A stretch of 64,000 nucleotides of DNA from Thermoproteota archaeon (GCA_027492035.1 JAOZFT010000004.1:512001-576000); one strand, 5' to 3'; positions 1 to 64,000 are shown, counted from the stretch's first letter. Translations and numbers: made by a program. The notes: generated by a model from the letters alone, not told the origin.

Positions 1-277
1 TTAACCCCTCTGTTAAAGGTATAGCTGCCCTTAAAACAGTTATTATCAAAACTTTATCTATCCCCTCTATTTTCACGCCTTTGGTTTTGGCTAAAGGAGT
101 TTCCACTAAAACCTCTCTTTTTTTAAAGGATTTAAGTATTTCGTAACCCATGTACCTCCCTATTCTTACCAAACTTCTCCTGAACTCTATCTGGCTTAAG
201 TTCTTGTCGCGGACTCTAGTTAATTCTTGTTGCAGGAAAGGATGGTTTAAAACATGTACTCTTCCATTAACACCCAC
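1..277 (-). CDS. upp: uracil phosphoribosyltransferase (5' part; runs off the window edge)
   Basis: Manual translation from GTG at 277: GVNGRVHVLNHPFLQQELTRVRDKNLSQIEFRRSLVRIGRYMGYEI...VETPL...ITVLRAAIPL, the classic UPRTase N-terminus; overlaps the rlmE stop. Confidence 0.9.
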   Translation of the reverse strand, partial: MGVNGRVHVLNHPFLQQELTRVRDKNLSQIEFRRSLVRIGRYMGYEILKSFKKREVLVETPLAKTKGVKIEGIDKVLIITVLRAAIPLTEGL

Positions 278-887
278 TTAAAACCTCCTCTTTCAAATAT
301 TTAGCTATAAAATATATTTCAGCGCTTCTAGCTCTGGAAGCCTTAGGTTTAAACCTTTTAACTTGTTTAAAATAGTTTTTAACTTCCTTAAAAAAACTTT
401 CTGATGAGGAACCCTGAAACACCTTCACAACAAATTTTCCATTTCTTTTCAAAACTTTTCTAGAAATGTTTAATGCTCTCTTTGCTAAAAGAATTTGTTT
501 TAGGTGATCTAGTTCCCAGTGACCAGAAACATTTGGTGCTAAATCGGACAATACCACATCTGCTTTTTGAGGAAGTGCTAACTGAATTTTTTCAACTGCG
601 TTAGGGTTGTTGATGTCCGTTAACAAGAATTTTATGTTTTTATACGGAAAAACCGTGACAGGTTTAATATCTACAGCTAAAATGAATCCTTCATCACCTG
701 AAAGCTTTCTTGCTACTTCAGTCCAGCCGCCTGGGGCTGCACCTAAATCAACTACTACATCTCCTTTTCTGAAAATACGGAACTTCCTGTCTATTTGGAG
801 GAGTTTAAACGCTGCTCTACTTCTAAAATTTTTTTTCTTAGCTAGCCTGTAATAGTAATCCCTCCTTATGTAGGGCCTACTCCCCAT
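267..887 (-). CDS. rlmE: 23S rRNA Um2552 2'-O-methyltransferase RlmE/FtsJ
   Basis: FRSRAAFKL, VDLGAAPGGW, VLSDLAPN, KPKASR..S.E.Y motifs. Confidence 0.96.
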   Translation of the reverse strand: MGSRPYIRRDYYYRLAKKKNFRSRAAFKLLQIDRKFRIFRKGDVVVDLGAAPGGWTEVARKLSGDEGFILAVDIKPVTVFPYKNIKFLLTDINNPNAVEKIQLALPQKADVVLSDLAPNVSGHWELDHLKQILLAKRALNISRKVLKRNGKFVVKVFQGSSSESFFKEVKNYFKQVKRFKPKASRARSAEIYFIAKYLKEEVLSGC

Positions 888-925
888 CTTCTCTCCCTTC
901 TTTTTAAAGAAACAAGGAACTAACT

Positions 926-1225
926 CTAAGAGCCTCCACCAACAGGAGGGAAAATAGCTATCCTCTCTCCTCCCTTGAGTTTCGTTTCCAAACCTTTAAG
1001 AAAAATAATGTTCCTTCCATTAACAAAAACTCTAAAATGTTCACTAACCCCCCCTTTTCTTTCATCCAAGATTTTACGCGTTAATTCCTTCCCGTACTTT
1101 TCTCCAAGTTTAAAGATAGCTTCCTTAACAGTTGAACTTTCAGGTAACTCTAAAACAGCTTCTTTACACTTAGCTATCTCTCTAAGAGAGGCAAAAAGTG
1201 CAAAGGTAACTTTTACTTTTTTCAT
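926..1225 (-). CDS. MoaD/ThiS-family ubiquitin-like small archaeal modifier (SAMP) / sulfur carrier
   Basis: FASLRE, VFVNGRNI, IAIFPPVGGG-S; beta-grasp size of 99 aa. Confidence 0.9.
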   Translation of the reverse strand: MKKVKVTFALFASLREIAKCKEAVLELPESSTVKEAIFKLGEKYGKELTRKILDERKGGVSEHFRVFVNGRNIIFLKGLETKLKGGERIAIFPPVGGGS

Positions 1226-1582
1226 TTAATCCCCTTCCCTACTTTTTTTTCTTTCCTCTAAAAACTAATTACATCTTGTTACTAGAGAGAAAAGGCTAGA
1301 GTTACTTTTTTCTTCCAGTTTTTTTGGAGGAGGTGCACCCCAATCTAATTTGTTATTTTTTGAAAACTTGATTACTTGTTTTTATTTTAAAAGGAAAATT
1401 TAAAAATAAATTTTTCATTATTTTAATATAGGTAAATATAGGCAAGGACATTATCCCTTCTCCTACATTCTTCAATTCAATAAATGTCCTTTACTGTTTA
1501 AGTTCTTTCCTACCGTATTCTATATAATCCGCTAAAAATTATCTTTTATTATTTCCCCTAAAAAACTAAGAGGTGTTTTGCA

Positions 1583-2674
1583 ATGAATAAAATAAAAGTA
1601 GCAATAGCTGGAATAGGAAATTGTGCCTCATCCCTTATACAAGGCGTTTATTATTATAGAAACAAGAAAGAGGGAGATTGTTTCATTCCAGGATTAATGC
1701 ACTTAGATTTTGGCGGGTACAAAATAGGAGATATCGAATTCGTAGCTGCTTTTGATGTTGATGAGAGAAAAATAGGAAAAGATTTAAGTGAAGCGATTTT
1801 ATCAAAACCTAACTGCGTACCTAAGTTCGCTGAAGTGCCAAAATTAAACGTGGAAGTTTTGAAAGCGCCAGTGCTTGACGGTGTAGCTCCCCACATGAAA
1901 ACTTTAAAATACGGAGAAGGATTCCTTGTTAATGACGAAAACGACCCTGTTGACGTAGTCTCTGTACTGAAAGAAACAGATGCTGAAATGTTAATCAATT
2001 TCACGCCTGTGGGTTCTCGTGAAGCAACAAGGTTTTTTGCTGATGCAGCTTTAAAAGCTAAAGTGGCTTTCATAAACGGAATACCTGAGTTCATAGCTTC
2101 AAACCCTGAATGGGCATCCAAATTTGAAAAAAACAAGTTACCGGTAGCTGGTGACGATATAAAAAGCCAAATTGGAGCCACGATCTTGCACAGAGTAATA
2201 ACGCAGCTTTTAAAGGATAGAGGAATAAAAATAGATGAAACCTACCAATTAAATATAGGAGGGAACATGGACTTCTTAAACATGATAGAAGAAGATAGGC
2301 TAAAAACTAAAAGGATAAGTAAAACAGAGGCAGTGACAAGCTTACTCGACTATGAAGTTCCAGTAAGGATCGGACCCAGTGACTATGTTGGTTTTCTAGG
2401 GGATAGAAAAATTTGTTACATTTGGGTGAAGGGAAGGAACTTCGGTGAGTTCCCTGTCTACATAGATATTAAACTAAATGTTGCAGACTCCCCAAACTCT
2501 GCAGGTGTAATGATAGATGTTGTAAGAGCTGTCAAAATAGCGTTGGACAGAGGAGTAGCAGGTCCTCTCATAAGTATCTCTTCTTACGCCTTTAAACACC
2601 CACCCTTGCAATACCCCGACGACATAGCTAAAAGAATGGTTCAGGAGTTTATTGAAGGGAAGAGAGAGCGTTAA
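1583..2674 (+). CDS. ino1: myo-inositol-1-phosphate synthase
   Basis: AIAGIGNCASSLIQG, GDDIKSQIGAT, YQLNIGGNMDF, DSPNSAG motifs. Confidence 0.96.
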   Translation: MNKIKVAIAGIGNCASSLIQGVYYYRNKKEGDCFIPGLMHLDFGGYKIGDIEFVAAFDVDERKIGKDLSEAILSKPNCVPKFAEVPKLNVEVLKAPVLDGVAPHMKTLKYGEGFLVNDENDPVDVVSVLKETDAEMLINFTPVGSREATRFFADAALKAKVAFINGIPEFIASNPEWASKFEKNKLPVAGDDIKSQIGATILHRVITQLLKDRGIKIDETYQLNIGGNMDFLNMIEEDRLKTKRISKTEAVTSLLDYEVPVRIGPSDYVGFLGDRKICYIWVKGRNFGEFPVYIDIKLNVADSPNSAGVMIDVVRAVKIALDRGVAGPLISISSYAFKHPPLQYPDDIAKRMVQEFIEGKRER

Positions 2675-2698
2675 TTCAAAGCGACTCCCCCCTATTTT

Positions 2699-3391
2699 TT
2701 AGCAGCAATTGAAAACTTTTTTCATTGCTTCAAGGAATCCCTCACCAAATTTATTTCTTGTCACATAATTTGCTCTCTTCCTCAACTCTATTGGAGAATT
2801 AGCTAAAGCTATAGAGTATCCAACTGCTTTAAACATTGGTAAATCCATTAGTGAATCCCCTATTGCAACTGCTTCTTCAGGTTTCACCCTTATAAGGTTT
2901 AAAGCTTTAATCAAGGCTTTTCCTTTATCTGTCCTTTTATCTAATAAGTGAATAGCGAATTTACTGTCAAGAACCCTAACAGGGTAATCCTCCAGGGCTA
3001 ACCTCAATTTTTCAATATCCACCTTCCTCTTAATAGCTAAATCACTAACCCTAAATCTGTTGGAGAAATGTTCCTCAATTAACCCACTAAATCTTTCATT
3101 TAAAGCTTTCAAGGCCTGTGCAACAGCTTCTAAATTTCCTAACCTGTACATTTTATTCCGATAATAAACTACACCTCCAGATTCAGCGATAACAGGGCCG
3201 CTTGTTCCAATATACCTTTTTAAACAAATAAGAAAGGGTAAAGCATTGCCTGAACTTAAAATAAACTTCACACCCTTCTCCTCAAGCTTACGTATAGCAA
3301 TAATTGCCTTAGGTTCTATCCTTAAACTCGTATCTGTTAGTGTTCCATCTATGTCTGTGGCAACAACCTTAAATTTATTCATTTCCTTCAC
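2699..3391 (-). CDS. HAD-family (SPP/Cof-like) phosphoglycolate phosphatase
   Basis: DIDGTLT motif I, SSGN, DKG, AIGDS.MD. Confidence 0.88.
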   Translation of the reverse strand: MKEMNKFKVVATDIDGTLTDTSLRIEPKAIIAIRKLEEKGVKFILSSGNALPFLICLKRYIGTSGPVIAESGGVVYYRNKMYRLGNLEAVAQALKALNERFSGLIEEHFSNRFRVSDLAIKRKVDIEKLRLALEDYPVRVLDSKFAIHLLDKRTDKGKALIKALNLIRVKPEEAVAIGDSLMDLPMFKAVGYSIALANSPIELRKRANYVTRNKFGEGFLEAMKKVFNCC

Positions 3392-3406
3392 TCTTCTAAA
3401 TTGTTT

Positions 3407-3979
3407 TTAAACTTTCCCCTGTTTTGTTTCCAGTTCTTTCTTAATAACTGAATCAATTACGTGTTTGCATCTTAAACAAAAGTTAGGTCCTTTAAAGTCA
3501 GTGTCAAAAATGGTGTTGCTAAAATACATAACACATTTCCTGTTAATGCAATGTCTTAAGCCTAAAGTGTGCCCTAACTCATGTAAAGCCTCCTTTAAAG
3601 CCCTTTCTAATAACAGGTTTTCATCATATTCTAAGCCGTAAAAGGTTTGGTTTAATCTAGCAAGAGAAATTAAAGACAAAGGACCGTTAAACAGGGCTTC
3701 ACCGAAAACAAAGTTTAAGTTATTAGAGTAAGTGTCTTCACTCACTACAATTAAAGTTCTCCAATATCTTTTCAAGGTTTGTAGCATAGAGAAATGATTT
3801 ATTATTAAACTTGAATTGTATTGTTTCCTGTGAGGGTTAAAAGCTGAAGGGGGAATATTAAACCTTTCCCCGATCTTCACTTTTACCTCTACAAGAAACA
3901 AAGGAAGTTCTGTTTTTAAGTATTCCAAAACCGAACTAGGCACTTCTCCTATAGGCAAAATAAGAATTACAGGCTTCAT
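3407..3979 (-). CDS. amzA: archaemetzincin (M54 zinc metalloprotease)
   Basis: HELGHTLGLRHCINRKCVM..S...DTDFKG.NFCLRC: HEXXHXXGXXH plus Cys4. Confidence 0.93.
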   Translation of the reverse strand: MKPVILILPIGEVPSSVLEYLKTELPLFLVEVKVKIGERFNIPPSAFNPHRKQYNSSLIINHFSMLQTLKRYWRTLIVVSEDTYSNNLNFVFGEALFNGPLSLISLARLNQTFYGLEYDENLLLERALKEALHELGHTLGLRHCINRKCVMYFSNTIFDTDFKGPNFCLRCKHVIDSVIKKELETKQGKV

Positions 3980-4434
3980 ACAAACCTCAACGCATCCTCT
4001 TTAACACTTAACAAATTCATTCTAGCTTTTTTTAAACTTCTATTTCCAAAGCATAAATTGGTCAAAATTTAAGTGGATAGTTTTATCCTGCCTCTTTTCG
4101 TTTTTCTCCATTATCTCTGCTTATTAACTCTCGTAAGCTTTTTAATATTCAATAGCTTAACAGAACCTTTAATCCATACTTTAAAGAAGAACATTTAATT
4201 CTTTAATAAAATTAAATAACAATTTTTACTTAGAAAAATAGTCCTCTTTCAGTAATTTTTTAATTACTTTAAAAAAAAGAAAATAAAACAGTAAAATTTT
4301 TAATCAAAAAAGAAACAATTAAATTATTGAAAAAGAAAATGCTATAAATATGTAAAGGCTTTTTCTCTGTTTCATTTTTAAAACTTAACTTTTAAACTAG
4401 AGTCAAGGTTTTAAGAAAAAAGGGGAGAAAAGCA

Positions 4435-5073
4435 ATGAAGGAGTTAAATCTAGAAAAATTAAGAGAAATCTTGAAAAACCCCACAAAAAGAAAAATAGTT
4501 GAGTACCTCTGTTTAAAGGGAAAAGGGGACTTTGCAGAAATTACCAGAAGTATACCTACCTCCAAAAGAGTAGATTACCATGTTAGATTCCTATTCTTGG
4601 AAAGGGTACTGGAAAAGTTAGGCCGCGGAACCTACACTGTAAACCCAACAATTCTCTGCATGGTTAGGTCAATATTGGCAATACAGAAACCGTTAATGAT
4701 TGTAGGGGGAATAAAAGATGAAATGGAGTATAATCTAGATGTGTATTCGTCTCTAGAACCTTATGGTTATAAACCGGACAAAATAACCTATTTTGCGCCT
4801 TCAGAAACACGGAAGAAGCTAACAGGAAAAATTAAGAAAGGAGTGGAATTTAAGACATACCCTGAAGAAGTTCTTAAAAATGACTTAAGGAAAGTTTCAA
4901 GGGAAGTGGAAGAATTTATCCTGGAAAACCTTCAGAACTATGAACTCTTAATAGATTTAACGAGTGGAACAAAGCCTGTCATTATTTCTTTATTGCAAGA
5001 TTCCATAAAGTACAACTTAAAGGCGCTTTACTTTAGTGGACGTCGTGTTGACTGGGTTAACCAACCCTATTAA
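4435..5073 (+). CDS. N-terminal ArsR-like winged helix plus C-terminal CARF-like Rossmann domain (putative cyclic-oligoadenylate-responsive regulator)
   Basis: LKNPTKRKIVEYL...FAEI...VDYHVRFL (wHTH); C-terminal MIVGG...PDKITYF...LLIDLTSGTKP matches the CARF D-x-T-x-G-x-K signature. Confidence 0.7.
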   Translation: MKELNLEKLREILKNPTKRKIVEYLCLKGKGDFAEITRSIPTSKRVDYHVRFLFLERVLEKLGRGTYTVNPTILCMVRSILAIQKPLMIVGGIKDEMEYNLDVYSSLEPYGYKPDKITYFAPSETRKKLTGKIKKGVEFKTYPEEVLKNDLRKVSREVEEFILENLQNYELLIDLTSGTKPVIISLLQDSIKYNLKALYFSGRRVDWVNQPY

Positions 5074-5249
5074 TTAGCTCTGTCTCTCTATTTAACCCGA
5101 GTTCTTATAATTTAGTGTTAATAATAAAATACTTCAATAAATTTATAAACACAAACATTCGTAACTTAACTATAACTCACCTATACTTGTTATATACTTC
5201 TGGAATTATATCCAAAAATAAAATAAACACAAAGGAGTCACCCTGCCTG

Positions 5250-5263
5250 CTGATTTAAATCAG
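5250..5263. repeat. perfect 14-bp palindrome CTGATTTAAATCAG
   Basis: Read directly; lies in a long intergenic gap after the CARF gene; function unknown. Confidence 0.5.
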
Positions 5264-5314
5264 TTTAGGGAATTCAATATTAAAGGCCTTTTACTCTTGA
5301 AAAGAAGCTTAAGG

Positions 5315-5395
5315 AGCTGGAAGGAAATAACAACAGGTGAAAACGTTAGGATGCTGTGAGAAGGTCGAAACTTATTTTTCAGCTTTCAAAAGCAA
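5315..5395 (+). pseudogene. possible decayed IS5-family transposase fragment
   Basis: Fragments in different frames read SWKEIT, KR* and KVETYFSAFK, resembling the C-terminal W-K...KRW-x-VE-T-x-FS-x-x-K motif of IS5-type DDE transposases. Confidence 0.3.
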
Positions 5396-5681
5396 TAAAA
5401 ATTTTCTCTCTTAAAATGTGGCCGATAACCAGCAAAGCAGCTTTCTGACTTATTTGTACCAAGATAAAAAAGTTAATGATTCTTTTTGGATTTCACCAAT
5501 TTTCGACAAGTCAAAAATGGAAGTGTAGGAGTTTCCAAGTTAAATCCAGCCCCTAATTTTGAAAGAAGAAACAAAGTAAAAATCCTTCGAGGGTCGAGGG
5601 ATCTAGGACCAAAGACGCCTAATGAACTTTCAACTTTTTGATAAAACCCCTGCACTTCTTAGTAGAGTTTTTGTTGATTCC

Positions 5682-6341
5682 TCAAATTAAAATTTTAGTG
5701 CAGAGAGTTTTCTTTTCTTCCAAGACTTTCAAAACTCTTTCGGGATACATACCGTTAACTATAAAGCATTGTGTAACAAAACGTCTTAAAAGAAGTTTTG
5801 GAAGGTAATTATCTACACATGAACATATCTTGGAAAGGGTTTCGCAACTGATTTCATGTAACAATTTAGCATTTCTCTTCTTCTTTGGGTCTTTCTCAAA
5901 GATTCCATCTACATCTTTAACGAGGACAAGTTTCGGTGCACAAAGTAAACTTGCGATGTAGCAAGAGATGGAGTCGGAGGTTACTTCCCATGAATGTTTT
6001 AACGCGTCTGTAGAAAAAATAAGATTTGAAGGAAGTAGAATAGGTAATTTACCTCTTGAACTTATTTTTTTTACTTCCATAAGGGTTCTGCATAAAACAG
6101 CTTCAGGGTACAAGCTGTTTAAAAGAAAACCGTATTGATCCATGGCTAGAACAGCCATTTTATGCGCCGCAGAATCTGTCAACTTTAATTCCTCACTAAC
6201 CTTTCTAACAGTGTCCGCGAAAACGCCTCCTCCAGGTATGACCAACACTTTCTTTCCTGTTTCAGCCAGTAACTCTAAGATTCTCCTTATCTTTTCAGGA
6301 TGTTTCAGTAAACTTCCCCCTATTTTCACAACTGCCTCCAA
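5682..6341 (-). CDS. amino-acid-kinase family protein, MfnE-like (methanofuran biosynthesis kinase family)
   Basis: VVKIGGSL, VIPGGGVFAD, AHKMAVLAMDQYG, HSWEVTSDS, KDVDG. Confidence 0.8.
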   Translation of the reverse strand: MEAVVKIGGSLLKHPEKIRRILELLAETGKKVLVIPGGGVFADTVRKVSEELKLTDSAAHKMAVLAMDQYGFLLNSLYPEAVLCRTLMEVKKISSRGKLPILLPSNLIFSTDALKHSWEVTSDSISCYIASLLCAPKLVLVKDVDGIFEKDPKKKRNAKLLHEISCETLSKICSCVDNYLPKLLLRRFVTQCFIVNGMYPERVLKVLEEKKTLCTKILI

Positions 6342-6421
6342 ATTGCCTCCCTTTCTGGGAAAAAAAGTTTTAAAAAAAATATAAAGTGAAAGTTTTTTTA
6401 AAAGGTAAAAAATAGTTTTCT

Positions 6422-7351
6422 TTATTTCTTTTTGTATATTTCCGCTATTTTAAGGTACTTCTCCCAGTTCTCATTAATTAATTCTTGGTAATATTCAATT
6501 TTCTCCTTTGACTTAATTATTTCTTTAAACCTCCCCTGTAGTTTTAAGTAACTTTCCACAGGTTTCTTTTTAGCTTTTCCCTCAGCTATCATTTTGCTGA
6601 AACCAGTAAACTGGAAAACTCCATCTTCAAATTCCCAAAGAATCCATGCTCCTGTTTGAACAGCTAATTTACCTATTTCTATCGTGAACCCAGGGTCATA
6701 TCTCCAACCAGGTGGGCAGGGGCTTAAATCTATTACTACTCTACTTCCTTTCCTCTCTTTAGCTTTCTGAAATTTACTGTAGAAATCCATTAAGTAGGAA
6801 GGCGTGACAGTGGCCACATACCTTGCACCATTCGCAATCATAATAAAACCCAAATCCTTTCTTTTCTCTGTTTTGCCTTTAGGTGTAGTAGTTGTCCAAG
6901 CCCCGTAAGGAGTAGCTCCACTTCTCTGTATTCCAGTATTCATGTAAGCTTGATTATCATAGACAAGATAAATTATGTCTTCATTTCTTTCAACAGCACC
7001 ACTTAATGCCTGTATACCTATGTCATATGTTCCCCCATCCCCCGCTATTGCTATCACGTTGACATTCTTACCTTGAACTCTGTACCCTGCCTTTATGCCG
7101 CTTGCCATTGCCGCAGCTGAAGCGAAAGCTGTGTTTTTAAGAGGAACATCAACAGCTGTTTTCGGGAAAATACCTTGAATAACGGAAAGGCAGCAAGCCG
7201 GAACTGTCACTGTAGTATTTCTCCCTAAAATTTTAAGTACATGTCTAACTGCTAAAGCCATTGCACATCCTGCACAGGCCGCATGTCCAGGCATTAAGTA
7301 CTCTTGCAAAGGTATATCTTTGATAGACTTGACTTTACTCATCTTTTTCAC
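6422..7351 (-). CDS. porB: pyruvate/2-oxoacid:ferredoxin oxidoreductase beta subunit
   Basis: GHAACAGC, GDGGTYDIG TPP motif, YDNQAYMNTGIQRS, SPCPPGW. Confidence 0.93.
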   Translation of the reverse strand: MKKMSKVKSIKDIPLQEYLMPGHAACAGCAMALAVRHVLKILGRNTTVTVPACCLSVIQGIFPKTAVDVPLKNTAFASAAAMASGIKAGYRVQGKNVNVIAIAGDGGTYDIGIQALSGAVERNEDIIYLVYDNQAYMNTGIQRSGATPYGAWTTTTPKGKTEKRKDLGFIMIANGARYVATVTPSYLMDFYSKFQKAKERKGSRVVIDLSPCPPGWRYDPGFTIEIGKLAVQTGAWILWEFEDGVFQFTGFSKMIAEGKAKKKPVESYLKLQGRFKEIIKSKEKIEYYQELINENWEKYLKIAEIYKKK

Positions 7352-8523
7352 ACCTTTAACTGTACGAAAATAGGTTCTGTTACTTTCTTTCCTTCTGTTA
7401 CTTTCTTCTTAGCTATTTTGTGGAATGAAACTATATCCTTAAAAGTTACGTCTCTTCCGCCTAAACCTACTATGAAGTTCAAAACTGGGGGTCTGTTTTC
7501 ACTTGGGTAAAGAGTTGACTTAACTTCTATTGAAAGAGGGCCTTCATGTCCATAAGAAACACTTCTATCCATAACCACTACAAGAGATTTATTTTCTAAG
7601 GCTTCACGTATTTCCTTGTTAGGGAAGGGCCTGAACATTTTAACCTTTACTAGACCAACTTTTTCACCTTCTGCTCTTAACCTGTCTACTGCAACCCTTG
7701 TTTCTTCGGCCATTGTCCCAAGTGCTAAAATAACTGATTCAGCGTCTTCAACTCTATACTTCTCAATTTTCCCAGTTTGCAGCAAACCTGAAACTTTCTC
7801 GTACTCTCTACTTATTTCATCAAAAATTTCACCGGCATTTCTATGGGCTTGATCCATCATTTCTGAAAATTCGTAATAATGCTCAGCTGTGGTTATTCCT
7901 CCAACTGAAAACGGGTTTTCGGGGTCTAATTTCCATAAAGGCTTGTAAGGTGGTAGAAAAGAGTCTGTTTCCTCGGGTGTTAAAATTTTCACAGGTGCAA
8001 ATGTATGCGACAAAAGGAAGGCATCCATGCAAATCATTACAGGCATTGAAACTTTCCTGTCTTCACCTAACCTGTAACCCTGTAGAACCATATCGTAAGC
8101 TTCTTGGTTGTTTGAAACATAAATTTGGATCCATCCAGTATCTCTATGGCTCATGGTATCTGTGTGGTCCACCCAAATAGACCATGGTGGAGCTAAAGCC
8201 CTATTTACTACAGGCATAACGATTGGAAGCCGTGCCCTTGCAACCCAGTGCACCATTTCACTCATGTAAAGTAAACCATGGGAACTAGTGGCTGTAAAGC
8301 TTCTTACACCTGTTGATTCAGCCCCTGTAACAGCTGCCAAAGCTGAATGTTCAGATTCAACAGTCATAAATTCAGCATCCATCTTTTTGCTTGAGATGAA
8401 TTCAGATAACATTTCCACGATTGTTGTTTGAGGGGTAATAGGGTAAGCTGCAACGAATTTAACTCTGCTTGACCATGCCCCGTAAGAGACAGCATGATTA
8501 GCTGTTAAAATTAAGGTTTCCAT
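7348..8523 (-). CDS. porA: pyruvate/2-oxoacid:ferredoxin oxidoreductase alpha subunit
   Basis: AAYPITPQT, VESEHSA, FTATSSHGL, FRPFP, GLGGRD. Confidence 0.93.
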   Translation of the reverse strand: METLILTANHAVSYGAWSSRVKFVAAYPITPQTTIVEMLSEFISSKKMDAEFMTVESEHSALAAVTGAESTGVRSFTATSSHGLLYMSEMVHWVARARLPIVMPVVNRALAPPWSIWVDHTDTMSHRDTGWIQIYVSNNQEAYDMVLQGYRLGEDRKVSMPVMICMDAFLLSHTFAPVKILTPEETDSFLPPYKPLWKLDPENPFSVGGITTAEHYYEFSEMMDQAHRNAGEIFDEISREYEKVSGLLQTGKIEKYRVEDAESVILALGTMAEETRVAVDRLRAEGEKVGLVKVKMFRPFPNKEIREALENKSLVVVMDRSVSYGHEGPLSIEVKSTLYPSENRPPVLNFIVGLGGRDVTFKDIVSFHKIAKKKVTEGKKVTEPIFVQLKV

Positions 8524-8526
8524 CTT

Positions 8527-8838
8527 CTACTCACCAAATTCCTCCACAACTTTATCAATAGCTTTAACAGGGCATTCATGGAAACAAATTAAGCATCCTT
8601 TACACCATACATAATCAACTTCAACTTTTCCATCATCTCGAAGTTTTATCGCTCTGTCTGGGCAGTAAGCCCAGCAAATTCTGCACCCTGTACATTTGTT
8701 TAAATCTACAACTGGCCTATATGTTCTCCAAAGACCTGTTTTACCACCAGCTCCTTCAGCGGGTTTAGATAATGGAGCAGGTGGGTATTCCTTCACTGAT
8801 TTCAAACCCATTTCTTTATCTACCTCTACCTTCCTCAA
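8527..8838 (-). CDS. porD: POR delta subunit (2x[4Fe-4S])
   Basis: KTGLWRTYRP, CTGCRICWAYCP, CKGCLICFHECP. Confidence 0.93.
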   Translation of the reverse strand: MRKVEVDKEMGLKSVKEYPPAPLSKPAEGAGGKTGLWRTYRPVVDLNKCTGCRICWAYCPDRAIKLRDDGKVEVDYVWCKGCLICFHECPVKAIDKVVEEFGE

Positions 8839-9440
8839 CTTAACTTTCTCGTTTCGTCATATGCTCTTTCAGCAGCTTCAATATTAAGTTTAAGGGCTTT
8901 AGGATTAAGTTTTTCACTAAAGTATTCCTCTATTCCTTTCGTTACACTTTCTAAACTGACAAGCTTAGAAGACTTAGCGACTGCGCCTGTCATGGGCATA
9001 TTTACCACAGGGAAACCTGCAACTTGAAGGTTTAGATCTAAACAAATCTTAGTTGCATCTACAACCCATGTCTCCACTTCCCCTAATCCAAACTTTTCCT
9101 TCAAAATTTTTTCAGATAAATTGGTGTTAATTGTTAAAACTCCTCTCTCTTTCAAATTCTCGAACACATTAACCATTTTCAGAAGCCTTTGATCCAAAAT
9201 AACAACGTAATCTGCTTTATAGATTAAACTGTGTATATAAATTTGGTTATTAGAAATCCTGGTAAAAGCCTTTATAGGTGCACCTCTCCGTTCAGCGCCA
9301 AACAATGGAAAGGCTGTTGCATACTTACCTTCTAGAAAAGAGGCTAAAGCCAGAATTCTAGATGCTGTGACTCCTCCTTGACCTCCCCTTCCTAACCACA
9401 TTATTTCTATTAAGTCATTCATTTTTTTCCCCTTCTTCAA
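8835..9440 (-). CDS. porG: POR gamma subunit
   Basis: GRGGQGGVT, FGAERRGAP; first gene of porGDAB; real start possibly the later ATG (MNDL). Confidence 0.92.
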   Translation of the reverse strand: MKKGKKMNDLIEIMWLGRGGQGGVTASRILALASFLEGKYATAFPLFGAERRGAPIKAFTRISNNQIYIHSLIYKADYVVILDQRLLKMVNVFENLKERGVLTINTNLSEKILKEKFGLGEVETWVVDATKICLDLNLQVAGFPVVNMPMTGAVAKSSKLVSLESVTKGIEEYFSEKLNPKALKLNIEAAERAYDETRKLS

Positions 9441-9579
9441 ATTCTTTTTGGCCTAAATAAGAAAAAGGGATTGATTTTTTCCCAAATGAAGGGGTTTACC
9501 TTATATTTTAAAGTTTTTGTAAAAGAAATTTTCTTACCTCCGAGGCTAATGTTTTTCTATTTTCCCTTTATGGAAAGGG

Positions 9580-9602
9580 TTTCCGAATGATTCATTCAGA
9601 AA
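9580..9602. promoter_or_regulatory. inverted repeat TTTCcGAATGA-T-TCATTCaGAAA, candidate operator
   Basis: Perfect 13-bp core with near-perfect extension, just before a TATTTAAA TATA-like box, between divergent porG and the membrane/HTH pair. Confidence 0.5.
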
Positions 9603-9648
9603 ATATTTAAACATAATTTTTTTTTTCCTTCTTTGGTGAACTTGAGCG

Positions 9649-10281
9649 ATGCTTGGTGCTCTACGTTTAGATTTGATTCTGGAATTAATCAGTGCAACTG
9701 TGAGTTTTTTAGTTGGTTATTTTTCTCTGAAAGCCTATAAAACAGTTGGAAACAAAAACTTACTCTACCTTTACTTCGGATTTATTATATTGGGTTTAGG
9801 TATGCTTTTCCGTGTAGTGTCACTAACTTTCCTTTTCGGAACTTTTAAGGCTTCAGAATTGTCTATTCCAGCCGTTAAAACACTCATAAATTACATGTCC
9901 CTAATTTACATTTTGTTGAAAATAATTTCGTACTGTTTTTTTGCATTTGTAGCGGTTGAACAAATAAAGGAGTCAAGTTTCTTACCCTTTGTTTTTTCAC
10001 TCGCACCTGTCTTCATTTACCATGCACAATTAGAGCTTATTTCTTTTGTTTTAATTTGTTTCGTTGCTATTCAGTACCTTTTCAATTTCTTAAATAAGAG
10101 AAGCATGGATAGATTACTTGTGTTTCTAGGTTTTGCTTTCATCACTATAAGCCACGTCTTCTTTGTTTTTACACCGGTAAGGACTAGTTTATTCATTTTT
10201 GGGCATGTATCCCAGTTTGTTGGTTTTATTTGTTTATTGATAATGCTTTTTAGGATAAGTGGAGTGGAAAAGGGTGCCTAA
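9649..10281 (+). CDS. ~7-TM integral membrane protein (putative sensor)
   Basis: About seven hydrophobic segments; stop overlaps the downstream HTH gene. Confidence 0.75.
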   Translation: MLGALRLDLILELISATVSFLVGYFSLKAYKTVGNKNLLYLYFGFIILGLGMLFRVVSLTFLFGTFKASELSIPAVKTLINYMSLIYILLKIISYCFFAFVAVEQIKESSFLPFVFSLAPVFIYHAQLELISFVLICFVAIQYLFNFLNKRSMDRLLVFLGFAFITISHVFFVFTPVRTSLFIFGHVSQFVGFICLLIMLFRISGVEKGA

Positions 10282-10558
10282 CAAAGCCAGATACCGTTCT
10301 AAGATAAGGATAATGGTTGACATCTTAAGGGTAGTACAGAAGGAAGGCGAAACAAGGGTTACAAAGATTCTTTATGGTGCAAATTTGTCTCATGACAGAT
10401 TAAACAAGTACTTGGGTGAACTAATGAGCAGAGGATTAGTAACTTCTTTTGATCAGGAGGGATTAACCTTCTACTCCTTAACTGATAAAGGAAAAAGGTT
10501 TCTTTTTGAGTTTAGAAAATTTGAAAGATTTGCTGAAGCATTCGGTTTAGAAATATAG
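10259..10558 (+). CDS. archaeal winged-helix transcriptional regulator (HTH_45-type)
   Basis: YRSKIRIMVDIL, TKILYGANLS, YSLTDKG; likely start GTG at 10274. Confidence 0.88.
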   Translation: MEWKRVPNKARYRSKIRIMVDILRVVQKEGETRVTKILYGANLSHDRLNKYLGELMSRGLVTSFDQEGLTFYSLTDKGKRFLFEFRKFERFAEAFGLEI

Positions 10559-10593
10559 TTTGTTCAGAAAGGCCTTTATTTTTTCAATAGGTT

Positions 10594-10875
10594 TCAACCT
10601 TTTTCCTCATCCACAAACCTTATTAAAGGTTTTTTCTCCAGCCCAATGATTTTTGCTCCAGGGTACTGCTTCTCAATGGCTTCCCTTAACTTCTCTTTAT
10701 CAATGTTTCCTTGCGTTTTAACGTGAACTACTGGTTTACCCGTGCCGTCATAAGTTACAGAGATTGAGTAGCTTCCTCCCCCTTCAGTTAACTCTCCAAT
10801 GCCCATATCTGAATCAAAGAATTCATCAAAACCGAAAAAATTGAGGAAACCCTTCCTTTTCTTCTTTCCCTCCAT
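10594..10875 (-). CDS. small hypothetical protein resembling the N-terminal region of archaeal Hsp20
   Basis: GGAGGGTGA RBS-like element upstream; FF.FDEFF and SYSISVTYDGTGKPVV segments. Confidence 0.65.
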   Translation of the reverse strand: MEGKKKRKGFLNFFGFDEFFDSDMGIGELTEGGGSYSISVTYDGTGKPVVHVKTQGNIDKEKLREAIEKQYPGAKIIGLEKKPLIRFVDEEKG

Positions 10876-11031
10876 TACATCACCCTCCTTCCATCGGGAA
10901 AGGGAGGTAAAACTTTCTTCTTTTAAATATGGGTTAAAGTTTTTACTTTATGTAAAGAATACTCTCTACCAATTAAAATTTTTTGTCTCCATTTATTTGC
11001 AGCCCTATCTCTGTGAAGAGTTTGTGGGGTA

Positions 11032-11784
11032 TTGGTGGTGTGTCCAGTGATTAAAACTTTAACATTCGATTTATGGCAAACCTTATTTCTTTTCACGAGG
11101 GAATACGGGGATAAACTGCGGAGATTACGTTCAAAAAATTTACAAATAACTTTGGGTAGGTATGGTTTCTCTGCCTCGGAAGCAGAAACAGTTTATAATT
11201 TGTTTAGGAAAGAAATGGAGAATAAGTGGCTTCTTGGTTTAGATTTAGCATCGGAGGAGAGATTCAACCTTTTTCTAAAGATTTTGAAGGGAAGGAAAGC
11301 TATAATTTGTGAAGAAGGACTATTTCAGGAGTTAGAGGGGGACATTGCACTTCCCTTTATCCAAAATCCTCCTGAAATAGAAGAGAAAGCTGTATTTGTT
11401 TTGGAAAAATTGAAAAAGGAAAACTTCAAAATAGGTTTAGTTTCCAACACTGGTGAAACTGTTGGAAAAGCAATAAAGGAAGTTCTTGACGAAAAAGGCT
11501 TAATTAACTTCTTTGATGCCCTGATTTTCTCCGATGAAGTTAAGTATAGGAAACCTAAGAAAGAAATCTTTCTGTATGCATTGAAAAAATTAAATGTTTC
11601 ACCTGAAGAAACTCTTCATGTAGGAGATGATTTAGGAACAGACATAGTTGGTGCAAAAAGTGTAGGCATGCAAACATGTCTTTTAAGAAGAAATAAAAAT
11701 GTAGAAGCTGACCTCTTGAACATAAAACCTGATTTTACGATAGAAAAATTGGCAGAGATTTTGGAAATTGTGGAAGTAACATGA
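11032..11784 (+). CDS. HAD-superfamily hydrolase (subfamily IA)
   Basis: TFDLWQTL, VSNT, FSDEVKYRKP, HVGDD...DI.GA. Confidence 0.9.
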   Translation: MVVCPVIKTLTFDLWQTLFLFTREYGDKLRRLRSKNLQITLGRYGFSASEAETVYNLFRKEMENKWLLGLDLASEERFNLFLKILKGRKAIICEEGLFQELEGDIALPFIQNPPEIEEKAVFVLEKLKKENFKIGLVSNTGETVGKAIKEVLDEKGLINFFDALIFSDEVKYRKPKKEIFLYALKKLNVSPEETLHVGDDLGTDIVGAKSVGMQTCLLRRNKNVEADLLNIKPDFTIEKLAEILEIVEVT

Positions 11785-12581
11785 TAAAGGCGTTAACCAT
11801 GAAAAATAACAATTCAGGCTTATTTAAAAGATTTAAAGGCTTTAAAAACCACGAAATATTCCAAGACTTAAAAATACCTGGAAACATTTACTTCTTTGTT
11901 CGATGTGACGGAAGGAACTTCAAAAAACTCCTTAATGAATTAGGTTTCAGAAAACCTTTTGATGAAGATTTTATGAGAAAAATGGTTGAAACAGCTAAGG
12001 AAGTTTTCAGGGCAGGCTTCAACCCCCTCATAACTTATTTATTCTCTGACGAAATAAATTTCCTTTTCTACAACCCCCCTTTCAAGGGGAGGCTTGAGAA
12101 ATTAAACTCAATTATTCCAAGCATTTTGAGTAGCAAATTAGCCCTTCTTCTGAAAGAAAGAAATAATGAACCAATAGCTTTTGATGCGCGCCTAATCTTA
12201 CTTGATAAAACAGAAATTATTAAGTACCTAAATTGGAGACAGAAAGAAGCATGGAGAAACCATAACAATAGTTACGCATTTTATCTCCTTCTTAGAAAGG
12301 GGTACACTAAAAAAGATGCCTCGAAAAAACTTCACAAACTAAAAACAGCTCAACTTCATGAACTTGTTTTTAATGAAGGGATAAACCTTGCAGAAACTCC
12401 GACTTGGCAACGGAAAGGGGTTTTAATTTACAAAAGAAAAGTAAGGAAGCAAGGTTTCAATCCTCTACTAAGAAAAAAGGTGGAGGTTGAACGTAAAATT
12501 GTATATGTAGAATTCAATCCTCCCCTTTTCGGCAGCGAAGAAGGATCAAACTTAATAAATTCAATTGTTTCATCTCCTTAA
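11781..12581 (+). CDS. thg1: tRNA(His) guanylyltransferase / Thg1-like 3'-5' polymerase
   Basis: RCDGRNF, FSDEINF, GRLEKLNS, FDAR, YLNWRQ.EAWRN, P.WQRKG. Confidence 0.93.
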   Translation: MIKALTMKNNNSGLFKRFKGFKNHEIFQDLKIPGNIYFFVRCDGRNFKKLLNELGFRKPFDEDFMRKMVETAKEVFRAGFNPLITYLFSDEINFLFYNPPFKGRLEKLNSIIPSILSSKLALLLKERNNEPIAFDARLILLDKTEIIKYLNWRQKEAWRNHNNSYAFYLLLRKGYTKKDASKKLHKLKTAQLHELVFNEGINLAETPTWQRKGVLIYKRKVRKQGFNPLLRKKVEVERKIVYVEFNPPLFGSEEGSNLINSIVSSP

Positions 12582-12616
12582 CTTCAAAATCTAAAAAAGG
12601 GTGGAGGAAGGAGGTT

Positions 12617-13267
12617 TTGAGCATTAAAACAAGAATTATCGATTACTATCTCACCTTTTTACATCAGTTTCAACCTAGGAGAACGGTTAAAATTTTGGGG
12701 AGAAAATTTATTGTATGCCCAAAAGTTTTCAGTCCCACAGGAGTAGTTTCTACAAGTTTCTTCATTAAACACATGAGAATAAAGGAGACAGATGTAGTAG
12801 CGGAAATAGGTTGCGGAGCAGGTGTCCTTTCAGTTTTTGCAGCCTTAAAAGCAAGAAAAGTTTTCGCTACGGACATAAATCCCTACGCTGTAAAATGCAC
12901 GAAAATAAATGCTGAAATAAACTTTGTTAATGTTCATGTGAAACTCGGAGACCTGTTTACCCCCCTCCCTTCAAAGCTTAGATTCACCGTAGTAATAACC
13001 AATCCCCCTTATCTCCCACTTAGGCCGTTAACCTTGTTAGAGAAAGCATGGTGCGGTGGGGAAAAACTAAATTTCTTAGAAAAATTTTTTAAGGAGGCAC
13101 CTAAACATTTAAGCAAAAACGGAAACATACAATTTACAGCTTCAACTCTTTCCGGCATAGAAAGAGTTAAGGAATTACTGAGGAAGAGAAACTTTTCATA
13201 TTCCATAATAGCTAAAACAAAAACACCTATCGATGAAATATACTTTTTTAAAGCATGGAGGAAATAA
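12617..13267 (+). CDS. HemK2/PrmC-like SAM-dependent methyltransferase
   Basis: EIGCGAG, TDINP, GDLF, NPPY. Confidence 0.85.
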   Translation: MSIKTRIIDYYLTFLHQFQPRRTVKILGRKFIVCPKVFSPTGVVSTSFFIKHMRIKETDVVAEIGCGAGVLSVFAALKARKVFATDINPYAVKCTKINAEINFVNVHVKLGDLFTPLPSKLRFTVVITNPPYLPLRPLTLLEKAWCGGEKLNFLEKFFKEAPKHLSKNGNIQFTASTLSGIERVKELLRKRNFSYSIIAKTKTPIDEIYFFKAWRK

Positions 13268-13282
13268 AGAAGTTTTAAAGCT

Positions 13283-13807
13283 TTGCAGTGGAAGTATGGT
13301 ACATTTAAAAACTTAAAATTTAAAAGAAGTAAAGAAGGGTGTGCGTGGCTGAAAATGGAAAAATATGAAATAATAAGTATTCCCATTATAGTTGCTTTAA
13401 CAATGCTTGGTTCACCTTTTCTAGGCGTCTTTGCAGCAGGTTTCTTAATAGGTTTCGCCGGAAGAAGAGAAAATAAAATAAAAAACATCTTCTCTTCAAT
13501 GTATCGTTCCTTTTTCTTCAGCACAATAGGTGCTGTTTGTTCAGTAGCTGTAGTGGGTGGTGCACTGTACATCAGTTTATTCATAATTGAAACAGTGAGG
13601 CTTTACCTCAGCATACCCCCCATTACTTTAGGGACTTTACCTCTAACAAAATTTTTCCTTGTTTCCTTTTTATCAGTGTCTATTATTTTAATGCTTCTGT
13701 CAGGAATAATTGGAGGACTAGGTGGAGCATTAGGTTTTTATGCCTCCAATTACCTACTTTCACCTATCGAACACAATCCGGAAAAGGAAGAAAACACCTC
13801 AGACTAA
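13283..13807 (+). CDS. small multi-pass membrane protein
   Basis: About four hydrophobic helices with GxxxG repeats (GIIGGLGGALG); real start probably the internal ATG (MEKYE). Confidence 0.65.
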   Translation: MQWKYGTFKNLKFKRSKEGCAWLKMEKYEIISIPIIVALTMLGSPFLGVFAAGFLIGFAGRRENKIKNIFSSMYRSFFFSTIGAVCSVAVVGGALYISLFIIETVRLYLSIPPITLGTLPLTKFFLVSFLSVSIILMLLSGIIGGLGGALGFYASNYLLSPIEHNPEKEENTSD

Positions 13808-13879
13808 AAACTTAATAATGCAGAGAAGTTTTCCTTTTTTTAAAAAAAGAAGAAGTGTAAATGAATGGAGTAAAGTAAA

Positions 13880-15004
13880 ATGTTAGTTTCTGATTTCCCA
13901 AAAAGAAAAGTACATAGAATAAATGGAAATAACACAGTTTCTGAAGCTATAAGTTTAATGGAGAAAACGAGCCCAAGGGCACTTTTTGTTTTCGAAAACA
14001 AAACATTTAAGGGAGTTGTGACTCAAAAAGAACTTTTGGGGATAGTTAAACCCCATAAAACAAAAATTTCAGCTGTTTATAGGTCATCTCCAAAACTAAG
14101 CCCCTCCACCACGGTAGAAGAAGCAGCAAGGCTAATGGTGGAAAACGACTTAGAGGTCTTACCATTAATGAAAAATAAACAAATAACTGGTGCAGTAGTC
14201 ATTGATGACGTCTTAAAAGCCTTGGTGAAAGGAGAATTCCAAAGAGTGAAAATAAAGGAAATAGGGGAAAAAGAAGTTGTAACGGTAAATCCTCAAGATA
14301 AACTAATGAAGGCTTATGAAATGTTTAAAAAGTACCATTTCTCATGTTTACCGGTCACAAAAAACAAAAAATTAGTTGGGATCATAATCTACGACACTAT
14401 TGCTCAAATATTCGGCAAGCCTCAATCAAGGCTTTCCTTCGGTGAATTTACAGGAGAAAAAATAAAACCTCTAGAAACACCTATCTTTTCAATTATAGAT
14501 CCTGTCACAGCAACTAGTACAGGAGAATCCACTTTGAAAGAAGCAATAGATACAATGTTAAAAAATCACATTTCCCATTTAGTAATCACAGACACAAAGG
14601 GGAAAGTGCAAGGTATATTAACGAAAAAGGACGTGCTACGTTACATCTTAGCTAAGAAAGAAAAAAGGAAACTGAGAATCCAGTTTTCAGGGGACGTTGA
14701 TAAAATAGAAGATTTACAAAAAGAAGAAGCGAAGTCTCTAGTGGAAAAATTAAATACGAAAATAGGTGTCGAGCCAGGGAGCACAATGTTTGTAAATGTT
14801 AAAGTTAGAGGAACAAATGAAAACCCGCAATTCATTGTTAAACTAAGGCTTTCAACACCTAAATCAAGAATATCGGCCGAAGAAGTAAATTGGGCTTTTG
14901 ACACAGCTTTTGAAACAGCTTTAAGCCGTATTGAAAGACAAGTACTGAAAAAATTAGGGAAGGAAAGAACTCTACATAGGCAAGAAACAAAAAGATATGT
15001 TTAA
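13880..15004 (+). CDS. four-CBS-domain protein fused to a C-terminal HPF/RaiA-like domain (putative ribosome hibernation factor)
   Basis: Four CBS repeats; C-terminal RIQFSG...FIVKLRLSTPKSRISAEEVNWAFDTAFETALSRIERQVLK matches the HPF/RaiA pattern. Confidence 0.8.
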   Translation: MLVSDFPKRKVHRINGNNTVSEAISLMEKTSPRALFVFENKTFKGVVTQKELLGIVKPHKTKISAVYRSSPKLSPSTTVEEAARLMVENDLEVLPLMKNKQITGAVVIDDVLKALVKGEFQRVKIKEIGEKEVVTVNPQDKLMKAYEMFKKYHFSCLPVTKNKKLVGIIIYDTIAQIFGKPQSRLSFGEFTGEKIKPLETPIFSIIDPVTATSTGESTLKEAIDTMLKNHISHLVITDTKGKVQGILTKKDVLRYILAKKEKRKLRIQFSGDVDKIEDLQKEEAKSLVEKLNTKIGVEPGSTMFVNVKVRGTNENPQFIVKLRLSTPKSRISAEEVNWAFDTAFETALSRIERQVLKKLGKERTLHRQETKRYV

Positions 15005-15037
15005 CAACCCAAAACTTAGGAGGAAGGTGTTTCCCAC

Positions 15038-16225
15038 TTGTCAAGTAAAGAAAACTATGAATTGAAACTTTTAAGTAAACTTGTTGAGTTTGACACAAAC
15101 TCCATAGAAAAAAATTATGTTGAATGCTCTAAATTTATTGCTAAAGAGCTTGAAAGAATAGATTTAGAGACAGAAGTGATAGATCCACGTGAAAAGGGGG
15201 AAAGCAAGGTAACTATCCCAAACATTGTTTCAAGAATAAATGTTGGAGCTGAAAAAACAGTGGCAATAGCGGTACATTACGACGTGGTTCCAGCTGAAGG
15301 AAAATGGAAATATCCCCCCTTTAAATTAACAGTGGAAAACGGAAAAGCTTATGGAAGAGGTGCTTCAGATGATAAAGGATCAATTGCCGCTTTGATTGCA
15401 GCCATTAAAGAAATAAACTTAAAGAAACTAAAATATAACGTGGTAATGTTAGTAACAGCTGAAGAAGAAGTTGGAGGGAAACTGGGTTTAGGTTACACAC
15501 TAAAAAACTTGAAAGAAAAAATAGATTACGCCATTATACTTGACGCAAGTCCCTTATTCGTCAGTGTAGGAGCCAGTGGAATAATATGGGGCAAAATATT
15601 GGTTAAAGGTAGAGGAGGACATGCCGGTTATCCCTTCAAAGCCGACAATCCAATAATGAAGGCTTCAAAAATAATTCTTAAACTTGAAAAATACAGAGAA
15701 AAAATTGCTAAAAAGAAAAGTAAAATCAAAGCTCCACCTGGTACCCCATCCAGAAACCTTTACCCTAGATTCACCGTAACAATGGTTAAGGCATGGGAGA
15801 AAGAGAATGTTATTCCTTCAACATGTGAACTTCGATTTGACAGGAGATTAATACCTGAAGAAAGGAAAGAAGAAGTAGTTAAGGAATTAGAGCAAGAAAT
15901 AAATAAAATAGGCAATGAATTAAATGTTGAGGCAGAATTCACAGTTTTAAGCAAAGGAAACGGTTACGCTACAGACCCAAACCTTTCTTTCGTTAAAGAA
16001 TTTAAGGGAGTAGTGGAAAAGGTAACAGGTGAAAAAATTCCACTTTGCGGTGAACTAGGGGGAAATGATGGACATTTCTTTGCTAAAAGGAAGATTCCAG
16101 TGATATGTTTTGGAAACATTAGGCCCAGCAATAACATTCACACAGTGAACGAACACGTAAACCTTTCTGATCTTAAACTCGTGAAAAACGTGATCATAAA
16201 CTTCCTTCAGCTAAAAACACTTTAA
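15038..16225 (+). CDS. M20 family metallo-hydrolase (ArgE/DapE-like)
   Basis: HYDVVP, YGRGASDDKG, EEEVGG, G.GGHA, NIHTVNE. Confidence 0.92.
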   Translation: MSSKENYELKLLSKLVEFDTNSIEKNYVECSKFIAKELERIDLETEVIDPREKGESKVTIPNIVSRINVGAEKTVAIAVHYDVVPAEGKWKYPPFKLTVENGKAYGRGASDDKGSIAALIAAIKEINLKKLKYNVVMLVTAEEEVGGKLGLGYTLKNLKEKIDYAIILDASPLFVSVGASGIIWGKILVKGRGGHAGYPFKADNPIMKASKIILKLEKYREKIAKKKSKIKAPPGTPSRNLYPRFTVTMVKAWEKENVIPSTCELRFDRRLIPEERKEEVVKELEQEINKIGNELNVEAEFTVLSKGNGYATDPNLSFVKEFKGVVEKVTGEKIPLCGELGGNDGHFFAKRKIPVICFGNIRPSNNIHTVNEHVNLSDLKLVKNVIINFLQLKTL

Positions 16226-16618
16226 TTTGGTACATTTCAACATTTATGTGTCATGAGCACTTAAGAATTCATACATCCTTTACACTCTCTCTTAATTAAC
16301 CTATGTCCCCCTTTGTTTCAATTCTCCCTTGAACTTTTCGCTTCTTGCCCACATCTGGAGATATCTGGCACTAGCGCTAAAGACTCATAACTCCCTTTTT
16401 TCCGTAATCCTCTTCATCAAAAAATCAATATAAGCCAATATAAATCCACCATGAAACACCTGCAGAAACTTACTAATTCTGAAACTGTTTCTTTGCCCTT
16501 CTCACTTGCACTCCATCCACTTTTAAAGTTTTTGAAACATTCCTCCTTGATTACTTGATGTTACAGGATGGTTTGTGTTTAAAAAGATCTGCAGAAAACA
16601 TTCTAAATTTACGAAAAA

Positions 16619-17449
16619 TTGAAAAACATGTTCATTCTACTTAAGAAGAATAATTTCTTAGAGAAATGCAAAGAAGAAGTAAGAAGTGATGTTATGTCCT
16701 ATGCAATAGAGGTCAGGGATCTAACAAGGAAATATGGGGAACTTGTGGCGGTTGATCATATCAGCTTTCAAGTTGAAGAAGGGGAGCTGTTCGGTTTTCT
16801 AGGTCCTAATGGGGCAGGGAAAACCACAACCATTAAAATACTTACGGGCATCATAAAACCCACTTCTGGCTCCGCCAAAATCTACGGTTATGATTTATTA
16901 GAAAACCCGTTGAAAGTAAAGAGTATCATAGGTTACACACCAGAATACCCAATCCTCTACGATACATTAACAGCTAGGGAGTTCCTAGATTTCGTGGCAG
17001 CTCTTCACAATGTGCCTCGAACACATAGAGCTGAGAGGGTTCAGGAGATAATCGACCTCTTTGGGTTAACAGATGAGGCGGATCAACAATTGAAAAGTTT
17101 CTCAAAGGGGATGAAGAGAAAAGTAACTTTAGCAGCTGCTTTCATTCATAGACCCAAGCTTGTTTTTTTGGATGAACCAACAATGGGTCTAGATGCCAAA
17201 ACAGCTCGCTTTATTAAGGATTTATTGAAGGAATTTGTAAAGCTGGGTAAAACCGTCTTTATGACCACTCATGTGTTAGAGATAGCTGAAAAAATTTGTG
17301 AAAAAGTTGCAATAATAAATAGGGGGAAGATAATCGCTATAGGCACCCTAAATGAGCTTAGAGCAAAAGAAAAACTTTATAGTTTGGAAGATATATTCCT
17401 TAAATTGACTGGAAGCCTTGAAGAGAAAGACTTAGCTAAATATCTTTAA
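16619..17449 (+). CDS. ABC-2 type exporter ATP-binding protein
   Basis: GPNGAGKTT, FSKGMK, FLDEPT; likely start ATG at 16694. Confidence 0.95.
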   Translation: MKNMFILLKKNNFLEKCKEEVRSDVMSYAIEVRDLTRKYGELVAVDHISFQVEEGELFGFLGPNGAGKTTTIKILTGIIKPTSGSAKIYGYDLLENPLKVKSIIGYTPEYPILYDTLTAREFLDFVAALHNVPRTHRAERVQEIIDLFGLTDEADQQLKSFSKGMKRKVTLAAAFIHRPKLVFLDEPTMGLDAKTARFIKDLLKEFVKLGKTVFMTTHVLEIAEKICEKVAIINRGKIIAIGTLNELRAKEKLYSLEDIFLKLTGSLEEKDLAKYL

Positions 17450-17470
17450 AAAAAGGCGCAGGCGGGATAA

Positions 17471-19138
17471 ATGATCAATTGGGAAACAGTTTTTAATTTG
17501 GTAAACGTTGAAGCTAAATTTCTTCTCAGGCAAAATCCTTACGGGAGAAAGATGAGTGTTTTTTTAATAATGTTTATGAACGCAATTTTTTCTTTTCTAC
17601 TTGGTTTGGCGGGTTTAGGCGTCAATTTCTTGTTGAAAGCGGGGATTCTTCCCAAGGAGCTGATTTCAAACATGGTTTTAGTAGCCATGAACATTTTACT
17701 ATTTGTGGTGTTTTTCTTCGGTGTTATTGAATCTTTAGCTGTTTTTTCAAGGGATTCCGACCTTTACATCCTCACACCTTCCCCTGTCAATGTAAGCGAC
17801 ATAGTATTGGGGAAAACCCTGTGGATTTATTTCTCTTTCCTAATTTATGTTTTAGCATCTGTTTCTGTTTTTTTCGCTTTTTTAACTGAATTCCTTGGTT
17901 ATTTATGGTTTTTGGGGGTTTTTCTAAGTTCTTTAACAGTTATTTTTATAGGGTCCTGTTTCTCTGTTTTAGTTGGAATCTTACTTCTAAAACTTATAAC
18001 CCCGAAAAAATTGAAAAATAAGCTTTACGTTCTGATTTCCTTCCTTTCTATATTTACCTATTTTATTTTTCAATTTTCTATCGGTAAATTTGCTGAGAAA
18101 CCTCATGAATTAATTAGTTTTCTCACTTTTAATCCGAAAAGCTTGTTTCTTTACTTATCTCCGGCTTCTTGGAGTTACTTATTTACAAATGGGCTACTGA
18201 GCTTTTCGTTAACAGCTTTGACAGGTTTCCTGGGTTTAACGTTTTTCGCACTCCTTTCCTTCGAAATAAGTTACCTCTTCTCCACTAAAAATTATCAATC
18301 AATCCTTTATGGTTTAGATTTGGTTCCTGTAAAAACTTTAAAGAAAAAGCAAGTGGTAAAGTATCCTCTACACTTTTTAAAATATTTAATAAACGAAAAA
18401 ACATATTTTTTCTTCCTTAATGAAGCGAAGTTCACGAAAAGAGACGTTTACCGCCTAATGAATCTTTTAATGTCAACCATATGGATAATTTTCGCTTTAA
18501 TCCCTATTTTTTCAAGTGGGCCAACTTCAACGAACACATCTTTTGCTACTCATAAGTTGCCCATGTCCTTTTTTTTGGGAATGATTGGTCTTGTTTCGTT
18601 AGTTGTGGGGATCCTTGCTGCTCAAAGTATAGGGTTTGAAGGAGACGCCTTCCAAGTAATTAAATCCTTACCAGTAAAAGGTAAAAACGTAGTTGTAGGT
18701 AAATGGCTATTTTATTTATTTTCAGCCCTAATTCTTTTAGTTATAAATTTCCTCCTCATCTCAGTGATTTTTTCAAAAGTTTTTTCAGTAACCTTTAAAT
18801 TATCTGTTACTCTTTTAACGTTTATATCTTTAGTTATAGGGTCAATAGGGGTTGTTTCATTTAACATGTTTGTAGCTGTTTCTTTTCCTAACTTTAAAGG
18901 AGTCACCACTTCCTTTTTCGGTTCAAGAAGGCAAGGTGTAACGTTTATAGGAGGCTTACTTTCCACCTTCCTCCCAATGGCTCTCTTTTTCTTTCCTTTC
19001 CTCCTTTACCCCCTCATAACCACATTTATTAATTTACCTGAGTGGTTACTGCTTTTGCCAGGGTTTATCATGTTTATTATTGGTTTAATAGCTTTTAAAG
19101 CAGCCTTTAAAAGAGTGGAAGAGTTAGAAGTCAAATAG
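17471..19138 (+). CDS. ABC exporter permease (duplicated ABC-2 type, ~12-14 TM)
   Basis: Highly hydrophobic; internal repeat of the S-x-P-V-...-GK motif; follows the ATPase gene. Confidence 0.85.
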   Translation: MINWETVFNLVNVEAKFLLRQNPYGRKMSVFLIMFMNAIFSFLLGLAGLGVNFLLKAGILPKELISNMVLVAMNILLFVVFFFGVIESLAVFSRDSDLYILTPSPVNVSDIVLGKTLWIYFSFLIYVLASVSVFFAFLTEFLGYLWFLGVFLSSLTVIFIGSCFSVLVGILLLKLITPKKLKNKLYVLISFLSIFTYFIFQFSIGKFAEKPHELISFLTFNPKSLFLYLSPASWSYLFTNGLLSFSLTALTGFLGLTFFALLSFEISYLFSTKNYQSILYGLDLVPVKTLKKKQVVKYPLHFLKYLINEKTYFFFLNEAKFTKRDVYRLMNLLMSTIWIIFALIPIFSSGPTSTNTSFATHKLPMSFFLGMIGLVSLVVGILAAQSIGFEGDAFQVIKSLPVKGKNVVVGKWLFYLFSALILLVINFLLISVIFSKVFSVTFKLSVTLLTFISLVIGSIGVVSFNMFVAVSFPNFKGVTTSFFGSRRQGVTFIGGLLSTFLPMALFFFPFLLYPLITTFINLPEWLLLLPGFIMFIIGLIAFKAAFKRVEELEVK

Positions 19139-19171
19139 CAACTTTTTCAAGGGAAAGAGGAAGAAAATAAG

Positions 19172-19582
19172 ATGAGTAAAGGAGTAGATATAACGTTTTT
19201 GAAGGGGGAAAAAATCAAGAGATCTTGTGAAGCAAACTTTTATTCAAAACCTAATTTCTTCGCACAAACAGGGATAGGAAGGGTCTATTTAACAAATAAA
19301 AGACTAATTTTAGCAATGAGGAAATCAAGTTTGAAAAGGTGGTTAGTGATGGGTTTCTTGACATTGTTGTTCAAAAAGGTAATTTATATCCCCCATAGCG
19401 ACATAGTTAATGTTTCTCTAATCAAATCTTTCAAAACAAGTTTGATAGGTCTGACTTTTATAGGTGAAGGAGGGGGGAAAGAAAAAATTTACCTAGAACT
19501 CTCTCTACAGAGTTCAAGAAACAACTTGGAAAAGAAAAGAAAGGAATGGTTTAGGGAATTAAAGAAGATTTCGAAGAATTAA
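19172..19582 (+). CDS. PH/GRAM-like domain protein
   Basis: GRVYLTNKRLIL...IYIPHSDIVNV pattern. Confidence 0.6.
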   Translation: MSKGVDITFLKGEKIKRSCEANFYSKPNFFAQTGIGRVYLTNKRLILAMRKSSLKRWLVMGFLTLLFKKVIYIPHSDIVNVSLIKSFKTSLIGLTFIGEGGGKEKIYLELSLQSSRNNLEKKRKEWFRELKKISKN

Positions 19583-19619
19583 AAATAGCTCTTAAAGACT
19601 CCTTTTTTAACTAATTTTT

Positions 19620-20222
19620 TTAAATGCTTCCCCAAACTTGTTTGAAATACTCCTCTTCAATTTCTCCTACTTTTTTACTTATGAGTAAAAGGCTTGCCTC
19701 ATGGTTCCTAGTCATTGCGTAATAACTAAAATTATGGGAACCTACAATTACAATATACCCGTCAATTATTATTAGTTTATCATGTGTAATTTTTGATTTT
19801 TCATCCCACTTTACATTTACCCCCTCCTTTTCTAACCAATTGTAAGTGTCTTTATTTGGAGCGACAGACCCCTCAAGTATCACTTTAACATCCAACCCCT
19901 CTTCTGATTTATTAATTAAGTACCCAGCCACTATATCTGGTGGTCTTTCAGGGGGTCCAGCTTCGTTGTATGTCTTAAATTCGTAAATAATTATGTGTAT
20001 GGACTTGTTTGCTTTGGAAAGCCAATGTGTTAAATTCAAGAAATAACTTTGGTCATTTAAAACCTTGACTGTAGCGTTTCCGCTGCAGCGTAAGTATTTG
20101 TTTCTGTAACTTAAAGCCTCCTTTTTGAACTCTATAGATTTCTCATAAAAGTAAGCAGTAGTGAACAATAAGAAAAAAACAATCATCAGAAGGAATGAAT
20201 TAAAGGTTTTCCTTCTTGCCAA
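19620..20222 (-). CDS. membrane-anchored phospholipase D-family protein with a single HKD motif (Nuc-like)
   Basis: N-terminal TM; THDKLIIID...GSHNFS...NHE. Confidence 0.88.
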   Translation of the reverse strand: MARRKTFNSFLLMIVFFLLFTTAYFYEKSIEFKKEALSYRNKYLRCSGNATVKVLNDQSYFLNLTHWLSKANKSIHIIIYEFKTYNEAGPPERPPDIVAGYLINKSEEGLDVKVILEGSVAPNKDTYNWLEKEGVNVKWDEKSKITHDKLIIIDGYIVIVGSHNFSYYAMTRNHEASLLLISKKVGEIEEEYFKQVWGSI

Positions 20223-20239
20223 AGAAACCCCCCTTTTCC

Positions 20240-21322
20240 TTAAAAGCTCCAGTAATCAGCCAACTTGTTTTTTAATTCATTAAAAACTCTTTCAGCTTTA
20301 TTTAAAACATTTTCAGAAGAAAAAGTTTCCTTTTCAGGAACATTGTAAGGTATGTCTGCCATCACTGACACAGAAGCAAGTAAAGAAGATTTTAAACCTT
20401 TACCGTAACCTCCCTCCAGAGTAGCTGCAAATCTTCCGCTACATTTCTCAACTGCTATTTCCAAACCTTTCTTAAAAGCTAGTTTGTAACCATTCGCTGA
20501 CAAATTCATGTCTGTTATTGGATCAGCTTTATGTGCGTCAAAACCTGCAGAAACAAGTACAAATTGGGGTGAAAACTGTTCAGCAACTGGCAAAATTATT
20601 TCCTCTAAGGCCCTCTCATAAACATCATCTCCTGTCTTTGGTGGGAGAGGTATGTTTATGTTGAATCCCTCCCCCTCATTGGACCCTATTTCGTCTGTGA
20701 AGCCTGTGCCGGGGTAAAGGGTTCTTGGATCTTGGTGAAGACTTATGAATAGAACATCTGGTCGATTATAGAATATTTCCTCGGTTCCATTACCGTGGTG
20801 GCAGTCCACATCCAAAATTAAAACCCTTTTAATTCCTCTATTCCTCACTAAATTCTCAGCAGCTATTGCAATGTTGTTAAATACGCAGAAACCGGCTGTA
20901 GGGGCGTGTAAAGCCTTTCCATTAAAGCCTGCATGATGACCTGGTGGCCTAACTAAAGCAAAACCATTTAAGAACTTCTTTTTCAATATTAAATCCGTTA
21001 ACCCAGTCAATCCCCCTGCTGCATATAATGCAGCTTCAAAACTTCCTGGAGAGACAGGAGTGTCACCGTCAAGATATCCTCCTCTTTCTGTCGTAAATTT
21101 TACAAATTCTACGTAATCTTCCTCATGTACAAGAAGAATATCTTTTAAAGAAGCCTTTTCAGGTTTTTGTAAAGTGCACCCTTTCTCAAAAAAATTTTGG
21201 CTTCCTAATGCATCTAAAGCGTCTATGAGCCTCTTTGGTGATTCAGGGTGAAATGAGCCTGTCTCATGTTTCAGGTAAATTTCATCATAAACTATAGCTG
21301 TTTTTTCCATGTTTAAAAACAC
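20240..21322 (-). CDS. histone deacetylase/AcuC/AphA family deacetylase
   Basis: HPESPKR, RPPGHHA, GFCVFNN, DVDCHHGNGT, SAGFD, LEGGY. Confidence 0.95.
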   Translation of the reverse strand: MFLNMEKTAIVYDEIYLKHETGSFHPESPKRLIDALDALGSQNFFEKGCTLQKPEKASLKDILLVHEEDYVEFVKFTTERGGYLDGDTPVSPGSFEAALYAAGGLTGLTDLILKKKFLNGFALVRPPGHHAGFNGKALHAPTAGFCVFNNIAIAAENLVRNRGIKRVLILDVDCHHGNGTEEIFYNRPDVLFISLHQDPRTLYPGTGFTDEIGSNEGEGFNINIPLPPKTGDDVYERALEEIILPVAEQFSPQFVLVSAGFDAHKADPITDMNLSANGYKLAFKKGLEIAVEKCSGRFAATLEGGYGKGLKSSLLASVSVMADIPYNVPEKETFSSENVLNKAERVFNELKNKLADYWSF

Positions 21323-21523
21323 CAGGTAAGAGAAGAAAAATTTTCAGCAACACTCATTTGTGAAAACTAAGGGGTTTTTAAAAATTTTTATCCTCGGGAC
21401 TTCTTATAATAGGGGAGGACTTTTAATTTTAAATGTGCCTAATCCGAGTGGGAAAACCTGTTTTCGGTTTATAAGGTTATGTTGATGACTAGTCTCAGAG
21501 GAAACATTAACTTTTCCTTATGG

Positions 21524-22510
21524 TTAAGGTATTCTCTCCTCTATAACTGAGCCGGTTAATGCAGGCTGGGTTTCATAAACAGGATAATTTAAACTTTTTA
21601 TTCTTTCTAAAACATATTCTTTATTCTTAGGGTCTGTTAATATAAGTACACATCCTCCTCCGCCCCCTCCCGTTAATTTAGCACCTAAGGCACCTACTTT
21701 AGAAGCTGTTTGAACTATTTCGTCAAGTTCTTTCGTGGAAACCCCTATCGACGAAAGTAAACCGTGACTGATAAACATTAACTCACCTAGTTTGCTCCAG
21801 TCTCTTTTCTTTAAAGCTTTCTCACCTTGTAAAGTTGTTTCTTCAATTGCTTCCATTACCTTACCAATTATTTCAGTGTTTCTTTCAAACCTCTCCCTTA
21901 CTTTCCTAATCATTTCTTTTGTTGAGGTTTTCTTCTTTGTCCAAGCTATCAGTAAAGGCATATCTACCCCTTCCTCCAATTTTTTTGTCTCCATTACGTC
22001 CCCGCTCCAAAAAACTTTCACTAATCCGCCATATACTGCACACGCTGGCCCTGTTTTTGAGGCTTTTCCATGAATTTTCTCCTCCACTTCATAAACCCTC
22101 TCCAGTAACTCTTTATTTCTTAGTTCTTTCCCGGTTATGGCTGAAACAGCTTTAAAAATACTTGCAGAAACTGAGGCAGAGCTAGCCATTCCACTACCTA
22201 CAGGCACCTCTGAGGTTATTTTCAAGTTTAGCCCTTTCTTGTACCCTGTTTCATCCAAAAACTTAAGCAATGGGTTTATAAAAACCTTTAAGTCTTTTAA
22301 ACCCTTTATTTCAACTTCTCCATTTCTTTCGTTCGCTTCAATAAATCCTTTAAAATTAACTGAGTAAATTCTTACTTTCTTTTCACTTATTTCTTCAGCT
22401 TCTACTTTAGACCTAATATTTACGCTACAAGCTAAAGCTGGTTTTCTATAAAGTACGGCGTGTTCACCGAAAAGAAAAGCTTGAGAAGGTGAAGAAGCTA
22501 CAACCTTCAT
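21524..22510 (-). CDS. mvk: mevalonate kinase (GHMP)
   Basis: LFGEHAVLY, PVGSGMASSAS, HGKAS, GAKLTGGGGGGC. Confidence 0.9.
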   Translation of the reverse strand: MKVVASSPSQAFLFGEHAVLYRKPALACSVNIRSKVEAEEISEKKVRIYSVNFKGFIEANERNGEVEIKGLKDLKVFINPLLKFLDETGYKKGLNLKITSEVPVGSGMASSASVSASIFKAVSAITGKELRNKELLERVYEVEEKIHGKASKTGPACAVYGGLVKVFWSGDVMETKKLEEGVDMPLLIAWTKKKTSTKEMIRKVRERFERNTEIIGKVMEAIEETTLQGEKALKKRDWSKLGELMFISHGLLSSIGVSTKELDEIVQTASKVGALGAKLTGGGGGGCVLILTDPKNKEYVLERIKSLNYPVYETQPALTGSVIEERIP

Positions 22511-22583
22511 TTTTCCTTGCCCCTTTGCTCATGAAAAATAGGAGAAAATTAATTTTTAAAACCACGCTACCCTCCAAAAACTT

Positions 22584-23138
22584 ATGAGTCTAAAAAATAT
22601 TAAAATAAAATTTAAAGTTTGGCTTGAGTACGAAGGTGAAGCAGTGCTTGGGAAGGGGGGAGCTTCGTTGCTTAACGCTGTTAAAAAATACAGAAACTTG
22701 GTGAAAGCCGCTAAATATACAGGGATGTCTTACCGTAAGGCATGGTTTTACCTTAAAAGAATGGCTGAAGTACTCCATGAACCTGTGGTTGAAACACGTC
22801 ACGGAGGGTCGGGAGGGGGTGGTGAAACTAAACTTACTGCATTGGGTGAATTTATTCTTCAAAAATATCAGAAATTTGAGAGTTTCATAAAATACGCTTT
22901 AAAGAATTCTTTTCTGTGGACAGGTGTAAGTTTGAGAAGCGAAAAAGTAAACGTTGTTGAGGGTGAAGTTTCTTTTGTGAAAGAGGGGAAGGATGCTGTG
23001 ATGGTTGAGGTGGAGACAAAGTCCCCTGTAACAATTTCATCAATTATAACTGTTGAAGCTGTTGAAGAATTAAAGTTGGAAGTGGGCAGTGAAGTCCAGG
23101 CTTTCTTGAAAGCTACTGAGGTGAACATTACAACTTGA
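22584..23138 (+). CDS. ModE-like molybdate/tungstate-responsive regulator (wHTH plus one TOBE)
   Basis: GMSYRKAW, GGSGGG.T.LT..G, ISSIIT..AVEELKL.VG....KATEV. Confidence 0.88.
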   Translation: MSLKNIKIKFKVWLEYEGEAVLGKGGASLLNAVKKYRNLVKAAKYTGMSYRKAWFYLKRMAEVLHEPVVETRHGGSGGGGETKLTALGEFILQKYQKFESFIKYALKNSFLWTGVSLRSEKVNVVEGEVSFVKEGKDAVMVEVETKSPVTISSIITVEAVEELKLEVGSEVQAFLKATEVNITT

Positions 23139-23350
23139 AAGATAGAAAAGTTAGTGCAAGAAACATATTCAATGTAAAGGTAAAAAATATTGAAAAAGGG
23201 GATAACTTGGCTTTAGTAACCTTAAAAACAAAGGAAAAAATTAAAATAAGAGCTTTAATCGACTCCGAAGCCTTTAAAACATTTATTTTAGAGAAAGGTC
23301 AGAAAGTAAAAGTTGTTTTTAAAGCAACTGAAGTTCTTCTTCAATCTTAA
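23135..23350 (+). CDS. TOBE/Mop (molbindin) domain; possibly the frameshifted C-terminus of the upstream ModE
   Basis: VSARN...VFKATEV; TTG start overlaps the upstream TGA (TTGA). Confidence 0.75.
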   Translation: MKDRKVSARNIFNVKVKNIEKGDNLALVTLKTKEKIKIRALIDSEAFKTFILEKGQKVKVVFKATEVLLQS

Positions 23351-23375
23351 TTTCTTCAAAATTTCCTTTACGACA

Positions 23376-23858
23376 TTAAGCCACTTTCTCAAGCTCTATT
23401 TTTCCCTTTACTTCAGAAACCCAGTATTCTCCTTTCTCAGTTGTTTCTTTCTTCCATATTGGGGTTTCGTTCTTTATTTCGTCAATTATTTCTTCAGCCA
23501 CTTTGAAAGCCTCTTTCCTACATTCAGCCGCAACCAGTATATAAACTATGTCTTCACCGGGGGATAAATCATCTACAACATGTGTAATAAGTATTTCTTT
23601 CACTCCGTTCCTTAAATGTTTCTTCCTTATTTCTTCCAAGCTTTTACTGGCTGACTCCCTATCTGTCTCATAATGGATGCTTTTTAATGGTGAACCATCA
23701 TGTCCAATTCCTCTTACAACCCCCAAAAAAATAACTACTGCTCCACATTTCTTGAAATCTTCCCCCCTTTTTATTTTGTTAAATAGAAGGGTTAAGTTAA
23801 CTTCACCCTTCTTAACTACCTTAACTTTCTCCTCTATTCCTCCATTACCCTTACTCAT
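23376..23858 (-). CDS. moaE: molybdopterin synthase catalytic subunit
   Basis: GAVVIFLGVVR, R..AF, IDEIK...PIWKKE. Confidence 0.92.
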   Translation of the reverse strand: MSKGNGGIEEKVKVVKKGEVNLTLLFNKIKRGEDFKKCGAVVIFLGVVRGIGHDGSPLKSIHYETDRESASKSLEEIRKKHLRNGVKEILITHVVDDLSPGEDIVYILVAAECRKEAFKVAEEIIDEIKNETPIWKKETTEKGEYWVSEVKGKIELEKVA

Positions 23859-24312
23859 CTTTCTCTTGCTCTCTCTTAATTTTACTTAAAACTCTTAAAT
23901 TAGTTATTCTGGTTTCAGGGTATTGTCCCTTTTCATCTTTCTCGTACTTTTTCACCATATCCCAGACGGTGAGCAAACCGATTGAGACGCCTACTAGGGC
24001 TTCCATTTCAACACCTGTTTTCGCTACGCCTTTAACCCTAACTTTAACAATTACTTCCTTATCTTCCACCTCCACTTCTGTATGGACGTTTGTCACGGGG
24101 ATCGGGTGGCAGAGAGGAATAAGTTCAGGTGTTTTCTTAACTGCTAAAATAGAAGCTATCTGAACCGAGGACTTTATATTTCCCTTCTCCACTTTCCTAG
24201 ATTTTATTCTTTCAATTGTTTCTTTTTTCAGCCTTATCCTTCCCGTTGCCTCTGCTTCACGGTAAATTTCCTTTTTAGAACTTATGTCAACCATTCTTAC
24301 TTCCTCAATCAA
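23851..24312 (-). CDS. moaC: cyclic pyranopterin monophosphate synthase
   Basis: MVDISSK, LIPLCHP, TGVEMEAL, WDMVK. Confidence 0.96.
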   Translation of the reverse strand: MIEEVRMVDISSKKEIYREAEATGRIRLKKETIERIKSRKVEKGNIKSSVQIASILAVKKTPELIPLCHPIPVTNVHTEVEVEDKEVIVKVRVKGVAKTGVEMEALVGVSIGLLTVWDMVKKYEKDEKGQYPETRITNLRVLSKIKREQEKDE

Positions 24313-24340
24313 CTTAAAAACACCTCTCCAGTAACTTCCT

Positions 24341-25282
24341 TTATTTAAAGAATGGTTCTCTCCTACTTACTGCTTTTAAAAAAATCATTTTAACCCTTTC
24401 TGTATCTCCTCTCCTTAATTCGTCAATAAACTTAACGTGGTTGTCGTTTCTCATTAAACAAGGTTTAAAGCTTCCGTCACTCGTAACTCTTATTCTTTTA
24501 CAGTATTTGCAGAAACTTGTGTTATGCATAGGTCTAACAATTTCTACAGTTGCTCCATCAGGTAAATAATATTGCTTCCTGTTCTGCATTTCTCTATTCA
24601 CAACCTTCTCGGCTTTCTTCATTAACTCCATTTCAATTTCTTCCATGTCCCAGTGGTATTTCTTAAAGAATTCATTGTTAACATTTATAGATTGAAGTTC
24701 TATTAGTTGAAGAATCACTCCCATATCATGTGAAAACTTTATTGCTTCCTTTATTTCCTTCTCATTTAATCCTTTCAAAACCACCATGTTCACTTTTACA
24801 GGTTTTAACCCAGCTTCAATAGCTTTTCTTATTCCCCTTTTAACTTTCTCGACATCACTGACTGGGTTAAGGCTTCCAGTTATCACTCCATAAACTTTAG
24901 GATCTAAACTAGGCAAACTGACATTAACTCTATCCAACCCATTCCTTTTCAACTCATAAGCTAATTTTTCCAGCAGTAAACCATTTGACACTAATGAGAC
25001 ATCCTTTACTTCCTTAACCGATTTCACTTCCTTAATTATTTCGCAAATGTCCTTCCTTAACAGAGGCTCCCCTCCCGTTATTTTCACTTTATTTATTCCA
25101 TATCCTGCAGCAATTTTAACTATTTCATGGATTTCCTTGGGTGTCAAGTAAGCGTCTTTTGCGTTTAACTGGTCCCCTTCCATGTGACAGTAGATACAGT
25201 TTAAGTTGCATCTCTTGTTTACTGAAATCCTTATATTTGTTAATGGTCTCCCGTAGGGATCTACTAAAACCAATACCTCCAC
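24341..25282 (-). CDS. moaA: GTP 3',8-cyclase (radical SAM)
   Basis: CNLNCIYCHMEG, TGGEPLLR, FCKYCKRIRVTSDG.FKPCL. Confidence 0.96.
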   Translation of the reverse strand: MEVLVLVDPYGRPLTNIRISVNKRCNLNCIYCHMEGDQLNAKDAYLTPKEIHEIVKIAAGYGINKVKITGGEPLLRKDICEIIKEVKSVKEVKDVSLVSNGLLLEKLAYELKRNGLDRVNVSLPSLDPKVYGVITGSLNPVSDVEKVKRGIRKAIEAGLKPVKVNMVVLKGLNEKEIKEAIKFSHDMGVILQLIELQSINVNNEFFKKYHWDMEEIEMELMKKAEKVVNREMQNRKQYYLPDGATVEIVRPMHNTSFCKYCKRIRVTSDGSFKPCLMRNDNHVKFIDELRRGDTERVKMIFLKAVSRREPFFK

Positions 25283-25437
25283 TTCCTTCTTGTAGAAAAT
25301 TCCAGAGAAACTCGGTTTGTAAGGGACATAATTTATTTGTTACAAAAGCTTATCAAGTCTTTCAAAGCTTATAAAAATTTCTCTAACCTCACATGGAGAG
25401 ATAAGGAAAGACAGAAAATTTATAAAAAAGATTTGAT

Positions 25438-27414
25438 GTGGAACCTAGTTTTAAATTTTCAAGGAAAAGACACAAGTCGAGCTATTGTTTACTTCAGGGA
25501 TTAAAAATGAATTTTAAAGGTTATAAGGGGTCCTTTTTAAAGGTTGATTTATCAAGGGGCAAAGTAATTAAAGAAAATCTTGACAAAAAATTTGCGCAAC
25601 TGTATCTTGGTGGTAGAGGATTTAACTCCAAACTTCTTTTCGACAAAGTTAATCCTGCCATAAAGCCTTTCCACCCAGAGAACTTAATAGTTTTAAGTGT
25701 AGGTCCTCTTACTGGAACATTGGCTCCTACATCAGGTAGGTACCACATTTCAGCCAAGTCTCCCTTGACAGGAATAATGGGGTACGGCAACGCTGGAGGT
25801 TTTTTTGGTTCAGAGCTTAAGTATGCAGGGTTTGATGGTTTACTGATCACTGGAAAATCCAAGAACCCTGTTTACCTCTCTATTTGCGACGGTGAAGCTG
25901 AAATAAGGGATGCATCCTTTATTTGGAGCAGAAACACGTTTGAAACCGAGAAACTGGTCAAGGAAAACTTAAGTGACAAAGAAGTCCGGGTTCTTTCAAT
26001 AGGACAAGCTGGAGAGAACCTTGTCAAGTTCGCAGCAGTAATAAATGACAATTTCAGAGCTGCGGCAAGAACAGGTGTAGGTGCAGTGATGGGTTCAAAA
26101 AAACTTAAAGCAATAGCTGTGAAGGGAACAGGTAAAGTGGAAGTAGCCTACCCTGAAAAATTCATTCAAACAGTTGAAGAAACATTTCAAAAAATTTATG
26201 AGGATCCTGCCTACCCCTCTCTTTCAACTTATGGAACCCCTTTCCTGGTTGACTTGGCTCAAGAAAGCGGGGGTTTAGCAACTAGAAACAATCAAACAGG
26301 AGTATTTGAAAAATATGAAGAAATCTCTTCCCACCTTTTCAGAGAAAAAAATGTTGTTAAGTCTGAAGCTTGCTCCGCTTGCCCTATACACTGCGGTAAA
26401 TACGCTAGTGTCAGGGAAGGAAAATATGCAGGAGTTAAGGGTGGAGGGCCTGAATATGAAACAGTGGTTTGTTTAGGTTCTAAAATAGGAGTTGGAAATC
26501 TTGAGGCAATAATGTACTTCAATTTACTGGCTAACATGTATGGTTTAGATACTATTTCACTAGGTGACTCCATCGCCTTTGCGATGGAACTTTTCGAGAA
26601 AGGAATAATCGACGAAAAAGACACTGAAGGTTTAAAACTTACTTGGGGAAACGAAGAAGCAGTTACTGAATTAATAAAGCAAATAGTTTCTAGGGAAAAA
26701 TTCGGGAATATACTGGCTGAAGGAGTGAAGAAAGCAGCTTCAATAATAGGTAGAGGGGCTGAAAAATATGCCTTACATGTTAAAGGTTTAGAGCCTCCAG
26801 CTTACGAAATAAGAACAGCTAAAGCATTTGGTCTAGGTTGGGCTGTAGCTACAAGAGGGGCTGACCATTTAGCAGCCTTGCCTAATTTTGAACTTCTAGG
26901 GTACCCCCCAGAAGTAGGGATTAAATGGTTTGGTACACCAAAAGTGGTAGATCCCTACGCTATTGAGGGAAAACCCTTAATGGTTGTGTGGCATGAAAAC
27001 TTCGCTGCTGCAATTGATTCAGCTATCCTCTGTAAATACTCCACTTTTTCGACTTACGCAGTGAAACCTAAAGACTTAGCTAACCTTTTAACCTTTTCAA
27101 CAGGTTGGAAATACACTGGAAACTTGGTTTTAGAAATAGGGGAAAGAATCTACAATATTGAGAAACTCTTCAATTTAAGGGAAGGTGTAGGGAAGGAAGA
27201 AGATAAATTGCCTTCCCGTTTCACCCATGAACCCCTTCCTGAAGGACCTGGTAAGGGACAAGTTGTTGAACTTGATGAAATGCTGCCCGAATACTACAAA
27301 ATAAGAGGTTGGAATCCTGAAACAAGCTACCCAACACCTGAAAAACTTCGGCAATTAAAATTAATGAAGGAAGGTAGCTTTCTAAACAAAGAAAGGATGG
27401 AAGTAAAGGAATGA
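25438..27414 (+). CDS. aldehyde:ferredoxin oxidoreductase family (W/Mo-pterin)
   Basis: KSPLTG, RTGVGAVMGSK, C.AC.I.C, GPEYET, GLDTIS, RGADH; likely start at the ATG of MNFKGY. Confidence 0.95.
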   Translation: MEPSFKFSRKRHKSSYCLLQGLKMNFKGYKGSFLKVDLSRGKVIKENLDKKFAQLYLGGRGFNSKLLFDKVNPAIKPFHPENLIVLSVGPLTGTLAPTSGRYHISAKSPLTGIMGYGNAGGFFGSELKYAGFDGLLITGKSKNPVYLSICDGEAEIRDASFIWSRNTFETEKLVKENLSDKEVRVLSIGQAGENLVKFAAVINDNFRAAARTGVGAVMGSKKLKAIAVKGTGKVEVAYPEKFIQTVEETFQKIYEDPAYPSLSTYGTPFLVDLAQESGGLATRNNQTGVFEKYEEISSHLFREKNVVKSEACSACPIHCGKYASVREGKYAGVKGGGPEYETVVCLGSKIGVGNLEAIMYFNLLANMYGLDTISLGDSIAFAMELFEKGIIDEKDTEGLKLTWGNEEAVTELIKQIVSREKFGNILAEGVKKAASIIGRGAEKYALHVKGLEPPAYEIRTAKAFGLGWAVATRGADHLAALPNFELLGYPPEVGIKWFGTPKVVDPYAIEGKPLMVVWHENFAAAIDSAILCKYSTFSTYAVKPKDLANLLTFSTGWKYTGNLVLEIGERIYNIEKLFNLREGVGKEEDKLPSRFTHEPLPEGPGKGQVVELDEMLPEYYKIRGWNPETSYPTPEKLRQLKLMKEGSFLNKERMEVKE

Positions 27415-27911
27415 AAAAGAAAATTCTTGTTGTACAACCGAAAAAATGTGACGGCTGCAAAATTTGTGAATTAATTTGTTCATTTACGCATGAAGGCTTC
27501 TTTTCACCTTCAACATCCAGAATAAAAGTGGTTACTGAAAGGGAGAAAGGATTAGATAACCCCTTTTTCTGTTTACAATGTGAAGAACTTTTTTGCGCCG
27601 AAAAATGCCCCACGGAAGCAATAGTGAGAGATGAAGAAACAGGATTAATTGTTACATTAAAAGAGAAATGTGTAAGATGTGGAGTATGTGTCCAATCATG
27701 CCCATTCCTGGCTGTTTCTCTTCATCCAGACAAAAAAATTCCTATTAGATGTGACCTTTGTGGAGGGGATCCTCAATGCGTCAAGTGGTGCCCAGAAAAA
27801 GCACTCTACTACGTGGATTTCGAAACAAGCTTGTTAGCTGAGAAAAGGAAAAATAAAGATTTTATAGGATACATGAACTTCATTTTTGAAAGGCTTAAGG
27901 GTGCTAGATAA
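27411..27911 (+). CDS. 4x[4Fe-4S] dicluster electron-transfer protein (AOR partner)
   Basis: CDGCKICELIC, CLQC....C...CP, CVRCGVCVQSCP, CDLC....PQCVKWCP. Confidence 0.93.
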   Translation: MKKKILVVQPKKCDGCKICELICSFTHEGFFSPSTSRIKVVTEREKGLDNPFFCLQCEELFCAEKCPTEAIVRDEETGLIVTLKEKCVRCGVCVQSCPFLAVSLHPDKKIPIRCDLCGGDPQCVKWCPEKALYYVDFETSLLAEKRKNKDFIGYMNFIFERLKGAR

Positions 27912-28053
27912 AAAATTCTATTATTAGACTGAAACTTTCCCTTCAAAGGGTTTAAACCAGTTTATGGAGGAGGAAATTTGAGAGTGTTAAAAAATTTAAA
28001 AGTAAATAAGGGTTCTCATTTTTTACGGATTTTTCCAGTAAAGGGGCTTAGCA

Positions 28054-28839
28054 TTGGATAAACTGAAAATTGAAGAAGTTCTTTCTAAATTAAGAAAAAG
28101 TCCGTATGTTGAAGAATTTAAGCCTGAAAACGAGTTTGTTTTAGCCTTCTTTAGAGGAAAGGGGGGGAAAGTAAGCAAGAAATGGAACGTGAAGATTTAC
28201 GTGAATAAGGAGAGTGAACCAACAAAAATAGTAACAAACGATTGGGTAACCCTTAAAAGAATAATAAGTGGCGCAATAAATGAAGAAGTAGAAAAGGAAA
28301 AAGTCATTTTCATTGATGACGCAGGTGTAGGGTTTCCAGTTGGAGGGGTGGTTTTAGGAGTTTATGAGGAGCCGTCTAAACGTTTCCTTTTCAAAAGAAT
28401 CCCTGTCAAATACTTTCAAGGAGAGTATTGGAAACAAAAAAAGTACCTAGAGTTTGCCGCTGAAAAAGTAAACGAAATGATCACTCAACTTAAGGCTTCA
28501 CCTGAAGACACCAAAATAGTGATTTGTCCAGGAAATATACATAGAAAAACAAAGCTAAAACTTCGTAAAGAAGGATTTCATGTCGAAATAGATGAAATCA
28601 AGGACCCTCTCCAGTCTCTGATTGAAGAAAAATTCCGAAGTTACCTTGTTTCAGAATTTAATGTTCCAGAAAACCTCTTTTTCGACCCCAAGCTCCAGGA
28701 TCCAAGGAAAGGATTTAGGAAAGTTATTAAATGGCTTAAAGAAAAACCTGAAAGGATGAAATTTGCAAAAACTGGTTGGAAATACTTCAACAAATTCAGT
28801 AGAGAAGGGTATGGAAAGGAAAGAAGTATTACATGGTGA
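28054..28839 (+). CDS. divergent RNase HII/HIII-like protein
   Basis: IFIDDAGVGFPVGG resembles the RNase HII/HIII GxDEAGxGxxxG motif; ~75-aa N-terminal extension. Confidence 0.5.
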   Translation: MDKLKIEEVLSKLRKSPYVEEFKPENEFVLAFFRGKGGKVSKKWNVKIYVNKESEPTKIVTNDWVTLKRIISGAINEEVEKEKVIFIDDAGVGFPVGGVVLGVYEEPSKRFLFKRIPVKYFQGEYWKQKKYLEFAAEKVNEMITQLKASPEDTKIVICPGNIHRKTKLKLRKEGFHVEIDEIKDPLQSLIEEKFRSYLVSEFNVPENLFFDPKLQDPRKGFRKVIKWLKEKPERMKFAKTGWKYFNKFSREGYGKERSITW

Positions 28840-30013
28840 TTCATTGCCTAAACCTGGATTCAGTTTTTTAAAAAAATTAAGCTTAGAAAGAGGGTTAGTT
28901 ATAGTTGGAGCTGCTAACCTGTTAAACAGTTTATTTGGGGGAGTGTTCTGGCTCTACGCTGCCTCGTTAGTAAAGACCGTGAACGAATACGGTTACCTAA
29001 ACTATTTGGTTTCAATAGCTAACATTCTAAAAATTTTTATTTTGTTGGGGTTAAACACCACCGTCACAACATTGCTTGCTAAAGGAAGGGAAGAAATTGT
29101 TCAGGAATCAAACCTGGTGGTTTTAGCAGCCTTCATCCTCCTTTCCATGGTAGTCAGTTTAAACAATTGGGTCATCATCTTGCTCCTCACTGAAGCATTT
29201 CTTTTAATGAGTGTGGCAGAAATACTTGGAAGAAAAAGTTACAAAGAATATTTTTTAGTCATGGCAGGGTACAGGGCTACTCAAATAGTTTTAGGTTACC
29301 TCTTTTTTATTTATCAAGGGGCACTGGGGCTCCTTATAGGCTACTCTTCAGCCTTCATTTTCTTCAGTTACAGATTCATCTCCTCCCTAAAACAGTGCTC
29401 CCTCCACCTTAACATTTTAAAACAAAATTTCTCTTTCACCTTCTTCACTTTCCTTTCTCAACTTTCAGCCACCATAGTAACTTTCCTAGACAAAGTAATC
29501 ATCCCCTCCCTATTCCAAGATGTCTCCTTCGGATTCAAAGTGTTAGGCTTCTTCCAATTGGCAAATCAATTCTTTTGGCTGCTAAATGTCGTTCCCCTAA
29601 GCATCTTCAACTATTTACTGCCTGAAGAAGCAAGTGGGGCTAAAAAGAAAAACATCTTCACAGTAGGAGCCCTAACTTCAATCCTCCTTGCACTGGTTAA
29701 CCTATCCCTCTCCCCGATTGTAATTAAACACTTATTTCCAAACTTCACAGAAGCAATTCCTTTGACACAACTTCTTGGATTTGCAGTTGTCCCCGCCACT
29801 ATAGCTTATGTTTACAGGGCGAAGTTTTTCAGTAAGCTTTGGAGTTTAGACGTATTAATAGGAAACCTAATTTTTGTAGTGGCTGAAGTAGGAGGACTAT
29901 ATTTAGTCAGATATAGGCTTGGTTTAATGGGCCTAGGTTATATTTTACTTGGTAGTCAGGCGTTAACTGCTTTATACTACACTTTTCGTGGAATGAATAA
30001 AGGGGAAATTTAA
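28763..30013 (+). CDS. MOP-superfamily oligosaccharide flippase (Wzx/AglR-like)
   Basis: About 12 TMs; N-terminal FWL.AA...EYG...Y, LDKVII, LGFFQLA; likely start at the ATG of MERKE. Confidence 0.8.
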   Translation: MQKLVGNTSTNSVEKGMERKEVLHGDSLPKPGFSFLKKLSLERGLVIVGAANLLNSLFGGVFWLYAASLVKTVNEYGYLNYLVSIANILKIFILLGLNTTVTTLLAKGREEIVQESNLVVLAAFILLSMVVSLNNWVIILLLTEAFLLMSVAEILGRKSYKEYFLVMAGYRATQIVLGYLFFIYQGALGLLIGYSSAFIFFSYRFISSLKQCSLHLNILKQNFSFTFFTFLSQLSATIVTFLDKVIIPSLFQDVSFGFKVLGFFQLANQFFWLLNVVPLSIFNYLLPEEASGAKKKNIFTVGALTSILLALVNLSLSPIVIKHLFPNFTEAIPLTQLLGFAVVPATIAYVYRAKFFSKLWSLDVLIGNLIFVVAEVGGLYLVRYRLGLMGLGYILLGSQALTALYYTFRGMNKGEI

Positions 30014-30078
30014 ATATCCCCCCCTGTTAAGTTAAAGAGAAGGGTTTAATGGAAACTTTTTAGAGGGTTGTTCCTGTC

Positions 30079-31020
30079 ATGCTTGTTTCGCCTGAAATAA
30101 CTCAACTATACTTTAAACAAGCCTATAGAATAGTGGGGAAACATAAGCATGCAGCTGTGAAAATCTGTCACTGGACTAAGGAGAGCTTAAGGTGGGATCG
30201 AGTCTGTTACAAGGAACTTTGGTATCCTCCGGTTGAGTCTCATCGCTGCATGGAGATGACACCATATGTTGGCTGTAATCATCATTGTCTTTTTTGTTGG
30301 AGAATCCATTCAGGGGATAGACCTAATTTAAGATGGAAAGAACTACCTTCAGCGGACACAAAGTTTGATAACCCTGAAACAATTGTCACCGAGTCCATTG
30401 AAGCCAGAAAGCAGTTACTGGTGGGGTTCAAAGGCAATCCTTTAACCGATAATAGGAAATATGAAAAGGCTTTGAAACCAACCATGATGACAATGAGCCT
30501 GACAGGTGAACCTACTCTCTACCCTGACCTTTCAGGACTTATTTCCGCTGCAAAGAAACACGGGATGGTAACGTTTCTGGTAACTAATGGGACCCTCCCT
30601 GAAAGACTAGAAGAAATGGATCCTCTCCCCTTCCAACTTTACGTTACCCTTCCAGCTCCAGATAAAAAAACCTATTTGAAAACAACTAAACCGCTGATTA
30701 AAAACGGTTGGGGGAAACTGAATGAAACACTGGGCCTTTTTCCAAGCCTAAACACCAGGAAAGTAATTAGGTTAACTCTCGTCAAAGGTTTGAACATGTT
30801 CGACTCTGAAAAATACGCTAAGTTAATTGAAAAAGCTGAACCCGACTTTGTTGAACCTAAAGGTTTCATGTGGGTTGGAGAAGCAAGGAACAGGTTACCT
30901 AAGGAAGCAATGCCCTCTCATGAAGAAATTAAAAAGTTTGGAAAGGAACTTTCCAATTACTTAGGGTACGAAATAGTTGATGAATTTAAACCGAGCAGAG
31001 TTGTACTTTTGAAGAAATAA
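30079..31020 (+). CDS. taw1: tRNA 4-demethylwyosine synthase (radical SAM)
   Basis: KICHWTK, CNHHCLFCWR, SLTGEPTLY, FLVTNG, EPKGFMWVG. Confidence 0.95.
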   Translation: MLVSPEITQLYFKQAYRIVGKHKHAAVKICHWTKESLRWDRVCYKELWYPPVESHRCMEMTPYVGCNHHCLFCWRIHSGDRPNLRWKELPSADTKFDNPETIVTESIEARKQLLVGFKGNPLTDNRKYEKALKPTMMTMSLTGEPTLYPDLSGLISAAKKHGMVTFLVTNGTLPERLEEMDPLPFQLYVTLPAPDKKTYLKTTKPLIKNGWGKLNETLGLFPSLNTRKVIRLTLVKGLNMFDSEKYAKLIEKAEPDFVEPKGFMWVGEARNRLPKEAMPSHEEIKKFGKELSNYLGYEIVDEFKPSRVVLLKK

Positions 31021-31035
31021 GGAATGGTTAAGAAT

Positions 31036-31248
31036 TTACTTCCCATGAATTATTTTTATTAAGTTCTTGAATAAAGTTTTTTGGGAAAGTGAAATAAGAA
31101 GGGAAACAACAGCTAAACAAGAGAAAAGTGCAGCTTCAAAAGCGTAAAAACTGAACCAGCCTCTCAAAGATAAATCAATGTAATACATGCTTACAGTTTC
31201 AAACATGAAGGCAAGAGTTATTCCTAAAACAGGGAAGAAATTCCTCAT
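31036..31248 (-). CDS. small two-TM membrane protein
   Basis: GGGGTG RBS-like element upstream of ATG; two hydrophobic helices. Confidence 0.5.
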   Translation of the reverse strand: MRNFFPVLGITLAFMFETVSMYYIDLSLRGWFSFYAFEAALFSCLAVVSLLISLSQKTLFKNLIKIIHGK

Positions 31249-31358
31249 CTCTTACACCCCTTACATAATTTTTAACAAAATTTTTTAAATGAAAAACATC
31301 CAAAAAACTGTATAGGAATATTAACATCCCAATTTATATTTGTTTGCTTTCTATACTT

Positions 31359-31376
31359 TTCAGAAACGTTTCTGAA
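31359..31376. promoter_or_regulatory. perfect 18-bp palindrome TTCAGAAACGTTTCTGAA
   Basis: Read directly; ~110 bp upstream of the small membrane gene. Confidence 0.45.
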
Positions 31377-31612
31377 TGTTCATAAATGGTTTCGAAAAGG
31401 TAAAAACCCTCAATAGGGCTCGGTTCAGCAACCCATACAAGAAAACATCATGTTGACACAACCTATTTTCATGTAACTTCAGAGGTTCATAACTTCTGTA
31501 ATTCTTCAGGCTGCGTAAGAAAAAGGTGTAAACTAGAGTTTAGGGTTATAAAATGAAAAGGATTTTTCCTATCACTTACTTTGCTTATATCCCCTATCTT
31601 CAATATTTTTCT

Positions 31613-33883
31613 TTAATTAATGATTGTCCTTAAGAATTTAGATGTTTGCTGTGGAATTAACGGATTCGGAATTTCAAGTATGAACCCTTTCACTTCCTTA
31701 TATTTTCCGGAGGACAATATAAAACTCATTAGTTCTTGACTTAAAGTTTCTGGTGATTCAATTCTTGATTTTGAAAGGTCTATCTGTACATAGAAAGGTT
31801 TCTTTAATGGTTTTAAAAGTTTTAGGTCCTTTTCAATCAAGCCATAAATAAACTCCACTTGTAAAGCAGTATGCCTAACTACGTAATCGCTGTTTTCAAC
31901 TATTCTTTTCAAATTCCCAGAAGTTTTTCTTGTTTGTTGGAGGAGTGGGCCAATTATTCCTACACCGAATCTTAACCCCTTCCTTTTCACGATGTTTGAA
32001 GCTTCTTCAATGTTTATGGAGAAAATTTTAGGCCCCATCACTCTTAAACTATTAATTTGCGGTTTCTTCGACAAAAAGGTTTCAATATCCCTTATTATTG
32101 TTTCGGTTTCTTCAACAAAGACAGTTACCTCTAGCTTTTCAATTTTTGTTTCTTTTCTTAACTGCATTAGGAAATCTAGGAATGTTTTTGATGTCGCAAT
32201 TTGTTGGGAAACCCCTATAGACAAGTTTGGAGGGTTCAGGTACTTCACGGTTTTAATCCATTCATTAAGAAGTTTATTATTCTCTATGTCTCCCTTCTTC
32301 AGTAAAATGTTTAATCCTTCAATTTCTCCCTTCATTTCTTCAATGGAAGGTTTAGTGATGTTTTGTGCAGCTTCAATAATTACGTATTTACCGTACACTG
32401 CTAAAACCTTGAATCTGAAATTAATAAAGGGTTTATAGCGTAAAAACTCATTTTTACCTAAAACAAAGACGCCACTTTTCTTTCCTTTCTTTAATGCTTG
32501 GAACATTTCTTCTGTCTGAACTTCCCTGTACATACCTGTATCTGTTCTTCTACCACTCATTAAGCAAATATAGTCACCAACGGGTCCTGTCCTTACGTGG
32601 ATTATTTCATTCTCTGAAGTGTTTTCCTTGATCCACGCAATAACTTTTTGGAGATCTTGGTCATGGAATAACCCAATCATGAGTATTCCTTCACTAGAGA
32701 AAAGGGATCCCTCTTTTAAACCTCTAAACTCTGAAGCTAAGGGTGTTTGAAGTAAATTGAACAATGAAGTTTTTTTAGGTCCAAGGAATTGTCCTTTATT
32801 TCTCCTGCCACCTGCAAAACCAATTTTTAAATTGAAGAACAAACTAAACATAAAAACTGCAAGAATTACCCCTGAAAACAAAACTCTTTTTTTGCCTTCG
32901 CTTAACCTCACCATTTTGCTAATTAAAATTTTAAGGAAAAAAACAAGTCCAACAGCGGCAACTAAAGAATTTATTATTGGGGAATGAAGAAAATACCTTG
33001 CACCATAAGTGAACAAGATTGAAAAGAAACCTAAAAAGGCAGCTAAAAACAGTTTATCCTTAACTCTTCTCTTCCTTAAGAGAAAAAAGAACCCAGCGAT
33101 GCTGAAAACCAGAATTAAAAGATTCATACTCAAGAACCCTATTAAAGGAATTCTTGAACGAACCAAATGGGCAGATAACGAATCCAAGTTTGTTAGTATG
33201 TGGTAAATCCAGGGAGAAAAAAGGAGGAAGGATAAACCTGTAACTTTCCCGAAAAACCCTAAATAAGACTTATTTCTCCTGTATATTAGTAGGCAAAAGA
33301 TAAAAAGGCCTAAAATAATTACGTAAGGTAAACCTAAGTGTGAATAAAGAAAAACAGTTAATAAAATAGTTGAAAAAAGGAAATTTTTCTTGTAAAAAGA
33401 GTAAAGAAAAAGGGGAAGGAGTGCAATTATCAAAGCAGTGGGTGCAACAGAGCATTGCCACATCCAAAACTCTGGACAAGCAGAAAGTAAGCTAAGTGTT
33501 AAAGCTGAAACATGTTCGTTGTAAATTAGCCTCGTAACCAGCCAAGCACTAAACAATGTTAAAGGGTATTGAATAATTCCTATAACTCTTCCCACATCTA
33601 AAAAATTTAAGTTAAAAGCATCGTGTAAAAACCAAATCAAAACATGTTCAAGGGGAGGGTAGAGATTAGGTCTCCCTATAGGGGCGAATTCGTAATAATC
33701 CCATAAACAAACAGTGTGGAAGTCGGAAAACATTTTTCCCATTAATAAATGATAAGGTGAATCAATACCTATGGGGAAGCTTTCCCAATTTAAAAGAAGT
33801 AAAACTCCATGTAAGGAAATTATGAGCATGGACAAGAAATCAAAAAGAGTTGCTTTCTCCCAAAAAGCTTCTTTTATTCCCAT
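31613..33883 (-). CDS. AglB/STT3-like GT-C membrane glycosyltransferase with a large extracellular C-terminal region
   Basis: GIDSPYH, WDYYEFAPIGRPNLYPPLEH luminal-loop motifs; ~11-13 TMs; WIKENT...GDYI...SGRRT. Confidence 0.65.
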   Translation of the reverse strand: MGIKEAFWEKATLFDFLSMLIISLHGVLLLLNWESFPIGIDSPYHLLMGKMFSDFHTVCLWDYYEFAPIGRPNLYPPLEHVLIWFLHDAFNLNFLDVGRVIGIIQYPLTLFSAWLVTRLIYNEHVSALTLSLLSACPEFWMWQCSVAPTALIIALLPLFLYSFYKKNFLFSTILLTVFLYSHLGLPYVIILGLFIFCLLIYRRNKSYLGFFGKVTGLSFLLFSPWIYHILTNLDSLSAHLVRSRIPLIGFLSMNLLILVFSIAGFFFLLRKRRVKDKLFLAAFLGFFSILFTYGARYFLHSPIINSLVAAVGLVFFLKILISKMVRLSEGKKRVLFSGVILAVFMFSLFFNLKIGFAGGRRNKGQFLGPKKTSLFNLLQTPLASEFRGLKEGSLFSSEGILMIGLFHDQDLQKVIAWIKENTSENEIIHVRTGPVGDYICLMSGRRTDTGMYREVQTEEMFQALKKGKKSGVFVLGKNEFLRYKPFINFRFKVLAVYGKYVIIEAAQNITKPSIEEMKGEIEGLNILLKKGDIENNKLLNEWIKTVKYLNPPNLSIGVSQQIATSKTFLDFLMQLRKETKIEKLEVTVFVEETETIIRDIETFLSKKPQINSLRVMGPKIFSINIEEASNIVKRKGLRFGVGIIGPLLQQTRKTSGNLKRIVENSDYVVRHTALQVEFIYGLIEKDLKLLKPLKKPFYVQIDLSKSRIESPETLSQELMSFILSSGKYKEVKGFILEIPNPLIPQQTSKFLRTIIN

Positions 33884-34136
33884 TTGTTTCCTTTACCTCT
33901 CTTTCAAGCCCTTAACTCCACCTTAAACTATCTTTACTTCCTTTTCCTCCATCTTTAATGTATCGCTCATTTGGAAAAAGCAGAATTTTACTCATTTAAA
34001 ATTTTTATTTCTACATAATCTAAAGAAAAACTGGGCTGTTAATCAGGTACTATCAGGTTTTCACGAGTCCTTTATATATCCTGACAGGAATAACTCTAAC
34101 AGTTTTGAGTAAATGGAGAAGAACGATGGGGAGAAA

Positions 34137-35126
34137 TTAAAGTTTCGGGAATCTGTAATTCAGCTTGATAACTTTTCCTGTCTTTGCTGATTCAAGCATT
34201 TTCTCTGCAATATAAAGGGCAATTAAGCCATCTTTTCCTGAAGCCTTAGGTTCCATCTTTTCCCTTATACACCTCAAAAAATGTTTAAGTTCCTCTTTCA
34301 AAGGTTCATTCCATTTCAGATTCGGATATATTTCCCTTCGTCCTTCACTTGAATACTTTTCTATTTTTAACTGTTTCCAAGCGTCATCAAAATGTATTAT
34401 TCCTTCCTCACCCGTTACTATTAATTCCCTAACTTTGCTGGGTGAAAGCCAGTTATTTTCCAAAAAACAAGAGATATTTCCATTTACTTTTAATAAGGCG
34501 GTGGAATAATCCTCATTCACATGTTTAACTCGGCCTGTATAAGCGAATACTTCAATGGGGTCCTTGTTTAAAAGAAACCTTATTAAGTCAATGTCGTGAA
34601 TGGCTAAATCCTTCACAACCCCTATATCTGAAACCCTTGTAAACATCATCCCTAACCTTTTAAATGACAAAACTAATGGTTTACCCACTACTCCTTGCTT
34701 AAGTAACTCTTTAACTTTAACAACGCCAGAGTTATATCTCATTATGTGGCCAACGGCTAAAGTAAGGTTTCTCTTCTTAGCCTCCTTAACTATCTCCAAA
34801 GCTTCCTTTATACTTGTTGCAAAAGGTTTTTCAATTAAAACATTCACATTTCTTCTTAAAACTTTTAAAGCAAGTTCAGCATGGGTCTTTGTCGGTGTAA
34901 CTACACTTATCGCTTCCACTTTTTCTTTTTTAATCATTTTATCGACATCACGATAAGTTTCAACCCCATATTCTCTCTTAACCCTTTTTAATTTTTCGTT
35001 ATCTAAATCCACGGCAGCCATTAAGTCAGCTTCTCTTAATTCACTATAAACCCTTAAATGGTTCATTCCCCAATTACCAACCCCAGCTACAGCAACTTTA
35101 ATTTTATCCATTTCTTCACCCTGCAC
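34137..35126 (-). CDS. Gfo/Idh/MocA oxidoreductase (nucleotide-sugar dehydrogenase-like)
   Basis: G.GNWG.NH, EKP, VGHIMRYN, DLAIHDID. Confidence 0.92.
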   Translation of the reverse strand: MQGEEMDKIKVAVAGVGNWGMNHLRVYSELREADLMAAVDLDNEKLKRVKREYGVETYRDVDKMIKKEKVEAISVVTPTKTHAELALKVLRRNVNVLIEKPFATSIKEALEIVKEAKKRNLTLAVGHIMRYNSGVVKVKELLKQGVVGKPLVLSFKRLGMMFTRVSDIGVVKDLAIHDIDLIRFLLNKDPIEVFAYTGRVKHVNEDYSTALLKVNGNISCFLENNWLSPSKVRELIVTGEEGIIHFDDAWKQLKIEKYSSEGRREIYPNLKWNEPLKEELKHFLRCIREKMEPKASGKDGLIALYIAEKMLESAKTGKVIKLNYRFPKL

Positions 35127-35272
35127 CTCTGGAAAAAGAGACTTGTGAAGGGAGATGTAATAACTTAACTCTCAACTTAAACCTAGTTCCTTTGAAGAAA
35201 TTTTTCAAAAAGAAGCCTAATAAATATCTTTTTAAATTCTACACTTCGTGTCTCCTCAAAAAATAAACGTTT

Positions 35273-35692
35273 TTGAAAATATGGAGGAAAAGTGTTGAAA
35301 TGGAGCTGTTAGAAACCAATGCAGGGAGTAAATTTGTTAAAGGAAAAAGTATCTTAATATATGGCGCCTGCACCGAACTAGAACACCCAAAAATTCTTGA
35401 AGAAGCATCTAAAGGAAAGACGAAGCTTTCTCTTTGCTTAGAAAAGGAGCACATGAACATGGTTGTTTATAAACTAGCTACCATGCTTAATTTAACGAAA
35501 CCCCCTAAAGATGTAACTGTACTAACTATTGACGGATCCCCTCATTGTGTACAGCTGCATTACGCAGTTGAGGAAGCTAAAAAATTAACGCATTCAACTA
35601 TTCCAGTTAAGCATTTAGTCATAATCAATAAAAGAGTGGTTGAGGTCTCTCCTGAAAAAGTTAAATTGTCTAGGTACTTAAGTAAAATTTAA
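35273..35692 (+). CDS. putative Fe-S-associated protein (Cys/His motifs)
   Basis: LIYGAC, LSLCLE..HMN, VLTIDGSPHCVQLH. Confidence 0.65.
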   Translation: MKIWRKSVEMELLETNAGSKFVKGKSILIYGACTELEHPKILEEASKGKTKLSLCLEKEHMNMVVYKLATMLNLTKPPKDVTVLTIDGSPHCVQLHYAVEEAKKLTHSTIPVKHLVIINKRVVEVSPEKVKLSRYLSKI

Positions 35693-35706
35693 AAAAAGAA
35701 ATAAAT

Positions 35707-35728
35707 ATAACTAGATATATCTAATTAT
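35707..35728. promoter_or_regulatory. candidate PadR operator ATAAcTAGATATATCTAaTTAT
   Basis: Perfect 12-bp core TAGATATATCTA within a 22-bp near-perfect IR, ~20 bp upstream of padR. Confidence 0.6.
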
Positions 35729-35747
35729 CGAAAAAAGTGAATGAAAA

Positions 35748-36254
35748 ATGGTAAAGCAACCAATTAATTTTAAACCGGGAAATTTCTTGCCTAGGAAACC
35801 TATTCTGTTCAAGAAGGGATTCTTTAAAATCCTTCTGCTGTATTATTTGAATGAAAAACCAATGCATGGCTACGAAATTATCAACAAAATCCGTAAAGAG
35901 TTCCTAGGTTTCTATGCCCCGAGTCCAGGTGTGGTTTACCCAACCTTGTTTTATCTTGAAGATTTAGGTTATGTTTACCATGAAAAAGAGGACGGCAGAA
36001 AGATTTATCATTTGACAGAGAAAGGAAAGAAATTTCTATCAACTAAAGAAGCGCAAATAAAGTTTTTTCTTAAGAAAAAGGAAGAAATAAAAAAATTCGT
36101 CTGTAAAGGTTTTTTTAAAAAACTATTTGAAATATTCAAACTTTTAACCCTTCATTACCAAGAAATAAGTGAAAGAAAAGCTTCTGAAATAGTGAAAGTT
36201 ATTGAGGACTCTCATAGCAAAATCCAAGAAATAATTTTCAAAGGTGAACAGTGA
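35748..36254 (+). CDS. PadR-family transcriptional regulator
   Basis: PMHGYEI, PSPGVVYPTL, RKIYHLTEKG. Confidence 0.93.
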   Translation: MVKQPINFKPGNFLPRKPILFKKGFFKILLLYYLNEKPMHGYEIINKIRKEFLGFYAPSPGVVYPTLFYLEDLGYVYHEKEDGRKIYHLTEKGKKFLSTKEAQIKFFLKKKEEIKKFVCKGFFKKLFEIFKLLTLHYQEISERKASEIVKVIEDSHSKIQEIIFKGEQ

Positions 36255-37245
36255 AAAAATGAAGGAAATAGTTGTTACTGAAAATTTAACAAAAATTTAC
36301 AATAAAAAGGTTTTAGCAGTTGACCATGTAAACCTTAGAATCTATAAGGGAGAAATTTTCGGTTTCTTAGGCCCTAATGGAGCAGGCAAAACCACAACAA
36401 TTAAAATGTTAGTTACTCTGCTTCAACCCACAGAAGGAACTGCTTTCGTTAACGGGTTCAATATATTAACTGAGCCCCACGAAGTAAGGAAAAATATTGG
36501 CATAGTTTTCCAAGAGCCTGCCTTAGATTTACAATTAACAGGAAAAGAAAACCTTGACTTCCACGCTAGAATTTATGGTTTGAAAAGGGATGAACGTAAA
36601 AAAAGGATAAATGAAGTTCTGGAACTTGTTAATTTAAAAGATAAAGCTGATATTTTAGTTAAAAATTACTCTGGAGGCATGAAAAGAAGATTAGAAATAG
36701 CTAGGGGATTAATGCATTACCCAAATGTTTTATTTCTTGACGAACCAACTCTAGGGCTTGATCCACAAAGTAGGAGAGCTATCTGGGACTATATCAAAGA
36801 AATAAATAAGCGCGAAAACGTCACAGTCTTCCTTACAACTCATTATATGGATGAAGCCGAATACCTTTGTGACAGGGTAGCAATCATAGATCACGGAAAA
36901 ATTTTGGTTTTAAACAGCCCGGCAGCTCTCAAGAATTCATTAGGAAACGACTTAATAACCTTAAGCTGCAACTCGACCGAAAAACTTTACAATGCACTAA
37001 AAAGTGAACACTGGGTTAAGAATTTGAAAATTCATGGTGAAGAATTATTCTTAGGGGTTAAGTCAGGTGAAAAAAGATTGGTGCAAATAATAAATTTAGC
37101 TTCTGAACTGAATGTGAAAGTAAACTTTGTGAACTTACGTAAGCCAACCCTAGAAGATGTATTCCTCCATTACACAGGTAGAAAAATAAGGGATGAAAAA
37201 AGAGATTTCAGAAGAGAAATAACCATTCGCAGAATGAGGCGTTAA
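36244..37245 (+). CDS. DrrA-like ABC exporter ATP-binding protein
   Basis: GPNGAGKTT, YSGGMKRRLEIA, LDEPT, PTLEDVFL. Confidence 0.95.
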   Translation: MNSEKMKEIVVTENLTKIYNKKVLAVDHVNLRIYKGEIFGFLGPNGAGKTTTIKMLVTLLQPTEGTAFVNGFNILTEPHEVRKNIGIVFQEPALDLQLTGKENLDFHARIYGLKRDERKKRINEVLELVNLKDKADILVKNYSGGMKRRLEIARGLMHYPNVLFLDEPTLGLDPQSRRAIWDYIKEINKRENVTVFLTTHYMDEAEYLCDRVAIIDHGKILVLNSPAALKNSLGNDLITLSCNSTEKLYNALKSEHWVKNLKIHGEELFLGVKSGEKRLVQIINLASELNVKVNFVNLRKPTLEDVFLHYTGRKIRDEKRDFRREITIRRMRR

Positions 37246-37253
37246 AGGGTGAG

Positions 37254-38027
37254 GTGTCTGAAATGAGGTTTCTTGAATTACAAGCTATCTACATAATGTG
37301 GCTTAGACAGTTAAAAGGTTTCGTTAGAGCAAGAAGCAGATTAATAGCGAACATCATACAACCCTTCTTCTTTTTAGCTTTTCTAGGAATAGGTTTCAGC
37401 ACTGCAAAGTTTGCAACTATTCCCATTAACTACTCATATTTAGACTTCTTAGCTCCCGGAATGATAGTTATGTCAGTTCTCTTCTCCTCCATGTTTGCTG
37501 GGGTTTCAGTGCTTTGGGATAAACAATTCGGCTTTTTACAAGAGGTTTTAGTTGCGCCTGTAAGTAGGTTATCTATTGTGATTGGTAGGACATTAGGTGG
37601 CTCAACCACTGCTTTAATTCAAGGCTTTGTAGTGTTATTTGCCTCCTTGGTTTTAGGTGTCAAAATTTCTCTTTCAGGAGTTTTTCTAGCAGTTATTTTC
37701 TTGGTTCTTCTTTCATTCTTTGCTGTTGGTTTCGGTTTAGCTGTAGCTTCGAAAATGGAAGACATACATGGTTTCCAACTAATAATGAACCTAGTGATTT
37801 TTCCATTGTTCTTCCTTTCGTCAGCCTTCTTCCCAATTGAGGGGCTGCCTTCTCAATTTAAAATGCTTGTTTACTTAGATCCCTTAACTTATGGAGTGGA
37901 TGGGGTCAGGGGGAGCCTTGTAGGAATGAATTATTTCTTCCTTCAACTGGATTTATTAGTTTGTTTAGTCCTTGCAGTAGCTGTACTCTTGGTTGGTGCA
38001 TATTTTTTCAAGAAAAGCGAAGTTTAA
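37254..38027 (+). CDS. DrrB-like ABC-2 permease
   Basis: YLDFLAPG, WDKQFGFLQEVLVAPVSR, DPLTYGVDG. Confidence 0.93.
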   Translation: MSEMRFLELQAIYIMWLRQLKGFVRARSRLIANIIQPFFFLAFLGIGFSTAKFATIPINYSYLDFLAPGMIVMSVLFSSMFAGVSVLWDKQFGFLQEVLVAPVSRLSIVIGRTLGGSTTALIQGFVVLFASLVLGVKISLSGVFLAVIFLVLLSFFAVGFGLAVASKMEDIHGFQLIMNLVIFPLFFLSSAFFPIEGLPSQFKMLVYLDPLTYGVDGVRGSLVGMNYFFLQLDLLVCLVLAVAVLLVGAYFFKKSEV

Positions 38028-38071
38028 TTGTGGAAAATTGAATAAACTGTTTTTCTCCAAGCTTCATGTTT

Positions 38072-39133
38072 TCAAAGAACAACTGCTCCTGTTTTAGTTA
38101 CCACTACGTCATCCTCAATTCTTATTCCAAAATTTTCCTCTAAATAAATACCTGGTTCTATTGTGAAAGTCATGTTCTCCTTCAGAACAGTTTTTTCAGT
38201 CCCTTTATACTTCTTATAAGAAACAATAGGTTCCTCATGCACTTCTAAACCTATTCCATGCCCTGTCCCGTGAATTAATTTGTAACCGTACTCTTCTATA
38301 ACTTTCCTCGCTGCAGCGTCCACTTCAAAATTGGTAACTCCCGGTTTAATTTTTTTAATTGCTTCCTTTCTTGCTTCTTTAACTATCCCCTGCACTTCCT
38401 CCTGTTTTAAAGATAATTCTCCATCAACCACTATTACGCGGGTGATGTCACCACAGTAATTCTCATACTTTGCTCCACAGTCTATGAGCAGTAACTCATT
38501 CCTTTTTATTCTCTTTTGTGAAGGGACCCCGTGAGGGTTGGCTGTTTTTTTACCTGAAACAGTTATTGTTGGGAACGATAAGTCATCAGCTCCCAACTTT
38601 TTCATGGCGTATCCTATTTTTGCAGCTACTTCTTTTTCACTTAAACCTGGCTTAACAATGGTAAAGACCTCGTTGATAGCTTTTTTGGTTATTTCAACAG
38701 CTTTCTTTAACTTCTTCAGTTCCTCACTGTCTTTTACCGCCCTTAAATTATATATTTCTTTTGAAATGTCTGTAATTTCAACTTTGCCCTTCAGTTTTTG
38801 AAGTGTTTCATAGGTTAAGAATCTACCGTTAACTGCAAGTTTTCTAACCTTAAACTCTCTTAAGATGCTGCTTAAGTCTTCAATAACGTTTTCAGTTTTC
38901 CTTACATCTGAAATGAATGTTTCTTCTTTTGCCCTATGGTAATCAAGTTCAGCTGTCAAAATTACTGGTTCTTTATGGACATGTATCAACAACGCTGCAT
39001 GAGTTAAGTAATTTATGTTTGAAAAATAGAAAAGTGTAGGATCTAGAATTGAAGCCCTGAAATTTGCTATTAAACAGGCATCTAACTTCTTTCTTTCCAA
39101 AATTAATTTAAGTTTACTTACTCTCTTTTTCAT
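38072..39133 (-). CDS. Xaa-Pro dipeptidase/aminopeptidase (M24)
   Basis: PHG, IDCG...Y.GDITR, HGTGHGIGLEVHE, TIEPGIY, GIRIEDD. Confidence 0.94.
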   Translation of the reverse strand: MKKRVSKLKLILERKKLDACLIANFRASILDPTLFYFSNINYLTHAALLIHVHKEPVILTAELDYHRAKEETFISDVRKTENVIEDLSSILREFKVRKLAVNGRFLTYETLQKLKGKVEITDISKEIYNLRAVKDSEELKKLKKAVEITKKAINEVFTIVKPGLSEKEVAAKIGYAMKKLGADDLSFPTITVSGKKTANPHGVPSQKRIKRNELLLIDCGAKYENYCGDITRVIVVDGELSLKQEEVQGIVKEARKEAIKKIKPGVTNFEVDAAARKVIEEYGYKLIHGTGHGIGLEVHEEPIVSYKKYKGTEKTVLKENMTFTIEPGIYLEENFGIRIEDDVVVTKTGAVVL

Positions 39134-39261
39134 GGTTAAACATCTTTTTCTAAAAACCTTTTTAAGGGTGTAAAGTTGGTTATGTCTTAAAACCTTGTGC
39201 GAAAACTTGTAGAAATGTTTTTTTATGAATTACTTAAGTTATTTGTCCCTGCTCCAAGTTG

Positions 39262-40140
39262 TTATTGCGTTAACGTTCTCTTCATTAACTCAGCTATTTG
39301 GGATGGTATTTCAGCTACTGGGACTCCTGCTTCTTTCAAAGCTTCAAGTTTACTTTCTGCACTTCCCTTACCCATAGCAACTATTGCTCCAGCGTGACCC
39401 ATCCTTTTACCCGGTGGTGCAGTTCTCCCTGCTATGTAAGCAACAACAGGTTTCGTCACTCCCTTTTTTGTTATATACTCAGCAAGTTTCTCCTCCATGT
39501 CTCCCCCTATCTCTCCAATAATTACCACTCCTTTTGTTTCAGGGTCTTTTTCAAACATTTTAATTACTTCAATGAAATCTAGCCCTATTATTGGGTCACC
39601 TCCTATTCCTACACATGTTGACTGGCCTAGTTTTGCTTTTGTTATTGCGTCAGCTATTTCATAAGTTAAAGTGCCGCTTCTGGAAACAATCCCAACTCCT
39701 CCTTTTGTGAAAAGCTTAGCTGGTAAAATTCCAACTTTTGTTTTTCCTGGACTTATTGCACCTGGACAGTTTGGGCCTATAATTTTTATTCCTTTCATTC
39801 TGGCATAATTTACAAACTCAAGTGAATCAGAAACCGGTATGTGTTCCGTTATCACGACTATTGGGTTCAGTTTTGCTTCTATTGCTTCGAAAACAGCATC
39901 TGCAGCGAATTTAGCTGGGACAAAAACAATTGATGAATTTATTTCAGGATGTTCCTCAACAGCTTCTTCAACAAAGTTGTAAACAGGCACTCCATACACT
40001 TTCTCTCCCCCCTTCCCGGGTGTAACCCCTGCAACTACTTTTGTTCCATAATCAAGCATAACTTTAGTGTGAAATCTACCTTCACTTCCAGTTATTCCCT
40101 GCACAAGAACCCTTGTTGATTCATCAACTAATATAGCCAA
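39262..40140 (-). CDS. sucD: succinyl-CoA ligase alpha subunit
   Basis: [37 protein letters not shown]. Confidence 0.96.
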
Positions 40141-40154
40141 TTCTTTTCACCTTC

Positions 40155-41300
40155 CTAATCACTTACTCCCTTCACTACTTCCACTATCTTTTTTGCAGCT
40201 TCTTCCATTGTGTCTAAATAACTTATTCCTGCTTCCTTAAGGATTTTTCTCCCCTCTTCTTCCCTTGTTCCCTGCATCCTTATAATAATTGGTTTCTGGA
40301 TTTTAACTTCTTCCAGTGCTTCAATTAATCCTTTAGCCACTTCATCGCATCTAGTTATTCCACCCAATATGTTCACCAGTACCCCTCTCACTTTAGGGTT
40401 TCTTAACTGTATTTCAACAGCTTTCCTTACTCTTTCAGCACTTGCTCCCCCTCCTATGTCTAAGAAATTAGCTGGTTTACCTCCAAACTTAGCTACTAAA
40501 TCCATGCTGGCCATCGTCAACCCTGCGCCATTGGCAATAACCCCTACGCTCCCTTCAAGGTCAACATAACTAAATCCCTCTTTTAAAGCAGTTAATTCAA
40601 GCTGAGTCATTTCTCCTCTCTCTTCCTCAAACCTTCTCTGGAATTGTTGATGTCTAAACAAGGAGTTATCATCAATAATTATTCGGGCATCAGCTGCAAC
40701 AATTTCTCTTTCCTCCGTTAAAACTAAAGGATTGCTTTCTACAAGTTCACAGTCGTATCTGGAAGCTATTTCTTTAAAGGCTTTAATTATTCCCCTGACT
40801 TGTTTAAAGTATTCCTGTAACCCCATCCTTTGAATTATTTTTCTAACTTGGAATTCTTTAATGCCTACAAGAGGATTAATAGCTACTTTAACTATTTTTT
40901 CAGGTTTTTCAGCTGCTAACTTCTCTATTTCCATTCCTCCTTCGCTTGAAGCCAAAAAAACGTATTTTCTGGCTGAACGGTCCACTGTTAAACTTAAATA
41001 AAGTTCTTTAGTTATTTTCAGTTCCTCTTCTACAAGTAATTTTTTAACTTGTAAACCTTTAATTTTCATTCCGAAAAGTTTTTTTGCGGTAGTGTATGCT
41101 CCCTCAGGGTTTTTCACTTTTATTATTCCTCCAGCTTTCCCTCTTCCCGCAACAAGAACTTGGGATTTAAGCATTACAGGTTTACCTATTTCTCTAGCTA
41201 TTTCTTCAGTCTCTTCAGGGTTTGAAGCAACTTTGCCATTAGGGACAGGTATTCCATGTTCGGAGAAAATTTTTTTAGCTTCAAATTCATGCAGTTTCAA
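40155..41300 (-). CDS. sucC: succinyl-CoA ligase beta subunit
   Basis: MKLHEFEAK, GRGKAGG, NGAGLTM, PANFLDIGGG, GGITRCD. Confidence 0.96.
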   Translation of the reverse strand: MKLHEFEAKKIFSEHGIPVPNGKVASNPEETEEIAREIGKPVMLKSQVLVAGRGKAGGIIKVKNPEGAYTTAKKLFGMKIKGLQVKKLLVEEELKITKELYLSLTVDRSARKYVFLASSEGGMEIEKLAAEKPEKIVKVAINPLVGIKEFQVRKIIQRMGLQEYFKQVRGIIKAFKEIASRYDCELVESNPLVLTEEREIVAADARIIIDDNSLFRHQQFQRRFEEERGEMTQLELTALKEGFSYVDLEGSVGVIANGAGLTMASMDLVAKFGGKPANFLDIGGGASAERVRKAVEIQLRNPKVRGVLVNILGGITRCDEVAKGLIEALEEVKIQKPIIIRMQGTREEEGRKILKEAGISYLDTMEEAAKKIVEVVKGVSD

Positions 41301-41630
41301 GTCCTACACCTTCTCTTCCCAATTTATTCACTTCCCAAAGTTGAATAAGCAATTGCTATGAAGAAGTTAGGGAATTAACCCTCTTTTTTAAAAATTACTG
41401 AAACATCGTGTAACGTTCCACAGTTGTATGTAAATCAGAGAGGCAAGCTATAGCCTTTATTAAATCCCCTTTTTTTAATTTTTGAAAAGGGATCGGAACC
41501 AATTATGAATGATTGGAAGCTGTATTTGGAACGAGTTTTTTAAACTAGTTAATGGAAAAGTTAATATGTTTAAGGCAACAAAATCTTTTTAGTACACAGG
41601 AACATTTTTTAAAAGACAAATGAATGTTTT

Positions 41631-42560
41631 ATGGGGTTTCCTTTGTTGAAATGTGTTAAATGTGGAGGAGAAGCAGTTGTTAATTTGAAACCTTACGGGT
41701 TAGTTCTTTGTAACGAACACTTTACAGAATTTTACGAAAAGAAAGTTAAGGAGTTCATAATCAAAAATAAACTTATTAAACCAAAAGAAAAAGTTTCTGT
41801 AGCAGTATCTGGTGGAAAAGACAGTTTAGCTTGCTTAATTGCTCTTGATAATTTATCTAACGAATTAAATTTTCAATTAACGGCTTATCACATAAACTTA
41901 GAGATAGGAAAATTTTCCAAGCAGTCACAAAAAACAGTGAGGGAAGCAACGAAAAAATTAGATGTTCCTTTAGAAATAACTGATTTAAAGAAAGAAACAG
42001 GTTTTACATTACCTGAATTAATTAAAATCAACAGGAGGCCTCCCTGTTCAGTTTGTGGAACAGTTAAAAGGTATTTAATGAATAAAGTTCCCCGAGAGCT
42101 TGGCAATGAAAAATTAGCTACTGGACACAACTTAGACGATATTCTAGAATTTACAGTTAAAAACTTTCTTAACAACAACTTTTTTTGGCTCAGCAAATTG
42201 AAGCCTCTTCTTCCTTCTGTAAACAGCAAAGTATTAACCAAAATTAAGCCGTTGTTTGAAAGGACAGAGAAAGAGAATGCAGTTTATGTTTTAAGTAAAG
42301 GCTTTAATCTTCCCCATCTAACTTGTCCTTTCAGCCGCTCCTCAGAATGGAAAGAAATCATTGCTAAAATTGAGGAATGGAAACCAGGTTTCAAATTAAG
42401 ATTCATCAAATCTTTTCAAAAAATAAATTTTCCTGTTGAAAAACTGAATTATAAGCGGTGTAGAATTTGCGGGGAGTTGTCTTCATCTGAAATCTGCAGT
42501 TTCTGCAGAGTAACAAGGAAACAAACTGGAAATCTTCAGGAACTTAAGAATAGAAAATAA
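41631..42560 (+). CDS. TtuA/NcsA/Ctu1-type tRNA 2-thiolation PP-loop ATPase
   Basis: N-terminal CVKC...C..H, AVSGGKDS, PCSVCG..KRY, ATGHNLDD, CP, C-terminal CRICG....IC.FC. Confidence 0.9.
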   Translation: MGFPLLKCVKCGGEAVVNLKPYGLVLCNEHFTEFYEKKVKEFIIKNKLIKPKEKVSVAVSGGKDSLACLIALDNLSNELNFQLTAYHINLEIGKFSKQSQKTVREATKKLDVPLEITDLKKETGFTLPELIKINRRPPCSVCGTVKRYLMNKVPRELGNEKLATGHNLDDILEFTVKNFLNNNFFWLSKLKPLLPSVNSKVLTKIKPLFERTEKENAVYVLSKGFNLPHLTCPFSRSSEWKEIIAKIEEWKPGFKLRFIKSFQKINFPVEKLNYKRCRICGELSSSEICSFCRVTRKQTGNLQELKNRK

Positions 42561-43596
42561 GTTGGAACGTATCATTGGAAGTTACATTGCCTGAACCATC
42601 TGAGTCAAGCCAATGAATCACCACAGTTTTCAAGCCTTGTAATGAGTACTTATAATTAATTAAATATAAAGCTGCGGCTGCTGTTCCATAACGTGTACAC
42701 CCCTCTAAAAGCCAAGAAGTAAAGTTTCCTGTATCATCCACAGCTAAAACACTGTAATCTTCCTTTCCAAATAAATTTAAGCTGTAATGAAAAATAACAG
42801 AACCAACTTGTAAAACAATTTCATTCCCTATTTTCTCAAACAAAATATTAAGGTGTTGGTTAAAGGAGGAAGTGCATCTGTTCCTTAACGGCCCGCCAAT
42901 TACAAAGTAATCTTTGCCAGGGTGAGGAGCAAAGTTTCGGTCTAAACACCCAGTTTCCAGTTTGAAATTATCCATTAAAACTTTTATGGTTTCAGAGTCA
43001 TAAATAGTTCCTTTTTCTCCGAAAACAAAACCAAACTCCCTAATTTCTGATACCTCGCTTAAATGTTTTTCAACAGGTTTAGTAGGTGGTGGAGGCGGTG
43101 ATGAAGGTAGTGTTTCGACCCTGAAACTGAAATCGTCAAAGTTATCTATTGGATTAATTTCTTTTACATGTGGTGGCAGAGAAACTGAAACAGTTAATTC
43201 ATAATGGCCCTCCTCTTCAGGAACCCAGTCAAAATAAACAAGCTGGGTTTCATTAGGGTAAAGAGTTAAAACTCTCCTTTCCTCACGTATTCCATATGGT
43301 TCAGTGTAGGATGTAATATAAAAGTTTAAAACAAAACCCGAAGCTATGTTCAAACCCCAATTGCTTACCTCAACCACAGCTTCAAAAACCTCATTTACAA
43401 AAATTTTTTCGGGGGCATTCAGTATTTTAACGAAAATATCAACTTGATTAACGTTATTTAGATAAGTTGGGTTTAAAGGAACTTTGGTTTCAGAAAAAAA
43501 TTTCTTGTTGAGGCTTGAAACACTCAAAACCTGTGAATTAAAACTTAAAAGCAGAAAAAGCAACATGAAAACTGAAAAATTTTTTTCCGTATTCAT
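42544..43596 (-). CDS. secreted/surface protein with CARDB domain, Pro-rich linker and S-layer-like C-terminal domain
   Basis: Signal peptide; VEVSNWG...W.P..EG.Y...EINPIDN (CARDB); SSPPPPPT linker; VIGGPLRN...G.TRYGT.AA. Confidence 0.75.
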   Translation of the reverse strand: MNTEKNFSVFMLLFLLLSFNSQVLSVSSLNKKFFSETKVPLNPTYLNNVNQVDIFVKILNAPEKIFVNEVFEAVVEVSNWGLNIASGFVLNFYITSYTEPYGIREERRVLTLYPNETQLVYFDWVPEEEGHYELTVSVSLPPHVKEINPIDNFDDFSFRVETLPSSPPPPPTKPVEKHLSEVSEIREFGFVFGEKGTIYDSETIKVLMDNFKLETGCLDRNFAPHPGKDYFVIGGPLRNRCTSSFNQHLNILFEKIGNEIVLQVGSVIFHYSLNLFGKEDYSVLAVDDTGNFTSWLLEGCTRYGTAAAALYLINYKYSLQGLKTVVIHWLDSDGSGNVTSNDTFQLIFYS

Positions 43597-43702
43597 TTAA
43601 ACACCTTCTTGTCTCTCTCGCTTTTCCTCTTTTAAAAATCTTTTCCATTCTCTTTTTAACTTTTAAACATTTACTCAAAAAAACTGGAATTTCTTGTTTC
43701 AC

Positions 43703-44851
43703 TCATAAAATTTCCTTTAACTTTTCAATCATGAACCTGTTTTCTTCTTTTTTCCCAACTGTAACCCTGAAAAACTTGCCTTTTAACCCTGGTTTGTTCG
43801 TGTAGTCTCTTAAAATAATTCCTTCATTAATTAATTCATCCACTAGGGAGGAAGCAGAAACTTTTCTTCTCTCTACTTCCACCAATATAAAATTTGTTTT
43901 TGAAGGATAGGGTTTAAACCCTTCTATTTCTTTGAATTCATTAAAAAGCCACTTTCTTTCATTCACTGTTTTCCTAACAACTTCCCTCATGTAACTTAAG
44001 TCATTTAAAGCTGCACAAGCAGCCTTTAAAGCTAAAACATGAACATGGAAATTCACTTCTCCATGCCAAAGATAATTTACGAGTTCCTCTGAAGCAACAC
44101 CGTAACCTATCCTTAAACCAGCCAACCCGAAAGCTTTAGAGAAAGTTCTTAAAACTATCAAATTAGTATAGTTGCGGATAAGATCTACACAACTCTTTCC
44201 GCAGTATTCGAAGTATGCTTCATCTACTACAACAACTACATTTTCCTCTAGTAATTCCTCGATTACTTTTTTACTGGGGCAGTTTCCTACAGGGTTGTTA
44301 GGGTTCCCTACAAAAACAACTTTGGTTTTTTCAGTTATTGCAGGAATTATTTTTTCAATGTTCCACTCAAACCTAGGCTTAACTCTTTTAACTTCTTTGA
44401 TAACTCCCCCATTTAAAGCAACTCTTTTAACGTAGTTTTCGTAAGTTGGAGGAGTAACTAAAGCTTCATCACCTAAATTAAGGAAGCTTTTACAAATGTT
44501 ATCAATTAGTTCTAGGGAGCCATTTCCTAAAACTATGTTTTCAGTGTTTGTTGAAGTATATTCAGCAAGTTTGTTTTTCAGTTCAAAACATGTAGGGTCA
44601 GGGTACCTGTTCAACAGGTTTAAATTATTAATTATTGCTTCCTTAACTTTAGGTGAAGGACCGTAAGGATTTTCGTTAGCCATAAGTCTAACAGCTTCTT
44701 CACTTCCCCAAAAAGCACTAACCAACCTTAAACCATATTTTTGAATCACATCCGCCAAGTAAGGTTCTACCTTCAAAATATGCCCTTTAAATAATTTATT
44801 TATACTGCCTGAATCCCTTCTTGTGTACATTCCTTTCCCCCTTCCAAACAA
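43703..44851 (-). CDS. hisC: histidinol-phosphate aminotransferase-like PLP enzyme
   Basis: NENPYGPSP, RYPD, NPNNPVG, DEAY, RTFSKAFGLAGLRIGY. Confidence 0.85.
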   Translation of the reverse strand: MFGRGKGMYTRRDSGSINKLFKGHILKVEPYLADVIQKYGLRLVSAFWGSEEAVRLMANENPYGPSPKVKEAIINNLNLLNRYPDPTCFELKNKLAEYTSTNTENIVLGNGSLELIDNICKSFLNLGDEALVTPPTYENYVKRVALNGGVIKEVKRVKPRFEWNIEKIIPAITEKTKVVFVGNPNNPVGNCPSKKVIEELLEENVVVVVDEAYFEYCGKSCVDLIRNYTNLIVLRTFSKAFGLAGLRIGYGVASEELVNYLWHGEVNFHVHVLALKAACAALNDLSYMREVVRKTVNERKWLFNEFKEIEGFKPYPSKTNFILVEVERRKVSASSLVDELINEGIILRDYTNKPGLKGKFFRVTVGKKEENRFMIEKLKEIL

Positions 44852-45189
44852 GGCTTTAAAACGGATCCAAACCTTTCTTCATTTTTTCACTTTGCTTCTA
44901 AACCTTTACTTTCCTACTCAGCCATAAACTTCAACTCTGAATCCCATTACTGGTTTTTAGAATTTAAAAACTGCCATGGTTCGTAAAGGTTTAGAAAGTT
45001 TTGTGGAAGTTATGAATTTTCCCAAGAAAAAGAAGTAAATTATTGAGACCTTAAGCATCCTGTGTAATCAAGCAAATACAATGGTTCCCGTGCTTTTTGT
45101 TGAGTAGAAACTCAGTAAACTTAAGTTAATGAATCATGAACATAAGGCACTAAATCATTTCTTGAAAAATTCAGAAAAAAGGGAAGGAT

Positions 45190-45719
45190 TCAAGTATTTA
45201 CAGTAACGGATAAAACATTATTTGTTGGATCGCTTTCGAAAATTCCTGACCCGAAAACAACGACTTTTATGAGCCACGAACACTAGGTAAGTTAAGGGGG
45301 AAGTTGAAGGTGCACTCTTATAAACTAACCTATTCTTCCTTAAAGTTTCATTTAAATGCCAATTTCTTGTGTCAATTACGTAAACAAAAACCATAACACT
45401 CCCTACACCTGACCTTCCATTTAAATAACGATAACCAATATCTCACAGCTAATGCCCCGTTTTCAAAATGGACAGATGAAACATAAACATCGAAGTCGGG
45501 TGAAGGGTCAGGAGGGTCGGGTTTAGGAAGCTTTATTGGTTTTGGCATTGATTTTATCGGTAACTTTATTGGTTTTATTGGTACAATGATTGGGTTAGGT
45601 ACAATTGGCAGTTTTGGCAGTTTTTGTGTAATTCGTGGAGTTTTTTGTGCAAAAGACGCAACTATAAATTGTGAAACCATGAAGCGAAGTATTAGCAGGA
45701 GAAATAACATCGTCCTCAA
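45190..45719 (-). pseudogene. frameshifted secreted CARDB-domain gene with a Pro/Ile/Lys repeat linker
   Basis: ORF 45372-45719 has a signal-like start and PIK repeats; other frames continue NGRSGVGSVMVFVYVID... and end KVVVFGSGIFESDPTNNVLSVTVNT* (CARDB E-x-D-x-x-NN terminus, TGA at 45190-45192). Confidence 0.6.
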
Positions 45720-45764
45720 TCAGTAACCTCAGTAAACCTTATTAAAAGCCAGGGAAAAGTTTTT

Positions 45765-47402
45765 ATGTGGAAAGGAAAAATTTTTACTTTCCTTTTTTTC
45801 CTCTTGGGAAAGTGCAGAAATTTTAAATCTGTAACCTATATTTTTAATTTATTTCACAAAAAAGGGTGTTTTTCTGTGACTAGTTATTTTTTGGGGCATG
45901 ATATAGGTACCGGGGAGCATAAAGCAGTAATTATGGATTGTGAAGGGAACATATTAGCTGTTTCAACAAGGAAATATGTGACTTACTACCCTAAACTTGG
46001 TTGGGCTGAACAGAAACCAGAAGATTGGTGGAAAACAATAATTGGAACCACAAGGGAACTGTTGAAGGAATCAAAAATTAACCCCTCCCAAATTAAGAGT
46101 TTAAGTTTCAGTACACACATGGTTGGGGTTTTACCTGTGGATAAAAACATTAAGCCTCTTCGTCATGCTATTATTTGGCTTGATTCAAGGGCTGAAGAGG
46201 AAGCTGATGAAATACTTGGCAAATTTGGTGTTGAAAACTTACTTAACTTGGTTGGAGGCTTACCTGGAGGAAAAGATGCGGTGTCAAAGATCTTGTGGCT
46301 GAAGAAAAATGAACCTGAAACCTACAGGAAAACCTACAAAATTTTGGATGTTAAAGACTACCTAATTTACCTTTTAACTGGGAAGATAGTTACAGACTAC
46401 TCATGCGCCTCTGTACGTGGAACTTTCAACATGGGGAAGAGAGTTTGGAGTGAAGAAATAGCTGAAGCAATAGGTGTACCTGTTTCTAAATATCCTGAAA
46501 TAAAAGAGTCAACAGAGACCGTAGGGACTTTAACACGTGAAGCAGCTGAAAAACTGGGCTTGAAAGAAGGTACCGTAGTGGTTAATGGAACAGGAGATGT
46601 TACAGCTGCCTGTGTAGGTTCAGGGGCTGTTGAACGAAACCGGTCGCACCTCTACCTTGGCTCATCTGGGTGGGTGGGAGTAATTTTAGGCAATAGATTA
46701 ATGTATGCAGACAGAGGGATGGGAACGATTTGTTCAGCTGATCCTGAAAACTGGTTACTGGTTGCTGAAACAGAAAGTGCAGGGGCGTGTCTAAAATGGT
46801 TTATTGAACAGTTTGGGTTAGAGGAAAGAGTTGAGGCTGAGAAAAGGGGCGTAAGTGTTTACAAAGTTTTTGATGAAAAGGCAGCTAAAACAATGCCAGG
46901 TTCAGGGAAAGTAATTTTTCTACCTTGGCTTTACGGTGAAAGGTCCCCTATCCCTGACATTTATGCAAGAGGGGGGTTTTTGAACATAAGTTTAAGCAAT
47001 AGAAAAGAGGAGTTGATGCGTTCCATACTTGAAGGGGTTGCTTTCAACTTTAAATGGATAATTGAAGGGTTAAGTGAAGTAAACATTGAACCTAAGGAAT
47101 TAAACGCGGTAGGTGGGGGGGCGTTAAGTGACTTATGGCTTCAAATAATTGCAGATGTTACAGGTAAGGAAATAAAGAAAATGGTTGACCCGCAGCAAGC
47201 AAGTTCAAGAGGGGCGGCTTTAATAGCAGCTATGGGTATAAATGCCATTAAGGGATTCAATGAAGTTGCGAAAATAGTGAAAACAGAAAAGATTTTCAAA
47301 CCAAGGGAGGAGTACATAGAAACTTATGAAAACCTTTATGAAAACTTTAAAGAATCTTATGAAGGATTAAGTGAAATATTTACGGCATTGAATTCTGAAT
47401 AA
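45765..47402 (+). CDS. FGGY-family carbohydrate kinase (xylulokinase-like)
   Basis: LGHDIGT..K, GWAEQ.PEDWW, IIWLDSR, FLPWLYGERSP, GGGA.SDLWLQI.ADV; real start likely GTG near 45877. Confidence 0.92.
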   Translation: MWKGKIFTFLFFLLGKCRNFKSVTYIFNLFHKKGCFSVTSYFLGHDIGTGEHKAVIMDCEGNILAVSTRKYVTYYPKLGWAEQKPEDWWKTIIGTTRELLKESKINPSQIKSLSFSTHMVGVLPVDKNIKPLRHAIIWLDSRAEEEADEILGKFGVENLLNLVGGLPGGKDAVSKILWLKKNEPETYRKTYKILDVKDYLIYLLTGKIVTDYSCASVRGTFNMGKRVWSEEIAEAIGVPVSKYPEIKESTETVGTLTREAAEKLGLKEGTVVVNGTGDVTAACVGSGAVERNRSHLYLGSSGWVGVILGNRLMYADRGMGTICSADPENWLLVAETESAGACLKWFIEQFGLEERVEAEKRGVSVYKVFDEKAAKTMPGSGKVIFLPWLYGERSPIPDIYARGGFLNISLSNRKEELMRSILEGVAFNFKWIIEGLSEVNIEPKELNAVGGGALSDLWLQIIADVTGKEIKKMVDPQQASSRGAALIAAMGINAIKGFNEVAKIVKTEKIFKPREEYIETYENLYENFKESYEGLSEIFTALNSE

Positions 47403-47665
47403 TTAGCTTCCTCCTTCCCTTTTTATCTTGGGCAGCAAGAGTGAAAAACATGTTTTGATAAATGGATCTTGGGAAATGTGGGGGCATTTACTTTTGGAAG
47501 TTCAGAAAAACGATAAATCAGTTTTTAACAAAGAAGGAAGAATATGTTAGCTTTGTCAAGGTTAAAATTTTTAACAGTTTTCTCATTCCTTCAACAACAA
47601 GCTCTTCCCTAAAGAAGGAAAGTGAAGATTTTAAATTAATTGTTTAGTGGGAAGAAGAATCCTTC

Positions 47666-50326
47666 CTATGTTTGCTGTAGTTCTCCATATTTATATTTCA
47701 TTTCAGCATGGGCAGCTGCTAACCTAGCTACAGGTATCCGGTAAGGGGATGCACTAACATAATTTAACCCTAGCCTGTGGCAGAACTCTATAGATTTAGG
47801 GTCTCCTCCATGTTCTCCACAAATCCCTATTTCCAGTTTCTTGTTTGCTTTCCTCCCTTTCGTTACAGCTATTCTCATTACTTCACCGACCCCTTTCTCG
47901 TCAAGGGTTTGAAACGGGTTATGTGGCAGAATTCCCTTCTCTAAATAAATGTTCAGGAATCTCCTTTCAGCGTCATCCCTGCTCATGCCCATCACTGTTT
48001 GTGTTAAATCGTTTGTTCCAAAAGAAAAGAAATCTGTTACTTTAGCTATTTCATCAGCCGTTATTGCTGCTCTAGGCATCTCAATCATTGTTCCGTAGGT
48101 GTAATCAACCTCTACCCCCTCTCTCTTAAAAGTTTCCTCAGCTACTCTCTCAACCAGTTTCTTTAGTTCAACTAATTCGTTCTTGTGGATTGTTCCAGGA
48201 ATCATTATGGCAGGTCTAGGGTCTAAACCTTCTTTTTTAAGTTCAGTAGCTGCTTCAAGTATAGCTCTTACTTGTGTCTCATAAATTTCAGGATAAACAA
48301 TTCCCAACCTGCAAACTCTGAAACCCAACATTGGATTAAACTCATACAGGTCCTGAACTTTCTGTAAAAGTTTTCTTTTCTCTTCGAACTTTTTTCCCTT
48401 CCTTCCTTCAGCTTCCATTTTTGTTATTTCAACTAGAAGCTCAGTTAATTCCGGGAGAAATTCATGTAAAGGAGGGTCTAGGAGCCTAATTATTGTCTTC
48501 TTTCCATTAGTTATTCTGAGTATTTCTTTGAAATCTTCCTTCTGTCTAGGTAAAAGCTCGTTCATTAAAACTTTTCTTCTTTTGCTTTCGTTATCTGCAA
48601 GGATTGTTCTTTGGAATATGGGAAGTCTGTCAGCCAAAAACATATGTTCAGTTCTAGCTAAGCCTATTCCTTCAGCTCCTAACTCAACAGCTTTAGCTAT
48701 GTCTTTTGGTAAATCAGCATTAGCATACACTCCTAAAACCCTGATTTCGTCGGCCCATTTAAGGATAATGCCAAGTTCACCTGTTGTTTTAGGTTCAACT
48801 AAAGGAAGCCTACCCAGCATAACTTCCCCTGTTGAACCGTCTAGTGTTAACCAGTCCCCCTTTTTCACAATTAAGCCTCCTACTTGGAAAAGGTTTTGCT
48901 CCGTGTCTATTTTTATTTCTCCGCAACCTACTATACAGGGTTTACCCATTCCTCTAGCTACGACTGCAGCATGACTTGTCATTCCTCCTCTGGCTGTAAG
49001 AACTCCTTGAGCAGCAGCCATACCTCCAACATCTTCAGGAGCTGTTTCAGGTCTTACAAGTATCACAGGCATTTCCTTTCCAAGTTCTTCTGCTTCATCG
49101 GAATCAAAAATCACCTTGCCCACAGCTGCACCTGGAGAAGCGGCTAACCCTTTAGCTATAACTTTTCTTTCAGCTTTTGGGTCTATTTGTTTATGTAAAA
49201 GTTTTTCTATGTCTTCAGGCTTAATTCTAGCTACTGCCTCCTCTTTAGTTATTAGTCCCTCATTAACCATATCTACAGCTATTTTAACAGCTGCCTGGGC
49301 TGTTCTTTTACCTGTCCTGGTCTGCAAAACCCATAATTTCCCGTTTTCAACTGTGAACTCAATATCCTGCATGTCTCTGAAGTGGTTCTCCAATTTTTTA
49401 CATGTTTCAATTACTTCTCTGTACAGTTTAGGCTGTTCCTTTTTCAAGTCCTCTAACTGCAAAGGTGTTCTGATGCCTGCTACCACATCTTCACCTTGAG
49501 CATTAGGCAAGTATTCCCCATAAACTCTGTTTTCTCCTGTTGCAGGATTCCTTGTAAAGGCGACTCCTGTGCCTGAATTCCAACCAATATTCCCAAAAAC
49601 CATTGTAACTATGTTGACAGCTGTACCTAAGTCGTCAGGTATGCCATGTATCCTCCTATACTTTATAGCTCTTTTCCCATTCCAAGACTTGAAAACTGCT
49701 TCAACAGACATCCTTATTTGCTTATAAGGGTTTTGAGGAAATTCAGCACCTGCCTTCTCCTTGATAAGCTGCTTATATTCTTTAATTAATTCTTTTAATG
49801 CTTCAACAGGAAGCTCTGCATCCGTCTTCACTTTGTACTTTTCCTTCTTTTCCTCCAGCAACTTTTCAAATTCCCCTCTCGGCACACCCATTACTATACT
49901 TCCGAACATGGAGAGGAGTCTTCTGTAACTGTCCAAGGCGAATCTTTCATTGGAAAGCTGAGCTAGCCCCTTAACGGTTTCATCATTTAAACCAACATTT
50001 AAGACAGTATCCATCATTCCCGGCATGGAAATTTTAGCTCCCGACCTTACTGAAACCAGCAAAGGGTTGTTTTTGTCCCCAAACCTTTTTCCTGTCTTCT
50101 TTTCCAATTTCCTTATGTGTTCAATTATTACCTGCCAGATTTTGTCAATGAAAGCAGGCCCCTCCCTCATATATCTTACACAAGCTTTAGTAGTTATTGT
50201 GAAGCCTGGAGGAATGGGTAACCCTATCCTCGTCATTTCAGCTAACCCTGCCCCCTTTCCTCCCAATAAATCCTTTAATTTAATGTTTCCCTCTTCAAAA
50301 TCGTAAATGTACTTTCCATCAGTCAT
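47666..50326 (-). CDS. ppdK: pyruvate, phosphate dikinase
   Basis: LLGGKGA.LAEM, SVRSGA..SMPGMMDT, GGMTSHAAVVARG, FSFGTNDLTQ, GICGEHGG. Confidence 0.97.
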   Translation of the reverse strand: MTDGKYIYDFEEGNIKLKDLLGGKGAGLAEMTRIGLPIPPGFTITTKACVRYMREGPAFIDKIWQVIIEHIRKLEKKTGKRFGDKNNPLLVSVRSGAKISMPGMMDTVLNVGLNDETVKGLAQLSNERFALDSYRRLLSMFGSIVMGVPRGEFEKLLEEKKEKYKVKTDAELPVEALKELIKEYKQLIKEKAGAEFPQNPYKQIRMSVEAVFKSWNGKRAIKYRRIHGIPDDLGTAVNIVTMVFGNIGWNSGTGVAFTRNPATGENRVYGEYLPNAQGEDVVAGIRTPLQLEDLKKEQPKLYREVIETCKKLENHFRDMQDIEFTVENGKLWVLQTRTGKRTAQAAVKIAVDMVNEGLITKEEAVARIKPEDIEKLLHKQIDPKAERKVIAKGLAASPGAAVGKVIFDSDEAEELGKEMPVILVRPETAPEDVGGMAAAQGVLTARGGMTSHAAVVARGMGKPCIVGCGEIKIDTEQNLFQVGGLIVKKGDWLTLDGSTGEVMLGRLPLVEPKTTGELGIILKWADEIRVLGVYANADLPKDIAKAVELGAEGIGLARTEHMFLADRLPIFQRTILADNESKRRKVLMNELLPRQKEDFKEILRITNGKKTIIRLLDPPLHEFLPELTELLVEITKMEAEGRKGKKFEEKRKLLQKVQDLYEFNPMLGFRVCRLGIVYPEIYETQVRAILEAATELKKEGLDPRPAIMIPGTIHKNELVELKKLVERVAEETFKREGVEVDYTYGTMIEMPRAAITADEIAKVTDFFSFGTNDLTQTVMGMSRDDAERRFLNIYLEKGILPHNPFQTLDEKGVGEVMRIAVTKGRKANKKLEIGICGEHGGDPKSIEFCHRLGLNYVSASPYRIPVARLAAAHAEMKYKYGELQQT

Positions 50327-50379
50327 AGAAACCCCTTTACCCTTTTTCTAAAAAACTTTTCTTTAAATTTTTAAGTGAG

Positions 50380-50396
50380 ATATGGATTCTCCATAT
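50380..50396. promoter_or_regulatory. inverted repeat ATATGGA-TTC-TCCATAT upstream of ppdK
   Basis: 7-bp arms with 3-bp spacer, just downstream of a minus-strand TTTAAAAA TATA-like box. Confidence 0.4.
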
Positions 50397-50754
50397 AGAG
50401 TTAATCTCTTTTTAAACAATTCCCTACACTTTTCTGAAAAACAATTTCTTCCCTAATCCCCCACCAGTTAAAACTTCTAATCTAAAGGATTTTAAACTAA
50501 ACCCCTTTCATTTCTAAATTTAATAAATCCATTCTAGCCCCATCCTAAAGCCTTTTTTAAACCTGCACAGTTTCCCCTGTAACCCTTTGTTTTTCTAGGA
50601 ATCTTTGATTTTTAATGAAAGATTTTTAATAAAAATATTAAAAAATAATTTTTTTTAAAAAAGGAACAGGAGTAAATTTATATTTTCATTTCCCTAAATA
50701 AATTAAATAAGTAAAATTCTTTTGAAGAATTCCTCAAGTTTTGTAACTTAATTT

Positions 50755-51840
50755 TTGTTGGTGAGAAATGAGGTGTGGATTCCTCGAGAAATTATTGAGC
50801 GAACATGGATACAGAAAATAGCTGCATCAGCTGTACTCTCCAAATTTTACAATGTCCTAGGTGAAGAAAAGTTTTCAGCTGTCCTTTATGTTACAGGCAG
50901 AGACTGGGGACTTAAACTTTTTAAAGAAAACTTTTTGTCCCCAAACAATTTATCTGAATGGAAAATCCCAATCCCCACCAACGGTTACGAAATAATGAAT
51001 CTCGTCGCTGCCTTTTTACGTAGTACATTCCCAAAGGCTGAAATCTCAATTGAAACAATTGACACACGGAAAATATCTATAATTATTGGAAAAAGTCCTC
51101 TAAGACCCCTTTTAAGAACCCCCCATGCAATCTGTTACCACGTCGCAGGCTTACTTGAATTTATCTTCTCCCAAATACTGGCGAAAACCGGTGTGAAGGC
51201 AAATGTTAAGGTAGATCTAGAATACGTAGCCGCGGAAGGTGGAGAGCCTAAAGCTACCAAATTTATAGTGGAGATTGAAAACCCCTCTAAAGAAATATCT
51301 CTTGAAACTAAGCCTCCTCATGCTGCACGTTCCCCTTTCGCTACTTCTTACAAATTAAAAAAAATTATGTTGTTCGATGAAGCAGTTTTTCTCCTTAATT
51401 CCTTCCTTGAGAAAACAAAAAACATATTGGGTGAAGAGAAATCTTATGAACTCCTTTACTTAGCAGGCCGTTCAGAAGGTAAAAGAACCTTTAAAATTTT
51501 CAGTGAAAAATATGACAGGGAAAAAATTAAACCTTTTGATAACTGGAGGAACGCAGATGAGTTTTTAGAGTCTTTGCTAAGGTACAGATTCGCACCTAAC
51601 TCAATTCCTGCCTCTTACAGAGTTAATGATAAAACTTTTGTTTTAAAACTTCTTATGAACCCCTTCACTCAAGGTGTTAAAACGAAGAAACCTTTTTGCG
51701 GCTTCTTGAAGGGAGCTTTAGAGTCGATGGTTAGCTTAACAGTTGCAAAATATGGCATAGGTAAAGGGGTGTCAGTAGAAGAGATAAAATGTAAAGCCTC
51801 CGGAGACGACCATTGTGAGTTTCAAGTTACGCTTTTGTAA
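50755..51840 (+). CDS. tandem V4R (HNOX/TRAPP-Bet3-like fold) domain protein
   Basis: Two internal repeats (LGEEK...LY..GR..G); C-terminal FCGFLKGALE...VEEIKCKASGDDHCEF V4R signature. Confidence 0.8.
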   Translation: MLVRNEVWIPREIIERTWIQKIAASAVLSKFYNVLGEEKFSAVLYVTGRDWGLKLFKENFLSPNNLSEWKIPIPTNGYEIMNLVAAFLRSTFPKAEISIETIDTRKISIIIGKSPLRPLLRTPHAICYHVAGLLEFIFSQILAKTGVKANVKVDLEYVAAEGGEPKATKFIVEIENPSKEISLETKPPHAARSPFATSYKLKKIMLFDEAVFLLNSFLEKTKNILGEEKSYELLYLAGRSEGKRTFKIFSEKYDREKIKPFDNWRNADEFLESLLRYRFAPNSIPASYRVNDKTFVLKLLMNPFTQGVKTKKPFCGFLKGALESMVSLTVAKYGIGKGVSVEEIKCKASGDDHCEFQVTLL

Positions 51841-52045
51841 ATTTTGTAAATTGTGTCTTGTAGTGTTAGGAAAACACTTAAAGGAAACCTCCTAGAAAAC
51901 TTTTTATGTAAGGAAAAAAATGGAACTTTTAAATACACTGAAATCAAATATAACAAAAGTAAGTACTTATAGTAATTAATTACTTCTCGGAGAGAAATCT
52001 TTTTTAAAAGAAAAACCCTTTTTTATAAGTTTTAAAGGGGTAAGA

Positions 52046-54298
52046 ATGAAACTTTTAATCGGTAAAAAGAAAGATAAAAAGGAAGATAAGGGTATCACTA
52101 AAAAAGCAAAAGAAAGAAAGGAAGGCCTTTCATTAAAGAAACCAGAAAAAACAATCAAAAAGAGAAAACAAATAAAGAAAGGAAGGGAAGAAGGAAAGGA
52201 GAAGAAAAAAGGGTTTCTTAACATTTTTAAAAAGAAGGAAAAAAGGGAGAAACCTAAACCATTGACAGTAAGTTACCCTCCGTCAAATTGGGTAGAAATT
52301 GAAAGACACGTAGTTGACCCCCCTGCTGAAGTAGCTATTTACCTTGACCCAGAAACACAGGAAAAAAAATACTTTGTCCTAGAACCTAAAATGACTCCGC
52401 AAGAAGAAGAAGTCTGCGAATTATTGGCAGATATCTTAAAAAAAGAAATAAAACCTCCGGAGGAAGTTGAAGACAAGAAAAAATACATTTACAGTGAAAC
52501 AGAGCGTTTAATGAAGAAATATAAACTGCATAAAAGGAAAACTGTAAGGAAAGAAATTGTTCAGTACTACATTTTCAGGGACTTGGTAAGTTTCGGGCCT
52601 TTACATGCAATAATGAAAGATGACCAAATCGAGGACATAAGCTGTAACGGGGTGGGAATACCTATTTTTGTTTGGCACAGGAGGCATGAAAGCATGGAAA
52701 CTAACATCACTTTCACAGATGAAAAATACTTGGATGATTACACCATGAAACTTGTACACATGGCTGGTAAACACGTTTCTACAGCTAGACCTGTTGTAGA
52801 TGGAATGCTGGAAGGTAAACATAGAGTTGCAGTGGGTTATAAAAAGGAAGTAACAATGAAAGGGTCAGCCTTCACAATAAGAAAATTCAGGGAAGTTCCT
52901 TTCACTATAACAGACTTGCTGGAACTTGGGACTCTTGATGAATGGATAGCAGCCTATGTTTGGCTTGCATTAGATAACAGAATGCCTCTTTTCGTGGTAG
53001 GCGCCACAGCTGCAGGTAAAACAACTCTACTAAACTGTTTAGCAACCCTTATTAAGCCCTCCTTCAAAATAGTAACAGTTGAAGAAACACCTGAAATAAA
53101 CCTGTTCCATAAAAATTGGCTTCAATTCGCTGTAAGAGAAAAATATGGGGTAAGTGAAGAAAGCGTAGGCGAAGTTTCGCTTTTCGACCTTGTAAAAGCA
53201 ACCTTAAGGCATAGACCTGATTTCTTAATCGTTGGAGAAGTTAGAGGTGAAGAAGCGAGTGTAATGGTTCAAGCAATAGCTACAGGGCACTCTGGCTTAA
53301 CAACTTTCCACGCTGAAGATGTTGACAGTGCAGTTAAACGTTTAACTCAAAGACCCCTGAACATAGCTCCAGCCTACATCCCTCTACTTAAGGTTTTTCT
53401 GATGTTAAGGAGAGTTACTTTACCTGGTACGGACAAGACTGTGAGGAGAATAGTTGAAGTTCATGAGGTTTTAGGTTACGAAGGGGATAAACTTCAAACA
53501 TTCATAGTTTCTAAATGGGATCCTGTCACCGACACATTCAAGCATTCCTTTGAGAAAAGCTACAACCTAAGGAAGATCTCTGAAGAAACAGGGGTGCCTT
53601 TTGCAGCTGTCCTTAAAGAACTTGAAAATAGGGCGTCCTTCCTTCTAATGCTGAAAAAGAAGGGAGTAAAAACCTTTGCCGGTTTAGAGGAAGAGTTAAC
53701 AAAGTATTACGCCGGAAAAATCAAAATTGAAGTTGAGGAGATCAAAGGAATCGAAACAATTGAACCTCAGCCTCCAGAAACAAAGGAAAAATTAGTTAAA
53801 GATTTAGTTACTCCTATAAAGAAAGAAGTATCTAGAAAGATCCCAGAAATAGTTTTCTCGAAACCTAAAGAAACCTTTTTTGATGAAATAACTATTCCAA
53901 AAATTCAGTATCCTCTTAGGGAAGTGGAAGAAGGTACCAAAGAAAAAATCAGTGGAGGACCAGAACAAAGGGGAAGAGTTACTCCACCTTCATCAATAGA
54001 GACAGAACCTAAAGTAAAACTTGAAATGGAAACTGTCCAGAAGCCTGAAGGTAAACTAGAAATAAAAGAAAGTGAAGAACACCTAATACGTAAGAAAATA
54101 CTGGATATTTTAGTTTTAAACAGAGGAAAAGTAACAGTTGAAGAACTAGTTAAACGCTGCGGAGAAAAAAATATTTTCTACGTTCTTGACAAAATGAAGG
54201 ATGAAGGGTTAGTTTCGACTGATGTAGCTATTGTTTCAGGAACCCCTATTTTCTACTACATCCTAACCTTAAAAGGAAGAAAAGCTGCTTTCGAGTGA
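52046..54298 (+). CDS. type IV pilus/type II secretion assembly ATPase (TadA/ArlI-like) with C-terminal winged-helix extension
   Basis: IEDISCNG, FTIRKFR, Walker A GATAAGKTT, VEETPE, RHRPDFLIVGEVRG, TGH...TTFHA. Confidence 0.93.
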   Translation: MKLLIGKKKDKKEDKGITKKAKERKEGLSLKKPEKTIKKRKQIKKGREEGKEKKKGFLNIFKKKEKREKPKPLTVSYPPSNWVEIERHVVDPPAEVAIYLDPETQEKKYFVLEPKMTPQEEEVCELLADILKKEIKPPEEVEDKKKYIYSETERLMKKYKLHKRKTVRKEIVQYYIFRDLVSFGPLHAIMKDDQIEDISCNGVGIPIFVWHRRHESMETNITFTDEKYLDDYTMKLVHMAGKHVSTARPVVDGMLEGKHRVAVGYKKEVTMKGSAFTIRKFREVPFTITDLLELGTLDEWIAAYVWLALDNRMPLFVVGATAAGKTTLLNCLATLIKPSFKIVTVEETPEINLFHKNWLQFAVREKYGVSEESVGEVSLFDLVKATLRHRPDFLIVGEVRGEEASVMVQAIATGHSGLTTFHAEDVDSAVKRLTQRPLNIAPAYIPLLKVFLMLRRVTLPGTDKTVRRIVEVHEVLGYEGDKLQTFIVSKWDPVTDTFKHSFEKSYNLRKISEETGVPFAAVLKELENRASFLLMLKKKGVKTFAGLEEELTKYYAGKIKIEVEEIKGIETIEPQPPETKEKLVKDLVTPIKKEVSRKIPEIVFSKPKETFFDEITIPKIQYPLREVEEGTKEKISGGPEQRGRVTPPSSIETEPKVKLEMETVQKPEGKLEIKESEEHLIRKKILDILVLNRGKVTVEELVKRCGEKNIFYVLDKMKDEGLVSTDVAIVSGTPIFYYILTLKGRKAAFE

Positions 54299-54316
54299 AG
54301 AAGGTGCGGAAAGAAG

Positions 54317-56236
54317 GTGAAAAGGGGAATTCAATCCACTCAAACAATAAAACTTAGTTTTTTTGATAAATTGATTTCCTTTTCATTCTCTAACTTTGAA
54401 AAAATTGGTTTTTACCTATACAAAATCTTTAAACCTGTAGGGGAAAAAATGGAACTGGCGCAAATAAAAATATACCCCCCAGCCTATTTCTCATTTAGTT
54501 TTTTTGTATGTTTAGTTCTTTTCCTTGTTCTTCTGGCTTTCTCCACAATTCTGAATCTTGAAATTTACCATGTTCTCAATTTCCCCTTCTTCCATTTAAT
54601 TTTTAATTTCTTAGGTAAACCTGTATCAACCTACCAGTTTGTTGTCGTTTTCAGAGATAACCCTATCCTAAACCTGCTTTTCCTTAAACTTTTTTTCATC
54701 TTCCCTCTTCTGCTTTTCGTTATTTTCTTGGTTATTCCTGACATAAGACTTTCTATGTGGACTGAAGGATTAGAAACTGAAACTCCTTTCATTGGAACCT
54801 TTGTTTCTGTTATGGCTACTGGCGGAATAAGTCCCTATCACGCAATAAAGGCATTTGCTACAAATAAGATCCTTCCAACATTCTCCTTAATTGCCCAAAG
54901 AATAATAACTCTTGTTTCTGTTTTTGGAAAAGACCCTTTAACGGCTATCGAGGAGACAAGTAGGTACATTCCCTCAAGGGATCTGAAAGAATTGTTGACA
55001 GGTTATGTAACCTCTGTGAGGACAGGTGGAGATTTTGTACATTTCCTTTTTGTGAAAACTGAAACATTGTTCAGAGACCGGATAGTTAAGATGAGGCAAA
55101 TAGGGGAAAAAATGGGCATGTTAATGGAAGTCTTCATAGCCTTAACCATCCTTTTATCACTAGGATTATACGCAATATATATTGTGAACACAGCTTTACC
55201 TGAAACCTCGACCCCTTTCATGTCAGGAACCTCTTTCTTTGTCTTTGCATTCCTTTTCACTCCCTTCTTGTCAATGGTTTTTATTTACCTTATAGACCTC
55301 TTTGTGCCAAAGTACCCACATCCAGACTGGTCAATTTTAAAAGTTGGGATTATTTCGTTCATTATCTCCTCAATAATTTTCTTCACCTTCTTTATTGTTC
55401 CAGCTTTAAATCCATTACTCCTTTCAATCCCCTTCATAGGAAAAATCAATTCTATGTTTGACAAATTTATTTTCTCTTTGGGTTTCAGTTCTGGAGCTAG
55501 AACTCCGCTAATACTGGCTTTCTGGATAATTTTAGGCTCAGTTCCACCTGCAATTTTGGAAATTAAAAGAAGCAGAGAAGAAAGGGATGTAGAAGATAAT
55601 TTAGCCCTATTTCTAAGGGACTTGGTGGAAGCTAGAAAGGCAGGATTATCCCCTGAAAAATGCATAATTCAGTTAAAAGATAGAGATTATGGCTTCTTTT
55701 CGAAAAGGTTAAAGGTAATAGCTAATCAGTTGTCTTGGGGTGTCCCCCTACGAGAAATTTATCGTTACTTTGCTTCCACCACACGAACATGGCTCTCAAA
55801 AATGTTAGTGTTTCTACTTGTTGAAGCAATAGATTACGGGGGAGGATCAGTGAAAACCCTTGAAAGCTTGGCTATGTACAGTGAAATGATGAAAAGCGTC
55901 CAAAAAGAGAAAGAAGGAAACTTAAAACCTTTATTGATAGTTGTTTACTTAGGAACACTAATACTTGTTGTTGCAGTTATTCTTCTGCTCAGTTTCGTAA
56001 ATGTTTCATTGAAAATAGCAGGTTCAGGAGTTGCTTATGAATCCTTCCTTTCAAAGTTTGTTTCACCAATAATTATAAACGTTGCACTTTCAGGTTTAAT
56101 TGCAGGCAAAATTTCTTCAGGTTCAGTATCCACAGGGTTTAAACACATAGTTGCCTTGACTACGATTACCGTATTGGCACTGTGGTTAACTCCAATGATA
56201 TCCTCCATATTGGCTGCTTCATCAATCCCCCACTAA
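54317..56236 (+). CDS. type IV pilus membrane platform protein (fused TadB/TadC, ArlJ-like)
   Basis: Two T2SSF-like repeats (MATGGISP...GKDPLTA; FLRDLVEARKAGLSPE...YGGG) with multiple TMs. Confidence 0.9.
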   Translation: MKRGIQSTQTIKLSFFDKLISFSFSNFEKIGFYLYKIFKPVGEKMELAQIKIYPPAYFSFSFFVCLVLFLVLLAFSTILNLEIYHVLNFPFFHLIFNFLGKPVSTYQFVVVFRDNPILNLLFLKLFFIFPLLLFVIFLVIPDIRLSMWTEGLETETPFIGTFVSVMATGGISPYHAIKAFATNKILPTFSLIAQRIITLVSVFGKDPLTAIEETSRYIPSRDLKELLTGYVTSVRTGGDFVHFLFVKTETLFRDRIVKMRQIGEKMGMLMEVFIALTILLSLGLYAIYIVNTALPETSTPFMSGTSFFVFAFLFTPFLSMVFIYLIDLFVPKYPHPDWSILKVGIISFIISSIIFFTFFIVPALNPLLLSIPFIGKINSMFDKFIFSLGFSSGARTPLILAFWIILGSVPPAILEIKRSREERDVEDNLALFLRDLVEARKAGLSPEKCIIQLKDRDYGFFSKRLKVIANQLSWGVPLREIYRYFASTTRTWLSKMLVFLLVEAIDYGGGSVKTLESLAMYSEMMKSVQKEKEGNLKPLLIVVYLGTLILVVAVILLLSFVNVSLKIAGSGVAYESFLSKFVSPIIINVALSGLIAGKISSGSVSTGFKHIVALTTITVLALWLTPMISSILAASSIPH

Positions 56237-56267
56237 AAAAATTGTTTTAAAATAAGGTGTAAAAATT

Positions 56268-57185
56268 TTGGTTCGGTTGAAAGATTTTTTAAGGGTGAAC
56301 AGAAAGGAAGGAATGAAGGGAATATCACCAGTCATATCAATAGCAATCATAACCTTCTTTATACTTGGAGCCATTCTTATGGCTTACTACTTCATAAACA
56401 ACCTTGTACTCCTTAATGAAGGAGAGAAAGAGTTTAAGTTAGCGGAAGCCTCCATGATAAACTTTGCAAGAGACGTTGAAAGTGTAGCGTGGAACCTACA
56501 CTCCACCCAAAGTTCACAGTTCATACCGAAATATGGGTATCTACAGGTTTTAACTAATATATACAAGTTCAAGGTATTTGTTAATTACTCTTCAAGCCCT
56601 GACGAAATAGTAACTGATGCTGCACTTTTCCGCATGCCTGTTAGAAAATACACTAGGGGAAACAATTACCTCCAAAACCTCTATCCAGCAGCAAGTAAAC
56701 CGGAACCCATAAACTTCACAACTGAAAACATAAACGATCCCTTCATGAGGGTTTTCTCAGTTGAGAAACTACAGTACACAGACACAATAGATACAGTAAC
56801 TGTCCCAAGGGTTAAAATAATTAAGGAAGTATTTAAGTCACAAAACAGAAACATTACAAGGATTTGGGTGAAAATAATTAAACTTAAAAAATCCAGTTAC
56901 CCGGGAAAACCTCAACCAAACTACTTAGTTGCAACTTGCATAAACACTTCAGCTAAAGTTTATTCTTACCAAGTTAACTTGACGCAACTTCAAGCACTAA
57001 ACCTAAGAATCGAAATTGAACCACTGAACTTGCCCAACGACTATTTACAATTTAGAACCACTCCCTACAGTTTAAACATAAGAGACTTCCTGTTTAACGA
57101 ATTTTGTGGGGGTTATGCCTGCAGCGCCTGTACAGATGTTGAAATAATTATCGATGTAGCTGAAGTGGAGGTTAGGGTGTTTTAG
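56268..57185 (+). CDS. pilin-like protein with class III signal peptide
   Basis: RKEGMKG/ISPVISIAII cleavage site plus hydrophobic helix; many N-x-S/T sequons. Confidence 0.8.
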   Translation: MVRLKDFLRVNRKEGMKGISPVISIAIITFFILGAILMAYYFINNLVLLNEGEKEFKLAEASMINFARDVESVAWNLHSTQSSQFIPKYGYLQVLTNIYKFKVFVNYSSSPDEIVTDAALFRMPVRKYTRGNNYLQNLYPAASKPEPINFTTENINDPFMRVFSVEKLQYTDTIDTVTVPRVKIIKEVFKSQNRNITRIWVKIIKLKKSSYPGKPQPNYLVATCINTSAKVYSYQVNLTQLQALNLRIEIEPLNLPNDYLQFRTTPYSLNIRDFLFNEFCGGYACSACTDVEIIIDVAEVEVRVF

Positions 57186-57204
57186 ATGAAGGTGTTTTTA
57201 AGAA

Positions 57205-57699
57205 ATGCCAGCAGTAACTATTAGTCGTGTAATATTGTTTGCTGCAATGATAGCCTTAACTCTTTTCATGTTTTACAGAGCCCTGGTTTACCAAGGTTAC
57301 TATAGAGCCCAGACGTTCAGGGAATCAGCTAAAACAGTAGCGTATTTGATAGCTAACCAAATACAGCAGCTTTACGTTCTAGCTCAAAGCCCTGAAATAG
57401 AGAATGAAACAACTATACAGAAAATTTTAGATAAGCCAAACTCAATAGGTCTAAAACCATACAATTTATCTTTCATTTTAGAGGAGTATGTTAAAGGGGG
57501 AGAAACCCATAAAATAATAGAGGTTAAAGTTGTTTCTGGAAGAAACGCTACTGCATTGGTTCCTGTTGGAGATGATGTTGAACTACAACCCTCTTCGGTA
57601 ACTCTTCCCGGGTATAGACCAGTGACAGCTAATTGTTACAAAGAATTATTTGTTAACGGCTCAACAAATTATGTCTTTTCATTTACTGGGGGTGGTTGA
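57205..57699 (+). CDS. pilin-like protein (no obvious basic leader)
   Basis: N-terminal hydrophobic helix then an amphipathic helix; operon position. Confidence 0.65.
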   Translation: MPAVTISRVILFAAMIALTLFMFYRALVYQGYYRAQTFRESAKTVAYLIANQIQQLYVLAQSPEIENETTIQKILDKPNSIGLKPYNLSFILEEYVKGGETHKIIEVKVVSGRNATALVPVGDDVELQPSSVTLPGYRPVTANCYKELFVNGSTNYVFSFTGGG

Positions 57700-58907
57700 A
57701 AGAAATGCCTTTTTCAGCAAGTATAGATTACGTTTTAGCAACTGTTATTTTGATGCTGATTATTTACCCCTTCCTAATGATTTCAATGGATAATGTAATG
57801 ATGCGTACAGTTAAAGTGAACAGTAAAGTTTCACTTTACCAAGAAGCAAACATTTTCCTTGATAACATGCTCCTATCCTACGGTTCACCAATAAACTGGT
57901 ACTTAAGCCAGAATCACAGCTTCAGTTACCCTATAGCTTTCGGTTTAGCTAAAACAAATGCTTCAAGCTACATATTAAGCCCTTTCAAAACAATGAGAAT
58001 AACACCTACTCAGCAAGTTGACTTAACAGGTCAACCAAGCGGTTTAGGAGTTGTTGAAGCCCTTTTTTACGACCCAACCACAAATTTTACATGTGTAGCC
58101 CCCACTTACTACTATGTACCGTACAGCTTTGTTTTAAACAATACAGGACTTGAAAATGCAGGTTTCAAGCTTGTTTTCACTCCTTTATTAGAAGTTTATA
58201 TGTTAACGCCTCAAGTAAGTGGAGGAAACATAATTTTCCCCCTTAAAATCACTAATGATAACGAACCGGTTCCAGAAGCCTCAATTAAAGGTTTCCTTTT
58301 CTATTTAAAAGACGAAAATGCTTCAATTTACCATAAATTTAACACCTCCCAAACAAATTATAAAGGGGAAGCATTCCTCACCTTCAACTATTTGCCACCT
58401 AAAGAATACCTCCTCCTAGTTGCGGTTTTAAGCGGTGATGAAGCAAACTACTGGTACTATTACCAAAGAGATTCCAACCTTTCATTTATTCAAACAGAAA
58501 TAGAAACCAGTAACCAAATCAAAGTTGTTAACAACAGAGGCCAAAACCTCAACTTCACAGTAATGCAGGTTTTGATTTCTAAAGATTCCCCTAAAGCATT
58601 TGTCCCCAGTACAATCGTTGAAAATGAGGAATTGGTAAGTGGGGATGGAGAAACAGTGAATTTAACTATTTCACAATCATATCTCTTATTAGCTGCAAAG
58701 GAGCTCAGTGGAGAAAAGGAAGGACACATTTACCTCCTCCCTTTTGGGCTGTTTGCAGGCGAAATCAAGCAGACACCACAAAGAACAGAATACCCCTATG
58801 GTGGAAACATATTACAGAGCCTAGAAACAATTACAGCCCAAAGAAACATAAGGGTGGGCGATATATCCTATAGAGTGAATTTTTACTTTTGGCCCCTAAG
58901 CAGGTGA
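57696..58907 (+). CDS. minor pilin-like protein
   Basis: SIDYVLATVILM N-helix, LLSYGSPINW and FGLA motifs as in archaeal T4P-locus minor components. Confidence 0.7.
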   Translation: MKEMPFSASIDYVLATVILMLIIYPFLMISMDNVMMRTVKVNSKVSLYQEANIFLDNMLLSYGSPINWYLSQNHSFSYPIAFGLAKTNASSYILSPFKTMRITPTQQVDLTGQPSGLGVVEALFYDPTTNFTCVAPTYYYVPYSFVLNNTGLENAGFKLVFTPLLEVYMLTPQVSGGNIIFPLKITNDNEPVPEASIKGFLFYLKDENASIYHKFNTSQTNYKGEAFLTFNYLPPKEYLLLVAVLSGDEANYWYYYQRDSNLSFIQTEIETSNQIKVVNNRGQNLNFTVMQVLISKDSPKAFVPSTIVENEELVSGDGETVNLTISQSYLLLAAKELSGEKEGHIYLLPFGLFAGEIKQTPQRTEYPYGGNILQSLETITAQRNIRVGDISYRVNFYFWPLSR

Positions 58908-58916
58908 AGGAGAGAA

Positions 58917-60296
58917 ATGAAGAAAAACTTCAAGGAAATTTTCAAGAAAAGGAAAGGATGGCTTAGAACATTTGAACTCATATTGGCAGTGCCTATTGTA
59001 GCCTTTATAGTCTTATTTGCCGCCTACCTGGCACCAACCCCTTCACCTCAACAATACACTACGGTTCAACTTAAAGGGTTCGCCCTCAGCACACTTTCAA
59101 AATTAAACCAAAGAGGATACTTAACCCACGCAGTATATAATGAAGATTGGTTAGGATTAAAAAAGGAACTAGACACCTCCTTCCCTCCAAACATAATATA
59201 TAACTTCACAGTTTACAGGTACCAAGAAATAAATAAAACAGTGAGGCTTGGAGAAAAAATTAAAGAAGTGAGACTTGTAAAGGTAGGGCAAATCACCAAC
59301 TTTAAGGGTGTAAATAAACCTAAATGGGCTGAATCAGTGAATTACCATGTGTCAACCGCCCAAGTCACCTTCACGGTTGAGACGCAGAAATTAAACAAAA
59401 CAATTTATTTACTAGGTTGCACAGATGCTCCAGGATGGTGGATAACCGGTTATACTCCACACTCTTTAGCAATCCTAATGAAAAATTACTTAGACCCCTA
59501 CTTCACAAACGTGACAATAATAAATGACACAGATCAACTTGAAAACCTGTTTTTAAACCCACCAAACGGAACAATAATTATTAACTGCCACGGAGTAGCT
59601 GTGCCAATTCCTTCAAACTATGTTTCAGGAAATCTTCCAAACTGGCAAAGCTATATGCAAGATATTCGTGCAGGGATCATAAACCATAATTGGACATGGA
59701 TGAACATAGTAGGTTACCCATTCACCTATGTTTCAAACAGAAACTATGATAACTGTAACGACTGGGTTTGTGTCTGGGGGTGGATTGTTCAGCTTCTTAC
59801 AGGAGGAGATATTAGTGGTGAATGGGACTGTCAGTGCTGGACTTGGTGGGGAGTAACCGGGTTGTACGGTATAGGTCCCCCAGGATTAAGTATAGTAGTG
59901 ACCGGTTCATCCTCAACAGATAGCAGAATAAGTGACATAGGGGTTGTTAATGCAACCCAACTTGGTTTAGAGACAATGAACACTTACGGTATCCAGTACT
60001 CTCCTAACCAGTCCTTTTCAAGAGCTCTTGACCGTTCATGGATGGAAAGCAATGGTTGGCAGGTTCAACTTGAAACCTTTGAAGAAAGAAACGGTTATTG
60101 TTCAGCTGCGGTTTTCAACAGAAGCAACAGCAGCGGAAAACTAATAAACATCGGGTTATCAAGGCCTCCAGAACCAAGGGTTCCAGTTGTTACATTGCTT
60201 GCTTTAACCCATCCTAAACTTGAGCAAAGGATAGCTTCCATTGAGCAAGATTTAAGAGTTATTGTTTTGCAACTTACATATATTAGTGGTGGTTAA
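58917..60296 (+). CDS. minor pilin-like protein with class III signal peptide
   Basis: KKRKG/WLRTFELILA site; Cys/Trp-rich internal segment. Confidence 0.72.
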   Translation: MKKNFKEIFKKRKGWLRTFELILAVPIVAFIVLFAAYLAPTPSPQQYTTVQLKGFALSTLSKLNQRGYLTHAVYNEDWLGLKKELDTSFPPNIIYNFTVYRYQEINKTVRLGEKIKEVRLVKVGQITNFKGVNKPKWAESVNYHVSTAQVTFTVETQKLNKTIYLLGCTDAPGWWITGYTPHSLAILMKNYLDPYFTNVTIINDTDQLENLFLNPPNGTIIINCHGVAVPIPSNYVSGNLPNWQSYMQDIRAGIINHNWTWMNIVGYPFTYVSNRNYDNCNDWVCVWGWIVQLLTGGDISGEWDCQCWTWWGVTGLYGIGPPGLSIVVTGSSSTDSRISDIGVVNATQLGLETMNTYGIQYSPNQSFSRALDRSWMESNGWQVQLETFEERNGYCSAAVFNRSNSSGKLINIGLSRPPEPRVPVVTLLALTHPKLEQRIASIEQDLRVIVLQLTYISGG

Positions 60297-60302
60297 AGGA
60301 AT

Positions 60303-62444
60303 ATGTTAAAGAAAAAATCTGTGCTAAAAAATGTAAAAAGGCTGCAGCATAAAATATTCAGTAGGAAAGCGCAAGTTTACATGTTAGGAATAATTCTTAT
60401 GGCATTGTTCCTCTTATCGACAGCTTTATTCCTTTATGTTAACACTTTAAGCCAAAGAGAAAGCTACTACGTCTACAGCGAAAATTTTGCTTCGTTAACC
60501 CAGTCAGTTAAAGAAGCTATTGAGAAAGTTGTTGCAGGAGCACTGGCGACGTACACAACCATTTTAGATGTTTCAGGGAACTCTTCCTTTGCAAGAATAA
60601 AGGCTGAAGAAGTTTTAAATGCGGGAATAAGGGTGCTCACGTCTTCCTTCTCCAATTACGGTCTTGAATTAAAGTATGAACCAGTAAACTGCTCTTTAGC
60701 AGATGAGGAACATCCTTACAGAAAAATAACCAGTGACGAAGTTTTTAAGGCCTACTGGTTCTACCCTGACAGTATTTCAGGTGTAGGAATAAGGTTTAGT
60801 TTTAATCTAACTGAAGTAGGGCTGTATAATTACAAAGTTTCAGGCCACGGCTCAGCATATTTTTCATTAAAAGTTAAGGTTCTGGAATCGAAAAGAAACA
60901 TTGTAAAAATATCGGTTACTGGAGAGGGGAATGTACCGGTTCTTAACCTGGATGAAACCATGATAAAATTATTTATCTATAACGGCTCAGTAAGAGAATG
61001 GGTGGAGGAAACACCGGAAATAGTTACAATTTTCCAAAACGGAACTTACATTCTTAACCATACAATACCTCCAAACTTCCATTTACCAACTATAAGTGGC
61101 GGGGTTGTACCAATAGCTTTAAAGGTTAGAGATCACAGGGGAGTAATAGTTAACGCTTTCGCTGTTCCAAGTTACACATACTCCCTTAGCATTAACCAGC
61201 CATACAATGGAAGAGACCCAAGTAAGGCTGTTTATGAAGTAGAGGTGCAAAATGATGGTGTGTGGCGTTTCTTGGGTCAAGAACTTGAATCCAGTAACTG
61301 CGACTACGGCCCAGTTCCGCCCTTGCCTGTGAGGTTGTTAAGAGTAAACGCCTCAAATGAAGTTATTCCTTTCCAAGTTGAGGACTGGAACAGCAACTTA
61401 ACAATTCCTTTAGGGTTATCTAACCCACATACTCATTTCCAAAAATCTAATAAGTTAGTGTTTCTCCTCAATTCAACTTTCAACACCGTAAAAATTTGGT
61501 GGAGTGACGACATGGACGCTGAACAAATAATAAACAAAACAGACCTGCAATATGACCCTGCAACGCGTTGGCACAGCAACACCTACTACAAAGGAAGAAT
61601 GGAAAAGTTGACAGTGCTTGGTTTTGATTTCCCAATTCCTCAATTAGCTCTTCAACATGCAGGGCATGAAGATGAATACATATTTGGAACTATAAACTCT
61701 CTCCCTCCATTCGGCTGGGCATCTTATTCAGACCCTGTCACTAACTGCCAAGCAAGGAACATGCTTTCGGTAGAAATGGAGTATCAATGGCAAACTTTAT
61801 TCTCATCTACACCTGATACATATGTTTTACTCATTGTTACTTTTCCAGCGCATGCAAAATACGCAACTTTCACGCTTCACTTAATAACTGATCGAGTGAC
61901 AGCTAAATCCATTTCTAACTTTGAAGTTTTGCGGTCATATAGAACATTTGCCCATTTCGCGGTTCAAGCGCATGATGATAACCAGTTCCAAGGATGTGGC
62001 TGTCTCCTTTGCCCTCCTCCCTACAAATTCTGTAATGATACTTCATGCAATATACACTGCTGTTGCCTCTGGTTTATAAGGTGCCTAGAATGGTGTGACT
62101 ACAATCAAGACAATGGTGAACATCATTGGTTAGCTCGATGGAATGACGATTTTGGTACAGGTTTAATGCTTACAACTAAAAATCTTGAACAACTCTATAA
62201 CTTCAGTTCAAGGGGGGGCATAATAATTGGTTTACTTAACGCATTATACTTAAAACCTGTCGACAATACTTTACTTTCCTCCTGCACTACAGGAAATTGG
62301 GTTTTAAGTGCTAATGGAAAATACGAAGTTTACACTTGGCAAGGGTTAATATGGATTTATGGAGGGGGCAGTTACCAAGAAATAGAGGATTACAGTGTAA
62401 TGGTGAGGGAGCCGCCAGAAATCTTAAGCATTTCTTCAACCTAA
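60303..62444 (+). CDS. large pilin/adhesin-like protein with class III signal peptide and Cys-rich insert
   Basis: SRKA/QVYMLGIILM site; IPFQVEDW motif; 10-Cys segment. Confidence 0.72.
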   Translation: MLKKKSVLKNVKRLQHKIFSRKAQVYMLGIILMALFLLSTALFLYVNTLSQRESYYVYSENFASLTQSVKEAIEKVVAGALATYTTILDVSGNSSFARIKAEEVLNAGIRVLTSSFSNYGLELKYEPVNCSLADEEHPYRKITSDEVFKAYWFYPDSISGVGIRFSFNLTEVGLYNYKVSGHGSAYFSLKVKVLESKRNIVKISVTGEGNVPVLNLDETMIKLFIYNGSVREWVEETPEIVTIFQNGTYILNHTIPPNFHLPTISGGVVPIALKVRDHRGVIVNAFAVPSYTYSLSINQPYNGRDPSKAVYEVEVQNDGVWRFLGQELESSNCDYGPVPPLPVRLLRVNASNEVIPFQVEDWNSNLTIPLGLSNPHTHFQKSNKLVFLLNSTFNTVKIWWSDDMDAEQIINKTDLQYDPATRWHSNTYYKGRMEKLTVLGFDFPIPQLALQHAGHEDEYIFGTINSLPPFGWASYSDPVTNCQARNMLSVEMEYQWQTLFSSTPDTYVLLIVTFPAHAKYATFTLHLITDRVTAKSISNFEVLRSYRTFAHFAVQAHDDNQFQGCGCLLCPPPYKFCNDTSCNIHCCCLWFIRCLEWCDYNQDNGEHHWLARWNDDFGTGLMLTTKNLEQLYNFSSRGGIIIGLLNALYLKPVDNTLLSSCTTGNWVLSANGKYEVYTWQGLIWIYGGGSYQEIEDYSVMVREPPEILSISST

Positions 62445-62916
62445 AATTTTCAAATTCTTCCCATTAGCTTTCTTTTCTCACTACATCCTCTGCAAAAATG
62501 TTGAAGTGGAGGATTCTTTTTGTTTAAAAATAAAAGAAGTTTATTTATTGAGAAAACCCATTTATTTTTTATAGTTTAAGATTTTTTGTTGAAATTCCTG
62601 CATCTTCCAGTTTTTTAAACAAAGTTTAATAATTAAAACATCCTTTTTTTAGGAATTTAAACTGTTACTTTGTTCCTTTATGTTTCCAGATATTACCTTT
62701 ACTTTTCAAAGTTAAGTTTGGAAACGGAGAATTCAGGTAGATTCCTTTTAGCTGCGTTGTTCTTGAAATTGTGAAGATGGAAATTGCTGAGAAGTAAAAT
62801 GGTGAAGGTAAAGTTAAATGAAAGAGTTGAATTTTTAATAGGATATAGAAAGGTTGAAAAACTTATTTTTTTAGGATTCGTTTCATTTCTCTTCTTTTCT
62901 GTCTTTAAAGGGTGCT

Positions 62917-63906
62917 ATGTACATGAAAAACTTTGAAAAGTTAAGGGTATTATTTAGTTATTTATCTGCTAAAATCTATGGGAGAAAAGTTTGTGCTTCT
63001 CACGTTAAGGATGTTGACGGAATAGTTAGTGCCTCCATTCTTTACTCTAAATTTAAAAACCCAATTATTTTCCTTTTAGAAACTTATGAAGTTGGGGACC
63101 GGTTTCTTAACTTGTTGAAATGGGACGTAGTTGTTGATTTGCCTCCTTTTAAAAAAATGAAGTTTTACGTTGATCATCATGCCTCCAATTCCCTTTTCAA
63201 AGCTGAAAAATCAGTTTATAACCCTTCAGCTAAATGTGCAGCTGAACTTTTGTTTGAGGCATTGAAGCCTCTGTCTCATGAAGAAATATTGAGGGAAGCT
63301 GTTGAATTAGCTAAGAGAACTGACAGTGCAAGTTACTTGTCAGATCCGCCATTAATTGACACTGTTAATGATTACGATGAAGCGTGGGATTTAAACGATG
63401 CAGTGAAGGGTTTAAACAAAGAAGAAAGGCTTGATTTAGCTAAAAAAATTGTCTCTGAAGGATTAAAAGCTTTAAATGATGAAAAAATTCAGGAAGCAAT
63501 AAGGAAAGTTAGAAAAGTGAGAACTAGAACTTACAGCTTCGCTGAACAAATTCCTTCCTCGGAATTCCTTATCTTAACCTCTAAAAACACCTTTTCCGAA
63601 GAAAAAATCTCTTTTTCAGCAATTCCCTTCATCCTTTTCAAGAAAGGGGTTAAAGTTGTTCTTATTTGTAGTCTCAATAAAGGAAACGGGAAAGTTAAGT
63701 GTTCAATCAATAGGCAACCCTGTTTTAAAGGGGTTTCAGTTAGAGGTTTCGCTGAAAAACATGGGGGAGGTGGACATGACGCTGCAAGCGGTTTCATGAC
63801 TTCTCTTCCACTAGAAAAAATAATTGAAGATGCTTTTAAATGGGCTGAACAGAAAAAACTAAAAACTAAACATGTAAATTTAAACACGCTTTATCCTAAA
63901 AATTAA
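62917..63906 (+). CDS. DHH/DHHA1 family phosphoesterase
   Basis: H..DVDG..SA, VVDL, VDHH, GGGGHDAASG. Confidence 0.9.
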   Translation: MYMKNFEKLRVLFSYLSAKIYGRKVCASHVKDVDGIVSASILYSKFKNPIIFLLETYEVGDRFLNLLKWDVVVDLPPFKKMKFYVDHHASNSLFKAEKSVYNPSAKCAAELLFEALKPLSHEEILREAVELAKRTDSASYLSDPPLIDTVNDYDEAWDLNDAVKGLNKEERLDLAKKIVSEGLKALNDEKIQEAIRKVRKVRTRTYSFAEQIPSSEFLILTSKNTFSEEKISFSAIPFILFKKGVKVVLICSLNKGNGKVKCSINRQPCFKGVSVRGFAEKHGGGGHDAASGFMTSLPLEKIIEDAFKWAEQKKLKTKHVNLNTLYPKN

Positions 63907-63954
63907 ACATGGTTTTTAGGCAAATTCTTTTTCTTTTTGTAGGTGGCGAGAAAT

Positions 63955-64000
63955 ATGGAAGATTTAGCCTCAAAAATTATTGAACTAGGTTTAGAGAAAG
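63955..64000 (+). CDS. 5' end of a CDS, possibly TldD/PmbA family
   Basis: AGGTGG RBS-like element then MEDLASKIIELGLEK; only 15 codons visible. Confidence 0.4.
   Translation, partial: MEDLASKIIELGLEK

Follow-up and report, generated by a model that had tools for sequence, protein, structure and literature searches.

The locus lies towards the distal end of the window (the whole stretch of DNA analysed, 64,000 nucleotides of one strand from a Thermoproteota archaeon) and comprises eight co-oriented genes, as a first, sequence-only reading of the window had reported; the open reading frames lie where that reading placed them, every one on the plus strand (Table 1). The tight spacing that it described from the ATPase onward is equally real, with successive gaps of 18, 31, 19, -4, 9 and 6 bp, and the seven genes for the ATPase, the platform and the five pilin-like proteins look co-transcribed.

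Table 1. Genes and features of the pilus locus, in positions of the window. A slash marks a predicted cleavage site, here and in the text.
Feature	Positions	Strand	Basis
Tandem V4R-like protein, 361 aa	50755-51840	+	Pfam V4R on C-terminal half
Intergenic region before ATPase operon	51841-52045	+	Read from sequence
FlaI/PilB-family assembly ATPase, 750 aa	52046-54298	+	T2SSE match
Winged helix-turn-helix at ATPase end, aa 675-750 (predicted)	54068-54295	+	AlphaFold2, Foldseek
FlaJ/TadC-type polytopic platform protein, 639 aa	54317-56236	+	Two T2SSF domains, one gene
Minor-pilin-like protein 1, 305 aa	56268-57185	+	Canonical class III signal peptide
Minor-pilin-like protein 2, 164 aa	57205-57699	+	N-terminal hydrophobic helix, no leader
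Minor-pilin-like protein 3, 403 aa	57696-58907	+	Very short leader
Minor-pilin-like protein 4, 459 aa	58917-60296	+	KRKG/W leader
Large pilin-like adhesin candidate, 713 aa	60303-62444	+	Class III-type leader, helix, beta domains
Cys-rich insert of 713-aa protein, 10 Cys within aa 565-598	61995-62096	+	Cys positions

The core of the motor ATPase (aa ~85-556) is preceded by a Lys-rich N-terminal extension (aa 1-80) and followed by a K/E/P-rich, disordered linker (aa ~561-674) that leads to a C-terminal winged helix (aa ~675-750). The ATPase matches Pfam T2SSE at 109.8 bits and is the only strong match of its kind in the genome. The closest solved relative of the core is A. fulgidus GspE (2OAP/2OAQ; 317 bits with 2oap, query 85-556 aligned to chain 31-498), ahead of FlaI (4ii7, 261 bits); the solved GspE chain, of 511 aa, is without the Lys-rich extension, the linker and the winged helix. 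Against the NCBIfam FlaI model the ATPase scores 375 bits, under the cut-off of 550 that 0 of 44 related ATPases reach. In a tree whose rows include no named clade references, and which hence carries no labelled T4P clades, it groups with the ATPases of genomes G001, G002 and G026 (support 99), and next to that group stand 52 rows of operon ATPases that form one monophyletic clade (support 100). The platform protein, with multiple hydrophobic segments, is the product of the only T2SSF-bearing open reading frame in the whole genome (72.4 bits, in two stretches). It had been described as a fused TadBC; one gene with two T2SSF domains is, however, the ordinary archaeal FlaJ/TadC form and no unusual fusion. 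Its matches to named platform models are UpsF at 70.6 (cut-off 400), BasF at 57 (cut-off 1300) and a weak one to ArlJ, far under cut-off.

The winged-helix tail noticed on the ATPase is genuine, by a confidently modelled fold and its structural matches. AlphaFold2, working from a 3-sequence alignment, gives the last ~75 residues a pLDDT of 90-96 and the topology H-b-H-H-b-b-H, and the ~110 residues before them a pLDDT below 50; the best Foldseek matches are PadR-family regulators (5zi8_B, E 2.3e-4; 3elk_A, 3.0e-4), with MarR-like proteins also found, and the Pfam PadR match is sub-threshold (18.2 bits vs 27). The ATPase is thus predicted to end in a PadR/MarR-like winged helix on a disordered linker of ~115 residues. 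The tail resembles the regulators Rv3488 (5ZI8), TA0346 (3ELK) and LmrR in fold (E 2.3e-4 to 1e-3, TM on target 0.57-0.72); unlike them, it is fused through its linker to a membrane-associated motor ATPase. PadR proteins have a C-terminal dimerisation helix region, which the tail presumably lacks. The tail has almost no net charge (13 K+R vs 12 D+E); the pI of the winged-helix tails of related ATPases runs from 4.8 to 10.1, and charge is not conserved across them. Among operon-linked ATPases the long form occurs elsewhere in the sister genus only; those of Bathyarchaeia, which make up most of the set, lack such a tail and in 52 of 53 cases measure 532-588 aa. Other appendages are found on related ATPases: winged-helix-like tails, judged by eye, on P0013 (with weak HTH_IclR and HxlR matches), P0015, P0016, P0018 and P0092, a helix-hairpin-helix tail on P0078 (HHH_5, 77.6 bits) and zinc ribbons on P0052.

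None of the five pilin-like proteins has a Pfam or NCBIfam family at E <= 0.01, and beyond the N-terminal helix sequence and fold comparison detects no similarity to known pilins or of one to another; these five families and the ATPase tail are unnamed in both collections. Each protein has a single N-terminal hydrophobic helix, and the richness in N-glycosylation sequons noted earlier for four of them is borne out for every one, the counts being roughly double those of composition shuffles (observed vs shuffled, 5 vs 2.6, 4 vs 1.0, 9 vs 4.2, 11 vs 4.6 and 12 vs 6.7); helix and sequons together suggest an extracellular character. A class III-type [KR][GA] cleavage motif is present in the 305-, 459- and 713-aa proteins only; the 164- and 403-aa proteins have almost no leader and, in this genome, no recognisable peptidase site. 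Such a site is likewise not recognisable in most relatives of the 164-, 403- and 459-aa families.

The 305-aa protein has the signal peptide ..KG/ISPVISIAII..; the N-terminus of its family profile weakly matches solved archaeal pilins (9myg_A, E 0.048; 8gi2_A, E 0.056), and 65 loci have an orthologue at the corresponding place in the operon. In the 164-aa protein the hydrophobic helix spans residues 1-29, and 53 of 66 family members start M-x3-[TS][IVLM][ES][YR]. Members of the 403-aa family carry [ST][IV]D[HY] near the N-terminus (57 of 67; four residues past a Met in 53); judged against the family, the true start of the window's own copy is probably the ATG at 57705. The 459-aa protein, with 17 Trp and 7 Cys, is the best conserved of the five (phmmer E down to 6e-56 with Bathyarchaeia orthologues). 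Most of its relatives start M(M)RT[IV]E in place of the KRKG/W leader found here, and R[TVI][IVLF]E is present in 66 of 69, straight after Met in 61; its database relatives are unnamed or hypothetical without exception (48/48, no Pfam domain), and the ESM Atlas holds only hypothetical Bathyarchaeota clusters for it. An acidic residue 5-7 residues from the N-terminus is kept in these last three families (TIEY, TIDH, RTIE).

The 713-aa protein has the leader ..RKA/QVYML... Its AlphaFold2 model (33 sequences; mean pLDDT 72.4, pTM 0.70) has a helix at 21-115. In VIA-align, residues 288-713 match both 5xq3_B, a rhamnogalacturonan lyase of family PL26 (Z 17.1, rmsd 4.5 over 303 aligned residues), and GH38 mannosidases (Z 15-16); Foldseek matches the GH38 structure 5kbp_B (E 2.3e-6). 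The protein is accordingly modelled as a pilin-like helix followed by beta domains and a C-terminal galactose-mutarotase-like beta-supersandwich, for which glycan binding is a candidate function. Family members range from 594 to 1852 aa, and an F5/8 type C (discoidin-type lectin) domain is present in 8 of 33 homologues. Fold, size variation and lectin domains together make the protein look like an adhesin, in keeping with the earlier view of the large pilin-like proteins as adhesin or tip components. The Cys-rich tip proposed alongside fares less well: the 10 Cys are real, but the insert that holds them is unique to this genome, missing from 8/8 aligned homologues (among them the 51%-identical sister-genus protein), and its modelled pLDDT is below 50.

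The window holds no prepilin peptidase and no small pilin, as was stated at the outset, but the genome does, both on the same contig past the window's end: a peptidase and two small PilA-like pilins are encoded ~9.4-11.7 kb downstream. The class III peptidase gene (G000:C9:583833-584663) lies 9.4 kb past the last pilin-like gene, and its product scores 40.6 bits with Peptidase_A24 and 83 bits with Arc_PepC_II. One of the pilins, of 144 aa, starts KKG/ISPVIATVII; its match to Pfam Pilin_N is sub-threshold (16.6 bits vs 25.2), and a full-length alignment, at 25-28% identity, links it to the small pilin next to the peptidase in Bathyarchaeia loci. The components by which a type IV filament is recognised, a FlaI/PilB-type ATPase, a FlaJ/TadC platform, a class III peptidase and a class III-type pilin, are all present. 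That this is not an archaellum has held up: archaellin (PF01917) has no match in the 93%-complete genome (the control matched in 4 archaeal genomes), and the FlaI score is under its cut-off. The locus appears to encode the genome's only type IV pilus machine, a non-archaellar one.

The combination had not been recognised from characterised systems. It is no one-off, for its core is widely inherited: ATPase, platform and the five pilin-like genes stand in the same order in 56 of the 58 public loci whose sequence reaches 7.4 kb or more beyond the homologue of the 713-aa protein on its upstream side, nearly all from Bathyarchaeia, and the seven-gene block is shared by Bathyarchaeia, Marsarchaeota and the window lineage. 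The peptidase is also present in 62 of 80 loci and the small pilin in 45 of 80. In one relative, G026, the five pilin-like genes form a free-standing cassette on contig C14, separate from an ATPase/platform/pilin locus on C6. At this locus, only the ATPase tail and the V4R gene are peculiar to the lineage.

On balance these genes probably specify an adhesive type IV filament, the single such machine of this genome, that is primed and tipped by a five-protein minor-pilin module. The peptidase would process the proteins with [KR][GA] leaders; the five proteins would assemble on the platform as a priming or tip complex, by analogy with GspH-K and with FimU-PilVWXE and PilY1; and the variable 713-aa protein would sit distally, binding glycans through its supersandwich. 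Polymerisation of the 144-aa pilin underneath by the ATPase would then yield an adhesive filament that attaches to carbohydrates, either polymeric ones or those of cell surfaces. The linker-tethered winged helix may be a lineage-restricted regulatory add-on that works through DNA binding or through docking of a partner. Against the filament count the want of similarity between the five proteins and known pilins outside the N-terminal helix, and the peptidase sites missing from the 164- and 403-aa proteins and, in most relatives, from the 164-, 403- and 459-aa families.

That the products form something shorter, an envelope-bound pseudopilus or bindosome-like structure in which a small major pilin and minor pilins expose, secrete or hold substrate-capturing proteins, is unlikely in our estimate, although several observations point that way. 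The pseudopilus of type II secretion consists of GspG plus GspH-K, an arrangement mirrored by one small pilin with several minor pilin-like proteins, and the 713-aa supersandwich resembles non-catalytic domains of glycan-degrading enzymes. Archaeal type IV machineries have been proposed as widely functionalised for substrate scavenging (in the text of PMC13705601 drawn on here). Bathyarchaeum tardum, the one strain in culture, has the operon in its genome (L025), and electron microscopy revealed neither pili nor any other appendage on its cells (in the portion of PMC10477458 that we cite); this stands against the filament reading. Absence of pili in one culture condition is, however, weak evidence for a pseudopilus; no class III substrate-binding or ABC transporter genes lie beside the operon, a crude genome scan yields few further class III candidates, and the bindosome models score 247 vs a cut-off of 1000 (BasE) and 57 vs 1300 (BasF).

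The V4R protein invites a different notion, that it senses a small molecule and, together with a DNA-binding ATPase tail, controls assembly or transcription of a novel apparatus; this is improbable. Its Pfam V4R match (45 bits, cut-off 31) is confined to residues 302-359. The C-terminal half is a true V4R domain that retains three Cys, which counts in favour of ligand control, as does the reality of the winged helix; the N-terminal half is a degenerate repeat, with one Cys kept and no Pfam match, the internal repeat emerging from BLAST with the sister-genus homologue. Before the ATPase gene, AAAAGTAAGTAC(N2)ATAG occupies roughly positions 51955-51974, ahead of a TATA-like, AT-rich stretch near 52016-52026; the same 12-mer, followed by N1-ATAG, recurs upstream of the 144-aa pilin gene. 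A putative operator-like element common to both would favour ligand control, but it is a lead only: the shared 10-mer AAGTAAGTAC occurs 7 times, on both strands, in the 1.87-Mb genome. The AT-rich gap of 205 bp before the ATPase predicts that the V4R gene is a separate transcription unit, which also argues against joint control. A homologue does lie beside pilus genes in G001, and only there, so that both genera of the family have the linkage, at differing positions; the two genomes are close kin, and the linkage may be inherited gene order. Synteny stops at the sister genus: the V4R gene is present in 1 of 80 loci and missing from the remaining 79, and 1 of 5 related genomes shares the linkage. 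The rest of the phylum, represented by 43 genomes, gave only weak single-domain matches, and this query gave none in G002, a 71%-complete genome whose ATPase does bear the tail; moreover, tails whose pI runs from acidic to basic misfit a conserved DNA-binding role. The V4R protein is a neighbour of the pilus operon and at most a family-specific regulator.

A filament for DNA uptake or exchange, like competence pili or Ups/Ced, with the motor tail handling DNA, is highly improbable: close ATPase relatives do repeatedly end in nucleic-acid-binding-type modules (winged-helix-like, HHH_5, zinc ribbons) and a HEPN-like membrane protein adjoins the pilin genes in three genomes, but a cytoplasmic domain on an assembly ATPase is out of reach of external DNA, the conserved operon includes no DNA translocase, nuclease or recombination genes, the Bathyarchaeia operon ATPases, which predominate, are tailless and charge varies across the tails.

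The adhesive-filament reading can be stretched into a bolder form, which we regard as quite unlikely as a whole. The seven-to-nine-gene operon would represent an uncatalogued class of archaeal filament typical of Bathyarchaeia, whose five-protein module, three members being essentially leaderless and bearing a Glu5-like acidic residue, would build a tip or primer, like a secretion pseudopilus, that presents an adhesin with a glycan-binding supersandwich; the tethered winged helix, acquired by the motor in this vent lineage, would make transcription of both the ATPase operon and the major pilin gene depend on the state of assembly via the shared AAAAGTAAGTAC..ATAG element, possibly under V4R control. 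Bathyarchaeia are among the most abundant archaea of anoxic sediments, and we know of almost nothing about their cell surface; a strongly conserved pilus operon with a five-protein accessory module and a lectin-like, variable distal protein is a testable candidate for their attachment to polymeric substrates or partner cells. Defining the five families and the ATPase tail would improve the annotation of hundreds of genomes. The architecture of a pilus motor with a winged-helix tail is rare, and through tails of this kind gene regulation might be coupled to the assembly of the filament.

Among known systems, the five genes recall the bacterial minor-pilin sets GspH-I-J-K and FimU-PilV-W-X-E with PilY1: about five pilin-like genes in fixed order near the motor, one member large, variable and adhesin-like, and a proposed priming and tip role. 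Bacterial pilins carry Glu5, which the acidic N-terminal residue of three of the families here also calls to mind. The likeness is one of analogy, no sequence or fold relationship having been found; unlike the bacterial sets, moreover, the large protein bears its own pilin-like helix and three families are virtually leaderless. PilY1 has a C-terminal beta-propeller; it is not among the matches listed for the 713-aa protein, a list from which absence excludes no family.

With Sulfolobales Aap, Ups and bindosome (Bas) and with Methanococcus Epd the locus shares the FlaI-family ATPase, FlaJ/TadC platform, class III pilins and PibD/EppA-type peptidase; unlike that of the locus, the pilin sets of Aap, Ups and Bas are simple and PilA-type. 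Membership of the bindosome (BasEF) or Ups was rejected (BasE 246.7 vs 1000, BasF 57 vs 1300, UpsF 70.6 vs 400), as was that of the archaellum (no PF01917, FlaI 375 vs 550). Epd loci have at least five minor pilins (text of PMC4858521), and System 1/Epd has two platform genes (text of PMC13705601); membership there was rejected, a single platform open reading frame here holding both T2SSF domains. The main texts of these two censuses give no specific description of this system, and the words wHTH, winged and V4R are absent from them.

The first reading would have fallen had the V4R gene lacked synteny and every component belonged to a described clade. The V4R gene does lack synteny beyond the sister genus; of the components, only the core genes appear to map to such a clade, and the winged-helix tail and Cys insert fall outside it. 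The nearest likeness is to System 2, or ATPase clade 2 (the H. volcanii PilB3-PilC3 and PilB4 types), as set out in the main texts of PMC4858521 (Makarova et al. 2016) and PMC13705601 (Sivabalasarma & Albers 2026). Both have a single platform gene, an ATPase extended at its N- and C-terminal ends, a large adhesin-like protein, pilins that bear a class III motif and pilin-like proteins that do not; a MinD-like ATPase gene in the related G026 locus adds to the likeness. The PilB3_N and PilB3_C models match relatives of the ATPase (P0089, 41.9 bits; P0148, 31.3 bits) and, weakly, its orthologues in G001 (E 0.0078) and Bathyarchaeum (E 0.0022); the window ATPase itself has no PilB3_C match at E <= 0.01. 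A signature minor pilin of System 2 is arCOG02911. Weak matches to DUF7287 (5 of 31 members, in the 403-aa family) and DUF7261 (7 of 33) occur among the pilin-like families, and these we take to be haloarchaeal pilus-locus families. System 2 hosts as described are mainly euryarchaeal, whereas the carriers here are Bathyarchaeia, Marsarchaeota and the window lineage.

The ATPase, platform and five pilin-like genes are conserved in order well beyond their source genome, and are not a one-off combination. A word-based search for relatives of the 713-aa protein returned 11 clusters only and understates the size of the family; the motif [VI]PFQVEDW, invariant in the alignment of these relatives, served as the seed for a scan of the genome collection, which yielded 87 relatives. 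Eighty loci were kept, nearly throughout from Bathyarchaeia, with a few from Marsarchaeota and from MAGs labelled Thermoprotei (one locus, L020, is identical to the contig of the sister genus, G001, and the two are counted once), and the window proteins were mapped onto their ORFs by iterative HMM searches. The conserved order is ATPase (~545 aa), platform (~568 aa), and then the families of the 305-aa (~285 aa), 164-aa (~160 aa), 403-aa (~405 aa), 459-aa (~440 aa) and 713-aa (594-1852 aa) window proteins, often followed on the 3' side by a ~147-aa canonical pilin and a prepilin peptidase. Where 7.4 kb or more of sequence precedes the 713-family gene, which is so at 58 loci, all seven genes stand in this order in 56; in the other two, the five pilin-like genes are retained and a platform gene runs in the opposite direction. 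When all 80 loci are counted, a good number of them short contigs, the complete seven are found at 60, all five pilin-like genes at 67, the peptidase at 62 and the small pilin at 45.

In the sister genus, the seven genes are 42-67% identical to those of the window. In G026, a genome of another family in the same phylum, the five pilin-like genes lie together on one contig as a stand-alone cassette; the ATPase, the platform, a 145-aa pilin, a MinD-like ATPase and a HEPN-like protein are on a second contig. Taken across loci, the five thus act like a single inherited module. The 459-family was detected in only 3 genomes of the window's 43-genome phylum. Additional runs of short pilin-like genes adjoin the main set in the sister genus and at one Marsarchaeota locus (see the table).

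Within the window, the eight co-oriented genes that had been proposed were recovered as + strand ORFs at exactly their assigned positions, and the tight spacing from the ATPase onward was borne out, with gaps of 18, 31, 19, -4, 9 and 6 bp. Since 205 bp of AT-rich spacer precede the ATPase, the V4R-like gene looks like a transcription unit of its own. A promoter and terminator scan stayed at the level of shuffles (33 against 30.5 and 8 against 11.7, with bacterial-type models that are ill-suited to archaeal promoters). Scanning with Pfam and NCBIfam confirmed the T2SSE ATPase at 109.8 bits and located two Pfam T2SSF stretches within the one platform ORF; this two-domain, single-gene layout is the normal archaeal form, and the notion of an unusual TadBC fusion has been dropped.

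No Pfam or NCBIfam model matches the five pilin-like proteins at E <= 0.01. All five have a single hydrophobic helix at the N-terminus, and in each the N-x-S/T sequons number roughly double those in composition-preserving shuffles; three have a class III-type site of the form [KR][GA] (KG↓ISPVIS, KRKG↓WLRTFE and RKA↓QVYML), and the leader is almost nil in the 164-aa and 403-aa proteins. Across the families, class III signals are canonical in the small pilin ([KRN][GA][IL][ST]P in 41 of 44), the 713-family ([KR]x[GA][QE][FMY] in 69 of 78) and the 305-family (the strict pattern in 49 of 65 and variants in 4 more, most of the others being truncated by the ORF caller). In the 164-, 403- and 459-families the helix starts almost at once and an acidic residue is kept (M-x3-T-I-E-Y in 53/66, M-x3-[ST]-I-D-[HY] in 57/67 and M(M)-R-T-I-E in 66/69, respectively); its location 5-7 positions from the start is reminiscent of Glu5 of bacterial pilins. 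The pattern M-x3/4-S-I-D-Y of its family suggests that the 403-aa protein really begins at the ATG at 57705. The five belong to different families, because profile-profile comparison (hhalign of 305/403, 164/305 and 305/713) finds no similarity past the N-terminal helix (probabilities 1-5%); a recent paralogous origin is thereby discarded. When profiles were compared with the PDB, the 403-family gave nothing under E 0.5 and the 305-family gave weak, N-terminal pilin matches only, while the ESM Atlas returned only unnamed Bathyarchaeota clusters, and no structure model, for the 459-aa protein and an ENA-sourced homologue. Uncontrolled complex predictions for the 305-aa and 403-aa proteins with the 164-aa partner and alignments reached 0.12 and 0.11, below the mark of 0.32, and weigh neither for nor against binding.

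The AlphaFold2 model of the 713-aa protein (33 sequences; pLDDT 72.4, pTM 0.70) consists of a long N-terminal helix (residues 21-115) followed by beta domains. In structure comparison, residues 288-713 of the model align with galactose-mutarotase-like supersandwich domains, where PL26 rhamnogalacturonan lyase reaches Z 17.1 (303 residues aligned) and GH38 alpha-mannosidases reach Z 15-16, and where the periplasmic domain of YidC and aldose epimerases also match; Foldseek is concordant (a GH38 enzyme, E 2.3e-6). The modelled supersandwich is possibly a glycan-binding module rather than an enzyme. The wide range of lengths in the family, and the acquisition of an F5/8 type C lectin domain by 8 of 33 members, make up the kind of pattern that a distal, target-specific component typically shows. 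The stretch with 10 Cys within aa 565-598 is an insert unique to this genome, in which the model has no confidence.

The closest solved relative of the window ATPase is 2OAP, the Archaeoglobus fulgidus secretion ATPase (317 bits vs 261 for Sulfolobus FlaI). An exhaustive HMMER search gathered 21,173 relatives. None of 44 ATPases scanned with NCBIfam, 41 from the best 150 of these relatives and three from related loci, reached the FlaI cut-off (scores 305-456 bits), and PilB3_N or PilB3_C was present in several of 14 that were scanned with Pfam from the same best 150; together, these sequence matches point to a non-archaellar, PilB3-like affiliation. In a FastTree phylogeny of 159 core domains, midpoint-rooted only and without labelled reference clades, the window ATPase groups with those of G001 and the related genomes G002 and G026 (support 99), and beside this group 52 operon ATPases of the Bathyarchaeia type form a monophyletic clade (support 100). 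Inteins (Intein_splicing and LAGLIDADG_3) interrupt several of the closest relatives, P0015, P0018 and other two-stretch matches, after the Walker region.

The proposed fusion of the ATPase to a winged helix stands: residues ~675-750 are modelled as one (H-b-H-H-hairpin-H, pLDDT 90-96) behind a K/E/P-rich linker (residues ~561-674) modelled as disordered, and the structures most similar to the winged helix are regulators of the PadR and MarR types. The operon-linked ATPases are 532-588 aa long in 52 of 53 cases, only that of the sister genus having the long form; the G002 ATPase has the tail and that of its sister G026 does not. Winged-helix-like ends were seen by eye on five of the nearest database representatives outside the operon set (P0013, P0015, P0016, P0018 and P0092), with weak Pfam support for P0013 only; P0078 ends instead in helix-hairpin-helix repeats (HHH_5, 77.6 bits) and P0052 in double zinc ribbons (Zn_ribbon_3, 39 bits). 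The tails of G001, G002 and these few representatives make the winged-helix fusion rare but recurrent in the neighbourhood of the ATPase. The pI of the tail ranges from 4.8 to 10.1 across related ATPases, so that no conserved DNA-binding role can be made out; docking of a partner would be equally plausible.

In the genome, which is 93% complete and in 42 contigs, the window ATPase finds a single strong match and a weak one on another contig (25% identity, E 4.6e-7); one ORF bears T2SSF and no archaellin was found, which leaves the window system as the only type IV filament machine. An archaellum is rejected, as the sequence-only reading had maintained, on the missing archaellin and on an ATPase score of 375 bits against the FlaI equivalog model of NCBIfam, whose cut-off is 550 (BasE, 247 bits). 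The same reading had the prepilin peptidase and a small major pilin absent, which is correct within the window but not genome-wide, since both lie further along the same contig. A HEPN-like gene (Pfam HEPN at E 0.045 only; a helical N-terminal part with RNSCLH, an R-x4-H motif) adjoins pilus genes here, in G001 and in G026, at a different position each time, and is found at none of the other 79 loci. The upstream regions of the ATPase operon and the 144-aa pilin gene have in common AAAAGTAAGTAC, N2 or N1, and ATAG, which could be a shared promoter or operator element or a chance likeness; the 10-mer AAGTAAGTAC occurs 7 times genome-wide on both strands.

Coordinates of features in and around the pilus loci (G000, source genome, with contigs C9, C10 and C38; L019, a locus on its C9; L015, a locus of G001; L017, the ATPase/platform locus of G026; arrow as in the motifs of the text)
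Feature	Location	Strand	Detail
Xylulokinase-like FGGY kinase and pyruvate phosphate dikinase	window 45765-50326		Flank of ordinary metabolism; dikinase 1328 bits, - strand
AAAAGTAAGTAC..ATAG element	window ~51955-51974; G000:C9 ~586081-586100		
Start of 403-aa ORF	window 57696-57705		TTG as listed; 4-bp overlap with previous stop
DHH/DHHA1 phosphoesterase gene	window 62917-63906		Downstream flank
161-aa ORF, Lrp/AsnC-type regulator by eye	L019 9293-9778 (G000:C9 ~583292-583777)		Immediately 5' of peptidase
Prepilin peptidase	G000:C9:583833-584663		Peptidase_A24 and Arc_PepC_II; 9.4 kb past last pilin-like gene, outside window
160-aa pilin-like protein	3' of peptidase		
194-aa HEPN-like protein	G000:C9:585385-585969 (L019 11386-11970)	-	Opposite to peptidase; two C-terminal membrane helices
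144-aa canonical pilin	third gene after peptidase		KKG↓ISPVIATVIIVAVAIAIAIA
HEPN-like homologue, G001	L015 2190-2774		56% identity
HEPN-like homologue, G026	L017 10386-10985		
MinD/ParA-like ATPase, G026	L017 10993-11874	-	Between small pilin and HEPN-like gene; GKGGTGKT Walker motif by eye
Second, smaller five-gene pilin-like set, G001	L015 13433-17270		Directly 3' of main set; 285, 191, 333, 170, 293 aa, order as in main set
Run of short pilin-like genes, Marsarchaeota	L061 1125-2529		5' of main set
Second V4R gene, single-domain	G000:C10:23592-24035	-	188-aa ORF; 30% identity to C-terminal half
Weak ATPase match	G000:C38:28063-28635		653-aa ORF; similarity to P-loop region

The identification of the V4R protein is upheld (Pfam V4R, 45 bits vs a cut-off of 31, over residues 302-359 only): it is a tandem, with a genuine V4R domain with three Cys in its C-terminal half and a degenerate copy with one Cys in its N-terminal half. 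Its membership in the system fares less well, since V4R is missing at the other 79 loci and is linked to pilus genes only in G001, where the homologue (36-37% identity) lies 3' of the second pilin set and not 5' of the ATPase. The other four related genomes searched yielded no homologue, and the rest of the phylum gave nothing beyond weak matches to a single domain. Linkage in two closely related genera is equally compatible with a functional tie and with inherited gene order. What sets this lineage apart is the winged helix at the end of the ATPase, the adjacent V4R gene, the Cys insert and a ~9-kb displacement of the peptidase and pilin genes.

We favour, at somewhat better than even confidence, an adhesive type IV filament as the explanation of the system. 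Gene content, conservation, folds and motifs are its directly established part; on these, one may construct an assembly pathway in which the peptidase would mature the leader-bearing proteins, the five-protein module would nucleate assembly on the platform and come to lie at the tip, where the 713-aa protein would be outermost, and the ATPase would then polymerise the 144-aa pilin. The principal rival, a short pseudopilus or bindosome-like structure, is rather unlikely; it stays alive because of the chief evidence against the filament, namely that Bathyarchaeum tardum has the operon in its genome (L025) and, according to the published account, no pili by electron microscopy (PMC10477458).

The operon is apparently without a specific description, being absent from the main texts of two censuses (PMC4858521, PMC13705601), which for Bathyarchaeota name only Aap-like systems and subsystem 4A, and from the titles and abstracts of the papers retrieved on Bathyarchaeia type IV pili and pilins. 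The census main texts do not mention a winged helix or V4R; no link between V4R and archaeal type IV pili was found in the literature records retrieved, and "winged helix" is absent from the literature on archaeal PilB-type pilus assembly ATPases among the matches listed. The system is real and coherent, and its general kind is known; the operon at its core is widely conserved but apparently has no name. Its best-fitting description, in the main text of the 2026 census, is "System 2", characterised by a single platform gene, ATPases that are extended at the N- or C-terminus, pilins of which some carry the class III motif and others lack it, and large proteins that resemble adhesins (PMC13705601).
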